Below the pieces are notes generated by a model that worked only from the letters and a program-made list of their open reading frames with translations, was not told the DNA's origin and made no database searches. From NCBI GenBank assembly GCA_025594325.1, contig JANHCV010000012.1, forward strand, positions 62,001-126,000: a stretch of 64,000 nt of DNA, written 5' to 3'. The position numbers and the translations under genes are program-made. Each line of letters starts with the position of its first letter. Position 1 is the stretch's first letter. This stretch comes from Blastocladiella emersonii ATCC 22665 (taxonomy: Eukaryota; Fungi; Blastocladiomycota). Below are positions 1 through 64,000 of this stretch, in pieces.

Positions 1-33
1 GACTAACGGAGCCCGCCGTTCCGCTGTACGTAG

Positions 34-732
34 CCTCGAGAGCTCGTTGCCGCCATGGAGCACTTTGTCACGGCGCTGGCGATGCGGGTGGAGGAGATTC
101 TGGGTGGTCTCGAGAAGCGCGGGTCGAAGCGGCCCAAGGGCCTGCGCGCATTCGCAGCGAAGCGGTACGGCGGCGACCACCCCGACCGCGCTACGCTCAA
201 GCTGATCCCAGTGACGTGGGCGCTGGTGTGCACCAAGTACGACGCGTTCCGCGACCAGCCCAGCGAGCTGCGGCGAGCCATTGTAAGGCTGGTGCGGTAC
301 GTCGGGCACGTTTACGGCGGGACCATCATCTTCACGAGCGACCGCGCGGACGAGGCGACGGCGACGCGGGTGCGTCCCAAGGTCACTGCAGCTGTTGACT
401 CGGACACGCTTCTGACGAGGCACTTGCTGAGTAGATGAAGCAGCTCGTCAGCCACTACACCTTCAAGACGACGCCGCCCAAGCAAGAGACGACTGACCCG
501 AACCGCGCCGTGTACCTCATCCCTGGATCCGACTCGTTCGAGGACATATTCGCCAACACGGCATACAAGACGGTCGACGACATCAAGGCGCAGATCCAGA
601 TGCTCCTCTCCAAGTCGGACGGCGTAAGCGATGCGGCCATGTCGGGCCGAGGGGAGAGCGGGTCAGCGGGCAAGCCGGCGAGGCACAAGGCCCTGTCGCC
701 CGAGCATGCCGAGCCGACGATTGATCAAGAAT
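34..732 (+). CDS. DYNC2LI1: Cytoplasmic dynein-2 light intermediate chain (D1bLIC), partial; the gene starts upstream of the window and the last exon is unresolved
   Basis: Branch point CTAAC at 3-7 and acceptor TAG at 31-33. Exons 34-369 and 435-732 (intron GTGCGT..TAG 370-434). The peptide PRELVAAMEH..DHPDRATLKLIPV..TKYDAFRD..VRYVGHVYGGTIIFTS..DPNRAVYLIPGSDSFEDI matches the D1bLIC pattern (DHPD, KYD.F.D, R..AH.YG..L.FTS, G.DSF..I). Confidence 0.8.
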
Positions 733-1838
733 GTATGTGAGAGATACTCGTTGCTGATGCTCTATACACTTGTCCTCCCCTCTAACCGCCTCCGACGAGA
801 AAGCACGAGCGGGATACATGGCATGGCAGGGGACGCGACGCGCCGCGACGCGTGACGCTGCAGGGCCACCGCACCACCGCTCGCGACCCCGCCGTCTGCG
901 GTGCCAAGTCCGTAGCCAATTACAGAGGTATTCGGGTGGGGTCGCTTCATCAGCGAGGAGCGTCAAGTACAGCCAGCCGCCCGGAGGTCAGTTGGTCGGG
1001 CGGTGCGCGCCACTCGCGCGGTGGCCTCGTTCGGGTCGCTCGCCGCCACGGCACGCCACCGCCCGCCCGCCTTCGCCTCTGCCCTGCCCGCCGTCCATCC
1101 GCCTGCTGCCCCGATACTACTTGCTGCAACGGGTTGCCGACCGCGCCGAAGCATCCATCCCGCTACCCGAGCGCCGCGCCCGAGTTCCTGCTCGAACCTC
1201 TCCCAGGGTGGGTTGTCCGCCGCCGCCGCCGCCCTCCCGCCACCTCCGCCACCCCGCCACCCCGCCGCCCCTGCGCCCACTCCCCATGCACACGCACTCC
1301 CCGAACGCCATGTATCAACTGCACGAACGTCGCCCATGCAACTGCCCGCGTCGTGCCGCGCCGCGCAGGTGCCACGTCGGGCGCCCGAGCGCCCACAGGA
1401 CTGTCACTCTTGCGAATTTGTTCTGCCGCGCTTTGCTGCGAGCCGGGTCGACTCCCGTACTCGTCCTGCCGCCATCTACCGCTCCTTTCGACGCACAGCG
1501 GGCGGGCTCGACTACCACGGTCCTCCTCGGTGTGGCGTCCACCGTGCTGACCGTCGCCCTCACGCTCCGGCGCGACGGCACGCGGTCCCTGCGCTGCTCA
1601 GCGAGAGCCTCGCACTCGGCGGTGTATCCGCAGCCCCCTCGAACGCGCGCACTGTGTTGAACGCCCGTTCCCTCCTACCTCCTCGCTCGCTCTCGTCCAA
1701 ACGCGGGCCAAGTTCCCTGTACTCACGACACCGCCCCGCCCCAACCTTGTAGACCTCCATCTACCTGACGCAGACCTAGTTCTGTCCCTCCGACATCCCC
1801 CGGCTCCTCCGCATCCACCATCTTCACGAGCCTCCGTA

Positions 1839-2613
1839 ATGAGCAAAGGCAACTATCTCCGCGAGTACAAGCTCGTCGTCGTCGGCGGCGGTGGCGTCGG
1901 CAAGTCAGCCCTCACGATCCAGTTCATCCAGTCCCACTTTGTCGACGAGTACGATCCGACCATTGAGGGTACGCTACGCACTTCTGGCGCTCTCGTTCGC
2001 GAACTCCCGGCTCAACTGACGCGTTCGCCTCCCCTGCCAGACTCGTACCGCAAGCACTGCGTCATCGACGACGAGGTGGCCCTGCTCGACGTGCTCGACA
2101 CGGCCGGCCAGGAAGAGTACAGCGCCATGCGGGAACAGTACATGCGGACCGGCGAGGGCTTCCTGCTCGTCTACTCGATCACCTCGCGGAACACGTTCGA
2201 GGAGATCTCCACCTTCCACCAGCAGATCCTGCGCGTCAAGGACAAGGACACGTTCCCCATGATCCTGATTGGCAACAAGTGCGACCTCGAGCACGAGCGC
2301 ATGGTTCAGCTGCAGGGTATGTCCACGCTACTTGCCTACCGTCACTGACCCACGCAACTGACCCTGCTGCATTGCCGTGAATACAGAGGGCCGCTCGCTC
2401 GCGCAGCACTTCCAGTGCAAGCTCATGGAGACGTCGGCCAAGCAGCGCATCAACGTCGACGAGGCCTTCTACAGCTTGGTCCGCGAGATCCGCCGGTACA
2501 CGGACGGCGGCACCGACGCGGGCTCGGGCTCGCGCCCCGCGGCCGGCCGCGCCAACAAGCCGCCCAAGTCGGGCAAGGGCGGCAAGTGGTCCAACAAGTG
2601 CCTCGTGCAGTAA
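1839..2613 (+). CDS. RAS1: Ras small GTPase, fungal Ras1 type
   Basis: [39 protein letters not shown] and ETSAK motifs. Introns 1969-2040 and 2317-2386. C-terminal CAAX box CLVQ. Confidence 0.97.
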
Positions 2614-3265
2614 CCGGGCCGTACGCTCTCTGACCGATTGTTCCCCCCTCCCTTTCCCTTTTGTGTATTCGTCCCTGATCCCCGCCCGCCTCGCCCGCTC
2701 TATCGTCGTCCGCCACCGCCGGTGCCACGCGCTTGGCCTCTCCATCCCTGAATTCTACTCCTGCTCCACACACACTCCCCGTCCCCGCGGGGTCCTCTGC
2801 TGTCGCTGTCGATGGGCGCGTGCCAGATGACCGACGCGACGCTGTCTGTCCTCGCGCGCGGGGCCCAGTTTTTTTATAGACAAACTTCCGTTATCAGCCG
2901 CGTCTTCCTGCGCGTCGTCCGCTCTGCGCGACCCGGACCTTGAGTGCGTCCTGAAAAGCAACCATTTTGTGCAGGCGCGACAGGAGGGTAGCGAGCGAGG
3001 GAGGCAGAGGAGAGAGGTGGTACACAGAGAGAGAACAATCTAATGGGAAATGGAGGGAGGCAGGAGGGAGCAGACAAACAAGAGAGAGAGAAAAAGTAGT
3101 ATAGGCAGACGGGAAGGCGGTCAACGCTCGATGGTCGTGGTCGTGGTCGCGGACGCCGTCACCGCGGCCTCCTCACCTCCCGCCGCCGAGTCCACCGTGG
3201 GCGGCGGCAGGGACGACAGGGAGGACAGGGACGAGTCGAGCGACGGCGACGGCGATGCGACGCGC

Positions 3266-4693
3266 CTACGCTTCGTACTTGGCCCCGCAACAAAAAATGC
3301 GTCGCCAGACCGAGGCCTTTGGCCGTGCGGCGGGCCCGCCTTGTGGGTGGAGCGGCTGCTGGATGTGGTGGGTATCGCGCTCGGGCGTGGCGTCGGCGCC
3401 GCCGGCGGCTCCCGCGCTGGTGTTGGGCTGCTGGTGCTGGCGGGACGCGGAGCCCGTGGGCTGCTGGGCCTGCTGGCCGCCGTACCGGTGGTCGGCGCCA
3501 CCGGCGCCAGACTGGGACTGCATGGTCGGGTAGCCGCCCGGCTGGACACCGCCGGGGCCCGACTGCTGCTGCTGGCCCTGATGCCGATGCCGGTTGGGGT
3601 CCGGTCCTGCGCCGGACGCGCCGTTGGCCGCGGCGGCGGCGGCGGCGGCGGACGAGGAAGCCCCCGCGGCGGACGCGTCGAGGGCGGCGGCAGCGGCGGC
3701 GGGGTACTGGTTGGCGGCGTTGCCGTTGCCGGCGGCCACGGCGGCCTGGGCCTGGGCCTGGGCGTAGCGGCCCGAGGCGCACATCTGGTTCCACTGCTCG
3801 GTGGACATCCAGTCGTAGGCGCCGTCGTCGACGAGGCCGTGGCGGTCGAGGCACTTGTCCATGAGGCCGATGAGGTAGCGGTAGTCGGGCTCCTCCTCGA
3901 AGCCGAGGCGGCGTGCGTAGGTGAGGTAGTCAGCAAACTCGGCGGGGCAGCGCTCGGCGAGCTCCGAGACGGGGGTCATCTGCTTCTTCTCGCCAATCTT
4001 CTCGTATTTCTGCTTGTTGGTCTGGGCCTTGAGCCCCTGCCAGGGGAGCGAGCCGCGCAGGAAGTAGAAGAAGACGTGCCCGAGGGCCTCGAGGTCGTCG
4101 CGGCGCGACTGCTCGCGGCCGAGGTGGGTGTTGATGGACATGTAGCGGGCGGTGCCGGAGAGCGACTTGCGCTCCCGGTAGGGGATGTGCTGCTTGGTCT
4201 TGGGGTCGCGGTAGTGCTTGGCCATGCCGAAGTCGACCATGAAGACGGTGGACTGGTTGCGGGCGCCGGGCCGGCCGATGAGGAAGTTGTCAGGCTTGAT
4301 GTCGCGGTAGATGAGCGACTTTTCGTGGACGGTCCAGATGCGGGCGATCATGGCCTTGGCGAGGAGGCAGGTGGTCTTGATGGAGAACTTGCGGCCGCAC
4401 ATGTCGAAGACGTCCTCGAGCGAGGGCCCGAGCAGGTCGATGACGAGGATGTTGTGCAGGCCCTCCTGGCCGAAATAGTAGGAGAGCGGGATGCCCTCGC
4501 AGCCGGCGAGGATCTTGTAGGTGCGGAACTCGTCGCGCAGCTGCGGGGCCTCGGACTTGCGCGACTCGAACTTGATGGCGACGTGGGTGTTGTTGAGGAG
4601 GTTGGTGCCCTCGTAGATGACGCCGAAGGAGCCCTCGCCGATCTTGCGGCCGACCTTGTAGTGGACGCCGACGATGTTGGGCGAGGCGGACAT
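3266..4693 (-). CDS. CK1: Casein kinase I (Yck/Cki-like, membrane-anchored type)
   Basis: Single ORF with IGEGSFG, HRD-equivalent [11 protein letters not shown] and [13 protein letters not shown]-rich tail ending in a CC motif (RRIFCCG), a likely palmitoylation site. Confidence 0.96.
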
Positions 4694-6026
4694 GGTCGGT
4701 GGTGGTCGGGGGTTGGAGGGTATGGGTGGGTCAAGGGAGGGAGGGCGGTGCGCGCGACGGGACGGGGATCAATCGGTCGGGGGTGGCGAGGGAGTCGACG
4801 CGGCAGCAGCAGCAGGTAGAGGCGAGCGAGGCAAGGGGGGAGGAGAGGAAGAGCGCTCGATGGTTGGGGTGGCGCAGAGCGGGGGCGAGCAGGCAGTGCG
4901 GTTTTGGCGGGTTGCGCGGTTTGCGGCGGCGATGGAGTGACGCCAGCGGCGGGCAGGAGGGGCGCCGGGTGCGTCGCGCGCTCGGGCGGGCCGTCGGCGG
5001 CGTGGGGCGCGTGGGAGGGGGCGGTGCGCGCGGGCGGAGCAGGATCGGGCCGGGCGGTCGCGGGCGGTCGCGAACGGTCGGGCGAGCGCGCGGGGGACAC
5101 GGCGCGGTCGGCGGGGCGCGGTCGCAGGCGCGGCGCGGGGGGCGGCAGGGCAGTCGGTGCGCGCAGGAGCAGGAGGTCGCCGGTAGCGACGTGTGCAGCG
5201 AGTCGGTGCGTGTGCGGGCGGTGGCAGGTCGTTGCGGGCGGTGGGGGAAGCGGAGCGAGCGCTGGAGCGAGCGCGGAATGACCTTTCCGCCGCGGCGGCG
5301 CCGGCGCCGTGTGGCGCTGCGAGGCAAAAGCGCGTCACGTCTTTTCGGATGGGAGTGGCAGCCCGCCGCTCTCCCGCTGCCGCACAGCCTCATCTTCGAT
5401 GGCCGCAGCCACGCTCGCTTTAACCTCCCCGGGCAGGGCCGCGGCCATCGCCACTCTGCGCAAGGGTGCGCGCTATCCCCGGCAAGCAGCTCGCCGACCC
5501 TGAACTGGCCGCCTCGTGCGATTGGTGACGGGGGCGAGTCTGAGCGTCTCTCGGAGGCAGACAGCTGCTCTCGCCGCAGCAGTCCTCGCGGCGGAAGGCG
5601 AGCGCTCCGCCGCGCGCAGCTGAAGGAACAGCTGCCGAACAACGCGGCCGAGCGACGGCGCGCTGGGCAGGCCCGAGGGCATCGACGATGAGCGGGGGCC
5701 GAGCAGCAGGCATCGGGCATGGCGGCGAGGGGGCGAGGGGAGCAGCGCGATGCAGGGCGCTCGCGGCGGCCGACCGGCTTCAGCCCCGGCCGCCAGCCCG
5801 ACAGCGGCTTTGGGCCATCGGCCGCTTCCCGTCGCGAGTGATCGATTCCCCTTCTCGTCGATCGCCATTTTCCGTGGGCTTCGCCTCGGCCGCGGCCCCG
5901 ACTCGATCGCCCTTAACTGCGCTCCGACCACGCCAACCGCCGGCCCCGCTCCCCACCATCTACCCAACTGCTGTCTTGCGCACACCTGTATACCTCCCCG
6001 GGCGACCCCGCTCCTCGCGCTTACAC

Positions 6027-8348
6027 ATGCCCCGTGAACCCGCTCCCGCGCCCGCCGTTGCTGCCGCTGCCGCCGCGTCGCGCCCCGCTTCCAGGGCCCT
6101 CCCGCCGACCCCCGCCCTCGGCCCCGCTCCCCTCCCCTCCAAACCCAATGCATCTGCTGCTGCCTGCAATGTTGTGAGTGATGAACTGCCCGTCGGCCTC
6201 GCGCCCGCGGTCCCCGATGTCGCGCCCCTCGCCGCGCGGCTCCCCGATGCCGCCCGCGCTGCGTTGGCGCACCCCGCCCGCCACCACCATGGCGTCCCCG
6301 CCGACCATCCCCCCGGCGCGCCGTCCATCGAGCCGCGCGACGCGATTGTCGCCGTCGTGAGACCGCCGCCGCCCGCTCGCCCGAGCGCTGCCGTGCCGCC
6401 TCCCCCCGCGGAGCCCGTGAGACGAGAAGGGGCCCCTCCCGGCGCCGCTCCGTCCGTGGTCGTGCGTGCGCCACACCGTGTGGCTCGGCCCGCGTCCGCC
6501 GCCGCCGCCGACCTCGCCCTCGCGGCCCTCGACACCCCCGAGATCCTGCTCACGGTCCTGTCGCACCTCGACCACGCCTCGCTGCTGCGCTCGCTGCGCG
6601 TCTCCTCCTACTTTGCCGCCGTCGCCGTCCGCCTCATCTGGCGCTCCATGTCCTTCCACAACTTCCACGGCTTCCTCGGCCTCCTCGAGGTCGCCAAGGT
6701 CCTCTCGCGCAGACCACCCTCCCACTCCTACGGACAGTACATCCGCTCCCTCACCGTCCACTACTCGAACGCGCAAAAGGGCCTCAAGCACGACCTCTCG
6801 CTCGACCGCCCGCTCGCCCTGCTCGCCGCCCACGCCCCGCACGTCCGCGAGCTGCACCTCCACGTCCACGACGCCTCCAAGCTGTCGCTGGCCGCCCTGC
6901 GCTCCATCCTCACCTTTCTGCCCTCGCTCGCCGTGCTCGACCTCAGCTGGTCGCCCGCCGCCGTCCTCGACCCGCTCTTCTGCTCGCTCCCCGACGTCGG
7001 CGCCCTCCCACACCTCCGCGAGCTCGCCATCTCGAGTGCCTGCCTCGGCGACGCTGGCCTCGCCTGGATCACCGCCCATGCCCACGCCCTCGTGTCCATC
7101 TCGCTGCGTGTTGACCCTGAACTCGGACCGCGCACCCTGTCGTGGCGCGGCATCGTCGACGCGCTCGCCGTCCGCCACCACGCTACGCTGCAGCGCCTCG
7201 AGCTCAAGGGCGTCGACTTTCCCGACGCGTCCGACTACGCCGCCGCCCTCCCGTTTACGCTGCCGGCGCTCTCCCACCTCCACCTCACGGTCCTCTCGAC
7301 CCGCACCGCGCCGACCAGCGGGTTCGGCTTTCTCGGTCTCGCTCGCGCCGCTGCCGCGAGCCTCACGCACCTGTGCCTCGTCGGCATCCACGGCGACGCC
7401 CTGGCCAAGATCGCCCCCGTCCTGCGCAACCTCACCTCGCTCGAGCTCCTCCACTGCCCCGGTCTCGACGTGCCCACCTGCCGCGTCCTCGCCGCCTCGT
7501 TCCCGCTCTTGCGCCAGTTTCGCCTCGCTGCCACCGAGCTCGGCGACGCTGGGCTGTGCGCGCTCGCTGGCCTCGACTCGGCGGCTGCTGCCTCCGAGGA
7601 CAAGGAGACCGACTCAAATACCCCGGCCCTGCCGTCGCCGTCTCAAGGCGCCCAGCAGCCCCAGAAACTCCAATCCCGCGCGCCACGGCTCGGCGGGTGT
7701 CTCGGCGAGGTGCGCGATCTCGACCTCCAGTCGGTACACCGGCTCACGGACGCGGCGTTCCAGCGCACGGCGCAGGTCCTGACCAAGCTGCGGTGGATCC
7801 GGTTCATCGACTGCCCGCACCTGACGGACGCGTCGGTCCTCACCGTGTGCCACGCGTCGCCCGCCATCGAGACGGTGCACCTCGCCGGCCCGCACTTCAC
7901 GGGCAACGTGTACTGGCTGTGCGCGCCGCTGCTCGCCCAGCTGTCGTGGCTCGTGGTCGAGGACCTCGGCCGGTTCGACGCGGCCGAGTGGCACGACCTC
8001 GTCGACTGCCTCCCGCAAGTCGCCCGCGCCGTGCACAACGGCTGGTTGCTCTCGGCGCACGCGCTCGCGTCGGCCGGTGCGGCTGGCGGGCCCGCGGCGC
8101 TCGCGGCCAGCGGGACCACGGGGACCACGACCGCAACCATGGCGGGCAGCCCGTTCGGGCCCGTCCTCCTCACGTCGTCGGCCACGGCAGCAGCTGCGGC
8201 GGCGGCCATGGCAGCGGTCAGCTCGCCTATCCCGCTCAACGCGAAGCCGTCGGCGACCCCGCCACGACGCGCGCTGTTCCGGCCCGCCGTCGACACGCGC
8301 ACCCTACTGACGCCCAACCAGCCCAACCCCTATGTCATGGCCGACTGA
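6027..8348 (+). CDS. F-box / leucine-rich-repeat (FBXL-like) protein; start codon uncertain
   Basis: F-box-like LDTPEILLTVLSHLDHASLLRSLRVSSYF followed by RNI-type LRRs (LAVLDLSW, LRELAISSACLGDAGL, CPHLTDASV). Strong GC3 bias. Confidence 0.8.
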   Translation: MPREPAPAPAVAAAAAASRPASRALPPTPALGPAPLPSKPNASAAACNVVSDELPVGLAPAVPDVAPLAARLPDAARAALAHPARHHHGVPADHPPGAPSIEPRDAIVAVVRPPPPARPSAAVPPPPAEPVRREGAPPGAAPSVVVRAPHRVARPASAAAADLALAALDTPEILLTVLSHLDHASLLRSLRVSSYFAAVAVRLIWRSMSFHNFHGFLGLLEVAKVLSRRPPSHSYGQYIRSLTVHYSNAQKGLKHDLSLDRPLALLAAHAPHVRELHLHVHDASKLSLAALRSILTFLPSLAVLDLSWSPAAVLDPLFCSLPDVGALPHLRELAISSACLGDAGLAWITAHAHALVSISLRVDPELGPRTLSWRGIVDALAVRHHATLQRLELKGVDFPDASDYAAALPFTLPALSHLHLTVLSTRTAPTSGFGFLGLARAAAASLTHLCLVGIHGDALAKIAPVLRNLTSLELLHCPGLDVPTCRVLAASFPLLRQFRLAATELGDAGLCALAGLDSAAAASEDKETDSNTPALPSPSQGAQQPQKLQSRAPRLGGCLGEVRDLDLQSVHRLTDAAFQRTAQVLTKLRWIRFIDCPHLTDASVLTVCHASPAIETVHLAGPHFTGNVYWLCAPLLAQLSWLVVEDLGRFDAAEWHDLVDCLPQVARAVHNGWLLSAHALASAGAAGGPAALAASGTTGTTTATMAGSPFGPVLLTSSATAAAAAAAMAAVSSPIPLNAKPSATPPRRALFRPAVDTRTLLTPNQPNPYVMAD

Positions 8349-8482
8349 AATACATACACAGACTCGTCTTTTTTGTCGTACACGAGGGAAAGAGTGAATG
8401 GCATTGATTGCATTTCGAACGGGAATCATCATGAAGAGTGCGGAAGGGAGCGATGCGGGGAGTACACAAGGAAGACAGACTC

Positions 8483-9384
8483 TTACAGCTCCTCGAGCTG
8501 CTTGAGCGTGTCCTCGAGCTCCTGCTTGGTCTTGGCGTACTTTGCCGAGGTGTCGTCGAGCTTGGCCTCGAGGTCGGCCTTCTCGCGCTCGAGGTGGCCG
8601 GCCTTGCGCTCCCACTGCTCGGACGAGAGCTCGAGCGAGCGGACCTTGTCCTGGGCAATCTTGAGGGCCGACTCGGCCGTGGTCAGGTCCTTCTCGAGCA
8701 GCGTCACCTTGCGGGCGAGGGCGTCGATCTGGGCCTTGAGGTCCGACTCGGTCGCGTTCTGCACCTTGACGGCGTCGATGCGCTTCTCGGCGCGCTCGTT
8801 GTCGAGCTGCAGCAGCGCCACCTTGTTGTTGAGCGAGTTGACCTCGTTGTCCTTGGACGCCAGCTGCTCCTGCAGCTTCTTGACCTGCTGCTCGGCCGCG
8901 TCGGCGCGCGCGTTGGCGGTATCGGCCTCGGCGCGGAGCAGGTTGAGCTTCTACGGAAGGCGATGCGGGGGGCGTGGGGTGAGTGGCGCGATCGGGAGGG
9001 CAGGTCGCGGGCGGACGGGCGCGGTTCTCCCACACTCCATGTCGCGGCGGCACGCGCGATCGGTGCTCGCCGGAGGCGGCGCGAGCGTGCGGGATCCGGC
9101 AGTGCAGTGGCTCGGCGCGTAGCTGCCGTCGCGTCGTAAGGACACGGCTCGTCGCGTGTGCGTGTGGCGCCCACTGGACGCGTCCTCGTCCTCGACGCGA
9201 CGAGCCGCCGCGAGTGCTCCCACGCGTCATTGGGCGCGATCGTGGTGCGTTTCGGATCGCGCTTGCGTGCGTGCGACATGGCAGGCGGTTCGGCCCGACC
9301 GGGGAGGGAACGCAGCACCCGCCGGGCCGACGTCGGCGCGCGAGCGTGCGAGGCGGCTCAACGAACCTCCTTGAACTTGTCCAT
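8483..9384 (-). CDS. TPM1: Tropomyosin (fungal type)
   Basis: Micro-exon MDKFKE (9384-9367), intron 9366-8951, then KLNLLRAEADTANARADAAE and a continuous heptad coiled coil ending ..LEDTLKQLEEL. Confidence 0.92.
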
Positions 9385-11767
9385 GGTTATCAATACAGGT
9401 GGCAGTGGCGGTGCTGTGGGTGCGAGCGGCGGGCGGATCGGCGGGGCGGGAGAGCAGAAGGGCGCGGGGAGGGGGCGACGGCGGGCGGGCGGCGGGGCGG
9501 CGGGGCCGCTTGGGTGGCGGCGAGGGGCGCCCGCACGCGTGCCGCTCGCTCGAGATCACCGCCGACCTGATGGCGACAGGAGTGGCAGCCGCGAAGGCTC
9601 GCTCCTCTTCACCGACTCGTACGCCCATGGAGAGCCCACGCAACACATGTAGCATGCAATGACTTTATGCAACGTGATCTTCTGTTCCGATTGAGTCGCC
9701 CGGCCGCCAAAAGAGCTGCTTTTCACCCGGCTGCGCTGTCGCCCGGCGCTAGATCCTGCGCTCCGCGGCCTCTCGCTTTCCACGACCTTTACTTCAACGT
9801 TCAACGGCTACACACTCTTTGCGATACATCTGTGGAGCACACACGGATAGGAATGTCAGTGGCGATAGTCGTTTCGTAAATTCACGCCGACTCAGGCGAG
9901 GACAGCCGGGCGACTATTCGGGCCCGCCCGACGCCGAATGCCGACATCTCAATTTTCCGGCCAGTTTCGTGCGTCTCAAGGAGAACCTCGACAAGACTTG
10001 AAATCCGTTGGTCACGCACGGGCGTCGTACTCGCCAGCAAAGTAGATGGCGAGTCGTGATCGGGCGCTTCCGATATTGCAAATCCAGCCTGTCTTTTTTT
10101 TTTTCTTGCAACCAATTCGTTCGTTCCGCTCATTAGACAGAACGATGTTGTTCGGCGCTTCGGCTTGTCCGACCTAACCGGCTCACAGGCATGCGTGTCC
10201 CGCGAAATCGCTTTTCTCACTTTACCGGATGATGGCACTGCCGCACCGACGCCCGGCGATGGCAAAATCGTATACAGTAGTCAGGTTGCTTGCCACTTGT
10301 GCTTCCTGCACGTCAGCTCCGTTAATCGGCCGATCGCGGCGGCCGATCGGGGCGTGAGAAATTGCCAGGCCAGGTAGCCCGGTTTAACTTCGCCGACGTA
10401 ATTCTCTCGCACAGGCACGCTTCTAAATCGCGTGTTTCGCTCACTTCAAATAAAATGCTTCGAGGTGCCGGGATCCACGAATGAAAGCGCGTTCTCTGCC
10501 TCCATGGGCAATCCAGTTGGCCGTGCTCTCAGCCACGTATACAAGGCATTTCGCGTTCATTTCTTCAATGAAAGCTTCCCTGCCATTGCTTCCGCCCGCG
10601 CCATTTGCTGAACCCTACGAATACGATTGCTCGCCTTGAATTCACTGACGATGTCAGCCAAGTGGGCTTAGCGCTGCCTGCTCTGCTCTCTCCATTTACA
10701 ACGTGGAATATTGGGTGTGACCCAGTCCACCTGCAACGCTGAAACGTACCTACCACCACTCCAAGAGGTCTCGCCCGCGGAACGCACCGCCGGGGTCTCT
10801 TTACGCGACCAATCAACAACGCAGATTGTTGCGATCGCGGCACTGCCTGACCTCGAAGGTGAGCTAGCTGGGCAGGCGAAGCGTCTGGATGGAGGCCGCG
10901 TACACACACCCACACGCGCGTGCGTGCTCCTCGGTACTCACTCACTGGCTTGGTGTGCTTGAGCCGTCGTCGCCACAACTACTTCTCCGTCCACATGTAT
11001 TTTCACTTGTGTGGAACAGGACCGACCGAGTGGCGCTGCGTGTGGCGCAACGCGTCGCCCGCGGCTCACGGTGCGTGCGCCAACGAAAGCAATTGATTGA
11101 TCCGAGCATTCGCTCTTTGCATTAGTCACGCGTCTTTTATTCAACACCAAGATGAAGATATGTAGAGGAAAGGGAAATACATCCGCCGACAGACACAACC
11201 TACACGTTCGTGCGGACGCGGTAAAACGAGATCCCGCGCCGCAGAAGCAAAAGGAACCTCGCTCGAACGACCCCCCTACGTAGGGTTCGATCGGTAAGCC
11301 GGCGCCCGTGAGACTCGTCACGCTATCCAAGCCCACCACGCTTGAACCGAACGTGGGGGATCAAGTTCAGCTATCTGGATGCTGGCGGTCAGTCGGTTTC
11401 TGACCTTGGTGCCATTTTGCGCCCGTCCACACTCAGACGCACACGCACACGCACACCTCCCAGTCAACAAATGTATTATGACAAGCGAGGATACTGGCGA
11501 AGCGGCGAGCGGCTCGAGATGCACAAGGCAGGTCAAGCGGTCGCTTGCGCAAAGCGTGGTAATACCGGTCGTGTGTGCGTGAAGAAAGTATGTATTGCAA
11601 TATTTGTGTGTGTCTTCCGCCTCATCATCGTGTCACTCCCGTACCGTACCACCATCCCGAGTCATCTCCCCCATCATGGCCATGATATGATGGCCGGGTG
11701 GCGTTTGCGGCCTCGCCGTGGCCCCCGCCCGTGCGCTGCTACTCTACTCCTGCGTATTCTGCATCTC

Positions 11768-12674
11768 CTACTTGCGCGCCTTCATCGCCTTCTCGGCCAT
11801 CACCTTTTCGGCCTTGGCCTTAGCCTTGGCCGGCGCGCTGCTCAGCTCCGCGCACCCGTCCTCACCGAGCTCCTTGAGCCACGCGTTGGCGATCCATTTC
11901 GCGATCGCCGGCTCGTACAGCACGAGGTCCGGGTAGTGGTCGATCAGGTACCCGACCATGGCGGCGGGCATCATCTCGATGCCCGAGAGCCACGGCACAA
12001 CGGCTCCCAGCGTCTCGGCCAGGACCGCAGCGGCGGGTGCTGGCGGCGCGTCGGCGGGCTTGGCGAGCGCGGGGATGGGCTCGGTCAGGCACACGTGCGT
12101 GATCTTGTCCGTGTTCCCGTTGCGCTTGACGACGCCGGCGGCCTCGAGGTGCTTGACGGCGAGCTCCAGGACCTGGAGCCGTTGGCCGACCCCGTGGAGT
12201 AGTTTCTTCTTCCCGATCGACTCGGCCAGATCCTCGACGGTCTGCGGGCCGTCCTTGAAGAGGCAGTACGCGAGGACACGGCGGACGTGCTCGAGCAGGT
12301 TGCCGCCAAGGACGCGGCGGTGGAGCGGCCGGTACAGGTCGTTGAGCTGGAGCGTGGGCATGTCCGGTGTCCAGAGCGCGGGATCGACGAGCCGGCGGAA
12401 CACGAGGCCCACCTCAAAGGACGCCATCGCGTCGAGCGCCGAGTAGAGGAGCATGTCCGGGGTCCACTGGTCCGGCGGAAGGTCCCAGTTGGAGCAGGAG
12501 AGGCGCTTGTCCTTCCACGCGACGCCAAAGTTGAAGTACGTGGGGCCATGGCCAATGTCGAGCAGGGCGCCGGTCTCCTGCGTGAAGTCGGGCAGCGGCT
12601 CGTTGTGGTAGCGGTGCGCGCACTTGGGGCACGCGCCGAGGCCGGGGTAGGTGCGGTTCTTGGACGTTACATTT
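11768..12674 (-). CDS. Hypothetical protein with an N-terminal CxxC-H motif and a winged-helix-like segment; 5' end unresolved
   Basis: The frame of ORF 11768-12454 stays open upstream to about 12679 (…GACPKCAHRYHNEP…). Host-like GC3 codon bias. The segment PQTVEDLAESIG..LELAVKHLEAAGVVKRNG resembles a wHTH. Confidence 0.6.
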
Positions 12675-12949
12675 CTGCGTCATTGAACCTTCAAGTCAAA
12701 GTTCAGGCTGAATGACTTGGCGAAGAGGAACCGGGTTGCACGCGTTGCGCCACACAGCGTGCGTGTGTTCACCGCGTCGTGCATGGCCCATGTCTGCTCC
12801 GCGAAGTGTGGCAGGTGTCAATACGCGGTCCATGAGCGCCACTTAAAACCACTCTGCTTCCGCTCTCCCAAACCTGGCGGCGCAAAACGAAAATTGGGCG
12901 TAGTGAAGCTGTGTATTACTCTGCACGCGAGGTGCGCTCTCCTTGAGGC

Positions 12950-15900
12950 TCACTCGCTTGAGTAGAACGCGCGGACCGCCTCGGCATCAGCAGCAGCGGC
13001 CTCGCTGATGAGACGGCTAAAGTACCCGCCGCCCGCATCGCCGCTGTCCTGTTGAGCGGGGCGGAGTAGGAGGAGGTCGCGCGGGTGGCCCGACTCAACG
13101 ACGCGGCCACCATCGACGACGATGACCCGGTCGCACCCGAGATCGACAAGCGTGCGTAGGCGGTGCGCGATCGTGATCACCGTCACCGACTCCTTGGCGT
13201 ATATGGCGCGGAACACGCGCCAGAACTGCTCGTCCGAGGCATACTCCATGGACGACGTCGGCTCGTCGCTACGCGATTTCAATCCATCAGCGGGCTGTAG
13301 CGTGAGCGCGTGAGAGAAGGACGTACCACAGAAAGATCTTGGCCCGCTTCTGCCGCGCCGCGACCATGGACCGGAGCAGCGCAATCAGCTGGACCTGGCC
13401 CTGGGACAGATCGCCCGCGCGCTCGAGCTCCGTGTCGAGGCCGAACGGCAGCTGCGCGGAAAACTCGGCGAGCAGGGCGTGCAGCTCCGCGTCGCTGACG
13501 TCGCCCGTCGGGTCGAGCGTGTACCGCAGCGTGCCCTGCAGCAGCACCGCCTCCTGGTTGACGTAGCCCAGCTGCCGGCGGAGGTAGTGCACCGAGAGAT
13601 CGCGCATGTCGACGCCGTCTATGAAGACCGAGCCCGTTGTGTGCGGAAGGGCGCGGAGCAGCGCGGCGAACAGCGTGGACTTGGACGAGCCCGTTCGCCC
13701 AAGTATCGCGACGCGGGCGCCGCACGGGACCGTGAACGACACGTCGCGCAGGACCCAGTGCCACTCTTCCTCGCCCGCGTCCTTCGAGCGCGTGTACGCG
13801 CCGCTCAGGTTGCGCACCTCGATGGGACCCGCAGACGGCCAGCCGGGTACGCGCTCAATGCCGCCGCTCGGCTCGGTGGGAAGCGCCAGATGCTCACCGA
13901 CGCGCTCGACCGACTGCACGTTGGTCTCGACGTTGGCAAGCCCGAGTACCGTGAGGTTGAGCGTCTGCGCAAGGACCAGGACGTAGTTGAGGGCGAGCGC
14001 GGCCCACGGACCGACCCGCTCGGCATCGCCCATGGCGGGTCGAGGAGCCGTAGCCGCCATGATCAGGAAGCCAATGGCAGCGAGGAAGCTGACGACGGCC
14101 ATGATCACGTCGGCGTGCACGAGGTACCACCGCGTGCAACTGACCCGGGCCATAGTAAGCCGCTGCGACGTGGTGAGCCGGTCGAGAGTTGACTGCAGAA
14201 AGTAGGTCTCGCGCGAGAAGGCTCGGATACACGTCGCTGCCATCTGCAGCTCGCCAATCCGCTCGAGAACGGGCGCAAAGTGGGTGCCCTCCATGCGCCG
14301 CATGTCGCGCGACGCGCGGACGTAGATGCGGCTGAGGTGACCAAATACGAGGAGGCCAGGGAGACAGAATAGTAGCACGGCCGGAGAGGCGAGCGCCAGC
14401 GCGGCAATCGAGGTCAAACCGTTGAGTGTCCACCCGAGCGCCACCTTGACGTCGACGGCGAGGTCGCTGTCGATGCTGCCAAAGTCGCGGGATAGCCGCG
14501 TCATGCAGTACGCAATGTTGTCGGCGAACCAGGTCAGCGGGAAGGCGAGCGTACGCCGGACGAGCGCCTGGTGCAGGTCGTGCGAAGCTTGGTGCGCGCC
14601 GTGAAGAAGCAGCCAGTAAGCAACGGCGTGGGCCGCGACGGAAGCGAACTTGAGGGTAGCCATGGCGGTGAGAGCCCAGGTAGTCGAGGACGGAGTCGCG
14701 GACCAGTCCTTGAGGAACACGTCTGCGTTCAGCTGGAGGGCCTGGACCGCAGCGAGGAAAATGAGAGCAGCGAGGCCGCGAGCGTAGCCAAATGACGACA
14801 TGTAGCGGTGGTAGTGGGCAAGCTTGATGGAGCCGGTAGAACGTGACTCTTCGCGACGGACAGGTGCGGCGGAGCCAGGGACTGGGAAGCTCGACTGAGT
14901 TGCATCAGAAACGGCAGAATTAGCCGAATGTGCTGTTTTCTCGGCCTGCTCGATAACGCGGAGAAGGTCGGGTCGGGTAGCCGAAACCTCAGCTGGCGTA
15001 CCGGCTGCAACAACTCGGCCAGAGTCAAGGCACACGACAAGGTCTGCGGCCGACGTGGCAAGCGCGACCGCGTTCGAAGCAAAGATGACCGTCTTGCCAT
15101 ACTTGCGCACGGCCGGAATGAGAGCCTGATGGTACAGGTGATTGGCGGTGATCGTGTCGACCGCGTTCAGGTCCTCGATCAACATCACGTCAGCGTCCGA
15201 GTACAGGGCACGGGCGAGAGCGACACGTTGGCGAGTGCCACCGGAAAGCGTTGAGGGACCGACATGCGTGAGATTGCCGTAAGGAAGAGCATCAATGTCG
15301 GGGCCCAGGGCGCACTGGTCAATGACGCGAGCGAAGCGAGACGCGTCCCAAGAGCGGCCAAACGTGATGTTTTCGCGGAAGGAAGCGTTGAGAATGGAAA
15401 CGGTCTGCTCGACGTAGGCAAGCTTGCGGTCGGGAAACTGGATAGTGCCGCGCGTGAGAGGAAGCTCTACACACGGATCGAACGCGGCTGGTCAGCACAC
15501 TCACACTCTACCAACTTCGCTGCTAGGATGAGCTACTTACCCCCGAGCAACGCCAAAAGCAGGGAACTCTTCCCACTCGCCAGCGGCCCAATTATGACGC
15601 TGAGCTTGCCCAGCGGGAGTGTAAGTGCCGGGATGTCAAGGGTAAACTGAGAGCCCAGCGGGATCTGGACGGAGTCAAACATGATGTTGCCGTTCGGCTC
15701 GCACTTGCGGTGAGGGCCGGGCTGCCGCGAAGCCGTGTGCTGCTGAGACTGGTCAAAGAACTTGGCCAGTCGGCGCCAAGCTATGAAGCCGGCAACCACG
15801 ACGCGGCCATACAGCTCCGGGACCTGGCGCATCGGCCATTCGAGCATGTACAGGAGGAACACACCAGTGAAGACCTGCGATGGTGTGAGAGGTAGAGCCG

Positions 15901-17479
15901 GATTGGCCCACGCGTAGGCGCCAAATGTAATCACCGTGACGGCGACCGGCGTGAGCGTCGCTAGGAGGATCATGGCCGCGTTCCACGCGAGGGCGGATGA
16001 AACGAGACTCAACTCGCTGACGCGTTCTGTTTCAATCTTGGCCTTGAACAACGACTCCCAGACCTGGGCCTTGATGAGGCGGATTGATGCGAGCACCTGG
16101 GACACGAGCGCCAGGCGGCGGTCCGTGTAGCGGCTGGCCTCGCGCTGGCGGGCCTTGACACGTTGAGCAATCGCCATGTTGGCGGGGACCGCGGCCAGGA
16201 CGACGAAGATTGCCGCCGCGACGGGAACGATGCCATAGAGCGCGACGAGGTAAATAAGAGCGTAGACGGCACGCAGCGGGAGGAAGAAGGCCGAAGAACC
16301 GCGGTTGAAGATATCCGTCAGCTTGCGCGCGTCGCCGGCGGCGAGCGAGATGGCGTTCTCCGCGGGGCGGGAGGACTTGAGCAGGCTCTCGGCGACCAGG
16401 GCCGTCATGACCGAGGAGGCGCGCATACCGAGGGCCCGGGACCAAAAGTTACACTGGGTCTCGGCCATGACGCGGATGACGCCTGTCGCGAAAAAGACGA
16501 CGGCCCAGGCGTACCCAATTGCGAGCGACTCCATGCGCTCATGCTGCTGGTTGTCGTAAGACTCGCGGCGATCGAGAAAAGCGAGGAACTGCTGCATCGA
16601 GTAGGCGGTAGCAAAAGGCACGGTGAAGTTGATGAAGCCAAGGCAGAGCGTCAAGCTGGCCTGCCAGCGCATGACCGACATGAAGAGCGTGCGGAACAGC
16701 CCAGAATCCGGATTCGCGGACCGGTAGCGCAGGAAGCGGTCAAAGAGCAGCGTCGGGGACTCGGACTCGAACAGGTCGGGGCAGTCGTCCAGCTCGAGCC
16801 ACTCGACCTGGAGAGCGCGCGCCATGGTCGGCCACGCCCAGCGGAAGGTGACGAGCTCCCACAGCGAGGAAGCGGAGGCGCGCGAGATCGAAGGCTGGTC
16901 AATGAAGCTCGACTGGTGCGCGAAGCCGTGTAGAACAAGCGGAAACGCAAAGATCGCGACGCGGGTCTGGCTTTCCGGCGTGCAATCGGTGAGATAGACC
17001 ACGTCGAGGGCGTCAAAGACCGCGAGCGCAAGCATTCCCACGAGGTAGCCGCCGACCATGAGACTGCACGAGATATGGGCAAAGGCGGGAGTCTCGACCT
17101 GCCGACGGCGCATGTAGACGGAGGCAGCAGCAAGCATCGTCGCGACAATCTACATCAAGCGGTCAGTCATGAAAGCGCGGCTGTGTGCGGTATGGATCCA
17201 CCATACCCAGCCGACAGATTCAGGACTGGCCATTCCGTTGTCGCCGAAGTAGAGCACCGCGACGGCGAGCATCACAGCGACTTGGGCGACACCGAACAGG
17301 GTCTCGAGCATCAAGGGCACGCCCATGCGCCTGGACAAGCGATCCTCGCCCAACACAGGAGCATAGCCCGCGCCGGCCCGAACATCGCGGGACTCGGTCG
17401 CCTTGCGGACGAGCGCGACGAGCGCAAGGGCGACCACCCACAGGATGGGTGGCAGCACGAAGGCGTCACGGACAATCAT
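12950..17479 (-). CDS. ABCC/MRP-type ABC transporter (TMD-NBD-TMD-NBD)
   Basis: NBD1 has GPLASGKSS and LSGGTRQRVALARALY. NBD2 has GRTGSSKST, LSQGQVQL, spliced LCDEPTSS and ITIAHRL. Two multi-TM domains and several short GT-AG introns. Confidence 0.93.
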
Positions 17480-17848
17480 CCTCGAGGCGGTTGTGGGGGA
17501 GAGAAGCGATCCAACGGGCCTCAAGACGAGGTTTTGGGTCTCGCCGACAGCGAACGGGGCTGACTCGGCGGTGCGTCACTTCGGGCGCGGCCGACCCGCC
17601 AACCATGTCGCGACGTCGCGAGCGCCGTCAGGGATCGGCCGAGTGCCTTCCTCGATGTTGCATGGAGCGCGAAGCGTCGGGTGCTGCGAGTCCATGAGCT
17701 GCATGTGTCGTGGAGGGGGCCAGAGGGAGGAGAAGCCGACGAGCGCGGAGAACGTCGAGGTCGGCGTGCATGCAGCCGTCGGTGTCCATCCATCGCGTAC
17801 CATGAATCGTTTGCCCAGCCGCTGAATCTTGATGCAACCTGCCCAACC

Positions 17849-20430
17849 ATGATCCACGAACTGCTGGTTGCCATGTCGGGGTACCCGGGCGACGTGTTCG
17901 TGCCGTCGCCGCCCGCGCCCTTGTCCGCGTCGACATTCGTGGTCCGGCCCGACTTCCCGTACCTGCACCCGGCCGAGCGCGGCGTGCTGAACCGGCTCGC
18001 GCAGCTCGGGTTCTGGGTGCGCGAGCTGACCGACTTTGCCGACCACGAGACGGCCGCGCCGCCGTCGGTCGCCCACGCCGATGCGGCCGCAGAGCGCACC
18101 ACCGGGTACGGCCACGGGTGCTACTCGCACGGGCTCGCGACGGGAGTCCGGCGCGTCGTATCCGACTACCTCGCGCAAGTCGATGCCGCCGAGACGGAGC
18201 TGCTCGGCAGCGCGTCGGGGCTGGGCGACCACGGCGGGCGGACGCCGTGGGCCAAGCTGGCCGCCGATTTCGCGCCCGTGGGGGTGGTCCTCGAGGCCGT
18301 GGTGATGCTGGTGCGCGAGTACCGCGCGCGCCGGCTCGACGAGTACTACGGCGTGCGCGTGCTGGACCTGGTGCTGCCGCGGCTCCTGGACGGCCGCCCG
18401 CCCGTCGCCGCCGCGATGCGCCACCTTGCCCACGCGTGCCTCGCCGTCTTCTTCAAGCACCTCGCGGGTTACCTGCTCCACGCGTCCGCGCACGACCCGT
18501 GGCGCGAGTTCTTTATCGTGCCCGAGACTTCGGCGGCTGGTGACGGTGAGGCGGGCCGCACTGGCGGAAGAGAATACGAGCAGTTCCGCATCGAGTCGGC
18601 GCTGGTCCCGACCGCGCTCGTATCGCCCGCGCTCGCCGAGTCGATCCTGTTCACCGTCACGTCGTCGTACATTGTCCAAAAGTCGCCACGGAGTTCTGGT
18701 ACGCCTTCTCGCGTGTACTCATCGCGAATCGGGCCCCTAACCCGCGGCCAACAGAGCTCATCACGCCGGCAATGTGGCAGAACCAACTACACATCCTGTC
18801 GCGCCTGCTCGACGTGCAGACGGAGCTGCGCCCGCTCGACCTCACCATCGCCATGGACTCGATCCGCCGCGACTACACGCACGCCTTGTGGAAGATCATG
18901 GTCCTGGACGAGAAGATGCTCGACTACCTCGCGGTTCGTGTCCTCCCACTACTCGCTATGAACACACCCACTGAACCGTACCCACCCAACAGGCAATCAA
19001 AACCGTGTACCTGGGCGGCAACGGCGCGTTCCACACCCACTTTCTGTCCCAGGTCGCGCACCTCGAGTCGCGCGCCATCGAGCACGGCGCGGGCGTCGGC
19101 GAGCGCGAGCTCAATTTCGCGCTGCACTCGAGCTACTCGCAGACCACCCCGAGTTCGGGCGCCGACCCGGCGTCCGCCGCGCTCGCGGATATCGTCAAGC
19201 AGTTCCGCTTCACGCTCACCACGGAATCGGACCTGGCGTTTACGCCTTTCCGGCACCTCCCCGTCACCACCCCCTCCTCCTCCGACGAAACCCCCGCGAC
19301 GACGACCGCAACGCTGACGCTCCCGCTGCCGTGGCCCCTTTCGCTCGTCCTGCCTGCGTCGCACCTCGCCGCGTACAACCGCGCGTTCCACGCGCTCTCG
19401 CACCTCCGCCGAGTCCACGCCCGCCTCGTCGCGCTGCACCTCCCGCTGCGCGCCGTCTCGCAGCGGTACCACCACCGCGGCCCGCTGGCCCGCACCGCCT
19501 TTGCGGCATGTACCGCGCGCACCGAGATGCTCGCCGTCCTCGACTCCGTCCTCGGCGCGGCGCATACCGCAATCGAGGCCGCGTACGCGCGGCTCGTGGA
19601 CGTGATCCGCGCCGATACCGAGTCGGGCACCGCGCTCGCGTCGCTCGACGACTGGCGCGCGCACGCCGCGCAGCTCGCGGCGACGGCCGAGGCCGCCGTG
19701 TTTCTCCCTGCGAGCGCGGCGGCGGTGCGGGACGCGCTCGCGCGCGTCGTCGGCGTCGCGGACTTGTTTGCGGGCGTCGTCGAGGCGAGTGTCGGCGAGC
19801 AGCAGGTGCGCGAGTGGGCGTGGGTCGAGGAGAATTCGCGCGACGGGGCACGGCGCGCCGCAGGCGGGACCGCGACGGGTGGGATGGCGGCGGCGAACTC
19901 GGCCGAGACGGAGCGGCGGGTCCGTGCCGCGATGGATGACCGCGACCAGGAGATTCACCGGTTGGCCGAGGTACGTCTGTCGCGCGCTGATACGCGGTGG
20001 GCGGAGACTGACGAAGGGAGTACGTAGGAATTTCACGGCGAAGCACGATTCTTCTACCAGCTGCTCGAGGGCCTGCGCGGGCGCGGCGCAGCGCTGGTCC
20101 AAGACCTGCTGCTGCGGGTACGCACCTTCCCCTCAACCGCTTGCCCCGACCTCACTGACCTCAACGACCGCGTGTATGCAGCTCGACTACAACCGCCACT
20201 GGACACTGGGCCCGCTACGTCAAGCGGGCGGGCGGGTGGTCGAGGGCGCGTTGCTGGACAACGACCCAGACTTTGCGTATGTCGGCCGCGAGCCCGCCAC
20301 CGATCGATGGGCCGCTGACCGCGGCTACGGCCACGCGTGGCCAGCGGGCGACAGCATGGCCATGGCCATGGCCGTGGACGACGTGTGGGCGAGCGAGCTG
20401 AACCAGCGGGTCACGGACGAGGTGTTTTGA
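17849..20430 (+). CDS. GCP4: Gamma-tubulin complex component 4
   Basis: N-terminal MIHELLVAMSGYPGDVF, YLHPAER.LNRLAQLG, spliced IKTVYLGGNGAF and C-terminal LLLRLDYN. Four short introns. Confidence 0.85.
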
Positions 20431-21203
20431 CGACGATGACGAAGAAGAGAAGGTTTCTTATAAATATCCCGAATGATGGTGACACGCGAGTCGCGGGGGG
20501 TATCCCAGAGAAGGAGAAAGGGAGGCCGCCCGCGCGCGCGCTGACGCAAGTCTACGCGACAGCGCACACGGCGAGCGGAGGAGGGAGAGGACTATGGCAC
20601 AAGAGAGGAGCGAGATGTGAGGCGAGCGGATAGAGGGGAAGAGACAAAAACGAGAGTATCCGCGCGGATAGTGCCAATCGGGGAGGGGAGGGTACACCTC
20701 CGAGTTGGTGTCGAGAATCGGGATGGCATAAGAAGAGGAATGGATCACACCAAAAAAAAGTACGCAAGGGGAAAGGGGGGAGGAGAGTGAGGATAATGGC
20801 AGCTAGGGGTGGGGTAGAGGAAAGACGAGTAACTCGTGCGCGCAAGAGGAGCAGGTGCGCGCGGCAGAAAGCTGGCAAAACGATGAAGGAGAGCGTACGG
20901 GGGAGGGGTGATCGAGAGAGAGAGGAACGGAAGAGACAGAGAAACAAAAACCAGACAAAGAGGGAGAGAGAGTCAGGCCCAGGGGGTGAAGGGCGCCACG
21001 AGATGGGGAGGGACAACTCCGTGGCCGCACAACGTTCTCGGTGGGGGGATGGATGGGAGGGAGAGCAGCGAGATACAGGCGGGAGGAACGGTGTAAGAAC
21101 GTGAGGTGCGAGGCAAAAGTTGTCGATGAGCGAGGTACGGGACGCGCCACCCAAGCTGCGGTCCCACGAAGGGAGCACAGGGGCCAAAGCAGCGTCGGCC
21201 GCC

Positions 21204-23405
<2,202 letters not shown>

Positions 23406-23857
23406 GGTGGAGGGTGGGGGAGCGGTGTAGGGTGCGGATCGGGGAGGATGGGAAGAGCGCGGGGGGTGGGAGGGGGCCGGAGGGGGGCCGGAGGGGGGGC
23501 CGGCCGGAGGGGGGAGGGGAGGGCGGGCACGGCGCGCGGCGCGGGGGGGTGCGACTCTCCCACACGCTCCCGCCCGCCGCCCAGCTGGACGCGCCTGGCC
23601 GGACTGACTCGAAATAGAATGGGACTCGCTCACGTGCCGCGACCTGATCGGTTGCCGCTCGAAGGTGACGGGCGTGGCAGGTGCGCCGGCTGTGCGCCAC
23701 CGCGACGCCACACGCCCACTGATTTCAGCCACCGCTTCGTCGTTCATTCCTCCATCATTCCTCTGCTCATCGCAACCCCATGCACTCGTCGCGGAAGCCC
23801 TCGCTCTTGCTCCCGTAGCGCTCACACGGAACTACCCGCAATACCACCACCACCACC

Positions 23858-25521
23858 ATGTCCGGCTACGACCGCCGGGGCCCGCCTCCGGCCGGCAACG
23901 GCAACGGCTACTCGTCGGCCCGCGGCCAATACCCCTCGCAGCAGGGCGGATACGACTCGCGCAGCGGCTACGACCCGCAGTATGACTCGCGCGGCGGCTA
24001 CGACTCGCGGTCCGCCTCGGGCGCCTACGCCAGCGACCGCGGGTACCCGCAGCAGCAGCCGCGGTCGCGCTCGCAGCACCGCGGCGACTACCCGCCCGCC
24101 TCACCCACCTCGTCCTATGGCGGCTATGAGCAGCGCCAGCCCGCGTCCAACGGCTACGCCGCCTCGCGCGCCGCCTACGGCCAGCAGCAGCAGCAGCAGG
24201 GTTACGACCGCCGCGGTCCCGCGCCCGCCAGCATCAACACCCCGCCACCACCCGCCAGCAACGCCGGGAGCGCCGTCGGCGGCCGCGATCGCATGGCCGA
24301 GCTTCGCGTACGTCTCCCCCAAGACCATCGAATTCGGTCCCTGACCCGCACACTAACCGGTCCAGTGAACCATCAGGCGGCCGGCGTCCAGCGGCCCGTC
24401 ACCCACTTTGGCGGCAACAACGCCAAGGAGTCTTCGGGCAACGACGTGACCGACTTTCTCGACGATGTACGTTGTCGCGGTCCCGGTCTCACCAATGGAT
24501 CCCCGACTAACCTTGGCCCAAAACAGGTCGCCGAGCTCGACAAGCTCCTCCGCCGCGTCCGCGACGACCTCGGCTACATCTCCAAGTGCCAGCGCCGCGC
24601 CTTTGACGCCGTCCCCGAGCACCAGGCCCAGGAGAACAAGCGCGAGCTCGAGACCGTCTCCTCGCAGACCAAGAGCACCCTCTCGCAGATCCGCCGCGAG
24701 CTCGACTGTACGCGCTCCTCTCCCTCCTGGTCAAAATTTCTCGCTGACTCGTGCCCGCAAACGTAGCGCTCGACTCGGCCCTCGGCGCGCTGCGCAAGGG
24801 CACCGCCGACTACGTCATGTGCGCCAACCAGCTGACCAACCTCAAGAAAAACTACCAGGCCCAGGTCCAGGAGTTCCACCAGCTCGAGACGGGCTTTGGC
24901 AACGCGCAAAAGGACCGCCTGCTGCGCGAGATGCGCATCGTCAAGGCCGACGCGACCGAGGACGATCTCGAAGAGTACCTCAACTCGGGCGGCCAGGGCG
25001 GCATCTTTGCCCAGCAGGTCCTCCACTCGTCGCGGTACGGCGAGGCGCGCCGCGCGCTGCGCCAGGTCGAGGACCGCCAGGTCGAGATCCTCAAGATCGA
25101 GCAGATGGTCGAGGAGCTCGCGCAGCTGTTCCTGGACCTGTCGATGCTCGTCGAGCAGCAGGACTACACCATCAACCAGATCACCGAGCACGTCGAGGAG
25201 GCGGTCGTCGAGATTGAGCGCGGCGAAAAGGAGGTGACCGAGGCCATCGAGATCCGCAAGAACACGATCAAGTGGCAGTGGTACGCGTGTATCTGCGTCG
25301 TCATCGTCATCATCGTCGTCATCATCTACCTGTTCGTCACGGGCAAGCTCGACTTTATCTTCAACCTTTTTGGCGGGTCCAAGGCCGAGACGGCGACCAC
25401 GGCCACGCCGACGCCGACGCCGACCGCGGCCAAGAGCCTCGTCGCGGCTGCCGCGACGCCTACGCCGACCGTGGCCGGCGCCAAGCCCGCGGCCACGCCA
25501 TCAGCGACGCCGCGCGCGTGA
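23858..25521 (+). CDS. SSO1: Plasma-membrane syntaxin (Sso1/2-like t-SNARE)
   Basis: Habc region, SNARE motif (ARRALRQVEDRQVEILKIEQMVEELAQLFLDLSMLVEQQ) and a C-terminal TM helix (WYACICVVIVIIVVIIYLF). Several introns. Confidence 0.88.
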
Positions 25522-25676
25522 ACCATCCCTCCCTCGCTCCTCCCAATTTTTGTACCATTTGCCCTCCCCTCCACCTTGCTCGCTCTCGCCCCCCATGTAT
25601 TCCCTCCCCCGGGTGCACGCCTCTTAAACCTAGGCTCCAATCGCTCGATATACATTTTACACACAACCATAAAAAA

Positions 25677-26660
25677 TCACTCGATCGGGTCGCCGTACGC
25701 GTTGGTACGCACACCTCCTACTGCGGGACCCGCGACGTTGACGACCTGGCGCGTCGCAGCCCCACGACCCGTCTCGACCTCGACGGCGATACTTCCTGGG
25801 CGCGATGCCGGAGCGGCGGGGTGCGAGCGCAGGTGGACCCACGCCGACTCGTTGGCGGCGCCTGACGCGGGCGCGGCCGAGCGGAACCGGTCCCACGTCG
25901 CGCCGTCCTCTTCGGTCGGCTCGGCGGAAGAAGCGGCCTTGGACAGGTCCGAGCGCGACCGCACGGGCCCGTCGGCGGGCGGCGGACCCGTCTTGCGCAG
26001 CGTGTCCCAGGCCGAGGGGCCGTCGGACGAGCGGCGCAGCGAGTCCCATGCGCTGCTCGTAGGTGCGGCGGGGGTGTCGGGAGTGGCAGTGGGGAGAGGA
26101 GTGGGAGGAGGGGTGGCGGCGGGGCCAGCGGGGGGAAGGCGGTCGAGGATCTCGCGCGGCGGGATGACTTCGCCCTTGAGCTCGGACCTACGTGGAGGGA
26201 CGTAAGCCGTGGTTGGTGATAGTGAGAGTGGGGAAGCGTACTGCAGATCGTTGATGATGTGGCCGAGCTCGCTCTGCGGCATCTGGCGCAGCTCCTTGAC
26301 GCCCTGGTAGACGCTGAAGATGCGTCCGGCCTGGGACCCGAGGAAGGCGCCGGCTACGTGGAGTTGTCAGCGCCGCAACAAGACCCTCAACCCATAAAGC
26401 GTACTGGACGTGATGATGAAGGTCGGGAACAGGCCGAGTCGGCGGTACCGCGCAAAGGCGAGCGACGCGCCGCCCCACCCGACGACGAAGGCGGTCGAGT
26501 AGCCCTGGGCACGCGAGCGGGCGTGCTCGATGATGGAGCGCTCCTCGGGCGTCGGGCGCCACGCGCGCAGCCGGCGCAGGGCGCGCGCGCGCGGGTCCTC
26601 GGAGCCGTCGGGGCGCGGCGGGAAGTCGATGTTGGGCAGTTGCGGCGGGTTCGAGTTCAT
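25677..26660 (-). CDS. OCIA-domain-like (OCIAD1/Asrij-like) membrane protein
   Basis: WRPTPEERSII.., two hydrophobic segments, spliced ..GSQAGRIFS..ELRQMPQSELG, and C-terminal RTNAYGDPIE. These resemble OCIAD1 motifs (PTEEER; N.YGD). Confidence 0.55.
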
Positions 26661-26863
26661 TGCTTTGATGAGGGTTGCTGGGGGAAGAGGGAGGTTGGAT
26701 GGGCCGGCGGGCCGATCGACGTGTTGACGGTGCGAGACACAGAAAGCGCCACGCGTGACCGGAGCGCCGCCGACGCGAGCCGACGCGCCGCTCACTTCCC
26801 CACCTCTCCTCCTATCGACTCAGCCACCCTACCGCCCATGGAACTTTGAGAGAGACTAACTGC

Positions 26864-29373
26864 ATGGAATCGACCACGACGGCCCCCTCCGACCAACCGC
26901 CCCGCCGCGCCAACCGGCTGCTGCAGAGCTACTACGGCACCGTCGCCACTGCCGGCAATGAGGGTGGCTCGACCTCCGCGCTCAACGTCGCCACGGGCGT
27001 TGGCGGCACCGGCACCCTCGACTCGCCCTCGACCCCCAAACGCACCGAGGCGACCGACCCGGACGCGGACGGCTTCGATCCCGATAAGTACCTCAAGATC
27101 CTGCTCAACGAGAAGACGCTGCCGGGCCTGCTCAAGCGCGACAACGACCTGATCGTCGAGATGAAGCAGCTCGACGGCGACCGCAAGACCCTCGTCTACG
27201 AAAACTACTCCAAGCTGATCGACGCCTCCGACACCATCAAGCGCATGCGCGACAAGGTCGAGTCGGTCGAGGCCGAGATGGCCAAGCTGTCGATGCAGGT
27301 CCAGGACATCACCTCGCTCGCCTCCAACCTGCACGGCACCTTCACCCACCGCAAGACCCGCGTCCACGCCCTCAAGAACACCATCTCGCTGCTGCGCCGC
27401 CTCCAGGTCCTCGCCACCCTCCCGCGCCGCCTCGCCCAGTCGCTCAAGGATGGGTCCTACCTGCGCACCGTCCAGTTCTATGCGGCGTCGAAACCGACCC
27501 TCGACCGTTGCCGCCACATCCCGCTCTTTGACCGCGTCGCCGTCGACGCCCAGGCCGCCGTCGCCCTGATCCGCACCACAATCCTCAACGCGCTCAAGAA
27601 CCCCGCGGGGACCCCGCTGCTCATCGAATACCTCAAGGTCCTCATCGCCGTCCGCGAGGACTCGCCCGCTGCCATTCTCGAGCTGTTCCGCGACGGGTAC
27701 CTCATTCGCACTGCCTGTGCCCGACCAGTCCTAACACTCCGCCCCACGTAGCGCGATGCGCATCGTCACCAACAAGATCACCAACGGCGACCACTGGCTC
27801 GCCCACCTGCACTCGCTCGTCGAGCAGGCCGACCGCCTGTTCCGCCCCGCCCCCGACTCGCCCGACGCTCCACCCTCGCCCTCACCCACACCCACCTCCC
27901 CGAACGCCATCTTCACCCTCGCCGTGTCCCCCGACGACCTCGCCCTCGTCAGCGACACCCTCGACGCGGTGGTCCGCGACGCGTTCGCGGCATGGGACCG
28001 CGCCGCGTCCATTTCGCGCACCTCGCTCGGCGCCCACGTCGCCGCCCACCGCGACCTGCGCGCGACGCTCGAAACCGTCCCGCGCATCGCGCACCTCGTC
28101 CGCGCCGCGTCCGACGCCGCGATCGCCGCCCACATTGCCGCCGCGCTCGATGCCGCCATCACGGGAGCTGTCGCTGCGGTCCACGCGGCCCTCGACGCAG
28201 CCAACCCCGAGGCCGCCGGGTCCGCCATGCACGCCGCCGTCACGGGCATGTACGGGCAGATGGAGGCCCTCGTGGCCGCCGTCGCCGCGGCGTCGGAGTC
28301 AGAAGCGGCGGTGCGCGACCGGTCGGCGCCCGTGTGGGCGGACCTCGACGCGGCGGTCCCGCGGTTCATGGACCGCGCCCTCGCGGCGCGCGAGTCTACC
28401 TCGTCATCGGACCTCGCGCAGCTCGTCCAGGTGCGCCTCGCGCAGATGGTCGGCGACGGGTCGCTCAACGCGGCGCTCGACCGGTTCCCTTCGCTCCTCG
28501 GGCTCGCGACCGACGCGGCGGCCGCCGAGGACTACGTCGCGCACGCCACGAGCATTGCGCGGGACCGCGCGGCGGCGTCGCTCGCGCAGTTTTTGGCGGG
28601 AAAAATCCGCGTCCTCGAGGCCACCGTCGCCGGCAACATGCGGGCGGCGTGCGGCGGGATGCACGCGCCGCACCCGCGCGGGGTGTCGCCCGCGTGGATT
28701 GCCACGATGCAGGGGCTCGGCGAACTCGCGGGGACCGTCGCACGGCTGTTCCCGGAACCGGCGCTGCGGGATTCCGCGAGCGCGGACGCCGACAGCGTGC
28801 GCAGCGTGCGCCGCGCGCACCGCGCGACCGGGAGTTATTCCGGCAGCTCGCTCGCGTCGCTGGCGCAGGTCACGGGAAGCGGTGGGAGCGGGAGCGGCGG
28901 CGCGGGGCGGTACTCGCCGACGGCCAGCATGACGCCGGCGGACCGCGCGGCGCTCGCGGGCGTCACCAAGCTGTTCTCGGAGCGCATCGCCTTCTACCCG
29001 ACCGCAGCGGGCGAGATCGACGGCGACCGCGCGGCTATCACGGCGGTCCTGCTGCGCGTCGTCGCCAAGGCGTGGGTCGAGGGCGTCCGCCGCGAGACGC
29101 TCGGCAAGAACGGGTTCCAGCAGCTCCTCGTCGACGTCGAGTACGCGCGCATCCAGCTGCGCGCCATGGGCGCCGTTGCGGTTGACCGCGCGACCACCGA
29201 TCTACTCGACGAGGTCGTCACGTCCGCGTACCGCCGGTGCGTCGAGCCAGTGTTCTTGTCCCGAGATGTACGTATACTGGCCCTGGGAGGGGATGGTGGA
29301 GGCTGACGGCTCGGTGTAGGCGATCTCGGCGGTCCTCGGGGCGTCGGATGTCGGCGAGCAGGAGGGCGAGTAG
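26864..29373 (+). CDS. VPS51: GARP complex subunit Vps51
   Basis: FDPDKYLKILLNEKTL..LL..DN.L..EMKQLDGDRKTLVYENYSKLIDASDTIKRM. C-terminal VRRETLGKNGFQQLLVDVEY. Confidence 0.9.
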
Positions 29374-29577
29374 TACCGATACTGCGTTGAATGGATTCTA
29401 TCTTTGCTTCTCGTATGTCTGGTAGTGAGTGATGATGCGCAGGGTGATGGTCGCTCGCTCGGCCAGTCGCGTCGGCGCGCGTGCGGCAGCCACGGCGTGA
29501 CCGTCGGACGCTCCCGTTCCCTCTCCCTCCCAAGAACGCCCGCTCTACGAACTCGTTATCCACACCGACTTGCTGCA

Positions 29578-30459
29578 ATGGACTCGAATGCACCTCTCTC
29601 CGCGCCCGCGGGCCACGACGCCGCGGCGCCCGCACCCGCGCCCACGCAGCCGCTTGACGTGGCGGCAAGAGCGCCTACGGCTCCGACCACCGCATCATCG
29701 GCAGGGTTCACCTACAACGACGACGAGGACGACGAGGACATGGGGTCCATCCTGCCCGGGACGCCCGCGGCGGCGGGAGCAGCGGGCTTGCCGCAGGTCA
29801 AAGAGGACCTGGCGCGCAGCGAGATCAGTCTGGCCGAGCTCGTTGGGCTCATGGACGAGTACAAGCCGCTGGTACGGTTCTTGTGGGATGGGTGGGTAGG
29901 GGTGGGAAGTGCTGATGTGTGTGTGGGTAGATTCCGGACGCCGTGACCGACTACTACCTCGCCAAGTCGGGGTTCAACTGCGACGATGTGCGCGTGTACG
30001 TTGCTCCTCACTCACGGGTGGTTTGCGCAGGCATCCTGCGGCGTACGGCCCATGGTATAGCCCGGTGTCATGCGGCCCTGACAATCGAACGCGCGTGCAT
30101 GCTTGTGCCGTGGACCAAGGGCCGCGGGCCGTGGGTGATCTGCGCAAACCCACCCTTCACTCGGCGGAGGGAGACTCTCACGCTCGATGAATGTAGGAAG
30201 CGGATTCTGGCGCTGGCGGCACAAAAGTTCATTGCCGACGTGGCCACGGACGCCATGCATTTCTGCAAGCTGCGGCAGCAGACGAACCCGGGCGGCGGGC
30301 CGCGCAAGGGCGCCAAGGTACGCCGTTTTGGACGTGGATGGGGAAGCAGTGGACTGACCGCTCGCACGAGAGCAGAAACACGTTCTGTCCATGGACGACC
30401 TGTCGGCGGCGCTGGGCGAGTACGGCGTGACGGTCAAAAAGCCAGAGTACTACTCGTGA
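29578..30459 (+). CDS. TAF10: TFIID subunit TAF10
   Basis: Spliced MDEYKPL/IPDAVTDYYLAKSGF..D.RV/KRILALAAQKFIADVATDAM..K/..VLSMDDLSAALGEYGV.VKKPEYY. Confidence 0.93.
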
Positions 30460-30512
30460 TGGGACCAGTGGAAACCGATGAGGAAATGCACAAACGATTT
30501 GGTATTCAATCT

Positions 30513-31496
30513 TCAGGCCTCGAGACTGAGCTCGTAGAGGCGGCGAGCCTGGAGCGCGATTTCCCGCATCACGTCAGCCTTGAGCAGGTCGGCGACGCGG
30601 TCGTGCACCAGACTGGCCTCGTAGGCGTACACGATCATGGTGTCGGAGATGGCCAGGTCGTTGCGGGCGAGGGCCTGGATGCAGTTGGCGACGCGGGCCA
30701 GGTTGGCGCGCGTGGTGCGCGGGATCGGGTCGTTCTTGGAGCTGTACAGGGTCTCGGTGGCCACGCGCGAGGCGTCAATGGCCGTGATGTCGTTGCCGGT
30801 CGACTCGGTGGCGGGCGCGTCGGCGGGGGTCATGGACACCCAAATGTAGCCGTTGAGGCCGAGGATCACGTCGACGCCGCAGGGGAGCGAGTGGAAGTGC
30901 GACTTGCACCGCTGGATCAGCGAGGGCGGGACGACGACGAGCTGGCCGTTGCGCAGCTTGCCGTACTTTGTGGAGCGGGTGTGCAGGCCGACGGCGTTGT
31001 CCGAGTAGAGCTGCTGGGCCTCGGCGACGAGCAGGTCGCCCTCGGCGAAGAAGGAGCGCATGGCGAGCTCGTCCGACTCGGACTTGCGGCGCTGGACGCC
31101 GCCGGGGAGGTGGATCGAGCTCAGCAGCAGAATGGCGTCCTGGCGCGAGTTGATGTCGACGCGCCACCGCTTGTTGCCGATCTCGGCGACGCGGCCGACG
31201 ACCACGTCGCCGACGTGGCCCGAGTAGCGGGTGCGCAGGGCGCGCACCGTGACCAGCTTGTTGACGCGCTCGACGACGCCGCCCACGCTCGACACGACCG
31301 TCGACTCGCCCTCGGCGTACGCGCCGTGGCCCTTCATGTACTGCGGGTCGGCCGTGATGGTCTCGCCGGGCGTCACCAGGTGCGCGCCCGCGTCGCCGCC
31401 CGTGGCCTCGTCGCGCAGCAGCTGCTGCTTGTCCTCGTCGGCCGACACGCCGCGCAGCTGCTGCGGGATCAGGATCGAGATGTCGATGGCGTCCAT
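30513..31496 (-). CDS. RRP4: Exosome complex subunit Rrp4
   Basis: VTPGETIT..YMKGHG, RY.G.VGDVVVGRV, QDAILLLSSI.LPGGVQRRKSESDEL.MR.FF.EGDL, LHTRS.KYGKLRNG. Confidence 0.95.
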   Translation of the reverse strand: MDAIDISILIPQQLRGVSADEDKQQLLRDEATGGDAGAHLVTPGETITADPQYMKGHGAYAEGESTVVSSVGGVVERVNKLVTVRALRTRYSGHVGDVVVGRVAEIGNKRWRVDINSRQDAILLLSSIHLPGGVQRRKSESDELAMRSFFAEGDLLVAEAQQLYSDNAVGLHTRSTKYGKLRNGQLVVVPPSLIQRCKSHFHSLPCGVDVILGLNGYIWVSMTPADAPATESTGNDITAIDASRVATETLYSSKNDPIPRTTRANLARVANCIQALARNDLAISDTMIVYAYEASLVHDRVADLLKADVMREIALQARRLYELSLEA

Positions 31497-31903
31497 GGTG
31501 CGTTGCTTCGTGTGTGTTCGCGGTTACGTTGTTGGCACGCCGTGGACGAGGTGTGGGATCGGCGGAGCGCCACGCAACGACGCGAGAAGCGCGCGTCAGC
31601 TGCGTGCGCGTGACCCGTCTCGAGGCGACCAAAGAGTGTGGCGCTTTCCAGGGGGGATCGGCCGCCGCCACCGCCACACCCCACTCGCTGCTACCGCTCG
31701 CTGCATCGCCTGCGCTCCCCGGAACGCTCCCGTACCAGCAAAGAATAGACTGGCCACTTGCCGCAACGTATCGAGCCCACCTTCCACCGTCAGATCGCCT
31801 GGTTGCCCCGACGAGCCCCTCGAGAGACCTCGCGCCTTCTCGCCGCCGCCACCTACACTAGACGGACCGCTCTCGTCGCCGGCCGACGAGCCCCGCTGCA
31901 GCC

Positions 31904-34900
31904 ATGGTCGCACCCGTACTTGCTGCCCGTCGCGGGTTACGCGCGGTGCTGGCCCTCTGCGTCGCCCTGACCTTTGTTATTGTCGTCGGGCCGGTTCCCA
32001 CCCTTGCGCAGAACCCGGGCAACCGCCTTCCTCCAACCCCTTCTCCGGCACCGCCTGGCGCGCCCGCTGCACCATCGGCTCCTTCCGCTCCCGTCAACAC
32101 CACGGCCGACATTGTCATCAAGATTGGCCTCGTCATGCCGCTCTCCAACCCGGAGCAGGTCAAGGCCGAGCTGGCCACCACGGGCAAGCAGGCCATCGAG
32201 CTCGCGCTCCGCCAGATTGACCTGCCCATCACCAACAACTCGTACGTCAGCAACGCGCGCGCCCTGCGCCAGCGCGGCGTCACCTTCGAGCTCATCGTCG
32301 CCGACACGTACAAGCCCAACGCGTCGCTCGACTTTATTCTCGGCCGCGATCGCCCGCTGCCCCTCAGCGAGGCCAAAATTACCTCGGCCAACCTGACCGC
32401 GCAGTCCATCGTGTCCACCTTTGACCTGATCCGCCAGGGCGCCGTCGCTCTCATTGGCGACCAGGCCTCGGCTACCACCACGCTGCAGGCCCAGGTCTCG
32501 TCGCGCCTCATGATCCCGCAGTGCAGCTTCTCCGCCGCCCACCCGGACCTCGCCATCAAGGACCTCTACCCGTACTTTTTCCGCACCATCCCATCCAGTA
32601 AGGCTCTCATCGAGGGCTTCTTTCGGTTCCTCGAGAAGAACAACCTGAACCGCTTCGCTCTTCTCTACTCGCTCGAGACCTACGGCAGCGGATTCGCCAA
32701 GGCCTTCCTCTCCTTGGTTGCCGACTACAACGCCAAGAATGCCAAAACGGGCAATACTCTCAGTTATGACCTGTTCACCTTCTGGGAGCAGGGCGAGACC
32801 TCCAACCTCACCCGCTCGCTCAACGCCATCCGCGCCTCGCCCTACTCGGTCGTCCTTGTCGCCTCGGTCAACGAGCCGCAGAAGGCCATCGTCAACGCCA
32901 TCGTCGAGAACCGCCTGTTCCTCCAGCACGACCTCGCTTGGGTTTTCATCAACGAAATCACCACCTTTGCGGCCGCCGCCTTCAACAAGACCACCCCGTA
33001 CGGACCGGCACCGCCGTCCATCGTCGATTACCTCAAGTCCAGTGCCAGTCCACTGCTCGGCTCCTTCTACCTCACCCCGCTCAGCGGCTCCGACTCGGCA
33101 GCCTTCCAGACGTTCCAGTCGCTCTGGACTGCCAACAACCACTCGGCTATAGCTCACAACGAGCCGTTTGCCTTTGACTGCGCCGCCGTTCTCATCGAGG
33201 CCCTGGCCAACTACGTCCTCTCGTCGTCACCGAACCCCGCCGACCAGCTTGCCACCGCGCGCGCCCTCGCTGCCGGCCGTTACCCGCGCGGCCCGCTGCG
33301 TCTCGCCGACTTGAATGCCGTTCGGGCAAATGGCGCGTTCGGGATCATCAACTTCAACGAGATGACGGGCGAGCCCGAGGCCGGATTCGAAGTCTACAAC
33401 TGGCAATCCAATGGCCCGGCTCGGGTCCGCCGCAACGACTCATCGTTGATTTCGGATGCCAATAAGTGGGAGTCGATGGTTTTCCCCAACGGCGAGTCGA
33501 ACTTCAACGACCAGAGCTCGAGTGCCAGTACGCATTAGCTCGCATGCGATTTGCGCCGCACACACGCCGAACGCTGACCATTATTCCACGTGTAGAAATC
33601 ACTATCGAAATCGACACTATGGCCGGCACCGTGCTCGCGGTCTGCTGCGCGCTCGGCGTGGTCGTGTCGCTCGGGTTCCTGGTCATCGTGATCCTCAACC
33701 GGCATACGCCGACGATCCGCGCCATCTCGCCCGTGTTCTGCGCGCTGGTTCTCGTTGGGCTCGCGCTCATGTACGTGGCCATCGGGTTCCAGCTCGCCGT
33801 GTACGGCGATACCATGTGCAACGTGACGCCCGTCACGTCCGTGATCGCGCTCGGGCTCGTCATTGGGAACATCATCGCCAAGAACCAGCGCATCTGGCAG
33901 CTGTTCGGCAGCCCGCTCCTGTTCCGCAACGGACTCCCTGACCACAAGATTATGCGCATCTCGCTCACTATCGTGCTCGTCGATACCATCCTCGCCGTTG
34001 CGTGGGTGGTCACAAAGCCGTTCAAACCCGTGGTCGTCTCCTCGCGCACGTCCAAGTACCAGACGTGCCTGCCGATCACCGGGCCCGTGACCGCCAACGG
34101 GTCCGTGTTCAAGTCGCTGCGCAACACGGACGATACGCTGCCGAGCCTGTACGAGAGCCCCGTGTTCGTGCTCATCTGCGTGTTCAACGGGGCGCTGCTC
34201 ATCTACGCGTCGGTGCTGGCGTGGAACACGCGGCGCATCCCGATCCGCGGGTACAACGAGTCGCGCGCCATCGCCCTGTCCATCTACAACATCATGCTCG
34301 GCGGCGCCATCCTGCTCCCGACCTTCTTCCCGCCCGTCAACGCCCTGTACCAGGTCGCCTTTGGGCTGCGGTCCATGGTCATGCTGTTCTGCGCCACCTT
34401 TGCCCTCTTCGTCTTCTTCCTCCCGCCCATCTACCTCCTGTGGCTCGACCGGTCCCAGGGCGACTCGATCAACATCACCGCGCCCATGTCCAACGACCGC
34501 GGGAATAACAACACGGGCGACGCCAACCCCAACTCGGGCATCGCGTACGTCTCGGGCACGGGCAGCGGCGTCGACCACGGCGCCGGCACCAAGGCGCGCT
34601 CGCGGTCCAATGCCGTCGGCGAGCAGCAGCCCGGGTCCGACGTGAACGTCGACCGGCTGGTCCCGCTCGCCTCGGTCCCGTACGGCTCGACGGTGCCCGC
34701 AACGACGGGTCCCGCGGGTAGCGGGACGCTCCGCCACCGCGGCCCAGGGCGACACACCCGTGACCCGCTCAAGATCACGCACCGTCCCGAGACCGGGTCT
34801 GAGACGCTCGAGGGCGTGCTGGTCATGAAGCGGTCGCACCGCATCACGAGCGTGTTCCAGCGCATGTTCGGGCGCGTCCTCAACCGGTGGCAGATCGTGT

Positions 34901-35565
34901 ACGTGACGCTGGTTCCGCACCAGCGGCTCCTGACGGTTGTCGAGCGCGACGTCAAGGCCGCCAGCGGCGGCGACGCTATCACATCGCTCGACCCGCGCCA
35001 CGGCGGCGCCGGCGCTATGGGCGAGCCCACCGAGTACCACTCGTTCGTCTACGTCGCAGTCCGCGGGCCCATGGACGCCGCCCGCGAGCAGTTCCAGCAC
35101 CACGACCGCATGCGCGCGACTCACCTGCTCCCGTCCCGGAGCCTGTACGAGAACACGGGCGGCGGGTCGGCGGACCCGGCGCAGCACCACCAGCAGGCGA
35201 TGCCGATGCCGCCGGCGCTCACCCCGCCCGCGCCCGCGTACGCGTCGCTCGAGCGCACCGCGACGGCGTCGAGCATGGACGCGCTGCCGCGGCTCAACAC
35301 CAAGGCGGGGATCCAGCGGCACGCGTCCGTGATCGACTTTGACGCGGCGACCCCGCCGCCGCCGCTGCCGTCAAACGTCAAGGTCAACCCGTGCCAGTTC
35401 GTGGTGTGCACGATGCACTACGACTACCTGTTCGAGACCGAGACGCCCGAGGAGACAACGCAGTGGGTCGCAGTGCTCAAGCGCGCGCTCGTCGCGGGCG
35501 GAAACACGCACATGGCGTCGGGCGGCGGTGGGGGTGGGCCGCCGAGCTTCCCCGAGGCCGCGTGA
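31904..35565 (+). CDS. Class C (GABA-B/mGluR-like) GPCR: signal peptide, Venus-flytrap domain, 7TM and a C-terminal split PH-like domain
   Basis: ANF-receptor motif IPQCSFSA..P.L..K..YPYFFRTIPS. 7tm_3 motifs (IRAISPVFC, KNQRIWQLF, LAWNTRRIP..YNESRAIALSIYN, FFLPPIY). One intron at 33528-33595. Confidence 0.88.
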
Positions 35566-35812
35566 GCCAGCGGCAGTTTTGATTACCAGCGGGCATCGAT
35601 GATTGATACATCCGCGACCAATTTTGTGTGTGACTCGGTCGACGCGGTGAGGGGAGCGAGGCAGGGAGCAAAACCCGGTTCATGCATTTACAAGCGAGGG
35701 AAGGGGAGGGGAGAGCGAGGGCATAGTGTGTGCGACACGCGCAGGAGGGCAGGGGGTAGGGAGAGTGCCACGGGTTGGTCGTGGTCGCAGTCGCAGGCGC
35801 GCAGCGACCCGT

Positions 35813-37018
<1,206 letters not shown>

Positions 37019-38229
37019 GGCGGTGATGGGCTGGTAGTGGTAGTCGGTGGGGTCGGATCCGCCTCAGGGGTCGGCGAGACGAGGGCGGGGACCCGAATGT
37101 GGGATCACCGAGAGTAGTCGACGCGCGGGAAGCGGCTGCGGGACAGCGAGTACGCGGGTGCGACGGCGGCAGCAATGGGCCGAGTGTAGTGCAGAGGCGG
37201 CGGGACGCGGTCGGGCTGACGCGGTCGCGGTCGTGGAGTCGATGCGTAGCAGGTGGCGGGCGCGAGGGCGGCGGGTAGCGCGCGAGTGCGGCGCGGCGTG
37301 CTTGATATCGTGGATGGGTGCGGTTGCAGCGGGCGGCAGGGCAGGTCGGCGAGTCAAAAGTGTCGGCCGGATCAAGCGGGCGGATCGCGAAATGAGGTGT
37401 GGCGGCGGCATCACGCGTCCGTCAGGTGACATTCAGGTGCGCCGCGCACGTGTGCCTCTCACGCGTCGCGCGCGCTGGGGGACACGGACGCGCGCGCGGG
37501 CGAGAGAGGCAGGCCGAATTCGCGCGATCCGCTATCTCGCTGAACAATTATTCCTGGCTGGCTGGCTGCCGGCACACGCACACGCACACGCGCGCCCGCC
37601 CGCACGCGTCCCGCCCCGCCCCGCCCGTCCCCCCCTCGCCACCCACGCGTCGCCGCCGCCGCCATCTCCGCCTCCTTTCCCTCTCGCTCTGCCCGCCGAA
37701 CGCCTACCACACCCCGACCCGGCTGCCATCGGAACCGCCCGCACTCGCTCGCGCGCGCCACCAAGGTCGCCACCCGCTCTCCTCCCTCCCGCCCGACCAC
37801 CACCTGCCCCGATACAGCAGCTCCCCGCACTCGACTCGATTGCCGCGGGCGCCTGCACTCGCATACCCGCCCTACCCGCACCACCTGCACCGCCACCGCC
37901 CGCTCCCCGACGCGCGGCACCCGTCTCGATCGCACTCGGCCCCGCCCCCGTCTCGATCGGTCGACCTCGACGCCACGGTTCTCGAACCTGCCCTCCATCG
38001 AATCGGTACGCCTGCCCGAACGACGGGCCCGGCCGGTGACCGCAAGACTGACCTTCGACCCGCCCTCCCGCGTGTAGCCTAAACTCGACGCGCGCGTGAA
38101 CCCGTCTGTCGCCCACCACCGCCGACACGCGAGTCGCTCGCCCGCCAACCCCATCGTCGGCTACTTCCACCACCCCTCCCACCTCGCCTCGGTCCCCTCC
38201 CACCTGCACCACCCGCACCCGCCACCACC

Positions 38230-39598
38230 ATGGGCTGCCTCCAGTCGGTCGAGTCGCGAGAGCGCAAGGCCGTCAACGACCAGATCGAGCAGCAGCTCAA
38301 GGACGCGCGCATGCAGGCCCAGAAGGAGGTCAAGATGCTGCTGCTCGGCGCCGGCGAGTCGGGCAAGTCGACCATCCTCAAGCAGATGCAGCTCATCCAC
38401 GGCGTCGGCTACAGCGACGAGGAGCGCCTCGCCTACAAGGAGATCATCTACAGCAACGTCATCCAGTCCATGAAGGTGATTCTCGAGGCCATGGAGATGC
38501 TCGGCATCCCGCTCGGTGACGAGGCCAACGCCCCGCAGCGCACCCTCATCGACGACCAGCCCCCGCAGATCGAGGGCGACACGCTCGCACCCGAGATCTC
38601 GGCCGCCGTCCGCACCCTGTGGCAGGACTCGGGCGTCCAGGCCTGCTTCCTGCGCTCGCGCGAGTACCAGCTCAACGACTCGGCCAAATAGTACGTTTTC
38701 CTCGCGTGTCTTTGGGTCGAAACCATGTCACTGACCCGTTACCCCCACGCGTAGCTACTTCGAGGCCATCGACCGCCTCGCCGACCCGGCCTTCAAGCCG
38801 ACGGACCAGGACATTCTGCGGTCGCGTGTCAAGACCACGGGCATTGTCGAGACCACGTTCCGCATCCAGGAGCTCACGTACCGGTACACGTCTACGACGG
38901 GATCACCTCGTCAGACCCGATCCACTCACGCCCAATTCATGTAGCATGTTCGACGTGGGCGGCCAGCGGTCGGAGCGCAAGAAGTGGATCCACTGCTTCG
39001 AGAACGTGACGGCCATCGTGTTCCTGGTCGCCATCTCCGAGTACGACCAGGTGCTGGTCGAGGACGAGACGGTCAACCGCATGCAGGAGGCCATGACGCT
39101 CTTCGACAGCATCTGCAACTCGCGGTGGTTTGTCAAGACGTCCATCATCCTTTTCCTCAACAAGATCGACCTGTTCAAGGACAAGATCCTGCGCTCGCCC
39201 ATCAGCAAGTTCTTCCCCGACTACGCCGGCGACACCAACTACGACGCGGCGTGCCAGTTCTTCCTCGACAAGTTCCAGGGCCTCAACCAGACCCCCGACA
39301 GCAAGCAGATCTACGCCCACTTTACCTGGTACGATCTCCCTGTTCTCGTCGCGATGCTCGCCGCCCCCGCCTGTCGACACTTTGACTTGGGTCCCGTACC
39401 CTACCTTCATCATCGGACACCCCCACCCACCTATCCCCACACCCTACACCGCGCCCTCCGAGAAATATCGGACCAGAACTCACGAAATCGCCCTTTTTAT
39501 GATGCAGCGGCACCGATACGACCCAGATCAAATTTGTGATGGCGGCCGTGAACGATATCATCATCAAGAAGAACCTCGAGGACTGCGGCCTGCTCTGA
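38230..39598 (+). CDS. GPA1: Heterotrimeric G protein alpha subunit (Gi/o-like, fungal group I)
   Basis: MGC N-terminus, [46 protein letters not shown] and C-terminal DCGLL. Three introns. Confidence 0.95.
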
Positions 39599-40013
39599 AC
39601 CTGCCCCCCTCGTCGTTGTTGTTGTTGTCGGGTGGGTGGGTGGGTGGTTGTCGTCCTTGGCGGTCGTCAGTCGCGACCATGGTCGGCGGCCAGCCATCTC
39701 ACCTCGCCTATTCCCTCCCTCTCTCTGCTCCCCCGTCCCGTTGTCGTCTACCAAACCCAACCGTCTCTGTCTCTCACTGCCATAAATAAATACAGCTTGC
39801 TCTCATTTATACCTTGCGTTGTTGTGGTGGCTGAACTCTGTATGCGCTTTCAGGCCAGTTGACTCGCATTGGCGAGGTGATCACGTACACGTGAGTGGCG
39901 CGACGCGCCCCCGGCCGGCCGTCGCCCACACGGGTGACTGGGATGCCGACCACTGAGCTTGCGGATGTCTGCGCAGAAACCTCGCACCACGTCTCATGTG
40001 AAAGAAGCCGTTA

Positions 40014-41408
40014 ATGCGAGCGCCGATCCGCGTCAACCAACGATGACGAAATGACAGACCGCTCGTTGCCCTCACGGCAAACCCGAGGCTGCAAGAACGG
40101 ATCAGTTGAACCGAGCGGTGCGAGCAGCATGATTTCACCATTGTGCGCGCTATCGCCATCTTAATAGCATGACGGAGTTTGGGCGGTTGCCACACGTGTC
40201 GCGTAACAGCACCCGCACCATAGAGCAACGACAAACGACGAGGGATACTGCTTGGAACATGGGGTGCATGGTAAGCATGTCGCGGTGGGCAACTGACTAA
40301 TTTGTGGGGAGTGCGAAGGAGGCACACGCCACATCACGTCATGGCCATAACTGACGGTACCGGCTCCCTAAGACGATGAAGCTCGTGCGGCGGCAAGTCC
40401 GAACCAATTGCTGCGGCCGAACTTCAACCTTGGACAATCGATACTGCTGATTCCGCGAGAGCTGAGTTGGAAGTCACCGTGATGGTGGTAGGGGTCATGG
40501 GGATGGCCGAAACGCGAGTCGCCCGGCGGCTCGCTTCACAGGCTGACCCTGCCGCAGTTTGACGAGTACTCTCGATGCAGAGGTGCCTCTGAATCAGGGC
40601 AACACGATGCAGGGTGGCTGATGACACAAACCATTGGTTGTCGGGCAGGATCGGCTAAAAAAATGGGATTGTGACCTCGGGCGACTTCCCGCGGCCTCTG
40701 CCGAGCTCGGAACGACAAAATAAATACCGGAAGTAAACTTCTGATCCTCATCGAACATCAAAAAGGTCCTGCCGAGATTCGAACTCGGGTTTCCGCATTC
40801 AAAGTGCGGGGTGATAGGCCACTACACTACAGGACCGACGTCCCTCATCTTTCATGATAGTTTGATTTTAGCGCCATATTTTAACGGCGGAACGATTAAG
40901 TTGACCGTCTGTGTACAGCGGCTGTTTTCCCGTCGCCAGTTCGATCAAAGTCTGCGATGCTTACAATTTCACGACAGGTCCGCCCAGACAGCGGCTTGTC
41001 GATTTCAAGGGTTAGAAAGTTCTCTCAGACCCTACCTCACCGCGAACGGGCTCCGTCGCCACTCTACCGGACGGGCGGCAGCGCAAGTCAACCAAGCGCG
41101 ACAGTCTAGTCCGCGTGCTCAAGGTGCTTGTATGCAGTTGTTTGCTCGAATCTGCGCTAGCTGTACAAGCACCGGCTTTGGAAGACGGTCAGCGACAAGA
41201 GAGATCGTGGCCATCATCAACCGTGTGACCAACAACCAACAAGTTCCACGGCGTCAAGATTTTCCCGCGGTCAACGTGGTGTCCAACACATCGCAATGAC
41301 CTCTTTGCTCACACTGATGAGTCAAGGCTCATGATGCGGCGTTTTTTTTTTCGCCCGTCCTTCTGCTTGACTCGCCGCCGTGCCGAGCAAACTGCTCACT
41401 CTCCCGCT
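40014..41408. repeat. Left arm of a 1395-bp inverted repeat
   Basis: Reverse complement of 47358-48752. All landmarks checked (both ends, both tRNA ends) sum to 88766, so there are no indels. Predicted ORF translations in the two arms are identical. Confidence 0.95.
40764..40836 (-). tRNA. tRNA-Gln (anticodon TTG)
   Basis: Cloverleaf: acceptor GGTCCTG/CAGGACC, anticodon stem CCGCA/TGCGG with loop CTTTGAA, T arm CCGAG-TTCGAAT-CTCGG, followed by an oligo-T terminator. Confidence 0.95.
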
Positions 41409-41459
41409 GCGCGGGTGCCACTGCATCGCTGACCCGCTCAACGGGGGGAGGTACTCAAT

Positions 41460-42200
41460 TGATGCAGCATTTTAAATGCCCCCCTAGTTCCCCGCAATGT
41501 GTAATCAATCTCCGTTCCTCGTCATCGAATGCCTCTTCAAGGAGAGCTGGCTTTGAACGTCGCGGTGCGGGGCTTTGCCCAAGCCATAGGCGTGCGACCT
41601 TGAAGCTCTCGTTTCGTCACGTTACAGTCACACTTTTCGCCGATGACATCACCCCCCGTGTCGCGTTGCGCCACTTCGCTTCGGCTTCCTCTTCCGCTCC
41701 GCTCCCCTCCCGTTTACTCCCCTCAACAAATGTAGCTTTCACTCTATGCAATGGATTCCATAAAACATGAATTTGACGGCAGGCCGGTCCTGCCCCACCC
41801 CGGCGCGACGTGCTGTGCTCAACTCGACCGTTGACTTGAGTATTCCGTTCGCATCGCATTTGCACTCTGCTCTTGTGACTGCACGAGTGCTGCTTAGGCG
41901 AACTCGTTAGTGGAGAAGCACGTCGCGGGATACTTTAATGTTGCCTGAGCTTGCAGTACCTTGTCCCCCAAGGTGACCCAAGCTCGAAAATCCTGCTCTT
42001 TGCGTTTTTATCCTTCCCCTGGTGTCTATGGACGCGCTATTCGTGCGCCGCCGCCGCCACCGCCACTACACCGCCGTTGTGCCCGCCAGGCGTAGCGTCG
42101 CGTCGCGTTGCGTCGCGTCTTGGTTACTTGCCGCAGGAAGTCGCGCTGAGCGACGTGGTGCGACGAACTCGCATGAACCCTCGCAACGGGAAGCTAGGCC
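41460..42200 (+). pseudogene. Degenerate non-LTR retrotransposon reverse-transcriptase fragment
   Basis: Across frameshifts the order is CP..SP..FLVIECL, VTLFADDIT, GF..KT, then LVPKV and DALF..R..LGYLP. This resembles RT motifs 4-7 and the thumb region, with many stops. Confidence 0.45.
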
Positions 42201-43571
42201 GTATCTCTGCCTCGGAGGTATAGGACGCGAACTCTGTTACGAGCGGGGCACGCATCTAGCTTCGTTCCAGCGCAAGCACCTGCGGCTCGGATGCTATGCT
42301 GCTGACCGCTTATGACCCCGGCCGTTGCCGCCTGCACAGCGGCGGAACGTGCAATCGATCTGCTAGAACGCCTTGTCGGCGAGCCCTATTCAATGCGCGT
42401 CGCGATTCATCATAGCCTTCGACATTGTTAACAGGCTCTCCGTACCCGCCCGCCAACCACTGCGTTGCGCAGCTGAAGGCGAGTGAAAGTCGGCTGAACA
42501 GGCCGTCGCGGCTGCGGTTGCGATCGCTGATCCCACCCTCCCACCAACGGCGTCAGCACAAGCTTGACAATCCTCACGTTCTTGAGGTTTCGCGCGACGA
42601 TGAGGATCGCTGCTTCGGCAAGTTTTATCTGGCGAATGAGAACGAGACGAAGCTCCTCTGCTCATGCGTGCATCTTGACGCACATTATGTTCATTGGCGC
42701 CCAAGTGTCTCGCGTCGCCTTCAACAACGCCCCGTGGGCACCGTAACGCGCTTCAACCTTTTGCGATCCTTCCACCATGGGTCCGCTTCATTTGAGCCCT
42801 GATGTTCCGTGTCCAGGGAGGCGAGCTCGCTCGAGACCTCAAGCTGGATCATAGCGTGCGACGCGAACGGCATCATTGTTGGCTGCTTTCTGAGTGGAAC
42901 ATCGACGCGTTAGTCGAGATCATGCTGTTGTGAGCAAGTGGCTCGTCTTGACGCGTTCGTCACACATCCGACCTCAGTTGCCCCGAGCATACAGCGGCTG
43001 CGCGCTACGTGCGCGTATGCTACGCTGAGGCGTTTTTGAGGGTACTCGGCGCCTACAATCAAAACGCGCTAGCGCTCCATCAAGGGCACCATCACTGAAG
43101 CGTGACTGGCCGCGTCTGTGTGCGCGTGAGCGCCACTCGCTGCACAGAGAGCCGCTACCGAAGTCGAAGGGCAATCCGTTTGGCGACCTTCAGCTTGCGC
43201 TGTCACGTCCTATGTCGACTTGATCCAGCTCAAGAACAGGAAAGTGAGCAAAAGCGAGAAGTAGGCGTGCTGCGACGGCCCCAACACGTGGTTCTGACGC
43301 GTCGCAACTCTTACTTTCGAGTCCCTTTGAGTACTGCAAGTCTGAAGCATGATCTCAGTCCGCGCTACATCTGAAGCGAGCTCTGTGTCTCCCACTTCAT
43401 GAATCATGCAGTTCTTTGTATCACACGTCGCGGGCGCTTCAGTCGCGCCAGGTGATCGCGGCGAGAGGGCACTTGGGCAAAGCCCCGCACAGTTGACACC
43501 CGAACGGAGTGAGTGGTGGAGGTACTGGCAATGAGGCGAAATCGAACGCGTGAGCAACGCGTTCTGAAACG

Positions 43572-44258
43572 GTGAGTGTGGCTGCGGGCGAAGAGTCCTT
43601 TTCACCCGCCGCCCGCCCGCGCTCGGTCCTCGCTCCCCAACCCTCGACCGCTCCCTTCATGCTACGCAGAATAGATATCACTCGTTTAGGCAACAGGCGC
43701 TCCAAGGATCCGTGCATCTGCTTCCACTGCTGCGAAATCCCCAACCAGGAGTGCCTTAGCTACAAGACCCGCCGCAAGTACATTTTGGTCAATGGGTGGG
43801 GCAACCTGCGCACCGCCGTCGCTGGTATCCTTGACGACGACCGCTTCCCGGGTGGCCAAGAGGGCAAGGTTGCAGCGCTCGCGGGCCTGCTTGATCTCGC
43901 TCTGCCCGCCGACCTTGAGTTTGTCCAGCGCTACCTGGACGCGGTGCGCGACAATAGTCCTGCTCCCGTCTTTGACTCAGACTCGGACTCGGACTCGGGC
44001 ACGCAGGCCGGTGGCAGCGGTGAAGAGGAAGATGGGGACTCGGACAGCTCCAACGACTCGCGCAAAAACTGGAGTCCCACTTTTGAGGTACACCCGAATG
44101 CCACGCATGACCTGATGATGCAACCTCGATCTGATTATTTCTCAACGCGTGTAGGCCCAGTACCAGGCCGTCCTCGACTCATGCCCTCGCCCTCGCATGG
44201 GCGTCGGTCCGCCGCCCAACATGGACTACTGGGTGGAGTGGAAGCGCCAGCAGGATGA
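43572..44258 (+). CDS. Hypothetical ORF with a Cys-rich motif and an acidic tract
   Basis: 228-aa open frame with CICFHCCE, a helical segment with host-like codons (AALAGLLDLALPADLEFVQRYLDAV) and a D/S/E-rich stretch. No family recognised. Confidence 0.35.
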   Translation: MSVAAGEESFSPAARPRSVLAPQPSTAPFMLRRIDITRLGNRRSKDPCICFHCCEIPNQECLSYKTRRKYILVNGWGNLRTAVAGILDDDRFPGGQEGKVAALAGLLDLALPADLEFVQRYLDAVRDNSPAPVFDSDSDSDSGTQAGGSGEEEDGDSDSSNDSRKNWSPTFEVHPNATHDLMMQPRSDYFSTRVGPVPGRPRLMPSPSHGRRSAAQHGLLGGVEAPAG

Positions 44259-45531
44259 AATCAAGTGGGCCTCTGAGGATAGCGCGCGCTCGCGCCCAGC
44301 TCGAGGAGTCCGCCCGCCCACCAGTCCGCCCGCCCACCTTATTAAGCTTCATGGATCTCGCATCATGGTTTGTGTCAGCAGAAGCGATCCGTTCTTCCGA
44401 TTCATCCAATAACATGGCCGGTTTGCCTTTGTGTCATCACCTACGACTAGAGCGTGCTAATGGCCGGATCCGCAAATACCAGGTGACAGAGCCGTTGATG
44501 TTGTTGCGTGTCGTTCATGTGGCCACGACCGCGGTGATCAATCATCTGATCTCGCGTGAGCCGCCCGCAATCCCTCGCTCCTGCGCCGCCGCACCCCGCT
44601 GCGGCGCGCCCTGCTTTGTTATCCACTCTCCCCTCTCCCCGTCTTGGGTTCGGGGCCGAAGGCAGGAATAGACATCCCTGACTACTTGTCTCCCGCCTCC
44701 TTCTGTCGGCATCAACAGATGTCTTGATTCAAGAGAGGTGAGCGTGACTTGTTGGCGGTGAGTTGGTAGTGTGACAAGCTTTTTAGCGCGCGGCCCCCTT
44801 CAGGAAAGTCCGTGCAGGAAACATCGGGCCGCGCGATGCCCGAGATCAAAGGAGAGAATTTGAGTCGGTGGCGTCGGGTGATGCGGCGTGACGCAAAGGG
44901 GAGGACGCTAAAGGGAGCTCGCCTCTGCGCTCGCGTGCGAGTTCTGGACTCCGGAGCACTCGAAGCGTGAAGGGAAAGCAGACGACGGAAACAAATGTAA
45001 CTCACGGCAAACACTTCGTTATGATGTCTCCGACTGTGAGCCGCGACGACGGGGGTGGTCGGCGTGGGGTGCTGGAGTCACGGCCGCGCCGGCCACGGTC
45101 ACGGTGGGCTCGATGGCCGTCTGCGGGCCTCGAAACGGGTCGAAGAGACAGCGCGGGATGTACCTCGTGTGTGGGAAGCGATGGTAGAGCGGGCAGCAAG
45201 TTCGGGTTGAGCGTGGTAACTGGGGAGGCCGCGAGCGCTCATGGCGAGGCGCGCGGCGAGTGCAGCTTGAACGTGATGAGCAGAAGGGTATGAGCACCTG
45301 CAGCGCGGTTCGACAGCGATCGCAGCTTGAGCGTGATGAGCGGGAGGGTGTGAGCGCCTGTGGCGAAGCCACGTTAGAGACGATCCTGTGTGATGGGAGG
45401 GAAGCTGGGAATAGCGCATGGCGACAGCGGACGTACGGCGGAAAGGGGCAGCTCGCGCGCGTTGCGATGATGGCGCGAGAGACGACGTGCAGGTGTTGAC
45501 GCGGCGACGCGGGCAGCGGCTATGCAGCAAC

Positions 45532-46225
45532 GACGGCGGCGGCAAGATGATCGCTGACCAAGCGCCTGCGGCGAGGATTGACGTACGGAGTTGAGTGATG
45601 GTATGGTCGTCGGTTATGGTCGTCAGGATCGAGTGAAGCAATGAGATCTGGTCGTAGAGGCGCGTCGTGTTTCAGCCGCGGCCGCCACGGCACCTTGGAG
45701 ACGACTGACTGTTGCAACGCGGCGCCGCACGAAACGCGCGCCTCAATACTCCAAGTAGGTAAAGGAATCATAACGAATAGCAACAGGGCCCGCAAGCGAG
45801 CACCTTGGCGGCCAGCGATCAAGGGTACGGCTATGAAGCGACGTGTCGCGCTGATCGCCTTCGCCGCGGCATGCGCCGCGGATCGTCAAAGACGGCGGAA
45901 GAGTGATCGCTGACTTTACGCCTGCGGCGAGGATCTACGGTTGGAGTTGAGTAATGGAATGGTCGTCGGTTATGTTCGCCAGGATCGAGTGGAGAAGAGG
46001 GACCTGGTCACGGGGACGCATCGTGTTTCAGCCGCGGCCGCCACGCTTCCTTGGAGACGGCGCGGCGCTGGACGCGAAGCGCATCGCGAAAGTCCAAGGA
46101 GGGAGAAGGATCATAACGATTAGCATCAGGGCCAGCCGCGAGTGGACTCTCTGGCGGCTGGCGACCAAGGATACGGCCGTGAAGCAACGGTCCGCGCTGT
46201 TCGCCCTCGCTTCGGCATGCGCCAA
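45532..46225. repeat. Diverged tandem duplication, unit about 350 bp, 2 copies
   Basis: Shared blocks TGATCGCTGAC, CGCCTGCGGCGAGGAT, ATGGTCGTCGGTTATG, CAGGATCGAGTG, TCGTGTTTCAGCCGCGGCCGCCACG, ATCATAACGA and CGGCATGCGCC recur about 345-360 nt apart. Confidence 0.85.
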
Positions 46226-46585
46226 GGCTCAACGAACGTTTGAGCCCACGGGAAACCGCGAACTGGAGCCGCGAGAGCCGACTTGCCTCGCAGAAAAGCT
46301 GGGCGACGTCGGCGACCGTGAGATACGTACGCACGCACGCGCGACGGCAAGCACGACGACGATTCGGAACAGCACGCACGCCATGACCCATCCAGCGCGA
46401 TCAAAACCCAAACCGAACACCGTGAAGCGATCGACCTGGAGCGGCCGCCACGCGAAGAGCGACACCGAAGGCTCGTAGACGCACGTAAACGCGGGATCAC
46501 GGTGCAGGGTCAACTCGCGACCGCCAAAACTCGCAGGCGGGGACCGACCGCGCGCCGTTGCAAGGGCCGAACGCGGGAACGCCCG

Positions 46586-46920
46586 CCACTCCCGCCCGCC
46601 CACATCTAGAGAGCGACCATTGCACGGCGCCCACGTTGCATCAGGCGTAAGAAAGCAGCCGTACGCAGACCAAGGGTGTAGCGGGCCGAGGGACGGCGCG
46701 CGCTTCGCACGCGGTCGCGCTACCGCACGACAAAACGACGCGAGGGGCAAGCACTGACCCACTCCCCGCCCACATCTAAAGAGCGACCCTTGCACAGCGC
46801 CCATGCTGCATCGCCCGCGAGAGAGCAGCCGTACGCGGACCAAAGGAGAGATCGACCGAGGGACGGCGCGGCGCGCTTCGCACTCGCGGTCGCGCTGGCG
46901 CGCGACGAACAGACGACACC
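46586..46920 (-). pseudogene. Two diverged ~173-bp tandem units, possibly an ankyrin-like repeat gene remnant
   Basis: CCACATCTA.AGAGCGACC, GCAGCCGTACGC.GACCAA and CCGAGGGACGGCGCG each occur twice. The minus strand reads …TAALSRAMQHGRCARVAL*MWAGSG, loosely like ankyrin-type A..G...L.WW..SG. The repeat is certain; the ankyrin call is weak. Confidence 0.4.
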
Positions 46921-47357
46921 ACGGCGTGACGACGAAACGGCATGTTGATCGACATGAGAGGAGATACATTGCAAGTTGCTGGGAGAGCGAGAGAGGGAGA
47001 GCGACGATCGGCAGAGAGAGAGCGCCGAGGTCGAGGGAAGCGCCGAGGTGGAGAGAAAAAACAAAAGAACGCTGGACGGTGATTGGCCGAACACCAGGGA
47101 GCCATAGTTTAGCCAGGAAAAGCCGCTGCAAGGCGATGCCGAAGTCACGCGACTGACCGACCAATGAAATGGCGGGACGCTCTTCAGGAGGTGGCGTGAA
47201 TTGAGGGACGGCGGCTAGAGTAATTGTAGGACTGCTAGCCTTGTTGGGCGCCGCGAATGGGAGTGAACGGGAAGAGCCCCGCGTCAGCTTCGTGTCGTTT
47301 ACGTCCAAAGTCGCAGGGAGTAAGACTTCAAGTGAGCAAGTACGCTGGTCTGGAACG

Positions 47358-48752
47358 AGCGGGAGAGTGAGCAGTTTGCTCGGCACGGCGGCGAGTCAAG
47401 CAGAAGGACGGGCGAAAAAAAAAACGCCGCATCATGAGCCTTGACTCATCAGTGTGAGCAAAGAGGTCATTGCGATGTGTTGGACACCACGTTGACCGCG
47501 GGAAAATCTTGACGCCGTGGAACTTGTTGGTTGTTGGTCACACGGTTGATGATGGCCACGATCTCTCTTGTCGCTGACCGTCTTCCAAAGCCGGTGCTTG
47601 TACAGCTAGCGCAGATTCGAGCAAACAACTGCATACAAGCACCTTGAGCACGCGGACTAGACTGTCGCGCTTGGTTGACTTGCGCTGCCGCCCGTCCGGT
47701 AGAGTGGCGACGGAGCCCGTTCGCGGTGAGGTAGGGTCTGAGAGAACTTTCTAACCCTTGAAATCGACAAGCCGCTGTCTGGGCGGACCTGTCGTGAAAT
47801 TGTAAGCATCGCAGACTTTGATCGAACTGGCGACGGGAAAACAGCCGCTGTACACAGACGGTCAACTTAATCGTTCCGCCGTTAAAATATGGCGCTAAAA
47901 TCAAACTATCATGAAAGATGAGGGACGTCGGTCCTGTAGTGTAGTGGCCTATCACCCCGCACTTTGAATGCGGAAACCCGAGTTCGAATCTCGGCAGGAC
48001 CTTTTTGATGTTCGATGAGGATCAGAAGTTTACTTCCGGTATTTATTTTGTCGTTCCGAGCTCGGCAGAGGCCGCGGGAAGTCGCCCGAGGTCACAATCC
48101 CATTTTTTTAGCCGATCCTGCCCGACAACCAATGGTTTGTGTCATCAGCCACCCTGCATCGTGTTGCCCTGATTCAGAGGCACCTCTGCATCGAGAGTAC
48201 TCGTCAAACTGCGGCAGGGTCAGCCTGTGAAGCGAGCCGCCGGGCGACTCGCGTTTCGGCCATCCCCATGACCCCTACCACCATCACGGTGACTTCCAAC
48301 TCAGCTCTCGCGGAATCAGCAGTATCGATTGTCCAAGGTTGAAGTTCGGCCGCAGCAATTGGTTCGGACTTGCCGCCGCACGAGCTTCATCGTCTTAGGG
48401 AGCCGGTACCGTCAGTTATGGCCATGACGTGATGTGGCGTGTGCCTCCTTCGCACTCCCCACAAATTAGTCAGTTGCCCACCGCGACATGCTTACCATGC
48501 ACCCCATGTTCCAAGCAGTATCCCTCGTCGTTTGTCGTTGCTCTATGGTGCGGGTGCTGTTACGCGACACGTGTGGCAACCGCCCAAACTCCGTCATGCT
48601 ATTAAGATGGCGATAGCGCGCACAATGGTGAAATCATGCTGCTCGCACCGCTCGGTTCAACTGATCCGTTCTTGCAGCCTCGGGTTTGCCGTGAGGGCAA
48701 CGAGCGGTCTGTCATTTCGTCATCGTTGGTTGACGCGGATCGGCGCTCGCAT
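47358..48752. repeat. Right arm of a 1395-bp inverted repeat
   Basis: Reverse complement of 40014-41408. Confidence 0.95.
47930..48002 (+). tRNA. tRNA-Gln (anticodon TTG), identical second copy
   Basis: Same cloverleaf as 40764-40836, followed by TTTT. Confidence 0.95.
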
Positions 48753-49215
48753 CGAGGGCTAAAGCCCTCTTTTTAGACCGCGTCGCGTCCGGGATAGGGC
48801 GGTGAAATCACGTGAGCGAGGCTCATGTGTTGTGCTTCGAAAACGCGCGACAGACGCGTCGTTTGTCATCTGACCGGTGTGGCGCAACGCGTCCCGGCCG
48901 CGCACGTGATCTGCTTCGGCCTAACCCGCGGAAGCGCGGCGCTCGACGCTGGGCCGCGGAGCTCGAGCGAGCGCGCTGCGCCGACCTTCGATCAGGCTCG
49001 CCAGACTCCGAGCACATGAACGCGTAAGAAGTGCATAAGCGCGTCCAGCCGCCAACGGAGCCCGTGCTTGGTGTGCGTGTTTCGAAACGGAACCTGTGCT
49101 CGGCGGACGTGCTTGGACGACGCGGGCCGCCTTGGAACCGCGAGGCACGAGCACGTTGACGGACGCAGGCGCGAGTTCAACGGTCGCGCTCTGAGCGACT
49201 TGCGAGGCCTCATGA

Positions 49216-49850
49216 GTGTCTCAAGTGAAGACCGCGAGCTCGAGAGATCCGCTTGAGGAGAACTTTGCGCGAGATATCATTCCTGGCAAATATGTAGCTC
49301 GCGCAGCTCGCGTTTATCATGGACGAAGTGTGCCGAAGCCCGCTGGCTTCGCACAGTTGGTTCTCTCGCTTGACCTCGCCGAGGACGCGCAGAGTGTCGC
49401 GGGCGGCACCGTTTACACGGACGGGTCGTTCCGTGACGCGGGTTCGCCGGACGTGGCGCCGCGTGCGGGCGTCCTCGTGAGCGGATCGCTGGAACTCACT
49501 GTTTGCGTCATTGACAGGAATCACTCGAGCTTCTGCTCCTAGCTGCGGGACGCCGTTGCGTCCGCTCGCCGCGGCGCCCAGCTCACCTAGGCGCTGAACA
49601 ACGAGAGCGTCATCGACGCGGCGCGTTTTGGGCCGGCACACGCGCATCCGCCCGAGCGAACGTCTTGCCGCAAACTCGCTCCTGTGCTTCCAGCTTCGCG
49701 CGCTCGCGAGCCAGCTGACGACCCGTGCCCGTCTACACCAGTATTGGCCGCACCGCTTCAAGTCACCCATCCGCGCCAATCGCCTCAAGACTGGTATCAA
49801 GGTCGCCTACACGGCAGGCGCGTGCGTTCGCGTGCCCCGCTTCGCGCTCA
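49216..49850 (+). pseudogene. Degenerate RNase H domain of a non-LTR retrotransposon
   Basis: TVYTDGSF, then NHSSFCS*L..AVA, AQLT*ALNNESVID and IKVAYTAG. These match the order of RNase H motifs (YTDGS; SS.RAEL; ..TD...VI; KVK.H.G), with stops and frameshifts. Confidence 0.55.
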
Positions 49851-50246
49851 CTCTTCCCGGCGGTATTCGACGACGACGCTTCCCGCATCAGCAGCGCCCT
49901 CGCGGTGCTCGCCGAGGTCGAGATCGGCGGCGGCCTCCGCGCACGCGTCGCCGGCTCGCTCGGCGAGCAGCTCAGCAGCTCAAACCGTATCAAATGTACC
50001 GCGGCCGCCGTCATGGACGCGCCGGTCGCCGGTCGCCGCATGGTTCAAGACGGATGTACAACCACCTGCGCGAGCTCATCGACCCGCGTCTCGCGCTCCC
50101 CGCCGCGACGGCCATCGCCTCGAGCGCCGTGCGGTAGCTTGCTTGGCGCCCGCGCTGCAACGCGATTGCTGATGCCGCGCCCGTGGCCCATGACGGTGCC
50201 CTGACGCCACTGGACGCGAGCGACCAGATGCACCGCCCTCCGGCGC

Positions 50247-50351
50247 GCTGTGTTGCGTCGAGCTGTGCTGTGACGCGCTGTGCTGCGACGCGCTGTGCTG
50301 CGACGCGCTGTGCTGCGACGCGCTGTGCTGCGACGCGCTGTGCTGCGACGC
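50247..50351. repeat. 15-nt minisatellite (GCTGTGCTGCGACGC) x7
   Basis: Five perfect copies at 50277-50351 plus two degenerate copies. No spacers. Confidence 0.95.
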
Positions 50352-50532
50352 GCAGCTCTCCGACTCCGGCGGCAAGTACTGCCATAGCGACGATGTTCAA
50401 GACTCGTTCAACAGGCGCTTACCCGCGATTCAAGCGATTGCGCACCCACACGGCGCAAGCGCCCAACATGGCACGGGCTTGAGCCCTCGATTGAAAACCA
50501 AACGCGAAGCGTTTCGGTGGCTCGAGTATAAT

Positions 50533-50880
50533 TTAAGGCTTCTTTATCACGAGACGCGGTGGGAGGTTCCAGACGACATACGGCAAACCTCAGTGTCGGC
50601 ATCCGGGTGCCCGGTGTGCGCAACAGTCAGCCGTGGACGCGTCGCGCCACTCACGTGTGCGTGATCACGGCTCCGATGCCATTCCACCGACCTGAAAGCG
50701 CCACACATGGTCCAGCCACCGCCCAACAACACAAGATATAAACGAGAGCAAGCTGTAATTTTTCATGGCAGTGAGAGACAGAGACGGTTGGGTTTGTAGA
50801 CGACGGGACGGAGGGAGGAGAACAAGAGGAGAGAGGTGGGGTGAGGTGGCTGTCGGCCTCCGCCCGTGGTCGCGACTGGC
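50533..50880 (-). repeat. Diverged inverted copy of 39660-40013 (3' flank of the G-alpha gene)
   Basis: Shared blocks CAGTCGCGACCA, AAACCCAACCGTCTCTGTCTCTCACTGCCAT, TACAGCTTGCTCTC, GCGCTTTCAGG, GTGATCACG.ACACGTGAGTGGCGCGACGCG, GGATGCCGAC and AAAGAAGCC. Confidence 0.88.
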
Positions 50881-51449
50881 AAGCCGCTCCATGACAGCAA
50901 TTGCGTGGCCGTGGACAAGCTCAAATTGGATGCGCGGGTCTTTTCTGTGAAGCGCAACACGAGGAGCTGTAGTCCAAGCGCGGATTTTCGTAAGCATGAT
51001 CGACTCGGGCGACCCTTGGCCGAGAATCAAGTCGAATGCGTCTGAGGGCGGTCAACGGCGTAGTAAAGAGCGCCATCGCTGGAAAGCAAAAGCATTGTTG
51101 AGTTGACAGCAAGGGAATCTCGATCCCCCGAGCGTGAGCACATTGTACTCGGCAAGTCGCTCGAGATTGCACGCATTACGCGCGGACTCGGCGCCCTTGA
51201 ACACGCCGCGGTACTGCGCATGAAGCCGGCCCATGAAGGCCGCCGCTGAGTCTGCCGAAGTCCGACTGGCACTCGGGTCGGTCGGAAGCGCCGAAGCGAT
51301 GTACTGACCCCGCTCCTGCTCAAGCATTTCCATGGACCAGTCTGCCTCGAGCCAAGCGCACCAGCAGCGGCGAAGTTCCTGCAACGTCGCCTCGTCCGTA
51401 ATCTGCAGCGGCGGGTTAGTCCGAATGTCGAGCCAATCCCGGGAGAGGC

Positions 51450-52090
51450 ACACTCTAAACCGTGGCCCAAAGTCGGAACTCAGGCCCGAGCGTGTTGCGC
51501 TGACCGCTCGAAGGTATGTACCAGTTGGCGAAAGTGAGAGACGGAAGCGGCCCTTGCGACCAAGGTCGTGGGCCGCCCGTGGTGCCTTGTTCCTGAGCGC
51601 GGATTGCCCGCAGCGTACTGGAAACATTCTTCGAGCACCTGTTCATGGTCTCGGTCCATTAGAAGCAATCCGAGGACCAGTCGAGCTCACGCGCCCGTCC
51701 CGCCGCGATGCCAGTGCAGCATGTAGCGCGGGTTGTAATCTTGCGGTCCACCTCGCCAAACTGGTACGAGGCTGCATCGGCGGCACTGTAAGCGGCTAAG
51801 AAAGCCAACTTTGAGAAGGCCGAGGCCAGGTATGCGGCGGCGACAGTCGTCGGGTTGCTGATCGGCGTCTGAAGGATCAGGAGCGGTGCGCTGCGGTGGG
51901 CGGGGAACGGAACTGAGGCACTGGATACTCTGGACGCCCCTAAACTGCAGACAGGGCGTGTGCATAGAATGGCCGAGGATTTTGTTGAGCGCCGTGGCGC
52001 CCGCGAGTATGATGGGCTCGCCGTCACCCTGACGCACCAGGTGCGTATCGATGTCGACCGAGCGGCACGCAACTAGAGTCGCCGTGAGGA
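51450..52090 (-). pseudogene. Degraded ORF of unknown family; inverted paralog at 53335-53920
   Basis: GDGEPIILAGATALNKILG vs DGRAIILTGPTALKK. PLLILQTPISNPTTVAAAYLASAF vs PLLLPQAPIRNPATIASAYPASAF. MDRDHEQV vs MDRDHGRV. Confidence 0.65.
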
Positions 52091-53239
52091 TCACGTCCGT
52101 CTCAACAGCAATCAGGCCCGAGCTCAAGGGGATCTTGACGGAGAGCCCGTTTTTGATACCTGTCAACGAAAAGCATGTACGTCTCGCCCTCGACCTATCG
52201 ACAAAGCGCTCGACGATAGCCGAGTTGCGCAGCCGCTCCAAGTCCGTGAGGAACAAGTGCGGGTACTCTTTTACCCGAGCGTGTTGTGCGTGGGCCAACC
52301 GCAAAAGGCGGTACGCAGCGGCGAGCACCGTGTCTTCCGCTCGCCATGTTTAGCAATCGGAGAGTTGAGATTGAAAGATTTGCGGCCGAGAACTGACATG
52401 ACAATACTGCGAACGCGAACAAGCGCATTGGCGGCGTATCAGCCAAATTGTGCGGAAGAGAAGACTTAGCAGTGCGCTCTTACCGCTTCTCAGTACACCT
52501 TTTGCAGCAGCAGCTGACTTCCGATTTCCGCCATGAGCTAGGTTAAAAGGTGGACGTTGTGAGGGCCGAACCTTTTGCAATCCATCCCTGGAACGCGATT
52601 TTAAGCATAAAAGCAGCATTCCTACCAGTATCATGAGTCACCCCTCGCTCGGTGTTAGTCGACAACCTCGCTTTGCGCGTGATCTGCTGCTTTGTCGCCG
52701 CGTTGGGTTGGTTCGCAAGCGTAATCGGCTGGCGGTCGCAAACTCTTTCCTCAGCGTCGTCCCCACCGCCTGAAACGTATGTTTTGATACCGCGTAGCAC
52801 CGTCGTTCTCGTCCTTCCCGCGTTACCGTCGAATTTTCCTCATTCTGTCTCATGGGAGGGGTTAGCGTCAGAGCGCTACAGCCTACAGCCGCGGTCAAAG
52901 AGCGGTGGCTCAGCGGATGGCACAGCGGGTGGCTCAGCGGGTGGCGCAGCAGTGGGAGACAGCACCGACCGACCGTTCCATCGTCGCTCCAGCTCACCAC
53001 ACAGCCAAAGACGTCCAAGCAGGTCACCGTACCAAATGAGTAGCACCAGGAATTTTATCGAACTGAGCTGAGGCCAATGCGGGGAGTCAGGTACTCGGGA
53101 ACGAGAGGCAATACTTGTGAAGTGGGGGTTGGAGGTCGGAACTGCAAAGGAGCCACTCACGAGAGGTTGATGTCTCCGATAGGTTCAAATTGCTCAAACA
53201 GAAACTCAGCTTTGATAAAGCTACAGCTGAGAATTCAGC

Positions 53240-53324
53240 CAGCTGAAACGTGGCACCTTCATCCCGTGCATTTTACTGAGGATTGATCCAGCTGATCCAG
53301 CTAACCCCGGAACCAAACGGACCC
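53240..53324. mobile_element. Solo PIF/Harbinger-family terminus
   Basis: GAACCAAACGGACCC (53310-53324) is a 1-mismatch variant of the TIR and is followed by TAA. It carries the subterminal motifs CAGCTGAAACGTGGCA and GCTGATCCA. No partner end found. Confidence 0.75.
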
Positions 53325-53334
53325 TAATTCAACG

Positions 53335-53920
53335 TTCGTTGCGCTCCGTTCGGTCGGCCTTGACACGCACCTGCCGCGCATCGGTCAGTGCGTGATTCAG
53401 TGTGACGGCCGAGCCATCATCCTCACGGGCCCCACAGCGCTTAAAAAATCCTCGGCCGCGATAGACGCACGCCGTAACCGCAGGTTGATGACGTCCATAG
53501 CATCCAGTGGTTCAATTGCGTCCCCGCCCATCATGTGCCACCGCTCCTGCTCCCCCAGGCGCCAATCAGGAACCCAGCGACCATCGCTAGCGCGTACCCG
53601 GCCTCGGCCTTCCCAACTGTGGCATCCTCGGTCGCAGACGGCGCCGTTGAAGCAGCCTTGTACCAGGTCGACAGGTCGACCACGAGCTTCGTCTCGCGCT
53701 GACCAAGGTGCCGTATCACATGCTTCACCGGCGCCGCGGCGACAAGGGCGTGTCGGTCGGCAGGTTCTTCGAGTTTGCCTCATGGATCGGGACCATGGAC
53801 GGGTGTTCAAGCACACGACGAACGATACGGGCGATCCACTTTTAAGTACTGGTTGGCGCGGGCGGCCCGTGACTTCGGCCTCAAGGTCCCCTCGCACGGC
53901 TCAATTTCGCCAGCTAAGAT
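53335..53920 (+). pseudogene. Inverted paralog of 51450-52090
   Basis: Nucleotide and peptide similarity as above, with frameshifts and stops. Begins immediately after the solo TIR and TAA at 53310-53327. Confidence 0.65.
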
Positions 53921-55399
53921 GGTGTGTTGGGCCTCCAACGAGACATGTTTGATTTCAGCCTCAGATGCGACCATTACTCACGGCTTCGAGTGCTCGCTCG
54001 ATTAATCACGCGTGATGCTTCCCGACCATGGCGCTCATGGCCGCGCGGCCATCATTGCTCCATCACACACGAGTCTCAGATCACGAAGCATGACGTAGAA
54101 AACTGGTAGGTATCACGAAACTGCTATCCTACAAAGTTCTTGGGCGGATCGAGGACAAACTACTTGCAAACGCGTGAGGTAACTGGTGTGCAGACGAGCT
54201 GGCTAATCGGACAGACTCTTGTGCAAAATCGTGGAGCAACTCGATTCTCAGCACTGGCTGGAGCAAAGAGTGACTGTATTCATCGAGCTCATTCGACTAT
54301 CTTGGGATAAAATCAAGGTCGACACGACACGACTGATTCAAGCTACAGTTGAGACCCAAGTGTGTGTGCAGCACACACACACCGAGTGAGAAGAAGAGCT
54401 GTAAACCGACCCCCGTCGTCACTGCGCTTGCGCTACATTGCTGTGCACTCCCGCGGCCTGCTGTCGCGCGCAAACGCAATCCGGCATTGGTCAAGGAAGT
54501 GCGACGCGCCCCAGCTCTGCGCCCCGGCTCCATCGTCATTCGGTGGACCGAAATGCGCTTTTCGCTTTTTGGATCTTGTGCAAAGGCTCACCAGTGCGCG
54601 TGCCGGGGGCCGTGGTGGCTTTGCCTGACCTCGTGTCAGTGGTCTGAACCAGTGCCGGGTTCGAATCCTATGCCGGGGAACGGTTCCAACGGAACTATGA
54701 GATCAATACCAGGGGAAACCCTTTTGTCGTCTTCACTATAATTTTTGGATCCCAATTCGTCTTTGTCTCTTCCTTCTTTGAGCGCAGGGATAGCAAAGTC
54801 AAATTTTTAATTGGAGTTCCGCTGCCTCCGTCAACGCGCACCGTTCCCTGCGCCATGCCAAGCGAGCTGAGAAATACAGCCATCCAATACGACACGGGAC
54901 GATACGATACAACCAAAAAAAATCATGTTCGTTCACAACGTCATGGATGTATTGGTCCCAAGCGAGGCGGAAGCGCTCGAACTCGATAGTCACCACCTCG
55001 CTCAGCAAGAATTCATGCGTCAACTTGGCACTCTCCAGCACCTACGCCGCCGCGAGGCCAAACAGGTGGCGGGCGATCCGCGCGCGGCCTGCGTCAATCA
55101 ATACCACGCCCTTTTCCGCTCTCCGGTAACTGGCAGTGTAAAACGTGTATTAGGGCCCGTTTGGTTCCGGGGTGAATCAGGTGGATCAATCGATTTTACA
55201 CGGTCCGGTGTTCACCCAGCTGAAACGTGGCATTTTCACCCCGTCGCGTTCATCGCGGCGTTTGGGTCGACCCCCGGATGAGCTGAATGGAACCCTCGTC
55301 GCTGAATTGCCCGTCTGCTCGCCCCCGAAACCTTCAGGCTGTGCTTCCCGGCCTATATAAACGCTGTTTTCCTTCGTGGGGCGGCTCGACCACCACCGG

Positions 55400-55751
55400 C
55401 GAGTACTCGCACCTCGAGCAGGACGGCAAGGAGTCTGGTGACGTGGAAGGTGTCGATGGTCAAGACGACGCGGCCCCCGCCAGCAAGCGCAGCCGCACTT
55501 CGGACAGCAGCTCGCGTCGCCTCTCGGACTCGGAATTCCTCATGGGCATCAAGGAGGTGTTCCAGAGCGTCGCGACCGCCGACTCCAAGCCCGTCCTGAC
55601 CGCCGCACTTGAATGGGTCCAGGACGCGTACAACGACAATGAAGAGTACCAGATCGACGTCGCCACCCGCCTGACCGAGGATCAAGCGCTTCGCGCCATG
55701 GCCGTGTCCGGACCGAAGCGCAAGCGCGTCCTCGAGTTTTTCATTCAGTAG
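55400..55751 (+). pseudogene. C-terminal remnant of the Harbinger second ORF (Myb/SANT partner), inferred from position
   Basis: Coding-like stretch (…KRSRTSD…AALEWVQD…KRKRVLEFFIQ*) convergent with the transposase inside the TIRs. No Myb/SANT domain is visible. Confidence 0.55.
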
Positions 55752-56063
55752 CTCTCTCGCACATGTCCCCCTCCCTCGCGTTGCTTCCTGGCCTTGTTCT
55801 CGCCCATTTGTGTCCAATACATCTGGCTTTGTGTCCATCGTATCTTCAATCGTTACCCTTCGCTCAAAAATGACGCGACTCGTTGAGAAACGCGTGGTTC
55901 GCAAAGTGTCTCACACGTCACGTGATTGATCGACGCGTCTCCACCGATGCGTTCTGACCTCAGCGACGCGTCAAATCATCTGGAATCGCTTATCTAACGT
56001 TATAGTACTTGACAAATCAGTATATTACAGCATGCATGCGGGTACAACAATTATTTCGCGCCT

Positions 56064-57380
56064 TCAAAGACGGGTCCCACGAGCGGCCATGACGCGCCTG
56101 TACTCGGTCCAAAGAACATTTGCGATGCGGTTCCGAAGCGAGATACCGCGCTGACGAGCTCCGTCCAGCGAGGCCTCGAGGACAGCGGCCTCGTCGTCCT
56201 CCTCGTTCTCGTCGTTCAGGGGCTCGCGCCCACGCACACGCGCCTCACGCGCCGCGTCCCGCGCGCGCCGGAGCTCCGTCTCGGCGTCGCGAAAGAAGGC
56301 GTCGCCGCCTTGGTTCCACTTGTTGATCATGTTGTGCAGCGTGCAGAGCGCGTACACAAGCTTGACTTGAGTCTTGATTGGGTAGGCCGCGCCAATCGAG
56401 AGGACGCGGAACCGCTTCTTGAGCACGCCAAAGATACGCTCAACAGAGTTGCGGAGCGACGCGTGGCGCAGATTGAAAAGCTCCTCGCGGTTCTTAACTC
56501 TACGTACGTTGATGAAGCGGATGAGATGGCGCCAACGTGATGGTCATGGCAGTGAGAACGTACCCATCCTTGCCGCGAGCAAACTCGCGAAGATGATAGC
56601 GGGTACCGCGGAAGGGCACGATGATGGACGTGCGGTTTGCGTAGCCGCCGTCGGCGAGGTAGAAGCGGCCGGCGGGGATCTTGAACCCACGGGCGAAGGC
56701 GTCCAAGAGCACGCGCGAGTCATGCGCCTTGCCCTCCCACCCTGCGAGAACGTAGGTGAAGTTCAAGTCAAAGTCGCAGGCAGCGAGGACATTTGAGGAG
56801 ATGGTCCCCTTGCGGTTTCGGAACGAGTCGTGAAGCTTGGCGGGCACAACAAACGGGATGTGCGTTCCGTCAAGCGCGCCGACCGCGTTCTGGGACGGAG
56901 CGTATTTCGGATCGTGGGCGATGCGCTCATGCACGGGCGTAGAATCGGACGGCTGGACAATGAACTCGGGCATCAGGCGGTACAGAGCGTCGAGCACTTG
57001 CTTCAGAACCCTGGACGCGGTCTCGCCAGAGATTTGGAACCGCTCCCTGAGGTTGCGGTTGGTGCTGCCCTCGCCGGCCATGACAAGAAAAACCATGAAG
57101 CGCGCCTCGACGGACAGCTCGCGGCCGTCGGCGAGAAGGCCACGGTCGCGGAACAGGCGGCAGATGGCCTTGAAGGTCTCGCGGGGCATACGGGCGATTT
57201 CCGAAAAACGCGTTTCGCTGTTGCACGTCAGCAGCTCTTGAACCCACGACTCGCCGGAAGCGTGGACGTGCGGATAGGCTCCCACGAGCGGCGCTCGTTG
57301 CGCGCAGCGAGACGTCGCAGGAGAGCGAGGGCGGCCGTGAGTATGAGGCCGCGCAGCTTGCGGTTGTATCCCTTGCCCAT
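56064..57380 (-). pseudogene. Harbinger (DDE_Tnp_4 / HARBI1-like) transposase with a 1-bp frameshift near the 5' end
   Basis: Catalytic GALDGTH, YLADGGY and NSVERIFGVLKKRF, plus NRKG, GWEG.AHD.RV and LHN. Intron 56500-56563. ATG at 57380. A 1-nt deletion near 57256 relative to the copy at 63141-63350. Confidence 0.93.
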
Positions 57381-57760
57381 GTTGTTTGAGGGCTCGAGAA
57401 CACGATGCGTGAGGTTAGGTGTTGATTCGTTGCAATAAGTGCGGCTGCAAAGAGGTGGGAAAGATTTTATTGCGGGGGGGGGGGGGTTCATCCAGCGGGG
57501 CGTTTGGTTCGCACGGCCGCTGAGATGAACGGGGGTGAGGTGAAACGTGGCAACTTTTTCAGCTGATCCACCTGATCTGAACCAAACGGGCCCTAAGAGA
57601 GTGAGTGCAGCGACGCGTGGAGCGGAGAGTGTCTGGCTGCAAGCCCAAGCCTCGCGGTTATGATCACGACCCGCTGCCGCCTCCGTCGCCGCTGAACGAC
57701 GTTTCTTACTAATGGCTCACGCCCGTAAATTTCTCGATCTATATTCGTCAAGGAAGCATT

Positions 57761-58134
57761 TTACTTGAGCTTCTCAGCGACCTCGTCGCAGAAGGTGGCC
57801 AGGTTCACATCGCGCTCGCTGCAGCCGTCCGCGTCGTGCGTCGACCACGTCACCTCGACCTTGTTGTACACGTTGAACCATTCCTACGTGACAAGAGCGG
57901 GGTCAGCGGGGTGATCACGCGAGTAGCCGCGATCGGGCGGGCAGTACGCACAGGGTGGTGCGCGGCAGTCTCGGCCTTGAGGGCGATCGCGGACATAAAC
58001 TGCCAGGCCTGGTTGAAGTCGCGGAACTGGTACGACTTCATGATGGCGTCGCGGCGGGGCAGCTGGTCCTTCCACCCGCGGGCAAAGAGCGGCGCGAGGG
58101 CCGAGGCGCGGTTGGCGAGCTTGGTGATGGTCAT
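57761..58134 (-). CDS. PCBD1: Pterin-4-alpha-carbinolamine dehydratase
   Basis: Exons 58134-57952 and 57883-57761 give 101 aa: [15 protein letters not shown]...[29 protein letters not shown]. Confidence 0.95.
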
Positions 58135-58357
58135 GGTGAGTGCAATGCACAGAGTTACATGAACTGCCGGTCAGTTTTGAGGCTGTGAGAGGGGAGAGAT
58201 AGAGGGAGAGGCGAACGATCGGCGAAGCCACCCCAACGCGTTGTGGGCGCCACGTGTCGGCTCGACGCGTCTCCGCCCTCGCGTCGCGTCCGCCGTTCTG
58301 CAGGCCGCCTTTCTCACCGCGGAGACTCTTTGGAAGCCCTAGAGCTGATGTAGCACC

Positions 58358-60696
58358 ATGCAATTGCACTTGGATCTTGCGATATGGACGACCGCCCATG
58401 TTCCGCGGAACGCCGATGCCTTCGTCCCGCTGTACACGCTGCGGACCAAGGAGTCGATCACCGACCCGCTCGAGGGCGACTGGTTCGAGCACTGGCGCTC
58501 CACGCGCGGTGCAGCCCGCCGAGTGACTGAGCCATCCGCCCTGCTGCCCGCCGCTACCCGCCAGACCCTCGCCAACCTGGAGGCGCACCTGACGAGCGAT
58601 CCACCGCTGTGTCTGCTGTGGCACGACGAGAACACGGTCCAGATCCCGCTCTCATCCGGTCTTCTCGTGCGTCTTATCATCCACGGCGACTCGAATGACT
58701 TGTCCGCCGTCGTGCTCGACCCGATGCTTGCCAATGTCGTCAACCCGCCGCCCGCGCGAGACGGGCCGCAGGCGATCTACTCAACCGCTTCTGCGACGAC
58801 GACCGCCGCGATCCGAGGCCCCGTGCGGTGGTCCGGCGCTCACATTGAGCCGCACTTTGTCGTCGCCCAAATCGCGGGCGAGGAGAAGATCCGGCTCTAC
58901 TACAACAGCACGCGGCACAAAATTATGAATCTCGAACAGAATCCTCGCGCGACCATGGCCGCTCGGGTATGTTGCTCTCGAAACCGTCTGCCGCGGTGCG
59001 TCAACTGACCCGCGTATCGTACATCTAGCCCGAGTTCGTGGACGTACCTTACCCGCACGCCGAGCTTTCGCGGTTCCAAAGCCACCGCGAGCATCTTGCC
59101 GTCATCGCCCAGCACAGCGTCCAGCTGTACGAGCGCGTCGAGCGCGAGGGAAGGTGCGCTGCTCCCATGCCATGCCACCACTCAAACCCTAACCTCGTCC
59201 GACCTAGGATGCTTCTCAAGTCGACGGGAACAATCCAATCCGCGGACCCGCTCGCCGTTGTCCACCTCTCGCTCGGCTCCACCCTCATCACGCTCGTGCA
59301 CTCGACTGGCATCGGCGAAGCCTGGGTCCGCGGCTACTCGCTCACCAAGGGCACCTGGACCGAGCTCGACGCGCGCGGTCCCGTGCTCAGGCTCTCGAGC
59401 GCGATTACGGCGTGGGCCGCGAGCGCACCGCCCGCGTCCGCCGAGCACGACGGCGAGCGGCGACACGGCGTGACCTCCATCTACTTTGGCACAGCCACCG
59501 GCGAGCTCTTCCACCTCTGCGTCACCTGCGAGACCGACCACTTGTCGTGGAACATTGTCGCCAAAACTCCGGGTCCCGAGGCCGCGCCGTCGCACATCGC
59601 CGTCCATCCGCGCGGCGTCGCGACCGCGGTCGTGTACCCGTCGGGCCGTTTGTCCGTGTTCGACCCGCCTCTTCGCCCCATGGATTGCAGCCTTTCCGGG
59701 TCGCTCGCTTCCCGCGGCCGTGACACGACCACACCCTCGCCCATCGACCTGCTTCCGTCGCTCGCATTCCGCTGCCCTCGCGCGCTCGTCTCGTGGTCGC
59801 CCGAGCCCGCGGCGACGCGGCACGCTTACTCGCGCCCGGCTGCGGCGCCCAACTCGGCGCTTCTCGTCGTGTTCCAGCGTGGGCCCATCGTCAGCGTGCG
59901 CATCGCCGCGCCGCGGGCGGCCCTCGCCTCGCTCATCGCCTACGCGCGGCATCTCCTCGTCCGCGGCCACTGGAACCACGTCCGCAACCTCGCCACCGCA
60001 TGGCCGCTCGTCTCGCCGGGCCACATGGCAGACGTCGTCGTGCTCACGACGCTGCTGTGGGACGACACGACGTGCCGCCGGTCCCGCGGCACCGCAGCAG
60101 CGGCGGAGCAGATGCAGGTCGTCGAGCTGCTCCACCGCCTCGCGCAGGCGACGGGTGAGCCCAAGGCCTGCTCGACCCGCGTCACCGACGACATCACGGC
60201 GCTCGCGCGGTGCGTGCTCTCGCAGCTCGCGGCACAGGGCAACATCGAGGCCGCCGTCGTCGCGGCCGCGCGGCTGCCTGGCACACTCGACGTATCGGAC
60301 CTCCTGCACAAGTTCGCCGTGCTCGCGTTGTAATCGCCGGGCCAGACGTGCCGCGGGATCGCGGCCGCCGCGCACCTCGCGTTCCTGCGCCGGTGTCCCG
60401 GCCCGTACCCGCCGTACCTGTCGAGCGATCCAGCGGCGCGCGAGACGGACGACGGCGAGGCCGTGGCGGCGATGACGCCCGAGGACCTCATCGCGCTGTA
60501 CACGGACCGCGTGGCGCCGATCGCGGACGGCGCGCGGCCCGCGTTCGGGATCGACGTCAAGCGGCTCGCTGCGTACCTCGAGGCGTCTGGGCAGCACGAC
60601 GCGGCGCGCCGGTGGTGGCAGCAGATCCGGAACGACCGCGACGCGAGTCGCGCGGTGGCGCGGATCGATCAGGTGCGCGGTGGATTGTGCGAGTAA
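58358..60696 (+). pseudogene. WDPCP: WDPCP/Fritz (CPLANE subunit) with an in-frame TAA at 60331-60333
   Basis: TLANLEAHL....L...W......Q....SGLLV.L.....L..VVLD.ML matches the WDPCP N-terminal region. Introns 58967-59028 and 59154-59207. The frame continues past the TAA with coding-like codons to the stop at 60696. Confidence 0.7.
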
Positions 60697-60736
60697 AAAA
60701 CATCATGTTATTCACCAAGGTCCGAATGAATTCCCC

Positions 60737-61213
60737 TCAATCTTGGGGTTGGCCAAACGCGGTTTCGTGCATGAACCAGAAAAACCAGTCCTTTGGCACC
60801 ATCGACAAACCGTGCATTTGAAGGCACTTGACGCTGCCGAGTCGGATACACGTCTGCAGCATGAGATACGCTCCGAAAACGCCGATTGGATTCGTGTAGA
60901 TGCGCAGCGTCTCGAGCGTCGAGGGAAGGGCTGGAGCGAGAACCTTGACACCATCATCCGTGATTTCGTTGTGCGCCAGGTTAAGGAATTTGAGATGGGG
61001 CGGGATCACCGTGACAAGCGCCGCGAGATCGGTGTCGTTCAAATGACAGCGGGCGAGCGTGAGCTCGCGAAGAGTCGGTACAATGTAGGGGGTCCAGAAC
61101 GAAATACAGCCAGATGAGTGAATGGCCCATTCCAAGTCAAGCAAGCACTTCGAGCGCGGGAAAGCGAGCAAAGTTGGTGGCCGGGTCAAACACGGCATCA
61201 AGACCTTCGTCAT
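60737..61213 (-). CDS. RNI-like LRR ORF (fragment)
   Basis: LRELTLARCHLNDTDL, LKFLNLAHNEITDDGVKVLAPALP and LETLRIYTNPIG. Confidence 0.7.
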   Translation of the reverse strand: MTKVLMPCLTRPPTLLAFPRSKCLLDLEWAIHSSGCISFWTPYIVPTLRELTLARCHLNDTDLAALVTVIPPHLKFLNLAHNEITDDGVKVLAPALPSTLETLRIYTNPIGVFGAYLMLQTCIRLGSVKCLQMHGLSMVPKDWFFWFMHETAFGQPQD

Positions 61214-62039
61214 AAGGATTACCGGGTTCGCCAGTCAGTTCCACGTCGAGTTGGGTGAGCGTGAGACGCTTCAGGCTCGGGAGATCGCGGTGAAGAAGCG
61301 CGTTTGCGCCGAATACGCCAAACTTGCAATCGGTTGCTGTGAGGCACTCGAAGGTTCGAGGAAGGTGATGCACAATCGCGAAAAAGCCGTCCGACCCAAT
61401 TGGATTTAGCGACACGTCAAGCGCTGTCAAGTTAGGGGGAAGCCGACGAGCGAGAGCACGCGCACCGTCGCGAGTTATCAAGTTCTTGGAAAGCGACAAG
61501 CTGCGAATCCGAGGTGGTAGGTTAACGACAACCGTTTTGACACCCACGTCTTTTAGCTCGCACTCGGCGAGTGAAAGGTCGGTAAGAAGCGGAGGTAGTC
61601 CATGGACCAGCACCTCGAGCAAACCGTCATCAAGAGGGAAACCCCGAAAGCTTAGAGAAGTGAGAGCCGACGGGAGAAAGTGAAGGTGAGCACGAAACTG
61701 CGGAGACCGAAAGTATTCGTCTTCAATGTAAAGCGACGTAAGCGATTCGGGTAGCCACTTGCCCGGGAGAGGGTCGCAATAATCGTCAAGGCGATTATTT
61801 CCGAATTCCAGAGTCCGGAGCGAATCAGGAAACTTGAGCGCCTTGAAGCGAGTCCAGTTGAAATCGCACCCAAGCAGGGACGCAGTCTTGACGGGTTGCG
61901 CCGAGCTGGCCATGGCTTGGTTAAGTAGGTCGATGCCTTCCATAGTCAGGCGCTGGTGGTACAAATTCACCTCATCGAATCCATCGACTCGCGCAGAATC
62001 CAAGAGTTTCTGGGCCTTCGTGTCCCCTTCCGCTGGCAA
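61137..62039 (-). CDS. RNI-like LRR protein
   Basis: Repeats of LP..L..L.L..N.I...G (LPPRIRSLSLSKNLITRDGARALARRLPPNLTALDVSLNPIG). Confidence 0.8.
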   Translation of the reverse strand: MPAEGDTKAQKLLDSARVDGFDEVNLYHQRLTMEGIDLLNQAMASSAQPVKTASLLGCDFNWTRFKALKFPDSLRTLEFGNNRLDDYCDPLPGKWLPESLTSLYIEDEYFRSPQFRAHLHFLPSALTSLSFRGFPLDDGLLEVLVHGLPPLLTDLSLAECELKDVGVKTVVVNLPPRIRSLSLSKNLITRDGARALARRLPPNLTALDVSLNPIGSDGFFAIVHHLPRTFECLTATDCKFGVFGANALLHRDLPSLKRLTLTQLDVELTGEPGNPYDEGLDAVFDPATNFARFPALEVLA

Positions 62040-62277
62040 GGTAACGGGCGGCTAGAGTTGAGGAGAAGCGGCCCATATCAATCAGTACAATCGTTCATTA
62101 TGGATAACCAGGGGTCCAGGGACACTCCTTTTCGATACAAAGGGGATCCGTAGCCGATATTCATAGAGTGAGAGTAGACCAAGCGCGAACAGAGCCCAGG
62201 TGGGCCACAGAAGTCCCGCGGTTTGAAGCGGGAGCTGCGACTCGCGCCACCAGTCGAGCACACGAAAATGTCGATTT

Positions 62278-63140
62278 TCAGCTGCCTTTTTTGAGCGCCG
62301 CGGAAGTATGTTCGAGCGACATGTTAAAGTGGCGGCGGTACTGCAGCAGATCAGCGCGGACCGAGATGGTCGCCTGGTCAGCCGAAACGCGAGAGATTTG
62401 GTTGCAGATGGCGATTATAACGCCGGGGATTTGCGCTCTTGGCGCCACACGAGCGTACTCGAGCATGGCGCCGACCTCGTCCGGTTGGTGCAACTTCACC
62501 GCGTCGACGAGAATCTGGTCCAAGAGCGCCGGAATTGCAAGCTTAACGTGTTGCATAGAGTCCATTTGTTTCATCATTTGAGCTGCATCCATGGCTACGG
62601 GGGAAGCGGCGATCCAGCGTCCGCGATCGCTTCGTCTCAAGCCGCACTGCGGGACAGGTTGACAAGAGTGGCAGCCACCGTCGGCTGACCGCGTTGCGAC
62701 GCGTTTGCCGCGAGAAGGCCATCGTGCGGTTTACGATGCATTGGCAGGAATTTACTTGAAACCATATGGACGCTTTGTATCTGGTCTTCAATCGCGGGCT
62801 CAAACCCTCCGCCACGTGCGGCATCAGCTCACGCGGGAGACCTGGACTGCTGCGCAAGCGGATCGAGTCGGCGACGCGCTTGATCGCGATCAGGTAGTTC
62901 GAGAAGTGATTGCCGTGCAGTCGGAGCAGATGCTTTAAAAATGCCTCGATTAAGTTCAGAGTATGAGTGCACGCGCATCCTGCCAGGATCGCCGCGTCCG
63001 CAGCAGTGCGGTTGTGCGAACGCTCTGAGGGGCACGGACACGTCCTCCCGGTCGAAAAGCGGGTGATGTGGTACACCTTGAAGGTCGCGGAACGTGTGCG
63101 TGAAAAATGCATCGTCATCCGAAAAGTTGCACTGAGCAAC
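62278..63140 (-). pseudogene. Unknown-family coding remnant (GLSPRLKT family), truncated by the Harbinger end at 63141
   Basis: Protein-like frames 62543-63139 and 62278-62640. Homologous to 50475-50660 (GLSPRLKTRYKASIWFQVN vs GLSPRLKTKREAFRWLEYN). Confidence 0.45.
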
Positions 63141-63563
63141 GAAGGTCTCGCGGGGCATACGGGCGATTTCCGAAAAACGCGTTTTGCTGTTGCACGTCAG
63201 CAGCTCTTGAACCCACGACTCGCCAGAAAGCGTGGACGTGCGGATAGGCTCCCACGAGCGGCGCTCGTTGCGCGCAGCGAGACGTCGCAGGAGAGCGAGG
63301 GCGGCCGTGAGCATGAGGCCGCGCAGCTTGCGGTTGTATCCCTTGCCCATGTTGTTTGAGGGCTCGAGAACACGATGCGTGAGGTTAGGTGTTGATTCGT
63401 TGCAATAAGTGCGGCTGCAAAGAGGTGGGAAAGATTTTATTGCGGGGGGGGGGGGGTTCATCCAGCGGGGCGTTTGGTTCGCACGGCCGCTGAGATGAAC
63501 GGGGGTGAGGTGAAACGTGGCAACTTTTTCAGCTGATCCACCTGATCTTAACCAAACGGGCCC
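63141..63563 (-). mobile_element. Truncated second copy of the Harbinger promoter-side end (423 bp)
   Basis: Nearly identical to 57171-57593, including the G13 tract, the transposase 5' coding start and the TIR (AACCAAACGGGCCC). Followed by TTA. Confidence 0.95.
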
Positions 63564-63597
63564 TTACTCTGCACGCGAGGCGCGCTCTCCTTGAGGC

Positions 63598-64000
63598 TCA
63601 CTCGCTTAAGTAGTACGCGCGGACAGCCTCGGCGTCAGCAGCTGCGGCCTCGCTGATGAGACGGCTAAAGTACCCGCCGCCCGCATCGCCGCTGTCCTGT
63701 CGAGCGGGGCGGAGTAGGAGGTCGTGCGGGTGGCCCGACTCAACGACGCGGCCACCATCGACGACGATGACCCGGTCGCACCCGAGATCGACAAGCGTGC
63801 GTAGGCGGTGCGCGATCGTGATCACCGTCACCGACTCCTTGGCGTATATGGCGCGGAACACGCGCCAGAACTGCTCGTCCGAGGCATACTCCATGGACGA
63901 CGTCGGCTCGTCGCTACGCGATTTCAATCCATCAGCGGGCTGTAGCGTGAGCGCGTGAGAGAAGGACGTACCACAGAAAGATCTTGGCCCGCTTCTGCCG
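63598..64000 (-). CDS. 3' end of a second, closely related ABCC transporter gene (continues beyond the window)
   Basis: Near-identical to 12950-13355, including the last intron and DEPTSSMEY..ITIAHRL. A few substitutions and one 3-nt indel. Confidence 0.9.
   Translation of the reverse strand, partial: GRSGPRSFCGTSFSHALTLQPADGLKSRSDEPTSSMEYASDEQFWRVFRAIYAKESVTVITIAHRLRTLVDLGCDRVIVVDGGRVVESGHPHDLLLRPARQDSGDAGGGYFSRLISEAAAADAEAVRAYYLSE

Follow-up and report, generated by a model that had tools for sequence, protein, structure and literature searches.

Layout and borders of the block

In the window, a stretch of 64,000 nucleotides from Blastocladiella emersonii ATCC 22665, a block of 8.4 kb bounded by Harbinger ends adjoins an ABCC gene (Table 1). 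It is made up of a Harbinger element (E), a cargo of host DNA, and a terminal fragment (e) of an element of the same family, and it is the single composite of E, cargo, and e found in the genome. The left junction (55150-55153) reads ...AAAACGTGTA-TTA followed by GGGCCCGTTTGGTT, the inner right end (57593/57594) reads ...AACCAAACGGGCCC followed by TAA-GAGAG, and the outer right end (63563/63564) reads ...AACCAAACGGGCCC followed by TTA-CTCTGCAC. E on its own has unlike flanks, with TTA to its left and TAA to its right, while the outer left and right Harbinger ends are in transposition orientation and have one common TTA duplication in a contiguous target. No further ends of the family of E lie between 57594 and 63141. 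When all junctions were re-read, they were as an earlier note on this DNA had described them, and its observations on the ends, the flanks, and the 16-mer considered below were borne out.

Table 1. Features of the block, its borders, and the paralogous site (window coordinates).
Feature	Position	Strand	Remarks
Paralogous uninterrupted site GTGTA-TTA-CTCTGCAC	12911..12926	.	31 nt past the ABCC paralogue 1 stop
Left flank of insertion	55066..55149	.	What remains, in diverged form, of the ABCC duplicate's 3' flank; homology to 12808-12915 is interrupted by a 22-nt indel
TTA target-site duplication, left copy	55150..55152	.	Junction reading
Element E, complete 2,441-bp short-form PIF/Harbinger	55153..57593	+	15-bp TIRs, GGGCCCGTTTGGTTC
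Element E ORF1	55287-55751	+	
TAA of the parental-locus Harbinger insertion, copied along with the cargo	57594..57596	.	TAA-GAGAGTGAG also at L012 9237-9239
Duplicated host segment, 5,544 bp	57597..63140	.	99.64% identical (20 differences) to L012 9240-14783
PCBD (pterin-4a-carbinolamine dehydratase) copy	57761..58134	-	Pterin_4a, 1.5e-11
WDPCP/Fritz-like gene copy (H9P43_008553, P0001)	58358..60696	+	
RNI-like LRR ORFs	60737..62039	-	LRR_6, about 2e-10; unannotated as a gene
ORFs upstream of the LRR part	62278..63139	-	Reading frames end at 63140 in the window
Illegitimate junction	63140..63141	.	Three-way alignment; 1 nt overlap
Fragment e, 5'-truncated right-terminal 423 bp of a same-family Harbinger	63141..63563	+	
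TTA target-site duplication, right copy	63564..63566	.	Junction reading
ABCC paralogue 2, 3' UTR (31 nt) and C-terminal coding end	63567..64000	-	

Removal of the 8.4-kb block recreates a 16-mer, GTGTATTACTCTGCAC, that is present at the paralogous site. Both ABCC genes are encoded by the minus strand and lie right of their respective TTA, with stops at 12950-12952 and 63598-63600, and paralogue 2 extends to about 68155 in L001. The spacing from stop to TTA is equal at the two genes, as reported earlier, although it is 31 nt and not 32 nt. The right flank (63564-64000) is 97.5% identical to 12916-13355. For the 100 nt left of 55153, local alignment against both strands of the entire 64-kb window placed the top match at 12801-12889, with a score of 25.75 compared to 20.25 at the next unrelated place (mean, 10.8; standard deviation, 2.2), so the similarity of this flank to the 12848-12889 region pointed out before is real. 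Identity between the ABCC pair is 100% over 13100-15700, 62 to 87% over 15700-17500, and 62 to 70% in the left flank, and the pair is an old duplicate that was partly homogenised. An ancestral position of PCBD-WDPCP next to an ABC transporter, which the earlier note recognised as evidence against an insertion, was found in no relative examined. Together, the flank comparisons support the view that, compared with the 3' flank of the other ABCC paralogue, the 8.4 kb is an insertion. The site at 12911-12926 had been described as the empty target site; it does serve as the uninterrupted counterpart, but it is a paralogous site and not an allele.

Element E has perfect TIRs and a subterminal motif, ATCAGGTGGATCA, common to both ends. 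Its transposase ORF (56500-57285, minus strand) matches DDE_Tnp_4 (PF13359) at 5.2e-12 and has 873 relatives with PF13359 and PF04827 at E<=1e-10. With regard to the second gene of the superfamily, which codes for a Myb/SANT-like partner protein, ORF1 of the 2.44-kb form gave no Pfam match and weak atlas leads only, to Myb_DNA-bind_3 clusters; a variant of the element in L005, with 803 extra bases, has an annotated Myb_DNA-bind_3 protein. The family thus has the DDE transposase, short TIRs, and 3-bp duplication, usually TWA, of PIF/Harbinger elements. E is 98.0 to 98.6% identical to seven other full-length copies, every one of which has matching 3-bp duplications (TAA, TTA, TTA, TAA, TTA, TGA, and TTA), which makes the TTA/TAA mismatch around 55153-57593 exceptional. 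By this likeness among eight copies and the seven perfect duplications, the family is young and mobile. The copies are mosaics of each other, and therefore copies of the family exchange sequence. In E, a 1-nt deletion near 57255 breaks the N-terminal frame of the transposase; this deletion is also in copy L007 and is absent from e and most copies. Fragment e, which is 98.8% identical to 57172-57593, has no left end but retains an intact transposase N-terminal frame and a private T at 63549. The sites at which e differs from the right end of E are polymorphic within the family, as expected if the two came from different elements.

Cargo genes and the parental locus

A second copy of the cargo lies on the same contig, about 0.58 Mb from the window copy, at a locus (L012) that matches window positions 55152-63141 at 99.1%; it answers the earlier suggestion that the assembly be searched for a donor. 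We regard L012 as the probable parent from its continuity and the integrity of its genes rather than from an outgroup, and comparison of its flanking synteny in Catenaria and Allomyces gave no result. The PCBD copy in the window encodes 101 amino acids, has one GT-AG intron, and shows no differences from the parental CDS. Of the two genes described earlier as carried by the block, this one is therefore intact, but WDPCP is not. The window WDPCP copy is interrupted at 60331-60333 by a premature in-frame TAA in place of the parental CAA, and its CDS differs from the parental one at six sites, five of which alter the protein. The parental copy is intact, and its product (P0137) falls in the 90% cluster of P0001. 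Because of the TAA and the protein-changing differences, the window copy is the derived, decaying duplicate. The gene model H9P43_008553 masks the premature stop with a predicted 18-codon intron. The LRR ORFs belong to a multi-copy family that adjoins other copies of the Harbinger family of E, with paralogues in L002 and L005.

The two cargo borders differ at the parental locus. On the left, L012 has a Harbinger (E') at the same TAA, with TAA on both of its sides. On the right, L012 host DNA, including an ORF at 14471-14806, runs unbroken past the equivalent of 63140, where the window enters the interior of a Harbinger end; this border has no element and no TWA, and no family end occurs within 7.5 kb rightward. 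The window tracks the parent to ...GAGCAAC(G) and then follows the element interior from (G)AAGGTCT (position 57172), and this right inner junction has the form of an end-joining scar. Since the parental copy is retained, the cargo was copied and not cut.

An assembly artefact, with a wrong join at the 423-bp repeat or between the cargo copies and only a simple Harbinger insertion at the true ABCC2 site, is extremely improbable. The near identity of the repeat, the existence of a second cargo copy, and the purging of haplotigs from the assembly would all make such an error easier, but the PacBio HiFi reads (mean, 10.5 kb; about 186x, from 6.37 Gb over 34.27 Mb) span the 423 bp and most of the block, and a mis-join would take two compensating errors. 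The cargo copies also differ at 20 sites, and the window copy-e junction is missing from the donor. In Logan contigs of the same strain from two runs, one of them probably PacBio data and the other an older run of the same sample, the left junction is passed unbranched and both cargo allele sets are seen, with cargo depth at 1.4 to 1.8x that of the left flank; contigs from both runs begin directly after the E/E' difference at 57586.

Routes by which the block could have formed

It had been proposed that the whole 8.4 kb moved into the ABCC 3' UTR as one unit. The description of the block as two Harbinger ends sharing a TTA around PCBD, WDPCP, and LRR cargo holds; its interpretation as a pre-existing two-ended unit that moved whole is not supported, given the retained L012 copy, the element at the left border only, the native right border, and the end-joined inner junction. 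In a classical macrotransposition, the donor would once have had a second complete Harbinger farther right. The first element's left end and the right end of its neighbour would have been moved or replicatively copied together into the TTA, and later an internal deletion would have taken the left 2 kb of that neighbour along with extra host DNA. Such an origin accounts for the correctly oriented outer ends with their common TTA, and a match of the outer flanks only has served as the diagnostic for the White Cap Tam3L macrotransposon of maize (10.1101/082677); in yeast, a Ping derivative as long as 7.1 kb remains able to transpose (PMC10288884), and local same-orientation PIF pairs are common in maize (PMC8903248). 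However, elements should stand at both borders of the progenitor segment, and L012 has one at the left border only. With no TWA at the cargo border and no family end in the next 7.5 kb to its right, the junction of host DNA with element interior demands an extra deletion of >7.5 kb and a donor that has lost its second element, and retention of the donor excludes simple cut-and-paste. We consider macrotransposition quite improbable.

Comparison of E with E' identified 53 differences (about 2%), of which 43 are at sites that also vary among other copies, compared to about 9 differences expected from the divergence of the cargo. Of eight copies compared with E, E' is the most distant. A divergence of this size fits no single-event model, macrotransposition included.

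The block is best read as a 5.5-kb gene segment that was copied with a transposon as its anchor, not as a two-ended transposon moved whole. The capture starts exactly at a Harbinger terminus and its TAA and ends in a scar inside another Harbinger end, and this start, the end-joining scar, and the kept parent are the signature of copy-type capture by repair or re-replication. We think that a capture of this type, anchored on Harbinger ends and following one of these two routes, probably produced the block.

For the repair route in particular, we infer a resident element, a break, and a direction of synthesis. A short-form Harbinger would have resided at the TTA that follows the ABCC2 stop by 31 nt and would be the source of the outer ends and the TTA/TTA duplication. 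This copy would have been broken, probably by transposase, and the broken end would have paired with the family copy at the PCBD-WDPCP-LRR locus, about 0.58 Mb off on the same chromosome. Repair synthesis would then have left the right end of that copy, crossed the TAA, and continued for 5.5 kb into the adjoining host DNA, and end joining with a 1-nt overlap would have closed the new strand onto the remaining right-terminal 423 bp of the resident. Under this route, the excess of E/E' differences over the 20 in 5,544 bp of cargo would arise mostly because the resident was not descended from the element of the donor. In its plain version, with the break at 57171/57172, the last 423 bp of E should equal the donor's element; about 10 events of difference are found there, so that one of the two elements must afterwards have undergone a conversion of 423 bp or more. 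In a conversion-free variant, the resident's own terminus would prime on the donor flank and a microhomology switch to the sister would follow, and e should then equal the right end of E, where 4 events of difference are seen and about 1.5 are expected. No simple-insertion allele was seen at the ABCC2 TTA in the one strain, and we know of no demonstration of such repair for PIF/Harbinger elements. We favour this duplicative composite insertion by repair of a resident element tentatively, at slightly less than an even chance.

Re-replication after alternative transposition, as described for maize Ac/fAc, is the other copying route. The left and right donor Harbinger ends, from sister chromatids or with one from a second, since-lost element, would have been cut after replication of the donor and inserted in the unreplicated ABCC2 TTA; a fork would have re-replicated, on one side, the element along with 5.5 kb of right flank and, on the other, only the 423-bp right end, and after both forks aborted, the ends would have been joined. 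A single event would thus yield the TTA/TTA, the element with donor flank, the truncated end, the 1-nt junction, and the retained donor, and the structure agrees with published composite insertions, which show nonhomologous end joining (NHEJ) with 4-bp microhomology (PMC4270019). However, E should then descend from E', yet they diverge as much as other pairs of family members do, which needs later replacement of about 2.2 kb in one element. E and e are expected to be identical, yet they differ by 4 events; there is no second element, and hence no reversed end, within 6.7 kb left of E', and the mechanism has been demonstrated for hAT elements only. On balance, this route is unlikely, and the repair route remains our preferred one.

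Significance and comparison with known systems

The block may be a newly born Harbinger "macro-element" that carries genes and whose parent is still to be found in the genome, a reading that we regard as possible but on the doubtful side. If so, 5.5 kb with a whole PCBD and a near-complete WDPCP would lie between functional ends of a young mobile family, in a two-ended unit that autonomous copies of the family could move henceforth. It would then document for the first time how, in a fungus, ordinary Harbinger insertion can lead on to the transport of whole genes, and it would be direct evidence that genes are captured as the repair model proposes. The single copy gives no sign that the 8.4-kb composite has moved since. 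Capture of host genes by cut-and-paste transposons is still argued mostly from end products, while here product and parental locus are present in one high-quality assembly with all junctions readable. The case also shows duplication of PCBD and of WDPCP, a conserved ciliary gene, in a zoosporic fungus, with one copy already decaying.

Gap repair of cut-and-paste transposons by synthesis-dependent strand annealing (SDSA) gives Ds and P derivatives with internal deletions or fillers, and a template-switch model has been put forward for gene capture. The block resembles these products in that a broken element would have been repaired from a non-allelic copy, with synthesis interrupted, ends joined, and a terminal fragment fused to foreign DNA. 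SDSA fillers are typically tens to hundreds of bases long, whereas that of the block is contiguous host DNA, 5.5 kb long and with whole genes in it, starting exactly at the terminus of an ectopic copy.

The novelty of gene transport suggested in the earlier note is tempered by work in plants, where Pack-PIF elements and capture via mobilised neighbouring insertions (Gisby and Catoni 2022, PMC8903248) and transposon-bounded composite insertions of maize Ac (Zhang et al. 2014, eLife, PMC4270019) are published. Like Pack-PIF and other Pack-TYPE elements, the block has PIF/Harbinger ends around captured host DNA and is tied to neighbouring insertions of the same family. Pack elements, however, are small, non-autonomous, and usually multi-copy and carry gene fragments (PMC8903248), whereas the block is present once, measures 8.4 kb, and combines a complete element and a terminal fragment with whole genes. 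With the Ac/Ds and White Cap Tam3L macrotransposons (10.1101/082677) it has in common outer ends with a common duplication, unlike inner flanks, and genes in between; the White Cap progenitor had elements at both cargo borders, whereas that of the block had one at a single border, the other being an end-joining scar.

Copy-type capture has so far been documented experimentally for maize Ac (PMC4270019), and we found no description of it in PIF/Harbinger elements or fungi in the open-access literature. The maize Ac/fAc composite insertions (PMC4270019; Su et al. 2020, bioRxiv 2020.08.10.245175) come from a genetic screen in another kingdom and involve hAT elements with an 8-bp duplication, whereas the block is read from one assembly and involves PIF/Harbinger elements with a 3-bp duplication. 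It also differs from them in that no compatible, reversed-end pair is seen at the donor and the inner element is not a copy of the donor's present element. In other respects the two are alike: termini and duplication lie outside; inside are a transposon and contiguous donor flank copied outward from the element end; the internal junction is of the NHEJ/homologous recombination type, microhomology end-joined in maize and with a 1-nt overlap at 63140/63141 here; and the donor is kept, with maize inserts of 4 to 23 kb.

The block at its target site beside ABCC2

The junctions of the block, which comprises a complete Harbinger element (E), a cargo of duplicated host sequence and a terminal Harbinger fragment (e), and the uninterrupted site beside ABCC paralogue 1, all have the sequences that the earlier note described (see the table). 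Both ABCC genes are encoded on the minus strand, each to the right of its TTA, with the stop 31 nt away from it and not the 32 nt counted before. The right flank matches the ABCC paralogue at 97.5% identity up to the end of the window, and with L001, the locus of the block on its contig, the match extends over 4.6 kb. Identity between the two genes is 94 to 98% in the first 185 nt, 100% over 13100-15700 (~2.6 kb), and 62 to 87% over 15700-17500. Because identity varies in this way along the match, the pair is an old duplicate carrying a sharp, recent gene-conversion tract, not a recent duplication. On the left, the similarity to the paralogue that had been claimed is weak but significant in a formal alignment against the whole window on both strands, with the best local hit at the predicted place (score of 25.75 versus 20.25 for the next unrelated place). 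Since both flanks are homologous to the paralogue, the 8,411 bp together with one TTA are an insertion relative to a never-occupied or restored paralogous site. The strong ABCC homology starting at the TTA had prompted us to consider a tandem duplication by sister-chromatid transposition, in which the duplicate starts at a transposon end, and this was rejected because the left flank is homologous to the paralogue too and because the pair is an old duplicate, 4.6 kb long, that was recently converted along part of its length.

A separate, older family relative, seen as a diverged Harbinger end followed by TAA, lies 1.8 kb to the left of the block near an inverted repeat. In addition, an annotated gene model of 117 aa fuses the left flank with ORF1 of the transposon; this prediction is probably chimeric.

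Coordinates of the block, its counterparts and nearby features
Feature	Window	Other locus	Remark
Block	55153-63563
Element E	55153-57593		2,441 bp
Cargo	57597-63140		5,544 bp; PCBD, WDPCP, LRR ORFs
Fragment e	63141-63563		98.8% identical to 57172-57593
Left junction	55153		GTGTA-TTA/GGGCCCGTTTGGTT
Inner right end of E	57593/57594		GGGCCC/TAA-GAGAG
Outer right end	63563/63564		GGGCCC/TTA-CTCTGCAC
Uninterrupted site	12911-12926		GTGTATTACTCTGCAC
ABCC match	12916-17501	L001 15207-19798
L001	48358-64000	JANHCV010000012.1	100% identical; adds 6.7 kb to the right; window at ~62001-126000 of this contig
In-frame TAA of WDPCP	60331-60333		CAA in L012
L012 (donor locus)		same contig, 700814-723152	opposite orientation; ~0.58 Mb away
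Second cargo copy	55152-63141	L012 6784-14783	99.1% identity
Element E'		L012	...GTTCGAGG-TAA/GGGCCC...GGGCCC/TAA-GAGAGTGAG
Continuous cargo border	63140 (equivalent)	L012	...GAGCAAC/GGATGTATTTATC
Site of 803 extra bases	55373-55376	e.g. L005 1-2111 (-)	after element position 221
Unannotated ORF	62829-63461 (-)		210 aa; spans 63140/63141
117-aa gene model	54943-55751	L001 6586-7394
Diverged Harbinger end	53236-53324 (-)		GGGTCCGTTTGGTTCCGGGG...
Inverted repeat	51745-52032 with 53397-53681		74%
LRR and upstream-domain paralogues		L002 5497-5916, 940-1764; L005 4132-5543; L007 173-424
Repeat of another family	41566-43532	L012 14914-16696	75-80% identity
Segment between 1.4-kb inverted repeats	40014-48752

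A second copy of the cargo and the direction of copying

The long cargo ORF, used as a protein query, found H9P43_008553, the WDPCP of the window, whose 90% cluster holds a second B. emersonii protein, H9P43_008720 (740 aa); a single-copy cargo moved by cut-and-paste is thus wrong. The search for a donor that the earlier note proposed located this second copy at L012, where a Harbinger, E', occupies the corresponding position, is flanked by TAA on each side and looks like an ordinary insertion into TAA. The inner TAA of the window is the duplication of E', copied together with the cargo. At its right cargo border L012 runs on unbroken: the border has neither an element nor a TWA, and the next 7.5 kb contain no family end. 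When the window, L012 and the element are aligned together, the window equals L012 to GAGCAAC(G) and then element interior from (G)AAGGTCT, with one G in common; the cargo/e junction is thus of the end-joining type, not one between a transposon end and host DNA. Past the right cargo border of the donor, a repeat of another family begins after 130 nt, and its window copy lies inside a segment bounded by 1.4-kb inverted repeats.

The L012 copy is the longer, continuous version, and its WDPCP reads through the position at which the window copy has an in-frame TAA. The H9P43_008553 model predicts an 18-codon intron that removes this TAA, and the H9P43_008720 model is without such an intron. The PCBD coding sequences are identical, and five of the six coding differences in WDPCP change the protein. 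Because L012 is continuous and reads through, and because most WDPCP coding differences alter the protein, the window copy is the derived duplicate and is decaying.

We also found homologues of WDPCP in Allomyces, Catenaria anguillulae, and Blastocladiella britannica. The order Evr1_Alr(+)-Dus(-)-WDPCP(+) is common to Allomyces javanicus and C. anguillulae, with PCBD 9 kb upstream of WDPCP in the latter; PCBD is the immediate, divergently oriented neighbour of WDPCP in B. emersonii, with neither Evr1_Alr nor Dus between them. Since the ancestral neighbours of WDPCP are kept at neither B. emersonii locus, synteny does not polarise the event. The earlier note had allowed for PCBD-WDPCP lying ancestrally beside the ABCC gene, and no ABC transporter was found by WDPCP within 10 kb on each side in A. 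javanicus and Catenaria or within 8 kb upstream in B. britannica.

The assembly was built with LJA from 605,547 PacBio HiFi reads of mean length 10.5 kb, with haplotigs purged and Illumina polishing (PMC9730499); from these figures we compute a HiFi depth of ~186x. We compared contigs of reads from three sequencing runs of the same strain (X1 to X3) over 54600-60599, so that the comparison covers one strain and one assembly. The alternative bases in the X2 and X3 contigs are exactly the L012 alleles, and the cargo contigs of both runs start at 57587, directly past a difference between E and E' at 57586. The depth of the cargo is 1.4 to 1.8 times that of the left flank, a ratio that is only indicative of copy number. 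These contigs agree with two copies of the cargo, the window copy being derived. Because the X1 and X2 contigs run unbranched across the left junction and on into the terminus of E, no empty allele is seen in ATCC 22665 at that junction.

The Harbinger family and the end fragment

The minus-strand ORF of E matches DDE_Tnp_4 and has hundreds of Harbinger relatives, which places E in PIF/Harbinger. With the transposase ORF as a protein query, no B. emersonii protein was among the returns; ORF1 as the query led, through annotated proteins of other copies, to seven further full-length copies (L002 to L008), 2,439 to 2,450 bp long and 98.0 to 98.6% identical to E. Each of the seven is flanked by a matching 3-bp duplication (TAA, TTA, TTA, TAA, TTA, TGA, and TTA); E is the exception, having TTA on its left side and TAA on its right. 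Variant copies contain 803 extra bases with an annotated Myb_DNA-bind_3 protein of 331 aa. This long form is probably autonomous, with the 2.44-kb copies derived from it by a deletion that removed the Myb part, and because that protein sits in the variant, the 2.44-kb form is probably nonautonomous. A 1-nt deletion in E breaks the N-terminal frame of the transposase, which e retains. The family is clearly abundant in the genome, with a summed contig depth for E of ~50 to 200x that of the flank, which is indicative and not a copy number. Among the 8 copies compared, of perhaps a hundred, informative sites reveal that the copies are mosaics of one another. Dating elements by private mutations proved unreliable, as five of the nine "private" sites of E fall within 170 nt and resemble a patch acquired from a copy outside the sample. 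Paralogues of the cargo LRR gene and of its upstream domain adjoin other copies of this Harbinger, and at L002 the paralogue abuts the left end of the element; the Harbinger family apparently inserts into or next to members of this LRR gene family.

The right-hand component e is an end fragment and not a second element, since it consists of the last 423 bp of an element and its homology starts abruptly. The 14-nt element end has only four matches in the window, none of them within 57594-63549. We rejected e as a local duplicate of the end of E, as three of the five differences between them are at family polymorphisms, and also a double crossover between homologous elements, as the cargo/e border is nonhomologous. 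An unannotated ORF across this border combines a leader of ~37 residues from the transposase 5' region, the first ~50 transposase residues, and cargo-derived sequence.

Routes to the block and comparison with known systems

The product is bounded by left and right Harbinger ends with a TTA duplication, and the event copied DNA: copying set out precisely from a Harbinger terminus with its TAA and stopped at an end-joining scar within the right end of a Harbinger. We regard the copy-type class as a whole as probable. The earlier note's reading, a composite moved as one unit, is favoured by the TTA duplication shared by the outer ends and disfavoured by the absence of a second donor element at L012 and by the copying. 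Such classical macrotransposition, which we consider improbable, requires that second element and, in addition, a replicative move, a later deletion of >7.5 kb ending inside the second element, and the loss of this element from the donor.

Two copy-type routes each fit the structure in one step. In the first-ranked one, to which we give somewhat less than an even chance, a Harbinger already resident at the ABCC2 TTA would be broken and take the L012 copy as an ectopic template, synthesis would exit into 5.5 kb of flank, and end joining would close the new DNA onto the leftover right end of the resident. The second-ranked one, alternative transposition with re-replication, is rather unlikely in our view; it has a precedent in maize, where it yields just such a product, with transposon termini and a duplication on the outside, a transposon together with its own flank within, and a junction of the NHEJ type (PMC4270019). 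Under both re-replication and macrotransposition, E should descend from E'. We found 53 differences between them, 43 of them at sites that vary among other copies, and this is the largest distance of E among the eight copies compared, versus ~9 differences predicted from the cargo divergence (20/5,544); either route would thus require a later replacement of ~2.2 kb in one of the two elements. With repair of a broken resident, we propose, most of E would be the resident's own sequence, and only the donor-copied part (at least the last 423 bp, ~10 events) would need later change. In a variant in which the resident terminus primes on the donor flank, no change to E would be needed; this variant predicts that e equals the right end of E, from which it is separated by four events versus ~1.5 expected. 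Later exchange among copies is made plausible by the mosaic family and is putative for E, E', and e. Because the mismatch between E and E' needs less later change under break repair, we rank that route ahead of re-replication.

The novelty claim of the earlier note, which concerned Pack-type Harbinger gene transport in a zoosporic fungus, has to be toned down, since Pack-PIF elements and capture through neighbouring insertions have already been published in plants (PMC8903248). Maize also has a natural hAT macrotransposon that carries genes (10.1101/082677). The open-access papers searched held no case, for Harbinger elements or for fungi, of a transposon-bounded duplication of whole genes whose parent is identified. 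The block differs from a macrotransposon at the progenitor locus. A demonstrated member of neither class, because E and E' proved not to be identical when compared and a resident precursor is unseen, the block works in its structure like the maize composite insertion and like a large filler-type gap-repair product.
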